32,000 bases of DNA from Pyrolobus fumarii 1A (GTDB taxonomy: Archaea > Thermoproteota > Thermoprotei_A > Sulfolobales > Pyrodictiaceae), in NCBI RefSeq assembly GCF_000223395.1, contig NC_015931.1, positions 1,320,001-1,352,000 on the forward strand. Direction: 5' to 3'. Of the stretch, positions 1 to 32,000 are shown in pieces (position 1 is the stretch's first letter; each line of letters opens with the position of its first letter). A model generated the notes under the pieces. That model searched no databases. It was not told the DNA's origin and saw nothing but the letters and a program-made list of their open reading frames with translations. Made by a program: the position numbers and the translations under genes.

Positions 1-51
1 GACCTACCCGGGCTTGTAACCGGGCTTACGGTATACACGTTATCGCTGTAC

Positions 52-606
52 ATGTACGCCAGGTGCTCAAAAGCAGAAAGGACGCTGCTGCACATCCTCA
101 CTCTAGCACCGATGGCAGCCCTTCTTTACATTATCATGTCGTCTGTTGGCGCCAGCCTCTGGAGGACTACCACAGCCGAACTGATGCTACTCGGCGTATA
201 CATTGCGTCAATGGCTTGTGGGGCTTGCAGATCGACGAAGAGCGACGAGTGTAGCCTCATACCTCTCCTCGGGGCAGCCATCGCAGTGATGGTTGGCAGT
301 AGCACGGCGCTCTTGAATGTCCCGCTAACAAGACTCTTGGACAACCTCGCAATTTACATTACAGTTGGTGTCATAGGATGGTCTGTGAACACCTCGTTCC
401 TCCTGCTAGGTAGTAGAGCGTCTAAACTCGTCGAGACGATAGCACTTGCGCCCGAGACTAGGATGGCCGCTGGCCTTGCACTGTTGAGCGTTGGGCTGGA
501 GACAGCCGGACTGGCCCATTCGCATCTGACCCTTGCCCTGGTTGCAGGCGGGGCTGTCGCCGCGCTCCTCAACACTGCACTGAGAGGACAGGAGGCTGAA
601 GTTTAG
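52..606 (+). CDS. multi-pass membrane protein of unknown function
   Basis: ATG-initiated 184-aa ORF with several hydrophobic spans (LLHILTLAPMAALLYIIM, IPLLGAAIAVMVG, ITVGVIGWSV, LALVAGGAVAALL). I recognise no family motif. Confidence 0.45.
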   Translation: MYARCSKAERTLLHILTLAPMAALLYIIMSSVGASLWRTTTAELMLLGVYIASMACGACRSTKSDECSLIPLLGAAIAVMVGSSTALLNVPLTRLLDNLAIYITVGVIGWSVNTSFLLLGSRASKLVETIALAPETRMAAGLALLSVGLETAGLAHSHLTLALVAGGAVAALLNTALRGQEAEV

Positions 607-678
607 AACTGTGTAGGGAAGAGGCCTAGCTGGGGGATGAGTGGAATAGGCCTCTGCTGAGAAACCGATGAGGACGCT

Positions 679-1107
679 TTAGGCCGACGACCCCGCAGCT
701 CTAGCCCTAGCCTTCTCACTCTTCTCTATGAGTATGGCGTTGATTACGCCGTCCTGGCCTGGTCTCGAGGTCACCCTAGCCTTGCCAAGCTCGGTCTCTA
801 TGATCGCACCCTTGGTTATGATTCCACGGCGAGCATAGTGCGGGTTTGACGGTGTCTCGATGACGCGTAGTATCCTAACCTTCTGAGCCTTCTTGGTCTC
901 CGGGTCAATGACGTTCGCGTAGGCTGCAACCTTCAGCCTTATCTTGTAGTTACCGCCGCGGACACGGATATGCCTCCTAACGTCACGGTCGCCTAGGCGC
1001 GTCTCGGTCGGGAACCTACCCATCCAGTACTTCCTCTTCACTTTCCGGTGAGGCCTCTTACGACCACCACTTGGCTTCTTGAGGTCGTTGCCCTGGTATA
1101 CGCCCAT
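679..1107 (-). CDS. rps8e: 30S ribosomal protein S8e
   Basis: [39 protein letters not shown]...[12 protein letters not shown] is the typical S8e N-terminus and core. The ATG is at 1105-1107 on the minus strand. Confidence 0.9.
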
Positions 1108-1147
1108 CTAGGCCACCCGCGAGAAACGCGGTCGCTTAACCTCCCTT

Positions 1148-1681
1148 TTAGCCTCCACGGGGGTATAGGCCCGGCTCCAGCAATGGAATCAGCGCCATCA
1201 CTACCGCATAGTATGTCAATTCCAGCCTGGTTACAACGCCGCGCGTGAGATACCCGATGATGCCCAGCACCCTACCTATATCACTGCGTTTGAGTTCACC
1301 CGATGCCACATGCCCTAGCGGCTCGCCACGAGCAAGTCTGGGTATCCATACACGCGGGGGCTCAAAGGCAGGGCTGAACCCAACACCAACGACGCCACTC
1401 CTATCAACGATAACCGCTATCTGCACATCAACCCAGCCTGTCGGCGTGGGGGCCTCCACGAGACCAGCTTCTATACCAACACCATAGTCAGCCTTTGTCT
1501 TCTCTAAAGCACGCGTTGCACGGTTAAACGCACCCTTGTATGTCTCTTCGATACCTCGAGGCTGACTGGATACACCCGAGTCTACCTCCACTGGGATTAT
1601 TTCAGCCTCACCAATCAGCCTCCAGGCTCTCTTAACAGCCTCCACCTTCACGGGGTTAGTGGAGCCCACTGCTACCCTCAT
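1148..1681 (-). CDS. inosine/xanthosine triphosphatase-type NTPase (DUF84/YjjX family)
   Basis: MRVAVGSTNPVKVEAVKRAW...VDSGVSSQPRGIEETYKGAFNRA...GVGIEAGLV matches the YjjX/NTPase_I-T pattern. I trimmed the track ORF (1148..1864) to the internal ATG at 1681, because the upstream 61 codons are Arg/Ala/His-rich and overlap the divergent gene. Confidence 0.75.
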   Translation of the reverse strand: MRVAVGSTNPVKVEAVKRAWRLIGEAEIIPVEVDSGVSSQPRGIEETYKGAFNRATRALEKTKADYGVGIEAGLVEAPTPTGWVDVQIAVIVDRSGVVGVGFSPAFEPPRVWIPRLARGEPLGHVASGELKRSDIGRVLGIIGYLTRGVVTRLELTYYAVVMALIPLLEPGLYPRGG

Positions 1682-1768
1682 GCCACGCCGCCCGGGAGCA
1701 ACCGGTGACGATATAGGTATAGCTTGTGTTAGTCGCTCATCACGGACGGTTGTAGACGGTGCAAGTAT

Positions 1769-2686
1769 ATGCTGGTGAGCAAGTGTCCTGAGCCGGTGCA
1801 ACTCACGCATAACGTCACGCTGGGCGACGCGTGCGGCCCTGTTGCAAGACGCGCAGCTGTACACGATAAGGTGCTTATAGTAGGCGAGGAGTATGAGGCT
1901 GAGCCCCGCGCCGAGCTATACCGTAGGCTTGGTGTTGATGTTGTAGTCTACCCGCTCGGCGCGGGTAAAGCACCAACTCTAGTTAGTCTTCTCCGGCTAT
2001 TGTCGGATCTGCTGCCGTCACCGCACGAGAAGCTTCTTATCGAGGGTTTTGGCGGTGAGGGTGTCGTTGCAGCTGCACTGCTCATGATCGTGGATGGCGT
2101 CTCGGCTAGGGAGGCTGCTAGTCGAGTACTTAGTCTTGGCCATGGGTTGACGACGCCTCTAGAGTCGCGACTGTTATACATCCTAGAGAAGGTGCTGGAG
2201 ACGAGCCCAGGTGGGGCGCGCCAACTATTCGAGGTGGTGAAGAGGGGATATGAGAGGGGATTTACGCATGGAGATGCGCATGCTAGCAGCGTGGCTGAAC
2301 TTGCTGTGGAGGTTAACGATGCTCTTAGCAGACTAGGGTACTTCACTGGTCTCACACCCTACACGCTCTTCCAGAGCGCGCTACTAGAGCCGGACGAGCC
2401 TCGTGACCCGGTACACGCCATAGCTTCGGCTCTGGATTCTACTCTAGTCGGGGCCGTGAAGACAGTCGCGTTTATCCGCGAAGGGAACAAGCTAGAGGTG
2501 CTAGTGGGCTGCGAGACACTGATGCATAGGGAGCAGTGTTGGCCCGAGGTTGAGGCGGCGAGGCAAAGGATAGAGGCTATAGCCAAGAAGGCCGGGTTCC
2601 GCAGCGTTACCTACATCATGGCCCCTCCGGAGGAGGTTGCATGCATTCTCTACAGGGATGTTGATCGGGGATTATGCGAGGAGTAG
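1769..2686 (+). CDS. hypothetical protein; the N-terminal half resembles a dual-specificity-phosphatase fold without the catalytic Cys/Arg
   Basis: 305-aa ORF starting at ATG 1769 (an alternative GTG is at 1871). VVVYPLGAGKAPT...HEKLLIEGFGGEGVVAAALLMIVDGVSAREAASRV parallels the DSP layout ...VLVHCxxGxxRS..aaYLM...s..eA, but has EGFGGEG in place of HCxxGxxR. Confidence 0.5.
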   Translation: MLVSKCPEPVQLTHNVTLGDACGPVARRAAVHDKVLIVGEEYEAEPRAELYRRLGVDVVVYPLGAGKAPTLVSLLRLLSDLLPSPHEKLLIEGFGGEGVVAAALLMIVDGVSAREAASRVLSLGHGLTTPLESRLLYILEKVLETSPGGARQLFEVVKRGYERGFTHGDAHASSVAELAVEVNDALSRLGYFTGLTPYTLFQSALLEPDEPRDPVHAIASALDSTLVGAVKTVAFIREGNKLEVLVGCETLMHREQCWPEVEAARQRIEAIAKKAGFRSVTYIMAPPEEVACILYRDVDRGLCEE

Positions 2687-2696
2687 CGGTCTAAAA

Positions 2697-2915
2697 CTAG
2701 TAGTTGCCTAGGCTCTCTTCAAGCTTCTCTTCTAGGCTGCGTCTAACCTTCTCGGGCAGCCTCTCGTCAAGCTCGCCCTCACGCAGCTTTACGAGTATCT
2801 CTTCGGCGCTCGCGTCGCTAGCAAGCCTCACCTCTACAACCTCGCCCTTCTCCTCGTCGTAGATTACCTCTGCGCCTTCCTCTAGGAGGATACGCTTCTT
2901 TCTCTCGTCTGCCAC
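2697..2915 (-). CDS. small acidic hypothetical protein (72 aa)
   Basis: ATG ORF rich in Glu/Lys (MADERKKRILLEEGAEVIYDEEKGEVVEV...). The composition is protein-like, but I recognise no motif. Confidence 0.45.
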   Translation of the reverse strand: MADERKKRILLEEGAEVIYDEEKGEVVEVRLASDASAEEILVKLREGELDERLPEKVRRSLEEKLEESLGNY

Positions 2916-2952
2916 GGGTCTCCACCAAACATGTATACACTAGAGCCTCTGG

Positions 2953-3774
2953 TTACTGAGCCTTACCCTCTCCACGCACCGCGCGGTAAATCAAAGGAGC
3001 TATTGTCAGAGCTATTGCCATTACGACTCCCCAGGCTAGCACCGATAACGTGGAGGCTACGGTCTCGAACCTCGCGAATATAGCGGCAAGTCCCGTCGTC
3101 GCGAATACTAGGTATACGGTGAACTTGGCGTATGGCGCTATCTGCGAGAAATCTGGATGCCTCTTGACGAGCTCGTCGACAATAACCTCGCCCATATACA
3201 CGCCTAGCCCAATCACTATGACGCCCAGCATAAGCGGGTAGAACACATCGCCCTGCAGCAGCATGAGGTTCAAGGCTATCGTGACAACAACTATTAGCAA
3301 GCTAAGCGCCAAGAGTGTTTCTACAAGTTTCGCTACCTTCTCGTCACCCACGACACTCCTCAACACTTTCCCAGTGTACTTTGAGAGGGCTGATGCGAGC
3401 AGCATTCCAAGTAAGAGCACGGCTATGCCGCCCACAAGCCTAGGAAGGTAGAGCGCAACGTCGAGCAATAACTGCCAGGTTATGTTGTGGACGCCGGTGT
3501 ACTCCACAGCCGCGAGAAAGACAATGGAGAAGACGAAGGCTTTCACAAGGCCGCCTATCACTGCAAAAACGTCAACACCCGCTTTTGACAATGCACGGCC
3601 AACGTCGGTCTCGTCAAGAAGCCTACCAAGATTCCTTCTAAGCATCTTTACGACGATTCTAGAGGTTAGGGAGCCTGCCAGGTAGCCACCCAATACGCCA
3701 CCTACGAGCAACAGTAGCAGCGACGAGGCCGCTGCCACAACAACACCGAGCATGCCAGCTTCAATAGCCACCAT
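2953..3774 (-). CDS. integral membrane protein with conserved-TM-helix-type repeats
   Basis: I trimmed the track ORF (2953..4071) to ATG 3774 (MVAIEAGMLGVVVAAASSLLLL...). Segments such as YLPRLVGGIAVLLLGMLLASALSKYTGKVL resemble the conserved TM helix repeat seen in MscS-related proteins. A TTTATA box lies about 34 nt upstream on this strand. Confidence 0.6.
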   Translation of the reverse strand: MVAIEAGMLGVVVAAASSLLLLLVGGVLGGYLAGSLTSRIVVKMLRRNLGRLLDETDVGRALSKAGVDVFAVIGGLVKAFVFSIVFLAAVEYTGVHNITWQLLLDVALYLPRLVGGIAVLLLGMLLASALSKYTGKVLRSVVGDEKVAKLVETLLALSLLIVVVTIALNLMLLQGDVFYPLMLGVIVIGLGVYMGEVIVDELVKRHPDFSQIAPYAKFTVYLVFATTGLAAIFARFETVASTLSVLAWGVVMAIALTIAPLIYRAVRGEGKAQ

Positions 3775-3803
3775 ACTCTCGCCCCTTTGGCGGCAACACA
3801 ACC

Positions 3804-3812
3804 GCCTATAAA
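3804..3812 (-). promoter_or_regulatory. TATA box (CTTTATAGG on the minus strand) for the membrane protein gene
   Basis: A canonical archaeal TTTATA is centred about 34 nt upstream of ATG 3774, which implies a very short leader. Confidence 0.4.
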
Positions 3813-3817
3813 GAGCC

Positions 3818-4078
3818 GCTAGGGTTGATAGGGTTGGAACCGGGCCTCTCGGGTGCCAACCGGGGCCCTGACCGGGCCGCAACGGCCCATGGATGAGGGC
3901 GCCCTGCGCGCCGGAACACCCACTCGGCACGATCCTCATTTTGTAAGCGTTAAACCCCTGGTCTTTGGGTAACCACACCTCATAATGGCTGTGAGGATAC
4001 CGCTGGGAGCGGCGTCTGAGGAATTCCGATGACGTATCGGAGGGGATTCCCGAGCCGCCATCTACACCCAACCCTAGC
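3818..4078. other. ORF-free GC-rich structured element bounded by a perfect 10-bp inverted repeat (candidate ncRNA or MITE-like element)
   Basis: GCTAGGGTTG (3818-3827) is the exact reverse complement of CAACCCTAGC (4069-4078). Internal hairpins are GGGCCG-CAA-CGGCCC (3874-3888) and an 11-bp compound hairpin at 4020-4050, flanked by GCGGC/GCCGC (4009-4013/4054-4058) and followed by ACA (4064-4066). Confidence 0.3.
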
Positions 4079-4143
4079 TGGTGATGAGCGCGCCCTTCGT
4101 GTCGAGGCAGCTGCCGATGAGAGAAGGTCCCATTACTGAAGCT
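4076..4143 (+). ncRNA. candidate C/D box sRNA (weaker candidate)
   Basis: There is a perfect C box GUGAUGA (4081-4087) and a perfect D box CUGA (4136-4139). A C'-like CGAUGA is at 4115-4120, and AGCU/AGCU flanks (4076-4079/4140-4143) can pair. Against it, D' is degenerate and the C'-D spacer is 15 nt rather than 12. Confidence 0.35.
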
Positions 4144-4204
4144 TCTCGGCTACAAGGGCAACGACAGACTCTACTACCTTGTTTAAGATGAAGACGTCCA
4201 CTTG

Positions 4205-4210
4205 TTTATA
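4205..4210 (+). promoter_or_regulatory. TATA box (TTTATA) upstream of the glmM-like gene
   Basis: TTTATA lies about 35-40 nt upstream of TTG 4245 in an AT-rich stretch. Confidence 0.4.
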
Positions 4211-4244
4211 CGCATATCACATTTTCTGCTCTAACTATTCATTA

Positions 4245-5633
4245 TTGGGGTGTTGCATCCTGGGCAGGCTCTTCGGCACAGACGGTGTACGCGGTGTTGT
4301 GAACCGCGAACTCACCGTTGAACTGGCTTTGAAGCTCGGCCTTGCTATCGGCACATGGTTTGGTACCGGTTCACGCATTCTAGTTGGTCGCGACGTGCGT
4401 GTGGGTGGCGATGCTCTAATGCATGCTGTCATAGCTGGTCTCGAAGCTGTAGGATGTAAGGTGTATGTTGCTGGCTTGGCACCTACACCAGCTATCCAAT
4501 ACGCTGTCCGAAAGCATGGTTTTGACGGTGGCGTTATAGTCACCGCTAGCCACAACCCGCCAGAGTACAACGGCGTCAAGGTTGTCGGTTCGGATGGTGT
4601 TGAGATCCCACGCGAGGCTGAGAGGGAGATAGAGGAGATATTCTTCGGTTCACGCTGGCGGTACGCCTCGTGGAAGAGCTTCGTATGGGAGGCCAAGCCG
4701 TGGCCTAACGTCATAGAGGATTACGTGGATGCTGTTGCATCGATGGTCGACGACGAGGCTATACGTAGGCGTGGTTTCCGCGTAGTTGTTGACGCGGCGA
4801 ATAGCGTTGGCACACTAGCCACACCAAGAGTCCTTCAGAAGCTGGGAGTCAAGGTCTACACCGTGAACAGCGACCTAAACCCGCTCTTCCCGGGCAGGGA
4901 GCCCGAGCCGACACCAGATACACTACGCGAGACTAGACGCATAGTAGCAGAGCTCAACACAGACCTGGGCGTGGGCCACGATGGTGATGCGGACCGCGCA
5001 ATCATAATCGATGAGAAGGGTGAAGCCTGGTGGGGCGACCGTACCGGCGCGCTCCTAGCTGCTCACGTATCCGAGCGGCATCCAGAGCTTCCAAAGAGGG
5101 TGTTTACCGGCGTATCTTCAAGCACGCTGGTCGAGGAGTACCTATCGAGGTTCAACATAGAGGTTCGCTGGACACCCGTGGGGAGCGTAGTGATATCCAG
5201 GATGCTGATTAGAGAGGGTGGTATAGCCGGGTTTGAGGAGAACGGCGGCTACATGCACCCGCTCCACCAACCGGTAAGAGACGGGGCAATGACAACAGCA
5301 TTGTTCCTCGAGCTCATGGCGCACGAGGGTGTGAAGGCATCCGAACTCTTCGACAGATTACCAAAGTACTACGCTGTAAAGACAAAGGTGCCGATGCCAC
5401 GTGAGAAGGCAGTAGAGGTCGTCAACGAGGTTAAGAAGCACTTCTCTGGCCAACGTATGGTGACAATCGACGGCGTCAAGGTGTTTGGCGACGGATGGTG
5501 GTTCCTTGTTAGACCCTCTGGTACAGAGCCTGTGCTCAGGATAATGGTGGAGGCTAGGAGTCCCGAGGAGGCTAAGAGGCTCGCAGAAGAGTTGAAGAAA
5601 CTCGTAGAGGAGATTGCTAGGAGTAAGGCCTAG
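4245..5633 (+). CDS. glmM: phosphoglucosamine mutase / phosphohexomutase (alpha-D-phosphohexomutase superfamily)
   Basis: The family hallmarks are present: N-terminal LFGTDGVRG, active-site TASHNPPEYNGVKV and metal-binding GHDGDADR. I moved the start from 4179 to the in-frame TTG at 4245, because the preceding codons are AT-rich, Cys-rich and contain the TATA box. I cannot separate GlmM from PMM/PGM specificity using sequence alone. Confidence 0.85.
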   Translation: MGCCILGRLFGTDGVRGVVNRELTVELALKLGLAIGTWFGTGSRILVGRDVRVGGDALMHAVIAGLEAVGCKVYVAGLAPTPAIQYAVRKHGFDGGVIVTASHNPPEYNGVKVVGSDGVEIPREAEREIEEIFFGSRWRYASWKSFVWEAKPWPNVIEDYVDAVASMVDDEAIRRRGFRVVVDAANSVGTLATPRVLQKLGVKVYTVNSDLNPLFPGREPEPTPDTLRETRRIVAELNTDLGVGHDGDADRAIIIDEKGEAWWGDRTGALLAAHVSERHPELPKRVFTGVSSSTLVEEYLSRFNIEVRWTPVGSVVISRMLIREGGIAGFEENGGYMHPLHQPVRDGAMTTALFLELMAHEGVKASELFDRLPKYYAVKTKVPMPREKAVEVVNEVKKHFSGQRMVTIDGVKVFGDGWWFLVRPSGTEPVLRIMVEARSPEEAKRLAEELKKLVEEIARSKA

Positions 5634-6544
5634 CCGCGGATTATAGGCATCTTTATCAATGCCTCGTAATACTCTCCGTTGAACAGCTTTGTCTTCACGC
5701 CTCTCTCTTGTAGCCTAGCATTTACATCCTCGGCCTTGAGACTGCGTGGGTCGTGGACCTTCGAAGCCAGTATGAAGTTGTTGGCGTACCCGAACTCTGG
5801 CACCCATACCATGTACTCCTCGACATGCTTGAATACGCTCCTGATGTTCTCTAGCACCATGTCATACACATCGCGGTAGAAGAAGCTGTTGCCCGCTTGC
5901 GTCACGAGAACGCCATCATCGCTTAGTATGCTGCTTAGTTTTGAGAAGAACTCGCGACTGTAGAGACCCTTGGACACCTCCGGCCCGTACGGGTCGGTCA
6001 AGTCCATTATGATGACATCGAACTTCTCACCACGCTTTAGGCACTCCTCCACGTACTTCATGCCATCCTCTATCACAACCTCGGAGCGCGGATCGTCAAA
6101 TGCACCCTGGTGCCACTCTTGCAGGTACTTCTTGGCAGCCTCTACGACCATCTCGTCGATGTCCACCATTACAGCCTTCTCTACAGTCTTGTGCTTGAGC
6201 ACCTCTCGTAGTGTCGCGCCCTCACCACCGCCTAGGATGAGCACCCGGCGCGGGTTGGGGTGTAGCACCATAGCTGGGTGAACAAGGCTCTCGTGGTAGA
6301 TGTACTCGGTGCGCTCGCTACTCTGGATGAGCCCGTCTAGGACCAGCGCTTTGCCGAAGTCTTCTATCTCCGCGACCATTATGTACTGGTAGGGGCTCTT
6401 AGCCTGGTATAGGACGCGCTTAACCTTAAACCCCATGAGTACGTTGTGACCAACACTCTCCATGAGGAGCAGCTCATTACCTATTATTACAGCCATGCCG
6501 GGATTGACACACATCCAGCCCTCCGGACACCGCCTCTCGCTCAC
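5630..6544 (-). CDS. speE: spermidine synthase / polyamine aminopropyltransferase
   Basis: SPYQYIMVAEIEDFGKALVLDGLIQSSERTEYIYHESLVHPAM and VLILGGGEGATLREVLKH...VMVDIDEMVVEAAKKYL are classic SpeE motifs. Confidence 0.85.
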   Translation of the reverse strand: MSERRCPEGWMCVNPGMAVIIGNELLLMESVGHNVLMGFKVKRVLYQAKSPYQYIMVAEIEDFGKALVLDGLIQSSERTEYIYHESLVHPAMVLHPNPRRVLILGGGEGATLREVLKHKTVEKAVMVDIDEMVVEAAKKYLQEWHQGAFDDPRSEVVIEDGMKYVEECLKRGEKFDVIIMDLTDPYGPEVSKGLYSREFFSKLSSILSDDGVLVTQAGNSFFYRDVYDMVLENIRSVFKHVEEYMVWVPEFGYANNFILASKVHDPRSLKAEDVNARLQERGVKTKLFNGEYYEALIKMPIIRG

Positions 6545-6589
6545 GGCACAGCACCGTGCGGTATCCCGGGCTTAGCCCCTTTAGTGTGG

Positions 6590-7039
6590 CTACTCCTCCT
6601 CACCGCTCTCGCTAAGATTCCAGGGCTTGCCGCCCTTCACTATCTTCTCTGGCAGGCGATCAGCATACTTGCGCAAGAAGCGCAGATCCTCGCCCTTCTT
6701 TCGCAGCTCGTCGGGGAGCATCCTCGGTATCTCGTCGATTATCGGGTACCAACGGCCGCAGTTAGGACAGTATATCACACCAGTCACGACCTCCACCTTG
6801 AGACACTCGAGGCACAAGTTCTTCTCGCGTATCTCCTCCTTTGCCTGCTCTATAGACTGTCCTATCGGCTGTTGGAGCCTATAGCAGTAGAGTTCGCAGA
6901 GGGGAGGCTCGTACTGCTCCAGTAGCTTCTTTATCTGCTCCTCGCGCTCAGGATACTCACGCGTCTCTATGACATAGAGTTCGAGTGGGAAGTGGCGACA
7001 CATGGGGCACGCAGCAATGTCCATGAACCTATACTTCAA
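6590..7039 (-). CDS. Trm112-like zinc-ribbon protein with an inserted helical/Cys-containing domain
   Basis: N-terminal CPMC plus C-terminal VIYCPNCGRWYPIIDEIPRMLPDE is the Trm112/DUF343 signature. About 70 residues are inserted between the two halves of the ribbon. Confidence 0.6.
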   Translation of the reverse strand: MKYRFMDIAACPMCRHFPLELYVIETREYPEREEQIKKLLEQYEPPLCELYCYRLQQPIGQSIEQAKEEIREKNLCLECLKVEVVTGVIYCPNCGRWYPIIDEIPRMLPDELRKKGEDLRFLRKYADRLPEKIVKGGKPWNLSESGEEE

Positions 7040-7075
7040 GTTTCTCTCCCAGCATTGGTTAGGAACCCGGGAGTA

Positions 7076-8101
7076 TTAACGCAAGGCGGCTGGGAGAGCA
7101 CTCTCACGCACACATCGCAACGCGTGCAAATGGAACCATCGTTCTACTCTCAACCCCTCCTCTGTCGTAGCGCGCAGTTTTACCAGCCACTCGGCGCTAT
7201 CGGCACGTTCGATGTTAACGTACACGTCTACCTCTACCTGGTCGCTTGGCACCGGGTCTCCGGTAACCTCTACAACTAGGCGGATGCTGCCCATCCATGC
7301 GGTATCGACAGGAGCCGCTAGAATCGCGAGCGCCTCACCGCCTGATAGAACCCTTGCTAGCACGATACTATCAACACTCTCGAGTATATCTCGAAAGCCG
7401 CAGCGCCTCACCGTACTACAGTCAAGCCACGCGTCACACCCCCGTAAGTCCATTACCTCTACTTCTACTAGAGGCGCTTCAAGCAGCGAACGTGGAGGCA
7501 TTGTGGTCGCTCGCACGCCACGAACACGAAGACCATGAGTTGGCGCTCTAACGATGGTCTTGACCCGGTACCTACCCAGCTCTACGCCTTCGAGGCTGCA
7601 TCCCGGGCATATACAACACTCCTCTCCCTCGATATCGACTAGGAACAGGTTGTTCACTCCCCTCTCTTCTATAGCAGTGAGTACCCAGTTGAACCCCTCA
7701 AACTTGAACCCAGACGTATAGACGGTCACGTCGCGCGACGTAACATTCGACTCGTTTACTGCCAGCGCCTCTACTCGTATGCTACTCGCGCCCACACGGA
7801 GAGCCTCCAAGCCACGTATCACTACCCTCGCTGGCCTCCTGGCCGTAGCGGCTGCTATGCCAGCTGACGCACCAGCAGCAGCATTAGCTAGGACCGTCAT
7901 TGCATGCTTTACAGCATCGGGTGCCGCCGCCTCCACAACCAGGAGAGGTAGGAGAGCGCCAGCCAACCCACCCATGAACCCTACAATGAGGGGGCCAAGG
8001 TTGTAGACAATCACCATGCAGGGCGTGAATGATAGGCAGGCTCGCCATAACCTCTTCCTAAGCCTCAAAACGACACCAGCAACCCTAATCCACAATATCA
8101 C
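7076..8101 (-). CDS. hypothetical membrane-anchored protein, translationally coupled to tatA
   Basis: GTG 8099-8101 overlaps the tatA stop (GTGA). An alternative ATG is at 8017 (MVIVYNLGPLIVGFMGGLAGALLPLLVV). It has one N-terminal hydrophobic span followed by a beta-rich, Val/Arg-rich body of about 280 aa with no recognisable motif. Confidence 0.5.
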   Translation of the reverse strand: MILWIRVAGVVLRLRKRLWRACLSFTPCMVIVYNLGPLIVGFMGGLAGALLPLLVVEAAAPDAVKHAMTVLANAAAGASAGIAAATARRPARVVIRGLEALRVGASSIRVEALAVNESNVTSRDVTVYTSGFKFEGFNWVLTAIEERGVNNLFLVDIEGEECCICPGCSLEGVELGRYRVKTIVRAPTHGLRVRGVRATTMPPRSLLEAPLVEVEVMDLRGCDAWLDCSTVRRCGFRDILESVDSIVLARVLSGGEALAILAAPVDTAWMGSIRLVVEVTGDPVPSDQVEVDVYVNIERADSAEWLVKLRATTEEGLRVERWFHLHALRCVRESALPAALR

Positions 8102-8418
8102 TTCTTGCTGCCGGAGCTAGCCTCCGACTGCTGCTCGCTCTTCGCCTTCTCGATGATCTCTTTCTTCAGCTCCTCGATACTCTTACCCTCAGTACTAATG
8201 CCCATCTTTTCCGCAAGCTTACGTATCAACTCCTCATCCTCTTTGCTCACCTTACTCTCCTTCTCACCCTCCTTCTCCTTCTTCTCTTCCTCCTCTACAA
8301 GCCCCTGCGAAGCCTTGCGGAACTCGTAGAGGGCTTGACCCAACCCGCGAGCCAACTCCGGTAGCTTCTTTGGACCGAAAATAAGGAGGACTATCACGAG
8401 AATTATGACCCACTCCAT
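8098..8418 (-). CDS. tatA: Sec-independent (twin-arginine) translocase subunit TatA/E
   Basis: MEWVIILVIVLLIFGPKKLPELARGLGQALYEFRK is the canonical TatA TM helix plus amphipathic helix. I chose ATG 8418 because an AAAATAAA TATA box sits about 27 nt upstream, making it leaderless. The track start at 8442 lies inside that box. Confidence 0.8.
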   Translation of the reverse strand: MEWVIILVIVLLIFGPKKLPELARGLGQALYEFRKASQGLVEEEEKKEKEGEKESKVSKEDEELIRKLAEKMGISTEGKSIEELKKEIIEKAKSEQQSEASSGSKK

Positions 8419-8442
8419 GCCCTGAAACGGCCATGCCGACAT

Positions 8443-8450
8443 TTATTTTG
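8443..8450 (-). promoter_or_regulatory. TATA box (AAAATAAA on the minus strand) for tatA
   Basis: The plus-strand TTATTTTG at 8443-8450 is centred about 27 nt upstream of ATG 8418. Confidence 0.4.
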
Positions 8451-8587
8451 CGCCCCCAGGTGCTAACCACACTAAGACTCCTATAAAAAGAGGCATCGGG
8501 TAACATTTTCGTCAACGTGTCGGAGTGCAGAGGAAGGGGCTTAACAGGGCTTAGAGGGTAAGCGTTCCAAACCGGAGTGGCTACTTC

Positions 8588-9655
8588 ATGGCGAGCCACG
8601 AGGAAGAAGCTACTATCTGGGAGCATCTTGAAGAGCTGAGCGTGAGATTACGCCGCATAATCATCGCCATAGCCATAGCCGCTGTTATCTCCGCAGCAGT
8701 GCCTTTAGAGGCACTGCAAGGCATCCTCGCCCTGGCACCAGCCATAATTAACGTTCTACCGTTTCATCATACAGTCCCCAACCACACCTACGTTACTATG
8801 ACCAACAACACGACAAACGTAACAATGATAATGCATAATGTTCTAGAGTGTAACGTCGTCAAACTCTCGGATACCAAGAACGGTCTACTTGTGCTACTCC
8901 GTTGCAAACCCAGCGCAAACAACACGATTAATACAAAGGCTAACTCGGGTGGCAACTCACTACTCCCATTGCCATTCACAATCAGCTGGACACCGCTCGT
9001 CGTGAAAGTCCCCGAAGCCATAGTGTCGGTAGTAGTGCCACAAGAGGTATACGTGGCTGGCAAAACATACCGAGTTGTGCTAATGCCCACCGGCGCTTTC
9101 GAGGCTTTCGAGATAATACTGTTCTCTGCGCTTCTCCTGGGCGTCGTTCTGGCATCGCCCATTATAGTTAGGGAGATATGGGCTTACGTTGAGCCCGCGC
9201 TATACCCCCATGAGAAGGAGCTTATCAAGAAGTACGGCTTCTTCTTTACGCTGTTATTCCTCTTTGGCATAGCGTTAGCGATATTCGTCATAGCTCCACT
9301 AACCTATCGCGTTACGCTCAGCCTCTATCCGTTCTTCATACCATCAGACTACAACGTGATTATCAAGGTGTCTGTTGCCGAGGTGTTAAAGTTCACAGTC
9401 GAGCTAGCCATAGCCACTGGACTGATATTCGAGACACCACTAGTGATCTACATACTAATAGTGCACGGCATACTCGAGCCGGACACCGTTGAGCGCAACC
9501 TCAAGTACGTGTTCCTAGGCGCCATGATACTAGGCGCGATAATCTCGCCAGACCCCAGCGGCCTAGGCATGGTGATAATAGACCTCACGATATACCTCCC
9601 GATCCACCTGGCTGTAAAGATGGCGAAGAAGAAGAAGCATGCGGAAAAAGACTAG
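8588..9655 (+). CDS. tatC: twin-arginine translocase subunit TatC with an enlarged first extracytoplasmic loop
   Basis: The N-terminus WEHLEELSVRLRRIIIAIAIAAV is the TatC HL.ELR.R motif. The downstream TMs and the GAFEAFEIILF, YPHEKE and ISPDPSG motifs fit TatC. An extra loop segment sits between TM1 and the conserved P/E.F motif. Confidence 0.8.
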   Translation: MASHEEEATIWEHLEELSVRLRRIIIAIAIAAVISAAVPLEALQGILALAPAIINVLPFHHTVPNHTYVTMTNNTTNVTMIMHNVLECNVVKLSDTKNGLLVLLRCKPSANNTINTKANSGGNSLLPLPFTISWTPLVVKVPEAIVSVVVPQEVYVAGKTYRVVLMPTGAFEAFEIILFSALLLGVVLASPIIVREIWAYVEPALYPHEKELIKKYGFFFTLLFLFGIALAIFVIAPLTYRVTLSLYPFFIPSDYNVIIKVSVAEVLKFTVELAIATGLIFETPLVIYILIVHGILEPDTVERNLKYVFLGAMILGAIISPDPSGLGMVIIDLTIYLPIHLAVKMAKKKKHAEKD

Positions 9656-9682
9656 CCAGTCTTGACGAGAACGTATATGCGG

Positions 9683-10354
9683 CTACACTAGCCCCATAAG
9701 ATGCATTACCACGAGGGCAGCACTAGAGAACAACACTATCAGCACATTGTCGTCTATCGGGCCGAACTCTAGCCTCTCTATCACAGATGCAACAGCCGCT
9801 ACAAGCATGCCCGGCACACCCAGTAATCCACCCACGAGTGGCACGGTAACAGTGGCCATCGCCAGGTTGCCAACCCAGTGTTTACTCCTTCTACCAACCA
9901 CCACGTTACGCACAACACCTGTAACGGCATCGCCTATTGATATGAGCAGCGCTGGCGTCACTGCTATCCACGGATTGCCGGTGATCAGCCATAGGATTGC
10001 AATGCCCAGCGCCCATGCTATACAGAAGTTGACCTCGTAGGCGTTATCTGGCACCTGGAACCAGTACATCAGCTTGTTTGTCGCCCTCGCTAATGCGAGA
10101 CCGGCTGCTAGTACGAGACCCATGACCAGAGGGATGAGTGGACTTGTGAAGACGAAGGGTGTTAGAAAAGCTACTACGCCTCCTCCAAAAACATGGATGT
10201 ACTTTCGGACGAAGTACACCGCGCGGTAGTATCCGAGGCCGATACCCCGTAGGGCGTTATAGAGGAGCTTGGAGAGAATTACGATTAGAGCAACATAGCC
10301 TAGCAACAATGCGCCAATGAGAGCCTCATTAGAGGGGGACAAACGGTGCCCCAT
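9683..10354 (-). CDS. polytopic membrane protein, dolichol/polyprenol kinase-like (CTP-transferase-1 superfamily)
   Basis: Multi-TM protein with ISIGDAVTGVVRNVVVGRRSKHWVGNLAMATVT, which resembles the GD..A..vGr..G..K..EGs motif of dolichol/phytol kinases. I preferred ATG 10354 over TTG 10366. Confidence 0.45.
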   Translation of the reverse strand: MGHRLSPSNEALIGALLLGYVALIVILSKLLYNALRGIGLGYYRAVYFVRKYIHVFGGGVVAFLTPFVFTSPLIPLVMGLVLAAGLALARATNKLMYWFQVPDNAYEVNFCIAWALGIAILWLITGNPWIAVTPALLISIGDAVTGVVRNVVVGRRSKHWVGNLAMATVTVPLVGGLLGVPGMLVAAVASVIERLEFGPIDDNVLIVLFSSAALVVMHLMGLV

Positions 10355-10405
10355 GTGAAACGGCAAAAGCCTAGGGGTATTATGATGTAGCTACGACTCT
10401 GGTCT

Positions 10406-12406
10406 TTACTCTCCTCGGAACTTCGCTGCCCTCCTCTTCTCGAGGAATGCTCTGATGCCCTCCTTTGCGTCCTCGCTTGCAAGCAACGCCGAGAACATGC
10501 CAGCTTCTGCTGCGAGGCCCGCCGCTAGGCTTGACTCGGCTGCTGCCCTTACAACGCGCTTCGCAGCAGCTATGGCAAGTGGTGGTTTCTCGGCTAGCTT
10601 CTTGGCTAGTAGCCTCGCCTCGAATTCCAGCAGCGATGCTGGCACGACGTCAGCTACAAGTCCCCACTGTTCGGCTGTCTCAGCGTCGATCATCTCGCCG
10701 GTCATCACAAGCCATAGGGCGCGGGATACACCAAGGTGCTTTACGAGCCTCTGTGTACCGCCAGCACCGGGTATGAAGCCCAGGTTTATCTCGGGCTGAC
10801 CTAGGGTGGCACGGTCGCTTGCTATTCTAATGTCGGCTGCTAGCGCGAGTTCCAGGCCTCCACCAAGTGCATACCCGTCAATGGCCACGATGATGGCTGC
10901 CGGGGCCTCCTCTAGCAACCTGGCGGTCTTGCCGAACTCCTCGCTTATCTCCAGCCAGGCCTTCTGCGGCTTAGTCTCGGCAATCTTCCTGATATCGAAG
11001 CCGGCTGATAGCACTCCACCCGCACCCATCAATACTATCGCTCGTGCACCCCGCGCGATCAGGGTCTCGATAGCCTCGCGTATACCCTTGAGCATATCGG
11101 GGTTGAGCGCGTTGCGCGCCTCTGGGCGGTTTAGTATGACCCATCCAATGTTCTCCTCCAGGCGGGCAACTACTTTGCCGCTGGCGAACTCCATCTTCTC
11201 GACACGATACTCGTGGAAGCCCTTGCCTGCAGAGACGCCAGTCTCGCCCTTCTCTACCTTCTCGCGTAGGATGCTTACCGCTTGATAGTCTGGGAGACCC
11301 CAGCGCTTAGCCTTGCTATCAATACTCTCGAGTATCTTGTCGAGGCCTATGAGGTCGCCTAGTGCAAGTATACCCATTGGTAGGTTTAGGCCAAGTACCG
11401 TCGCCTTATCCACGTCGCTCGGGTCTGCAACGCCGTTCTCGACTAGCCACGCACCCTCATTGACACCCATGTCGACCATTTGTATGTAATCCACTCTCTT
11501 TGCCACACGTGGCGGTAGGCTCGGTTTGAGGAACTTGCCGGGGCCCGGATACTTGTAGAAGCCCTCGCCGCTCTTAACGCCCAGCTTCCCGCTCTCAACC
11601 ATCTCTTCGAACAACTTACACAGTGTCATGTTGAAGCCTCGGCTTATCATATTCTTCGAGAGGTCTACGAGGACGTCTAGCCCTATGTAGTCAGCCAGCT
11701 CAAAGGCCCCCATAGGGAAGCCTAGCTTGAAGCGTAGAGCTGCATCCACCTGCTCGATGGTGTAGACCCCCTTCTCGACGAGCCTGCATGATTCGTTGAG
11801 TATGCGTATCATTACACGGTTTACTATGAAACCGGGTACGTCCTTGCGCACAACAACCGGCTCCTTGCCGAGCCTCTTAGCGAGGGCAACAATAGTCTCA
11901 ACGGTATCATCGCTAGTCTTGGCACCGCGAACAACCTCTACCAGCTTGAGGATCTGTGGCGGGTTGAAGAAGTGCATGCCTGCGACTTTCTCGGGTCTAC
12001 TGGTAGCCTCAGCTATCTCGCTGATGGGTATGCTGCTCGTGTTAGTCGTTAGTATCGCGTGAGGCGGCGCCACCTCGTCAACGGTCTTGAAGACTTGCCT
12101 CTTTATCTCGAGCTTCTCTGGGACAGCCTCGACCATATAGTCGATGCCTTCAGCCGCCTTGCGTAGGTCAGTGCTTGTCTCTATCCTCGCCATCACAGCA
12201 TCTATAGGCTCGCGAAGCGCGCCTTTAGACGCGAGCTTCTCTAGACTGGCCCTTATCCTTTCGAGCGCACGGCGCAGGAACTCCTCCTTTATATCCACGA
12301 GGCGCACACGGTAACCATTCATGGCGAATACTTGGGCTATACCGTGACCCATCACACCAGCGCCAACAACGAGAACTGTCTTGATCTCCTCTGGGCGTAG
12401 AGGCAT
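10406..12406 (-). CDS. bifunctional 3-hydroxyacyl-CoA dehydrogenase / enoyl-CoA hydratase (crotonase)
   Basis: The N-terminal Rossmann motif VLVVGAGVMGHGIAQVFA and the HBD core are followed by a C-terminal crotonase fold (ALNPDM...GAGGVLSAGFDI...GGGLELALAADIRIA). This matches the fusion enzyme used in crenarchaeal hydroxybutyrate/fatty-acid metabolism. Confidence 0.9.
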   Translation of the reverse strand: MPLRPEEIKTVLVVGAGVMGHGIAQVFAMNGYRVRLVDIKEEFLRRALERIRASLEKLASKGALREPIDAVMARIETSTDLRKAAEGIDYMVEAVPEKLEIKRQVFKTVDEVAPPHAILTTNTSSIPISEIAEATSRPEKVAGMHFFNPPQILKLVEVVRGAKTSDDTVETIVALAKRLGKEPVVVRKDVPGFIVNRVMIRILNESCRLVEKGVYTIEQVDAALRFKLGFPMGAFELADYIGLDVLVDLSKNMISRGFNMTLCKLFEEMVESGKLGVKSGEGFYKYPGPGKFLKPSLPPRVAKRVDYIQMVDMGVNEGAWLVENGVADPSDVDKATVLGLNLPMGILALGDLIGLDKILESIDSKAKRWGLPDYQAVSILREKVEKGETGVSAGKGFHEYRVEKMEFASGKVVARLEENIGWVILNRPEARNALNPDMLKGIREAIETLIARGARAIVLMGAGGVLSAGFDIRKIAETKPQKAWLEISEEFGKTARLLEEAPAAIIVAIDGYALGGGLELALAADIRIASDRATLGQPEINLGFIPGAGGTQRLVKHLGVSRALWLVMTGEMIDAETAEQWGLVADVVPASLLEFEARLLAKKLAEKPPLAIAAAKRVVRAAAESSLAAGLAAEAGMFSALLASEDAKEGIRAFLEKRRAAKFRGE

Positions 12407-12507
12407 CGTGAACTACACCCTCCCGGCAGAGGCACAACGGGATGGGAGGTTAAGTGTGGAGAGGCACCCTAAGAGCGTGATACTGGTACCTACCTTGGGG
12501 TATTGCT

Positions 12508-15500
12508 GTGGAAGAGTGCAGGCTGCCGTCATACGAGAGGAGGCTTAGCGAGGTTGGATTGGAGGCCCGTGAGACTCTCGCGTTGACACGCAACCTCCCG
12601 TCAATAAAACCGATAGTTGAGCGCGTAGAGGCATTCCTCGACTCTCTTCAAAAGGCTGAACGACCACAGATACTTCTTGTCGTGGGTGACTGGGGTGAGG
12701 GCAAAACCGCCCTCTACCAGGGCATCATCAAACCCAGGTGCGATGAGGGGAAGCTTGCGTGCACACGTGTAGTGGCATCCAACGTGTTCCATTGGATGCG
12801 CCGCGTTATCCGCGAGCTGCCACCCGGTGAAGCCTTCCTCTACGGCCTTGTCTGCTCCGCTCTCCACTCTAGGCGAGGCACTACATGCGATCCTAGGAGA
12901 CTCGACGAGCTTGTCACAGAGCTATACGAGGATCTGTGCACGAAGAGGGGTTTAGCGTTCGGCACACCGCTACTCATCTACATAGATGAGTTCGAGGATA
13001 TCGTCTCACTCTTTGACAGCCGAGATGGTCTTGAGGTGATAAGGGGTGTCATGGAGGGTCTAGTACAACTCGCTAATCGCGACCTAGCTATGCTTGAGGA
13101 GAGGGGGCTCGGTGACAAGATACATCTTGTGATAGCCGTATCTAGGTCTGCCCATAACGTGCTTCAAACGAGAGGCGAGACCGCCAATATATGGCCGCGT
13201 GTGGCTCGCCGAGAGAATGTCGTCGAGCTTAGGAGGCTAACTGTCGCCGAGTCAGCTTGGCTGCTCGACAAGCTGGTAGCCATGGTGTATGGCAGCCGAG
13301 TTAAAGGCGTGACTGATGTTGCCGAGTATGCTTCCCTCCTCAACCCAGCTCTGCTTGCTTCGACGGGGCTGCCAGCCGCACTCGAGAGGATAGCGAATAC
13401 GCTTGCCGAGAAACTCACGGCCCTATGTAATGGCGAGAAGTCTGCTAGGCTGACTGTGCTCAACGCACCAGAAGTCCTGTCCAACGCCGAGGTTAACATA
13501 GAGGGCGTCTACGAGAAGGTACTTATTCTCGACGAGTATCTCGCAATCGAACACACGTGTGTACGCGAACTTGAGAAGCTGGGCATACCTCATGATAAAG
13601 CCCTCTTCGCGTGCAGGCTTGTACTCCTCTCGCGCAGCGGCGTACCAGAGAAGCTCGTTGACAATCTGGCTGCTGGCTTGTCACGCGCTCTGCGCTTCCG
13701 CGGATTTGCAGGCAAAGCTCGACTTTACCGTGTAGTTGTAGAGCCAAGTATGTTCCTTGAGAGAGCACTCGCCGTTATCAAGCGCTTGGAGGAGAGTAGC
13801 CAGCTCTATGCGGAGGCGGTTAGACAACTCGGCTCTGAGACCCTGGAGGTGTACCGTAGCCTACTCGATCCTCTGCTAGGCTACTGTGCTGACGGGGGAC
13901 TATGCCTCTCTAAGCCTGAAGAACTACGACATACCCTATCCGAGAGGCTTGGTGTGGAGAGGAGCCTTGCCGAGATCCTAGCAGCATTCGTCGAGGAGAC
14001 CATCCAGATGCTCGTCGAGGATGGCGTGCTCCGCGAGGAGGGCAGCGCCCTGGAAGTTCCTATCGAGAAAGCCTCCAGGTACATATTCTCTCATGAGGTT
14101 GCGCTCCTCGACTTCATACCACGTGAGGATAGACTACGTGTCTGGAGGGAGGCGAGACGCGTAAGCATAGACGCCATCGTTGCCAGTATAGCGCCGCTTG
14201 TTGCCACGAACCTGGCTAGGCTTGTACCAGGCGCTTCTAGCGAGCGTCTCGAGTCGCAGTTTTACGAGAAGGAGGGTGTCAAAGGGTTACTGGTCCGGAT
14301 ACGAGGAGAGCCTGGCAGAGCTAGGATACGAGTCGGTGGGAGAAGTACTGTACAGGTACGTATCCCCCGCGAGCTTAGGGTACTCCTGGTGCCGGTTTCG
14401 GAGGAGCTTGACGCCGAGCAAGTGAAGAGACTATTCTCCGACTTGGATGTGTATTCGCGCCCACACTTACTCCTCATGGTCAGTGTGGGTGACGTACCCG
14501 GCCTTGAGGATACGATACCCGTCCTGGAGGCTAGTCTCGGCGTACCCGTTGAGAGGATCTCATTGCAGAGGATAGCCGCGCTACGCCTGGCAGCCATAAG
14601 CGTCCAGGCTAGCAGGACGGGTGTACCACCAGGCTCTGCAAGTTTTGTACGAAGCTTGTCCGCGATGCTAGAGGGTAAGAGCGTCGCACTACGAGGCTTT
14701 GATGTCACGAAACTCCAGGATGCTCTTACGAGGATAGCCAGGGATATTGGAATACTGTTGCTGCACGAAGAGGTGGAGAAGCTGCTCCTTAGGCATGGCG
14801 TGCTGTTGCCGAGAGAGTTGAGAGGTTCTAATGGCGAGCTTTACAAGCCCGAGGATCTAGTGGCTGTTCTACGCTGGCTTACCCTATACCCGGGTAGGCT
14901 CGACGAGAGCGTCGAGGTAAGAAAGATATACGAGGAGATTGAGGAGAACGTGCGCCGCTACATGGTCTATGGTAAGCGGTACTTCGAGCTGATAGGGAGG
15001 GACATAGAGTCTCCGTCGGAGTTTGAGAAACTAGTCTATAGTCTCGAACCTTTACACCTAGGCATTGTCGACGTGTCTAGTAGCGGCGTTAAGAGAGTTA
15101 GACTCACGCTTGGAGACTCACCCTACATATCGAGGCTGATACGCAGCCTTAGAGGCACGTCTAGCCTTGATGCACTCGTGTCAGCGTTTGTTGACCCGGG
15201 TAGCGGTGAGGCTACCCAGGCGCTACTAGAGGCTGCCATCGCACTGGGCCTGCTTAGTGTAGATAAACACGGTTCAGCTACACGTGTGGACCTTGAGGCC
15301 GAGTTAGTAGCTCTAGGGCGCGACCTGGCATCCTTCGAGGAGAGATTATCGTCGCGTATCGATAGAATGGGCTACATGATATTTGGTAAGGAGCGTGGCT
15401 ATCGCGCCGCCGTTACTCGTAGACTACTAGAGTCTATACGCGAGAGGTTAGAGCTGGCCACGCGCCTCGCAGCCCACAATACGTTCGAGGCTGTGCGGCT

Positions 15501-17001
15501 CCTGGTGTCTGCAAAGCGACTCTCCGACGACCTGCTAGGCGTCGATGCGAGGTATGACGCAGAAAGGGAGAAGTGCGGCGAGTATCGTAGACACGCTGAA
15601 CTCATAGTAGCTGCTGATAAGGCGTTCAGGGCATACATCGCTAGGCTAGAATCACTCCTGCACGAGGTGCGAAACAAACACAATACACTCATAGAGCTTC
15701 TAGAGAGACACGTTGTTGAAGAGGGATTGAGAGTAACCAATAGTCTCCTGTCTCGCCTAGAGAGAGCAAGGAGAACCCTCAACGAGCTATACGAGGCGCG
15801 CCTCTCGGAGGCAGAGTTGGAGGCCATAGCTAGACGCTTATGGGAGCGAGCGAGAGAACCAAAGAGTTTCCCATTCTACTTCCAGGGCAACGGACCCAGA
15901 TACTGCTTCAACTACAAGCTGTGGAGTGCAATCGAAGAACATAACGTGACATCGCTGATAGACGAAGCTAATAGGTGGCTCGAAGAGGTGGACAGGATCA
16001 TCTCCAGGATAAGTGGCTTCGTGGAGAGCATTCACAGCATTAAGGTCGAGGCCGAGAAGCTCATTCAAAGCATCAGAGGTACTGAGCTAGGCTCGAGGCT
16101 TCTAACTGGTCTAGATAGCATCGAAGAGCCGGGTATAACGAGGATAAGGGTTAGCGAGGTTCTCGATATAGGCGGGTCAGGAGGGCTACATAGTCTAAGC
16201 GAGCTTGTCGGTGGCTGGATTAGTGAGAACGACCCGCGCCGAATCATCTCAAGGCTACAAGAACTATCCCGTATTACAGCCACCGTGGAGACCCTACTTG
16301 ATCGCATTAAAGCAGCGCATGCCGACGCCGAGAGGATGCGCTCAACTCTTGCAAAACTAACGCAGAGAATAGAAGAGAGTCGAGTGCTGGAGACGCTAGC
16401 TGCTATCCTTGAGGCTCTGGATGAGATCGCGAGTCTAGCATCTAACGCGGATAGTGTGCTTGAACGTGTAAAGCCGGCATCCAGATTCGATGCTATGCTC
16501 GAGCAAGCTAGGCGTGTACAAGAGGATATTGAGGCCACTGCCCGTAGAATAGATGATCTGGTACGCGACATAGAGCATAGGATTAACGTTCTATCGTCTA
16601 TTCTTGAGTCTAGGCTCAAGAGTCTAGTTGAGAAGTATGGCGTGGTAGAGAGGGTAGCAGAGAGGGTTAATGATGAAGGGTTAAGGAGAGTGGCCTCTAT
16701 TGTGAGAGAAGCTAGACGAATACTAGCACGCAAGTCGCCTGGCATCGATCACATCGCCGAGCTTATTGATGCCATTGCAGGACTCGAGATGCTCCCAGAG
16801 CCAGAGACTCTGGTAGAACAGGCCATTGCTAATCTGGGTCTGAGTAAGGCTGAGGCACGTCTGTTAATATTGATAGCTGGTAGAGGTACGACCAGGGTTT
16901 CAACACTAATCCGTGAGTCTGGACTAGACCCGCAGGAGGTCAAAGAGGCACTGTGGCGTCTGGTCGAACGTGGCATTATAGACGTCCAGATTGTCTACTG
17001 A
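12508..17001 (+). CDS. giant (1,497 aa) AAA+/P-loop NTPase with a long helical/coiled-coil region and a C-terminal winged-helix domain; function unknown
   Basis: GTG start. Walker A is GDWGEGKT (nt 12685-12708) and Walker B is LLIYIDEFED (DE at 12985-12990). There is a sensor-like HLVIAVSRS and a lid-like VELRRLTVAESAWLL. Residues about 940-1420 are E/R/L-rich and heptad-like. The final roughly 60 aa, LSKAEARLLILIAGRGTTRVSTLIRESGLDPQEVKEALWRLVERGIIDV, form a MarR/TrmB-like wHTH. Confidence 0.8.
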   Translation: MEECRLPSYERRLSEVGLEARETLALTRNLPSIKPIVERVEAFLDSLQKAERPQILLVVGDWGEGKTALYQGIIKPRCDEGKLACTRVVASNVFHWMRRVIRELPPGEAFLYGLVCSALHSRRGTTCDPRRLDELVTELYEDLCTKRGLAFGTPLLIYIDEFEDIVSLFDSRDGLEVIRGVMEGLVQLANRDLAMLEERGLGDKIHLVIAVSRSAHNVLQTRGETANIWPRVARRENVVELRRLTVAESAWLLDKLVAMVYGSRVKGVTDVAEYASLLNPALLASTGLPAALERIANTLAEKLTALCNGEKSARLTVLNAPEVLSNAEVNIEGVYEKVLILDEYLAIEHTCVRELEKLGIPHDKALFACRLVLLSRSGVPEKLVDNLAAGLSRALRFRGFAGKARLYRVVVEPSMFLERALAVIKRLEESSQLYAEAVRQLGSETLEVYRSLLDPLLGYCADGGLCLSKPEELRHTLSERLGVERSLAEILAAFVEETIQMLVEDGVLREEGSALEVPIEKASRYIFSHEVALLDFIPREDRLRVWREARRVSIDAIVASIAPLVATNLARLVPGASSERLESQFYEKEGVKGLLVRIRGEPGRARIRVGGRSTVQVRIPRELRVLLVPVSEELDAEQVKRLFSDLDVYSRPHLLLMVSVGDVPGLEDTIPVLEASLGVPVERISLQRIAALRLAAISVQASRTGVPPGSASFVRSLSAMLEGKSVALRGFDVTKLQDALTRIARDIGILLLHEEVEKLLLRHGVLLPRELRGSNGELYKPEDLVAVLRWLTLYPGRLDESVEVRKIYEEIEENVRRYMVYGKRYFELIGRDIESPSEFEKLVYSLEPLHLGIVDVSSSGVKRVRLTLGDSPYISRLIRSLRGTSSLDALVSAFVDPGSGEATQALLEAAIALGLLSVDKHGSATRVDLEAELVALGRDLASFEERLSSRIDRMGYMIFGKERGYRAAVTRRLLESIRERLELATRLAAHNTFEAVRLLVSAKRLSDDLLGVDARYDAEREKCGEYRRHAELIVAADKAFRAYIARLESLLHEVRNKHNTLIELLERHVVEEGLRVTNSLLSRLERARRTLNELYEARLSEAELEAIARRLWERAREPKSFPFYFQGNGPRYCFNYKLWSAIEEHNVTSLIDEANRWLEEVDRIISRISGFVESIHSIKVEAEKLIQSIRGTELGSRLLTGLDSIEEPGITRIRVSEVLDIGGSGGLHSLSELVGGWISENDPRRIISRLQELSRITATVETLLDRIKAAHADAERMRSTLAKLTQRIEESRVLETLAAILEALDEIASLASNADSVLERVKPASRFDAMLEQARRVQEDIEATARRIDDLVRDIEHRINVLSSILESRLKSLVEKYGVVERVAERVNDEGLRRVASIVREARRILARKSPGIDHIAELIDAIAGLEMLPEPETLVEQAIANLGLSKAEARLLILIAGRGTTRVSTLIRESGLDPQEVKEALWRLVERGIIDVQIVY

Positions 17002-17018
17002 AAGACCGGTGGGCGGGT

Positions 17019-17363
17019 ATGTTGCTACGTCTTATACTCGCCACCACTGTGTCTTTCTTCACGACACCTGTGCTGGGGCTTTTCTTTCCACTCATAGGAC
17101 TCATGATAGCGGGTATCATAGCAGGCTACGCCGCTGGCTCGCCCCTGACAGGCTTCATAGCCTCGGCGTTAGGCTCGCTACCATGGCATTTGCTCGCTGC
17201 GCACCTCTTTGCTGCCGTGCTGCTAGGGCTTCTAGCCGGGGTTGCAGCAGGACCTCTCGCATACATAGCTGTCGTTACTATCGGCGTTTCCGTTAGCGGA
17301 CTTGGAGGCCTTATAGGCGGTCTATTAGCGTCTAGAGCTTCGAAATCAACTCCTCAGAGCTAA
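17019..17363 (+). CDS. small Gly/Ala-rich polytopic membrane protein (114 aa), probably co-transcribed with the giant NTPase
   Basis: ATG 17019 lies 18 nt after the upstream stop and is preceded by a GGTGGG SD-like motif. The protein has 3-4 hydrophobic spans (LILATTVSFFTTPVLGLFFPLIGLMIAGIIAGY...). I trimmed the track ORF 16953..17363. Confidence 0.55.
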   Translation: MLLRLILATTVSFFTTPVLGLFFPLIGLMIAGIIAGYAAGSPLTGFIASALGSLPWHLLAAHLFAAVLLGLLAGVAAGPLAYIAVVTIGVSVSGLGGLIGGLLASRASKSTPQS

Positions 17364-17868
17364 GCACTTCTGCACCATACACTTGTCTCATGTACTCTAG
17401 CGCGAAGTTGTGCCTATCTTTAGTAACGCCGGCCGTCGCGTCCTTCACTACTATGACTTTGTAGCCTCGGAAGAATGCACCTGCCGCTGTGTGCAACACG
17501 CATATGTCAGTCGCGACGCCCGTGAGCACCACCGTATCAATACCCAGTTCGCGCAGCAAGAGGTCTAGGTCTGTCGCAAAGAAGGCATCATACCTTCTCT
17601 TTAGAACCACATAGTCCTTCTCCGTCGGCCTCAGCTCTGGAACCACCTGTGCCTCTTCACTACCACGTACAGCGTGTGGCCCCCAGTGCTTTACCTCAAA
17701 GTCGAATGGGTAATGCGCATCGTTAGTGTATATCACGGGGTAGCCGCGCTTATGGAACTCTTCACGGAGCCTAGCTATCACCGGTATTATGTTCTCGGCG
17801 CCCTCGGCTTTCAACCGCCCCCTGACGAATACCTCCAGCATGTCTATGACTAGGAGTGCTGGTTTCAA
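17332..17868 (-). CDS. pncA: nicotinamidase/pyrazinamidase (isochorismatase family)
   Basis: ALLVIDM, DAHYP...HWGPHAVRGSEEAQV (metal-binding and oxyanion region) and GVATDICVLHTAAGAF (catalytic Cys) are present. The TTG start is preceded by GGGGAGGG. The 3' end overlaps the convergent small membrane gene by 32 nt. Confidence 0.7.
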   Translation of the reverse strand: MKPALLVIDMLEVFVRGRLKAEGAENIIPVIARLREEFHKRGYPVIYTNDAHYPFDFEVKHWGPHAVRGSEEAQVVPELRPTEKDYVVLKRRYDAFFATDLDLLLRELGIDTVVLTGVATDICVLHTAAGAFFRGYKVIVVKDATAGVTKDRHNFALEYMRQVYGAEVLSSEELISKL

Positions 17869-17973
17869 GGTTCCAAACCCTCCCCTTTCTACAGGACCGG
17901 ATAGTGGCCAGAGTTACGCATATTGGCGTTTAGTCGATTGGCCGTCTCCTTGGGTTAGGGTTTGCAACGCTCT

Positions 17974-19176
17974 ATGAGGCTAGACGTCTCTAGATTCGCC
18001 CGGGAGCGTTATGCCGGCCTCCTGGTCATACTCATTACGGTTAGCCTCATGGTATTGACGCTGGCGTCTGTGGGTGTTGACATTGAGGCCTCATCCTATT
18101 ACCTGCGCGGCACGAGCCCCAACTCGAATAGCTATGAGCTAAAGAATAGCCTGCAACTCTTCCAGGTGATTGAGCGAGAGCCCATAGTCGCGGTGATGTT
18201 CGAGTCGCCGACATGCCCCACATGCCAGAGGATGAAACCATACTGGCATATGCTCGAGATTGTGAGCGATAAACTCGGCATCAAGTTCTACCATATTGTC
18301 TACTCGTCTGCAACACACGAGGCGTTTGTAAGGTATCGCGTAGAGGAGACACCGACCTTTATCGTATTCGTTAATGGCAAGCCCGTTGATAGGCACGTTG
18401 GCGACTTTGTTGCCGATAACATTACGAGAGCTATGCTAGAGTGGGTTAAGAGCGCTGTGAGAGAAGCCAGTATGCAAGCCAATGTGACGAGTAGAGCGAG
18501 CTACAATGAAGAGTCAAGCCAAGCGTTCCAAGCTGGTGTGGGGGTAGCAGCGTTTGCTACCATGCTTGCAGCCGCACTCGTAGCCGGCATACTCGCGACT
18601 TTCTCTCCATGTGTGCTACCGGTTCTCGTTGCCTACGCTACAAGCTCTGCCTCCAGAGGCACTCAAATGCCCGTATCTATGTTCGCCTCTTGCAGTGCCG
18701 CTGCAGCCGGCGGTGCACTGGCCCTCGGCATGCTGTTCGTGATTGCTGGCGCCGTGGCAGCAAACCTTCAGAGTTTGATACTGCCTAGCATTGCTCTTGC
18801 CATTGTCGCGGCTGGCATAGCGATGATGCTAGGCGTGCCGATGGAATTCGCTACAATGAGGGCACGGCGGGCGGGGCTTCTCGGCTTCTGTAGCCTATAT
18901 GGCGTTGTAGCCTTACAATGCACGCTACCGCTGGTCGCTGGAGCGCTACTCCTAGCCATGGGTGCAGGTGACATACTACGAGGTGTGCTTGTTGCACTGG
19001 CCTTCGCGTTAGGGCTCGGCGCTTCACTCGGGGGCGTCATGTATGCCTCGTCTAGACTTGGCGCGGAGTTTGCAAGGAAGCTGGTTGCGAGAAGCACTCT
19101 CTTGAACCGCATAGGCGGACTGGTAATGGTTGCCGCTGGTGCCTACCTGCTAGCCTATGCGCTTGGCGTGGTCTAG
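17974..19176 (+). CDS. membrane thiol:disulfide oxidoreductase, thioredoxin-domain / CcdA (DsbD-type) fusion
   Basis: An N-terminal TM anchor is followed by a thioredoxin fold with CPTC (FESPTCPTCQRMKPYW...ETPTFIVF). A CcdA-like channel domain follows, with the two conserved Cys-x2-P motifs FSPCVLPVL and LQCTLPLV. The start is either ATG 17974 or TTG 17962. Confidence 0.75.
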   Translation: MRLDVSRFARERYAGLLVILITVSLMVLTLASVGVDIEASSYYLRGTSPNSNSYELKNSLQLFQVIEREPIVAVMFESPTCPTCQRMKPYWHMLEIVSDKLGIKFYHIVYSSATHEAFVRYRVEETPTFIVFVNGKPVDRHVGDFVADNITRAMLEWVKSAVREASMQANVTSRASYNEESSQAFQAGVGVAAFATMLAAALVAGILATFSPCVLPVLVAYATSSASRGTQMPVSMFASCSAAAAGGALALGMLFVIAGAVAANLQSLILPSIALAIVAAGIAMMLGVPMEFATMRARRAGLLGFCSLYGVVALQCTLPLVAGALLLAMGAGDILRGVLVALAFALGLGASLGGVMYASSRLGAEFARKLVARSTLLNRIGGLVMVAAGAYLLAYALGVV

Positions 19177-21086
19177 CCACCCTCTAGCATCTCTTCTATC
19201 GTCTTTTGGAGACCCACTTTCTGCGATAGGAGCGCGTAGCCAGCAACCGGGCATACGTATAAGCACTTCCTGCAAGCTATGCACTTCTTCTGGTCTACGA
19301 CAGGTCTGTGACCATCAATCACGTTGATGGCGTCATGCGGGCATTTCTTTACACACAGCATGCAGCCGGTGCAAGCAGCCGACATGGCTATCGCTCTGAT
19401 AGCTTCTTCTGCAAGACTCTCGATTTCCTCCCATGAACCACCTTCCACGTACACTTCGCCATCTTGGTAGAAGACCACCATGCTATACCTGCTCGGTTTC
19501 ACCACCAGATGGTGCTGTGTCACCTCCCACACTGCACCCAACGCAGGCGCAACACCACGCAAATCGCTGAGACCGCTCAACCCTCCGAGAGGGTTGAAGA
19601 GGCGTACGGATGGCACCTCCGTACCAACCTCTAGAACGCGCGTCACGTAGAGCTTTTCGATTAATTTGTCCCATCTTACACCCAAGAGGTCGCGGGTGGC
19701 TACCCTTACTCGAGGCGGCGGGTTGAACCTCCATCGCCACAAGTGGTAACGCAGCCATGCGTTTGGCAGATCTCGCTCCTCGGCATACCTCTTGAGGAAG
19801 CTACTCCATCTCTCCCACTTGTCTGGTGATAGGCGCGCCGATAGTTGAAGTTCGGGTATGCTCTGTGAGGGGCAGTTGAAGCACCCTACACGCTCAATGC
19901 CGTACTCGTATAGCGGGTTTAGAGGTAGCCTTTTGGTAACAACTGCCGTGTACACGTCTAGGCTCGTCCATGCGTGGAGAGGTGATGCGATGAACTCCCC
20001 GCCGCCAGCACCTCTGCTCCTGGATAACCTCGATTCTCTGGCTCTGCTTGGCGACTCGAGCGCCCTGTTACCCGCAAAGACTGTGCGGAATCCACGCTCT
20101 TCTATGTAGCGTGCTGTGGGGCCGAGTTTACACGCCTGGGTGCACCATCTATAGTCGCGGCCTGGCGGTCCATACCCTTCTAGTAGGCGCCAGCAATCTC
20201 TAGGCGGTTCCACAACATCTAGATTAACACCTATGGTCTCCGCGACTCTCTCAGCAGTCTCGATGGTCTCCTTATGCTCCCATCCCGTGTCACTAAACAC
20301 CGCATGCTCTCCGCCCGCCTCGGCAAAAACGAGTGCCGCCACACTGCTGTCCTTGCCGCCGCTGAGCCGCACCACGCCAGGCCCATACTCTCGTAGCACT
20401 TTCTCGCTCCACTCGACAGCTTCTCGGAACATTCTCTCTACTCTAACACGCCAATGCAAATCGTACATCCTGCGCCAGTCTGCTGGCTTAGGCCACTCAG
20501 CATCCTCGCGGTAAGCCTCAACCCATTCGACGCGCAACCCTCCCTTCTCTACACGCAAGACGACAATGCGACCAGCTACGTCACGCGCGACAATGCGAGC
20601 ACCTATTTTATCGCTCCTCACGCCATGGTACACAGTCCACGGGAGTATATCGCCACGCGCAGCCCTCACCTCTAGCCTACCAACATTACCCAGCTTCTCG
20701 CGATAGACGAGACTAGCCAGCCAGCCACGCGGCGAGAACACCCACCTGTAAACCTCCCAGTCGAACTCTATGACGCCAGCCCATCCGCCGCCATAGACGA
20801 GGGCATACGCGACTTCAACAGCATCAAGCTTCACGCGTAGCCCAGCACCGCCTGGCGCTAGTCGCTGTGCTACACTCTCGTCCACGTCTAGACTCCACGC
20901 TATGGCCTCCCTAACCCATTTCCAGACACCATCTGTCATCGGCATCGGGTCGCCACGTACACCGTACACCTCTACTGCTTCACCACCACACTCTAGGCAC
21001 ACTCGTGGATCGATGGCAGGCATGCCATCGCCACACGTACACCAGTAGATGCGTGGCGTCCTGACACCACTCACTATCCACACCAC
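19173..21086 (-). CDS. PAPS-reductase-family PP-loop protein with an N-terminal Cys knuckle and a C-terminal 2x[4Fe-4S] ferredoxin domain
   Basis: It carries the PP-loop VRLSGGKDSSVAAL and the family motifs YRWCTQACKLGP and ERVGCFNCPSQS. Two CxxCxxCxxxCP motifs are present (CTGCMLCVKKCP, CIACRKCLYVCP). The GTG start gives CTC...CLEC at the N-terminus. Confidence 0.75.
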   Translation of the reverse strand: MVWIVSGVRTPRIYWCTCGDGMPAIDPRVCLECGGEAVEVYGVRGDPMPMTDGVWKWVREAIAWSLDVDESVAQRLAPGGAGLRVKLDAVEVAYALVYGGGWAGVIEFDWEVYRWVFSPRGWLASLVYREKLGNVGRLEVRAARGDILPWTVYHGVRSDKIGARIVARDVAGRIVVLRVEKGGLRVEWVEAYREDAEWPKPADWRRMYDLHWRVRVERMFREAVEWSEKVLREYGPGVVRLSGGKDSSVAALVFAEAGGEHAVFSDTGWEHKETIETAERVAETIGVNLDVVEPPRDCWRLLEGYGPPGRDYRWCTQACKLGPTARYIEERGFRTVFAGNRALESPSRARESRLSRSRGAGGGEFIASPLHAWTSLDVYTAVVTKRLPLNPLYEYGIERVGCFNCPSQSIPELQLSARLSPDKWERWSSFLKRYAEERDLPNAWLRYHLWRWRFNPPPRVRVATRDLLGVRWDKLIEKLYVTRVLEVGTEVPSVRLFNPLGGLSGLSDLRGVAPALGAVWEVTQHHLVVKPSRYSMVVFYQDGEVYVEGGSWEEIESLAEEAIRAIAMSAACTGCMLCVKKCPHDAINVIDGHRPVVDQKKCIACRKCLYVCPVAGYALLSQKVGLQKTIEEMLEGG

Positions 21087-21265
21087 CCGTAGGAGAGGAG
21101 CCTCTAGCCTAGCAGTTAATCTAGAGGAGTTTCGGCTTGAACGTCAATACTGGTCATATGTGGCGCGTAACAAACGACATTATGCGACAATAGCTGATAC
21201 TGCCCGGCCAAGACTGTTAATGTACCGGGTGCGTGTGCACACCTAACTTGCGGGAGGCTACGTTT

Positions 21266-22246
21266 ATGCACGCAATTGAGGCTAAGAACCTGGTAAAGAG
21301 GTATAGGAGAAAGTCTGGTTTGGTTAGAAGACGTGTAAGAGAAGTGCTCGCGCTACGCGGTGTCACATTTACTGTTGAAAAGGGCGAGGTGTTTGGCTTA
21401 CTCGGGCCAAACGGCGCCGGGAAGACCACTACCGTCAAAATAATCTCGACTATACTCCTACCTGATGACGGCGAGGCACGCGTAATGGGTCACGATGTCG
21501 TCACGGAGGCTGACGAGGTTAGGAAGCTCATAGGAGTGAGCCTCAGCGTTGAGAGAGGCTTCTGGTATGTGATGAGTGGACGTGAGAACCTCACTTACTT
21601 TGGCCTGCTTCGAGGCCTAAGAGGAGCTGAGCTACAACAGCGGATAGACCACGTGTTAAAGCTGGTAGGGTTGGATAGAGTTGCCGACAAGCCAGTCGAG
21701 GAGTACAGCCTGGGTATGAAGGCAAAGCTCGCCCTCGCTAGAGCCCTACTCCATGACCCCGAGGTCCTAATACTCGATGAGCCCACGTTAGGTCTCGACC
21801 CTACGGCTGCCAGGAGGGTCCGCGAGCTACTAGTCATGCTAGCCAAAGAGGAGGGAAAGACCATCTTCATAACGACTCATAACATGTACGAGGCGGAGAT
21901 AATTTGCGACCGCGTTGCTATCATACACTCGGGGCGCATCATAGCAATAGGCACACCTCACGAGTTGAAGCGCTTGATAATCGGCTACGTGCCGGTGGTT
22001 GTCGTAGGATGGGGCCCAACTGAGGCCATAGAGGATATCGTAAAGACCACTGGGCTCAGGTACACGATAGACGCCCGTGGCGACAGGGTACGATTAAGGC
22101 TCCTTGCGCCTAGCGGCGAGGAGGAGAAGCTTCTAGCCCGTCTAGTCTCCAGCCTAGTGAGTAGAAGGTTCCATGTGATAGAGGCGAGGGTGGAGGAGCC
22201 AAGCCTTGAGGACGTCTTTATCAAACTTGTTAGCTCCGGTAGCTAG
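21266..22246 (+). CDS. ABC transporter ATP-binding protein (ABC-2/DrrA-like exporter type)
   Basis: Walker A is GPNGAGKTT, the signature is YSLGMKAKL, Walker B is ILDEPTLGLD and the H-loop is TTHNM. I chose ATG 21266, which has GGGAGG 8-14 nt upstream, over GTG 21233. Confidence 0.85.
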   Translation: MHAIEAKNLVKRYRRKSGLVRRRVREVLALRGVTFTVEKGEVFGLLGPNGAGKTTTVKIISTILLPDDGEARVMGHDVVTEADEVRKLIGVSLSVERGFWYVMSGRENLTYFGLLRGLRGAELQQRIDHVLKLVGLDRVADKPVEEYSLGMKAKLALARALLHDPEVLILDEPTLGLDPTAARRVRELLVMLAKEEGKTIFITTHNMYEAEIICDRVAIIHSGRIIAIGTPHELKRLIIGYVPVVVVGWGPTEAIEDIVKTTGLRYTIDARGDRVRLRLLAPSGEEEKLLARLVSSLVSRRFHVIEARVEEPSLEDVFIKLVSSGS

Positions 22247-23036
22247 AGGAGTCCTAGCTGGCGCCTTCGACTACATAACATACTATCGCAGGAGGAAGAC
22301 TGCGCTAATCGCCGCACTAACCTGGCCGCTACTCTACACAGCCTTCCTGGTACTCGTGCTACTGTTCACCGGAGCGAGCAACGAATACGCCCGGCGCATG
22401 GGCGTAGGAGAGGAACTAGCCAGCTTCATTCCGGCCGCAAGCTTCCTACTCACGGCCATAGGCTACATCGTTGACGGCGCCGCACTGTATGTCCTTGGTC
22501 TCCGGTGGAATGGTGTGCTACAACTATTCATGGCTACACCTGGGGCGCTGCTACGGCTGCTGACCGGATGTAGTATAGGCTCTATGCTCGCCGCCACCAC
22601 AGTTGTTATTGTACCATTCATTCTGGTCACACTCATAGTGGCAGGAGTAAGGGGCCTGGTAGTACTCTTGATTGTGGTGCTGATCTCGCTCCTAGCGGGG
22701 TTCTCGATGATAGGGTTGGGCGCTCTAGTGGCAGGCGCGACACTGGCGTCGAACCGCGAAAGGGTACCACTACAATGGTTGCTGCCATTTACTGTTCTCG
22801 CGTCATCAATACTATACCCGCCTGTTGTCCTACCGCCTCTGCTACGCGCCATAGCTAAACTACTACCACCGTACTATGCCGCCGAGGCACTACGCTCAAT
22901 CGCATCAACCTTAAGCGCTAAACCACTCTTGAGTATACTGTTAACTCTTGCACCGCTAGCGGCCGCGTACGCCACACTCTATGTACCAGCGTCTCTCCTT
23001 GTACAGCAAGCCAGGAGAAGAGGAAGCTTAGAGTGA
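22206..23036 (+). CDS. ABC-2 type transporter permease
   Basis: Six-TM-like hydrophobic protein overlapping the ATPase gene end. The start is uncertain (TTG 22206 or TTG 22227). Confidence 0.6.
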   Translation: MRTSLSNLLAPVARGVLAGAFDYITYYRRRKTALIAALTWPLLYTAFLVLVLLFTGASNEYARRMGVGEELASFIPAASFLLTAIGYIVDGAALYVLGLRWNGVLQLFMATPGALLRLLTGCSIGSMLAATTVVIVPFILVTLIVAGVRGLVVLLIVVLISLLAGFSMIGLGALVAGATLASNRERVPLQWLLPFTVLASSILYPPVVLPPLLRAIAKLLPPYYAAEALRSIASTLSAKPLLSILLTLAPLAAAYATLYVPASLLVQQARRRGSLE

Positions 23037-23048
23037 GAGGGTGAGAAC

Positions 23049-23825
23049 ATGAACATGACACGGCTGTGGTACTCCCTACGAGCCTCACTATGGCTCCACA
23101 TGGTGAGGACAAAGAGGCTCGCTCCGAACATGCTCGACTACTCTATCAACATGTCGTTATGGGCTCTCATAAACGTCTTCATACTCTACGCGATATACGG
23201 CCCCGCGGAAGGCCGTCTCCTAGCATCGAGCGTTATACCATGGCTCTACTACACCATAGCACTCGCAACTACAGCCGGGTGGCTAACGCACTACACGGTG
23301 CTAGGCTTAACACCATACGAGCTAGCGGCAGGGCACAACCCCTTACTGACAATCGCTGGCAGGATAGTCACAAGTGTACTGCCCGCAACGCTCGCGTCAC
23401 TCATAGTAATGGCGATAGTTAGGCCCATCATGAGCCCCTATGTCGTATTAGCTACGGCACTAGCCCTTCTACTTGGACACGCTTATGGCCTACTACTAGC
23501 CGCTCTAGGCGCGTCGATGGGCGTGCGAGGCACCATACTCGACATACTAGGCTACGCCTCAGGCCTCTTCGGCGGAATGATCATACCGCTACGCGACTAT
23601 CCGCACATGTTCCAGGCGCTTGCATTCCTCATCCCACCAGCACCGATAGGCGAAATAGCACGGATGGCGCCCCACGCATACCAATCTCTAACTGTGATGC
23701 CATTCGAGGTGGCATTGTCATCCGCCCTAGCTTGGATCGCAATACTGTATATGCTAGCCGCATTAGCATCTAGGAGGACACTAGCAAAGATACGACGCGA
23801 AGGGCTAAGATCGGCGAGGCTATAA
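23049..23825 (+). CDS. ABC-2 type transporter permease (second subunit)
   Basis: ATG 23049 is preceded by the GAGGGTGA SD. It is a polytopic membrane protein directly following the first permease. Confidence 0.6.
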   Translation: MNMTRLWYSLRASLWLHMVRTKRLAPNMLDYSINMSLWALINVFILYAIYGPAEGRLLASSVIPWLYYTIALATTAGWLTHYTVLGLTPYELAAGHNPLLTIAGRIVTSVLPATLASLIVMAIVRPIMSPYVVLATALALLLGHAYGLLLAALGASMGVRGTILDILGYASGLFGGMIIPLRDYPHMFQALAFLIPPAPIGEIARMAPHAYQSLTVMPFEVALSSALAWIAILYMLAALASRRTLAKIRREGLRSARL

Positions 23826-23860
23826 CATCAGACCTTCCGGGCCGGACACGACAAACATGG

Positions 23861-23917
23861 ATGATGAAGGCCGTGAGCGACGAGCCAATAGGCAATGACG
23901 AGTTCAAGACGGGCTGA
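23861..23917 (+). ncRNA. C/D box sRNA (2'-O-methylation guide)
   Basis: The layout is C box AUGAUGA (23861-23867), a 12-nt guide AGGCCGUGAGCG, a degenerate D' ACGA, C' AUGACGA (23895-23901), a 12-nt guide GUUCAAGACGGG and D box CUGA (23914-23917). Total length is 57 nt with canonical 12-nt spacers. The D guide is complementary to the conserved LSU motif CCCGUCUUGAA. Confidence 0.65.
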
Positions 23918-23956
23918 TGCGAAACTCATTACTCGCATCCTGCTTACAATGTATTG

Positions 23957-23962
23957 AAAAAA
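23957..23962 (-). terminator. oligo-T terminator (T6 on the minus strand) after the giant surface-protein gene
   Basis: The plus-strand A6 run lies 21-26 nt downstream of the minus-strand stop at 23983-23985. Archaeal termination typically uses T-runs. Confidence 0.35.
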
Positions 23963-23982
23963 GACAACTAGACTGTCGGTTC

Positions 23983-31012: not shown

Positions 31013-32000
31013 ATGACCAGGCTATCTGAGATTCTCGGGTTCTCGAAGCGCGACCTAGAGGAGTATGCTAGGAGGCGCGGAGAACCTGAGTGGCTCGTAA
31101 GGAGGCGGCTTGAGGCGTACGACGCTCTGGAGAGGTTGCCGCCAGACCCGCTGATAGACGAGTATGTAAAGCAGCTCGACCTCGACGCTATCTTCGGATT
31201 CGGTGGTGGGCCGGATATCGAGGTGCCAAAGGAGTACTGGGACCTGGCTATTAAGAGGCTCGGCATTAAACCCGAGGAGCTTGAGGCTCTGACAGGCCTC
31301 GCTGTGACTATTGACAATCGTGTGGTTGAAGCACAGCTTCGCGCACTCCAGGAGAAGGGCGTTATACTAGAGCCGATGGACGAGGCTGTGAAGAAGTACG
31401 ACTGGCTGAAGGACTACATGCTCCGCATAATGCGCCCTGATAACAGGCACGCAGCATACCATATAATGCTGTGGGCGGGCGGCGTCTTCGTCTACGTACC
31501 GAAGGGTGTGAAGATAGAGTCTCCGCTCTACGGTGTCTTCCTGATAAGCGGCGAGGGCTTCAAGCAGACCGAGCATACGCTGATCATAGTCGAGGATGGT
31601 GCAAGTCTCACCTGGGTCGAGGGGTGCACGGCGCCCGTCCGTGCGAAGTTCAGCGTGCATCTAGGTGGCCTGGAGGCGCACGTAGGGCGCAATGCCAGGC
31701 TTAGCCTCTATAGCGTCCAGAACTGGGCAGGGCCGGTACACCACCGGCCCGTCAAGAGGCTCAGAGTGCTGGAGGGCGGAAAGCTAGAAGCCACGCCGAT
31801 ATCCTTTGGCGGCGCAAGCATAGTCGTTGACGAGACTGCGACCCTCCTTGGACGCGGAGCCTCCGCAAAGATACAGGGTGTTGGACTACTACGCGGCGAG
31901 ACCTGGGCCGAGACAAGACTCACTATTATCCACGATGCACCGGATACCCGGAGCGAGCTGCTATCCAGAGTTGTCGTGAAGGACCGAGCACGAGACCGGT
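31013..32000 (+). CDS. sufB: Fe-S cluster assembly scaffold SufB (3'-truncated by the window edge)
   Basis: This ORF is not in the track because no stop falls within the window. I translated it by hand from ATG 31013 and it stays open to 32000. It contains GGVFVYVPKGVKIESPL, TEHTLIIVEDGASLTWVEGCTAP and SVQNW, which are typical of SufB. Confidence 0.85.
   Translation, partial: MTRLSEILGFSKRDLEEYARRRGEPEWLVRRRLEAYDALERLPPDPLIDEYVKQLDLDAIFGFGGGPDIEVPKEYWDLAIKRLGIKPEELEALTGLAVTIDNRVVEAQLRALQEKGVILEPMDEAVKKYDWLKDYMLRIMRPDNRHAAYHIMLWAGGVFVYVPKGVKIESPLYGVFLISGEGFKQTEHTLIIVEDGASLTWVEGCTAPVRAKFSVHLGGLEAHVGRNARLSLYSVQNWAGPVHHRPVKRLRVLEGGKLEATPISFGGASIVVDETATLLGRGASAKIQGVGLLRGETWAETRLTIIHDAPDTRSELLSRVVVKDRARDR

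Follow-up and report, generated by a model that had tools for sequence, protein, structure and literature searches.

HerA–NurA is a genuine DNA-repair, end-resection machine of archaea, and Orc1/Cdc6 initiators are slow-evolving proteins of about 400 amino acids that are near-universal in archaea. Two papers report HerA and NurA from thermophilic and hyperthermophilic archaea in general (PMC4641729, PMC2288612). A computational prediction describes HerA/FtsK capture systems, in which HerA is coupled to an Orc/CDC6 AAA+ protein with an inactive restriction endonuclease (REase) domain and a wHTH domain, as an anti-invader theme (PMC10853773; NAR 2024). 7-Deazaguanine marks in DNA have been reported in the literature from bacteria and viruses; in the viral case of phage nt-1, DpdA and an ArcS core make dG+ in DNA (PMC10516641). 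Here we show that Pyrfu_1429 from Pyrolobus fumarii belongs, over its full length, to a family of ~1,400-aa proteins that is widespread and has no name. In these proteins an Orc1/Cdc6–TnsC-type AAA+ module is followed by several winged helices, then by a nuclease-like domain that seems to be inactive and a long helical arm that evolves fast; a winged helix of the TrmB type closes the chain.

Within the window, by which we mean the whole 32-kb stretch of P. fumarii DNA that was analysed, Pyrfu_1429 is one unbroken reading frame with a GTG start (Table 1). This codon lies 17 codons 5′ of the start in the deposited 1,480-aa annotation, and the longer version is supported because residues M1, C4, R11 and S14 are invariant within the close family. 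The large ORF is real. Neighbouring genes encode 3HCDH/ECH, TatA/TatC, isochorismatase, thioredoxin and PAPS reductase, and no nuclease, methyltransferase or PglZ gene is present in the window, in agreement with the initial annotation, which had described the flanks as housekeeping. Comparison with the loci of Pyrodictiaceae relatives places Pyrfu_1429 inside a vertically inherited, syntenic housekeeping block, and six or more divergent genomes of Pyrodictiaceae type have a full-length ortholog at the same locus.

Table 1. Features of Pyrfu_1429 and its downstream region (nucleotide positions in the window)
Feature	Position	Strand	Description or basis
Full ORF Pyrfu_1429	12508..17001	+	1,497 aa
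AAA+ ATPase core, aa 40-245	12625..13242	+	Model 1 strands/helices, Foldseek, family-wide invariants
Walker A GDWGEGKT, aa 60-67	12685-12708	+	
Walker B LLIYIDEFED, aa 155-164	12970-12999	+	
R235	13210-13212	+	Arginine-finger region
AAA+ lid, helical bundle, aa 246-305	13243..13422	+	Model 1 helices 246-264, 268-271, 275-285, 289-305
About three winged-helix-like modules, aa 311-553	13438..14166	+	Model 1 DSSP: helices then β-hairpins
Nuclease-like α/β domain, aa 554-705	14167..14622	+	Model 2 topology α-β5-α-β-α-β-α
Helical region and two further wHTH-like modules, aa 706-930	14623..15297	+	Model 2 DSSP, motifs
Long helix-rich arm, aa 931-1440	15298..16827	+	Model 2 to aa 1010, profile matches, composition, conservation
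FPFY...FNxKLW element, aa ~1120-1139	15865-15924	+	
TrmB/MarR-type wHTH, aa 1441-1497	16828..16998	+	Pfam TrmB match aa 1442-1494
GGTGGG	17008-17013	+	SD-like motif
114-aa hydrophobic ORF, ATG start	17019-17363	+	Weak DUF5518 match; excluded from Pyrfu_1429 unit
Isochorismatase gene	17332-17868	-	Convergent

The N-terminal module had been read as AAA+-type, with a sensor-like and a lid-like segment behind the Walker motifs, and the structural data bear this out. An AlphaFold model of aa 1-560 (model 1; pLDDT 89.4, pTM 0.87; secondary structure by DSSP) matched AAA+ structures such as those of TnsC, archaeal Orc1/Cdc6, PaBY2304 and RuvB in Foldseek, with E ~2e-6 to 1e-5. In this model the HLVIAVS segment forms strand β4 (aa 205-211), VVEL forms β5 (237-240) and the segment beginning TVAESAWLL is the first lid helix. 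Family-wide invariants of the core are W62-T67, D160, E161, E163, N190, H206 and R235, the last of which forms the arginine-finger region with R231 and R234; in the lid, E248 is near-invariant. Pyrfu_1429 is predicted to possess ATPase activity. Two other classes of P-loop NTPase were tried and rejected. Models of STAND NTPases matched the P-loop only, and all fell below their cut-offs (NB-ARC 14.7 bits, aa 39-75 only; NPHP3_N 15.8; nSTAND5 13.8); Pfam detected neither a C-terminal repeat sensor array (TPR/WD40/LRR) nor an N-terminal effector, and the C-terminal body consists of the helical arm and a wHTH. KAP_NTPase was matched in three of nine family members with a best E of 0.03, and the model has no hydrophobic insert of the KAP kind.

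No motif had been recognized in the ~1,000 residues of the middle body, a view that has to be abandoned since wHTH-like modules, a nuclease-like domain and family-wide motifs are present there. The winged-helix array that follows the lid closes with a conserved ELxxLxF..R..R...WR motif (F536, R542, R547), and directly after this segment the homologous gene is naturally split at loci L015, L017, L018 and L021. A second AlphaFold model (model 2; pLDDT 86.6) reaches aa 1010, so that folds are known for aa 1-1010. For the nuclease-like domain, Foldseek returned no significant match in PDB or BFVD, only weak integrase/RuvC/PD-(D/E)xK hints. Five of 23 family members gave weak matches to NA-iREase1 (three members, best E 0.0011) or Mrr_cat (two members, best E 1.6e-4), and Pyrfu_1429 itself gave neither. 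Conservation is limited to P652, H653, G661 and L694, with no acidic set. As modelled, this is probably an inactive domain with a fold of the restriction-endonuclease-like or RNase-H-like kind.

The helical region that follows contains the invariant D832, part of a 'DIE' motif, and leads into the arm, which is the fastest-evolving segment of the protein (28-30% identity). The arm includes a β-hairpin with invariant K961/R963, the conserved FPFY...FNxKLW element and a Gly-rich break at ~aa 1195-1240; no conserved columns occur in aa 1146-1440 of the family alignment. Its profile matches are to coiled coils and designed bundles only. The coiled coil proposed for aa 940-1420 is borne out only as a helix-rich region low in Gly and Pro, as its composition indicates, and the FPFY...FNxKLW element and the Gly-rich break interrupt it. 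An SMC/Rad50-type ABC ATPase was rejected, since the AAA+ head is contiguous and the matches to Rad50, JetC and LmuB, all at aa 1240-1430 and far short of the cut-offs, are noise of the coiled-coil kind.

At the C-terminus, Pfam TrmB was matched in nine of nine close family members (best E 2e-10), and Pyrfu_1429 itself scored 24.5 bits, just below the cut-off of 25.6. Within this domain L1485 is invariant family-wide, and L1445 and E1449 are near-invariant. The MarR/TrmB-like winged helix noted initially is thus corroborated, and motifs, Pfam and AlphaFold together support the proposed domain logic, in which a giant body bears an Orc1/Cdc6-type AAA+ head and ends in a winged helix. We expect the protein to bind DNA.

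The small hydrophobic ORF behind an SD-like motif is also present as described, beginning 17 nt past the Pyrfu_1429 stop, and at its 3′ end it overlaps the isochorismatase gene, which is convergent. It had been proposed to form a two-gene unit with Pyrfu_1429 and to tether it to the membrane. The small gene is present in 3/5 syntenic loci and adjoins the large gene in 1/5 only: its homologs, restricted to L002 and L006, lie beside isochorismatase, 3-6 kb from the large gene, and from L001 and L008 it is absent. We reject the pairing because the small gene sits beside isochorismatase or is missing in relatives; a gene pair not conserved in related genomes had been named at the outset as grounds for refutation. 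Tethering finds no support.

Pyrfu_1429 had also been labelled an orphan. An exhaustive profile search instead recovered 205 representative clusters at E<=1e-3 and 92 at E<=1e-30, most of them 1,370-1,600 aa long; clusters were drawn at the 50% identity level and 205 is a lower bound for the family. Species-representative genomes contributed 45 loci, from many archaeal phyla and a few bacterial MAGs (Chloroflexota, Bacillota, Poribacteria and actinobacterial MAGs), and the distribution is patchy, many archaea being without the gene. In one case a distant homolog is located 5-8 kb away from cdvA/cdvB/vps4. The family has no name in Pfam, NCBIfam or PADLOC, PADLOC holds no model for the large protein, and across these resources and our profile searches no characterized family covers the full length of Pyrfu_1429, as initially surmised. 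Seventeen residues, from Walker A through L1485, are invariant family-wide and all 17 are kept in Pyrfu_1429. It is the fastest-evolving gene of its syntenic block, with 33-38% identity vs 76-91% for the housekeeping genes on either side when the same pairs of genomes are compared. Membership of the Orc1/Cdc6 initiator family was rejected on this divergence, the length of 1,497 aa and the patchy occurrence.

To identify recurrent partners, neighbours were clustered over the 45 family loci. A NurA-like nuclease gene is present at 26/45, and a HerA ATPase gene at 22/45, directly upstream of the large gene; in most same-strand loci the HerA stop falls -22 to +43 nt from the first start of the large gene. 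Genes for a TGT/DpdA-like transglycosylase and for DUF5591 (ArcS-core) each occur at 13/45 loci (~30%), QueC at a single locus and a Vut_1 (YhhQ-like) transporter at another. These identities rest on Pfam (NurA, DUF87/HerA, DUF5591, TGT, QueC, Vut_1) and PADLOC (HerA, DpdA); the DpdA-like partner was matched by PADLOC DpdA at E 4.7e-14 and by NCBIfam DpdA at 52.9 bits. Scored against housekeeping equivalog cut-offs, the partners reach 66/350 bits for TgtA, 51/440 for ArcS, 73.5/150 for QueC and 72/800 for HerA; all fall far short, and they are system-specific, divergent paralogs. The NurA-like proteins have an invariant D/E/D set, with H353/E354 conserved in 90% of them or more. Neither Mre11/Rad50 genes among the recurrent neighbours nor DpdB or DpdC among the annotated partner proteins were found, and the 45 loci, as clustered or mapped, contain no PglZ, BrxA/B, methyltransferase or GNAT gene. 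We found no description in the literature of a NurA/HerA/large-ATPase/DpdA-like gene set.

HerA, NurA, DpdA-like and other partner genes are absent from the P. fumarii window and from the loci of its closest relatives, and a word-indexed profile search for the system-type NurA gave no match among P. fumarii proteins, a weak negative. In a neighbour-joining tree the solo clade of P. fumarii is sister to a HerA+NurA-linked clade (L012-14), and the solo state originated three times or more and was maintained. The clade of P. fumarii is one such solo derivative, having lost its cis partners.

Because the family usually adjoins HerA and NurA, and often DNA-base-modifying enzymes, its genomic setting suggests a role in anti-virus DNA restriction, and the partner gene set points to 7-deazaguanine marking of DNA combined with restriction by HerA–NurA. 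The explanation we favour, to which we assign about an even chance, is that the family represents the large subunit of a HerA/NurA operon and that Pyrfu_1429 is an ATP-driven DNA sensor/loader of this anti-invader system. The AAA+ protein would bind DNA through its winged helices, use ATP for assembly on DNA and then recruit or license HerA–NurA, which would pull in and degrade DNA lacking the 7-deazaguanine self-mark. The P. fumarii copy probably still works as a DNA sensor/loader dependent on ATP, alone or together with the housekeeping HerA–NurA pair in trans. The scheme predicts that the protein forms a complex with HerA/NurA, that restriction depends on modification and that the P. fumarii copy is active. 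Full-length homology with its invariant residues, the AAA+ fold with lid and winged helices, partner linkage, the paralogous nature of the partners, the conserved NurA acidic residues, the sister position in the tree, fast evolution and patchy distribution count in its favour, as do viral dG+ synthesis and the predicted HerA capture theme. Against it stand the lack of partners near the P. fumarii copy or its closest relatives, the weak negative of the NurA search, the vertical, syntenic housekeeping locus, the middle domain without a significant structural match and the gap in PADLOC for the large protein; moreover HerA–NurA also repairs DNA, so linkage alone is not proof of defence. The earlier idea of a sensor/defence NTPase gains support from the NurA, HerA and DpdA/ArcS-like linkage in relatives; tethering to the membrane gains none.

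The same linkage to the archaeal end-resection machine (PMC3326311, PMC5715905) could be read as DNA repair with no defence system involved, the protein recognizing or tethering ends and loading HerA–NurA at double-strand breaks. The frequency of NurA and HerA at family loci, the many DNA-binding modules, a long helical arm that would be analogous to that of Rad50, and vertical inheritance in hyperthermophilic Pyrodictiaceae all fit this account. We nevertheless consider it unlikely: the head is AAA+ and not ABC/Rad50, the HerA and NurA partners are divergent paralogs and not the canonical repair pair, 13 loci carry a DpdA-like TGT and DUF5591 (with QueC or Vut_1 at single loci), and the family is patchy, reaches bacterial MAGs and evolves far faster than its neighbours. 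This rapid evolution and scattered occurrence also weigh against a chromosome organiser or replication-related Orc1/Cdc6 paralogue serving as an NTP-driven DNA-binding scaffold on the host chromosome, the scaffold or organiser role being the one that the initial annotation had envisaged. Such a role would suit the Orc1/Cdc6-like head fold with wHTH domains, the conserved position among housekeeping genes and the distant homolog near the cdv genes. It is disfavoured because Pyrfu_1429 is the fastest-evolving gene in its block and the family is missing from many archaea; with operon linkage to nuclease and DNA-modification genes, and no match to Cdc6_C or an Orc family model, we regard it as very unlikely.

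A stand-alone, STAND-like sensor tethered by the 114-aa downstream protein seems highly improbable. The short gap and SD-like motif make co-transcription plausible in P. fumarii, and CED-4 is among the fold matches, alongside the P-loop-only matches to STAND models. Nevertheless, those models remain sub-threshold, there is no effector domain, and the small gene is found beside isochorismatase, where present, and not next to the large gene in any relative examined. The solo gene might also be a non-functional relic drifting towards pseudogenisation after partner loss, as the missing cis partners and the rapid divergence, especially of the arm, would allow; this we scarcely credit, given a frame intact over 4.5 kb, retention of every family-invariant residue, orthologs at the same locus in divergent genomes and the repeated origin and persistence of solo forms.

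The anti-invader reading can be extended, more speculatively and with less than even prospects of being correct, to an undescribed, mainly archaeal restriction–modification-like system. DpdA-like, ArcS-core and QueC proteins might mark genomic DNA with 7-deazaguanine of the archaeosine type, and a dedicated HerA–NurA might capture and shred unmarked DNA under the AAA+ sensor. This sensor may have been kept alone in Pyrolobus and other hyperthermophilic Thermoproteota and re-wired to the essential housekeeping HerA–NurA resection machine, linking antiviral sensing to DNA repair. At the family level this would predict that the genomic DNA of archaea carries 7-deazaguanine, possibly archaeosine, that is host-encoded, and that HerA–NurA has a new use as restriction effector. 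A large family at present 'hypothetical' everywhere would gain a name and a role open to testing, and P. fumarii, with a fast-evolving DNA-sensing ATPase outliving its partners, would be a natural experiment on the domestication or re-wiring of defence components. For the annotation itself, the start codon and the 'orphan' label are corrected and a false two-gene unit is removed.

Overall, Pyrfu_1429 shares features with several known systems. Core, lid and following winged helix align with archaeal Orc1/Cdc6 (2v1u, 1fnn, 2qby) over 400-500 columns at E 5e-6 to 3e-5 (2v1u_A 5.2e-6, 1fnn_A 8.6e-6, 2qby_B 2.6e-5; Foldseek alignments of model 1 span 419-507 columns). However, TM is only 0.3-0.46 and identity 14-15%, Pyrfu_1429 is 3.5x longer, with a distinctive WGEGKT P-loop, fast evolution and another gene context, and at the sequence level AAA_22 reached 22 bits vs a cut-off of 27, with no Cdc6_C or NCBIfam Orc1/Cdc6 match. 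The ATPase core finds its closest structural match in TnsC/TniB (7ufi, 7rzy; E 1.8e-6, TMt 0.50-0.53), and Pfam TniB was weakly matched in three family members; the difference is that transposase/TniQ context is missing here, ~1,200 extra residues are present and the sequence match is confined to the P-loop region. BrxC/PglY is likewise a giant ORC/Cdc6-like AAA+ protein in modification-linked defence, and the BrxC structure 9zll_D ranks 37th in the fold search at E 1.1e-4; assignment to this BREX ATPase (DUF499) was rejected, there being no DUF499/DUF6079 match and no PglZ/PglX/BrxA-B in the window or the 45 loci. HerA and a TGT also occur together in the BREX-related capture (BRC) system, but without NurA (PMC12839542).

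With the Dpd 7-deazaguanine system (dpdA-K) and viral DpdA plus ArcS2, the family shares the DpdA-like transglycosylase, the ArcS-core DUF5591, QueC (one locus) and Vut_1 (another), the DpdA-like gene being absent from the P. fumarii window; the presumed restriction half is NurA–HerA plus the AAA+ protein and not DpdD-K. The canonical HerA–NurA complex has partners of the same folds and families (Pfam DUF87, NurA) and the conserved NurA acidic residues, whereas here the paralogs are divergent, far below equivalog cut-offs, and the AAA+ protein would be a third subunit. The HerA/FtsK capture systems (PMC10853773) differ in several respects. Their effectors belong to two described REase families and the linked nuclease here is NurA-like; NurA and TGT are absent from the main text of that paper, and one of its supplementary files contains no Pyrolobus, Pyrodictium, Ignicoccus, Nitrosopumilus or NurA. 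The nuclease-like domain of Pyrfu_1429 follows three wHTH-like modules and not the AAA+ core directly, an extra ~500-aa helical arm is present, DpdA/ArcS-like genes occur at 13 loci, and HerA, in the operon at 22/45 family loci, is missing from the window copy and its closest relatives. What is shared with the capture systems is the Orc/CDC6-type AAA+ module with winged helices, a HerA-type translocase in the operon of relatives, a nuclease effector and a mobile, patchy distribution. The inactive REase domain that the capture systems have between AAA+ core and C-terminal wHTH may have a counterpart in aa 554-705, a segment with no conserved acidic residues and with weak NA-iREase1/Mrr_cat matches in other family members.

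Although Pyrfu_1429 was initially annotated as an orphan, and word-indexed protein searches left the impression of a tiny family (nine relatives only, eight of them full-length at 33–38% identity and one at 23%), an exhaustive HMM search overturned both views. A profile of aa 1–960, run against 1.84 billion representatives, matched 205 clusters at E<=1e-3, 179 at E<=1e-10 and 92 at E<=1e-30, most of them 1,370–1,600 aa long. Every named member is a 'hypothetical protein', from Thermoproteota MAGs or Candidatus Nitrosocaldus. When one genome per GTDB species was scanned for the signature [GA][ED]WGEGKT, 45 loci were confirmed, in Desulfurococcales, Pyrodictiaceae, Ignisphaera, Ignicoccus pacificus, Methanodesulfokora, Thermoplasmata, Archaeoglobales, Hydrothermarchaeum, Aenigmatarchaeota, Nitrosopumilus and Bathyarchaeia, and in bacterial MAGs labelled Chloroflexota, Bacillota, Poribacteria and actinobacterium. 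The viral contigs scanned contained no relatives. A shorter paralog of ~910–920 aa was seen in the MAGs of L010 and L011, loci with P. fumarii-type copies; its neighbours are a HAD hydrolase and a conserved uncharacterised protein (cluster c10), which also follows NurA at family loci L036/L004, and QueC lies ~1.4 kb downstream.

Alignment of 29 sequences revealed 17 invariant residues along the whole length of the protein: in WGEGKT and DEFE, at N190, H206 and R235, in the F536/R542/R547 'WR' motif, in PH653, at D832 ('DIE'), at K961/R963, at F1123...N1135xK1137 ('FPFY...FNxKLW') and at L1485 in the terminal wHTH. The P. fumarii protein keeps 17 of 17; therefore homology is full-length, and the retained residues indicate that Pyrfu_1429 is constrained in the same way as other members. 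At four loci from Ignisphaera and several Desulfurococcales MAGs the gene is split just past the AAA+/wHTH module into an ORF of ~600 aa (AAA+ domain and wHTH array) and one of ~884 aa (the remainder), followed by NurA, and the split point coincides with a module boundary in the AlphaFold models. This natural split in four lineages, together with the full-length form in more than 30 independent genomes, argues against an assembly-level fusion and marks a real module boundary. The deposited start of Pyrfu_1429 lies 17 codons 3' of the GTG that opens the ORF; the extra N-terminal residues M1, C4, R11 and S14 do not vary among close homologs, which makes the GTG the probable start.

An AlphaFold2 model of aa 1–560 (model 1; pLDDT 89.4, pTM 0.87) was built from an input of only seven sequences. 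The motifs quoted in the initial annotation are all present, and the model places them in an AAA+ fold: Walker A sits after strand beta1, beta3 ends with Walker B D160/E161, beta4 and beta5 are 'HLVIAVS' and 'VVEL', and the first lid helix is 'TVAESAWLL...'. Foldseek against the PDB returned AAA+ proteins, headed by TnsC (1.8e-6), Aeropyrum Orc1 (5.2e-6), Pyrococcus PaBY2304 (5.8e-6) and Pyrobaculum Cdc6 (8.6e-6), with RuvB also matched and RdrA, BrxC and CED-4 at lower rank. TM scores for these matches are only modest, 0.3 by query and about 0.5 by target; the head therefore belongs to the Orc/Cdc6–TnsC–STAND assemblage and has no close relative.

Pyrfu_1429 is not a member of any of the five named families with which it was compared. 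Orc1 and Cdc6 rank among the best of them, but Orc1/Cdc6 profiles are unmatched and the size and tempo of the protein are wrong for that family; likeness to STAND NTPases is confined to the P-loop. BrxC is found by fold, and a BrxC/DUF499 assignment is opposed by the lack of a profile match and of PglZ context. Pyrfu_1429 is not a KAP member. SMC/Rad50 membership is opposed by the head, which is AAA+, not ABC. In whole-protein scans with Pfam, NCBIfam and PADLOC, P-loop and wHTH matches stayed sub-threshold and the remainder, including MutS_III, Rad50, LmuB, JetC and SpiroCoCo, was coiled-coil noise; none of these matches was accepted as homology.

Beyond the head, aa 541–1010 were modelled separately (model 2; pLDDT 86.6, pTM 0.87). 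Foldseek of the domain at aa 554–705 against the PDB and BFVD gave no match at E<=1e-3 (best E 4e-3), with weak hints of integrase core, RuvC, terminase nuclease and PD-(D/E)xK folds, and a profile of this beta-domain found no match among PDB sequences. When the segment was scanned against Pfam in 23 diverse members, the two commonest families were both restriction-endonuclease folds, NA-iREase1 (three members, best E 0.0011) and Mrr_cat (two members, best E 1.6e-4); that of Pyrfu_1429 itself has no Pfam match, and no acidic residue is conserved across it in the family alignment. It is provisionally read as a nuclease-like module, probably inactive. The Gly/Pro-poor region at aa 1011–1440 matched only coiled coils and designed bundles in profile searches; it includes the conserved FPFY...FNxKLW element, and aa 1146–1440 contain no conserved column. 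A crude heptad Fourier analysis of this helical arm was uninformative. The C-terminal TrmB/MarR winged helix scores 24.5 bits in Pyrfu_1429, just under the 25.6 cut-off, and every one of the nine close members has the TrmB match (best E 2e-10). The proposed domain logic, an AAA+ head with a winged helix, thus stands on the AAA+ fold matches and the TrmB matches. Against PDB sequences, a nine-member alignment profile matched nothing but generic wHTH regulators and designed coiled coils; the match of the C-terminal wHTH to the winged helix of CdvB (2xvc), at E 0.031, was not significant.

Coordinates of features in Pyrfu_1429 (aa), in the window and at related loci (nt)
Feature	Position	Where	Remarks
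AAA+ core	aa 40-245	Pyrfu_1429	model 1
Lid	aa 246-305	Pyrfu_1429	model 1
~3 helix/beta-hairpin modules	aa 311-553	Pyrfu_1429	model 1; read as winged helices
alpha-beta5-alpha-beta-alpha-beta-alpha domain	aa 554-705	Pyrfu_1429	model 2
Helices, two further wHTH-like modules	aa 706-930	Pyrfu_1429	model 2
Long helices	aa 929-1010	Pyrfu_1429	model 2; broken by beta-hairpin with K961/R963
TrmB-type wHTH	aa 1441-1497	Pyrfu_1429	Pfam
Big gene	12508-17001 (+)	window	1,497 aa; same protein as Pyrfu_1429 (deposited length 1,480 aa)
Added N-terminal codons	12508-12558	window	from the GTG
GGTGGG	17008-17013	window
Small hydrophobic ORF	17019-17363	window	114 aa
ORF without Pfam match	9683-10366 (-)	window	227 aa; between tatC and 3HCDH/ECH; no counterpart there in L001, L008
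ORF without Pfam match	7076-8101 (-)	window	341 aa; only 44-53% identity in L002, L008
DUF2341-domain protein	23983-27780 (-)	window	1,265 aa; same position in L001 and L008 (53-55% identity); another large, fairly fast-evolving block member
Arch_ATPase-type protein (PF01637/AAA_16)	3293-4390 (-)	L002	365 aa; between tatA and tatC; absent from window
Islet	12659-18568	L002	close relative
Islet	4841-8227	L006	close relative
Islet	1888-2515	L005	close relative
Islet	397-1048	L007	close relative
Small-ORF homolog	18248-18550	L002	E ~1e-20
Small-ORF homolog	7913-8218	L006	E ~1e-20
Split family gene	1790-6319	L015
Split family gene	5980-10442	L017
Split family gene	5992-10445	L018
Split family gene	4180-8653	L021
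Shorter paralog	5929-8661	L051
Shorter paralog	5872-8637	L053
TGT to shorter family member	1562-9387	L048	Desulfurococcales MAG
cdvA, cdvB, vps4	1-2731	L004	cell-division ESCRT genes

The neighbours of the big gene in the window are housekeeping genes: TatA, TatC, a 666-aa 3HCDH/ECH fusion divergent from the big gene, isochorismatase, a thioredoxin-domain protein, a PAPS-reductase/ferredoxin protein, an ABC ATPase and the DUF2341 giant. Synteny of this block extends to five related MAG loci and is strict around a variable islet between the big gene and the isochorismatase gene. At two of them (L001 and L008) the islet is empty and the isochorismatase gene overlaps the 3' end of the big gene; L002 has an ABC transporter, HepT/MNT, PaREP1 and GDPD there, L006 a 168-aa unknown protein, an AAA_15/21 ATPase and GDPD, and P. 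fumarii the 114-aa ORF alone. Among close relatives the islet holds toxin–antitoxin/defence-like genes (HepT/MNT, PIN with AF2212-like, AAA_15/AAA_21 ATPase, PaREP1) and an ABC transporter. The 114-aa product had been proposed as a membrane partner encoded in a two-gene unit, a pairing that fails in L002 and L006, where its homologs lie 3–6 kb from the big gene and are convergent with the adjoining isochorismatase gene. Because these homologs pair with isochorismatase and not with the big gene, the apparent unit is an accident of the otherwise empty P. fumarii islet.

Across the 45 loci, every ORF lying no more than 5 kb from the big gene was clustered. A NurA-like protein (~370 aa; 26 loci) is encoded upstream or just downstream, and HerA (DUF87, ~555 aa; 22 loci) directly upstream, mostly abutting or overlapping the start of the big gene. 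Directly downstream, at 13 of the 45 loci, lies DUF5591, the archaeosine-synthase core (175–280 aa), and a TGT-fold protein (~345 aa; also 13 loci), closest to DpdA in PADLOC, adjoins it. Single loci add QueC (L040), a Vut_1-family (YhhQ-like) transporter (L038) and a weak PCNA/9-1-1-like protein (L048). Scores far under the NCBIfam equivalog cut-offs (TgtA 66 versus 350, ArcS 51 versus 440, QueC 73.5 versus 150, HerA 72 versus 800) mark all these partners as dedicated paralogs of housekeeping enzymes. In the NurA-like partners the D/E/D set is invariant and H353/E354 are kept in 90% or more. The canonical order NurA–HerA–BIG–DUF5591–TGT, where BIG is the big gene, is exemplified by a Thermoplasmata chromosome (L040; NurA 3130-4245, HerA 4250-5938, BIG 5935-10179) and kept in Euryarchaeota, Nitrosopumilus, Bathyarchaeia, Aenigmatarchaeota, Methanodesulfokora and bacterial MAGs.

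Three loci deserve separate mention. L048 has the order TGT, 255-aa protein (weak Hus1/Rad9/PCNA_N matches), DUF5591, HerA and a shorter family member of 1,174 aa; NurA was not detected there. L028 (DQTF01000096.1), labelled Crocinitomicaceae (Bacteroidota), carries a complete DUF5591–NurA–HerA–BIG set with TGT nearby, and its big protein groups with archaeal operon-linked members in a neighbour-joining (NJ) tree; this may reflect either mis-binning of the contig or a true transfer. At L004 the cdv and vps4 genes lie 5–8 kb upstream of a distant NurA-linked homolog, a proximity that is probably coincidental.

In Thermoproteota the unit is eroded. HerA and NurA are divergent upstream in L012–14, NurA stands alone downstream in L004/L036, L019, L026 and the split forms, and the P. 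fumarii, Ignicoccus/L020/L022 and Hyperthermus/L023/L032/L037 groups lack any partner. A tblastn search of the window with all partner clusters gave no match, and searching with a NurA profile retrieved nothing from P. fumarii, a weak negative. The NJ tree of aa 1–560 is distance-based and carries no support values; in it the solo clade of P. fumarii is sister to the HerA+NurA-linked L012–14 clade, and there are at least three independent solo clades. The big gene is the fastest-evolving of its syntenic block: in the same genome pairs its product shows 33–38% identity overall (28–30% in the helical arm, 35–48% in the ATPase) versus 76–91% for flanking genes (PGM, spermidine synthase, Trm112, 3HCDH/ECH, isochorismatase). 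Because of this fast evolution and a patchy, cross-domain distribution, a conflict system fits better than a core chromosome function; of the roles first suggested, the defence-type reading is favoured over the chromosome organiser.

HerA–NurA combines a hexameric translocase with a dimeric nuclease and resects DNA. We propose that the big AAA+ protein would bind DNA by way of its winged helices, assemble there at the expense of ATP and then license the HerA–NurA paralogs, leading to DNA degradation, and that at loci with DpdA, the ArcS core and QueC a 7-deazaguanine mark could separate self from non-self. A DpdA and ArcS-core pair of phage nt-1 has been shown experimentally to put dPreQ0 and dG+ into DNA (PMC10516641). 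That Pyrfu_1429 is an ATP-driven DNA sensor/loader of such an anti-invader system, now a solo derivative, is in our judgement an even call, and for P. fumarii any step past 'ATP-dependent DNA-binding protein' is conjecture. The protein might work with the housekeeping HerA–NurA pair, which two papers report for thermophilic and hyperthermophilic archaea generally (PMC4641729, PMC2288612), or alternatively might act alone. Its solo status lowers certainty on the present function of the gene in the window and adds an evolutionary question.

In a non-exhaustive literature search (Pyrfu_1429, HerA+NurA+DpdA, DUF5591+DpdA, NurA+transglycosylase, archaeal tgtA5), we found no description of the NurA–HerA–BIG–DUF5591–TGT gene set. 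A BREX-related system joining HerA and TGT has been described (PMC12839542). Computational work has proposed that Orc/CDC6-type AAA+ proteins, coupled to HerA/FtsK, nucleases, wHTHs and inactive REase domains, place restriction machinery on invader DNA (PMC10853773); one supplementary file of that paper names none of the relevant taxa. The big protein is most like the Orc/CDC6 component of these predicted HerA/FtsK capture systems, but the family described here differs from them in its NurA nuclease, domain order, long helical arm and linkage to deazaguanine genes.
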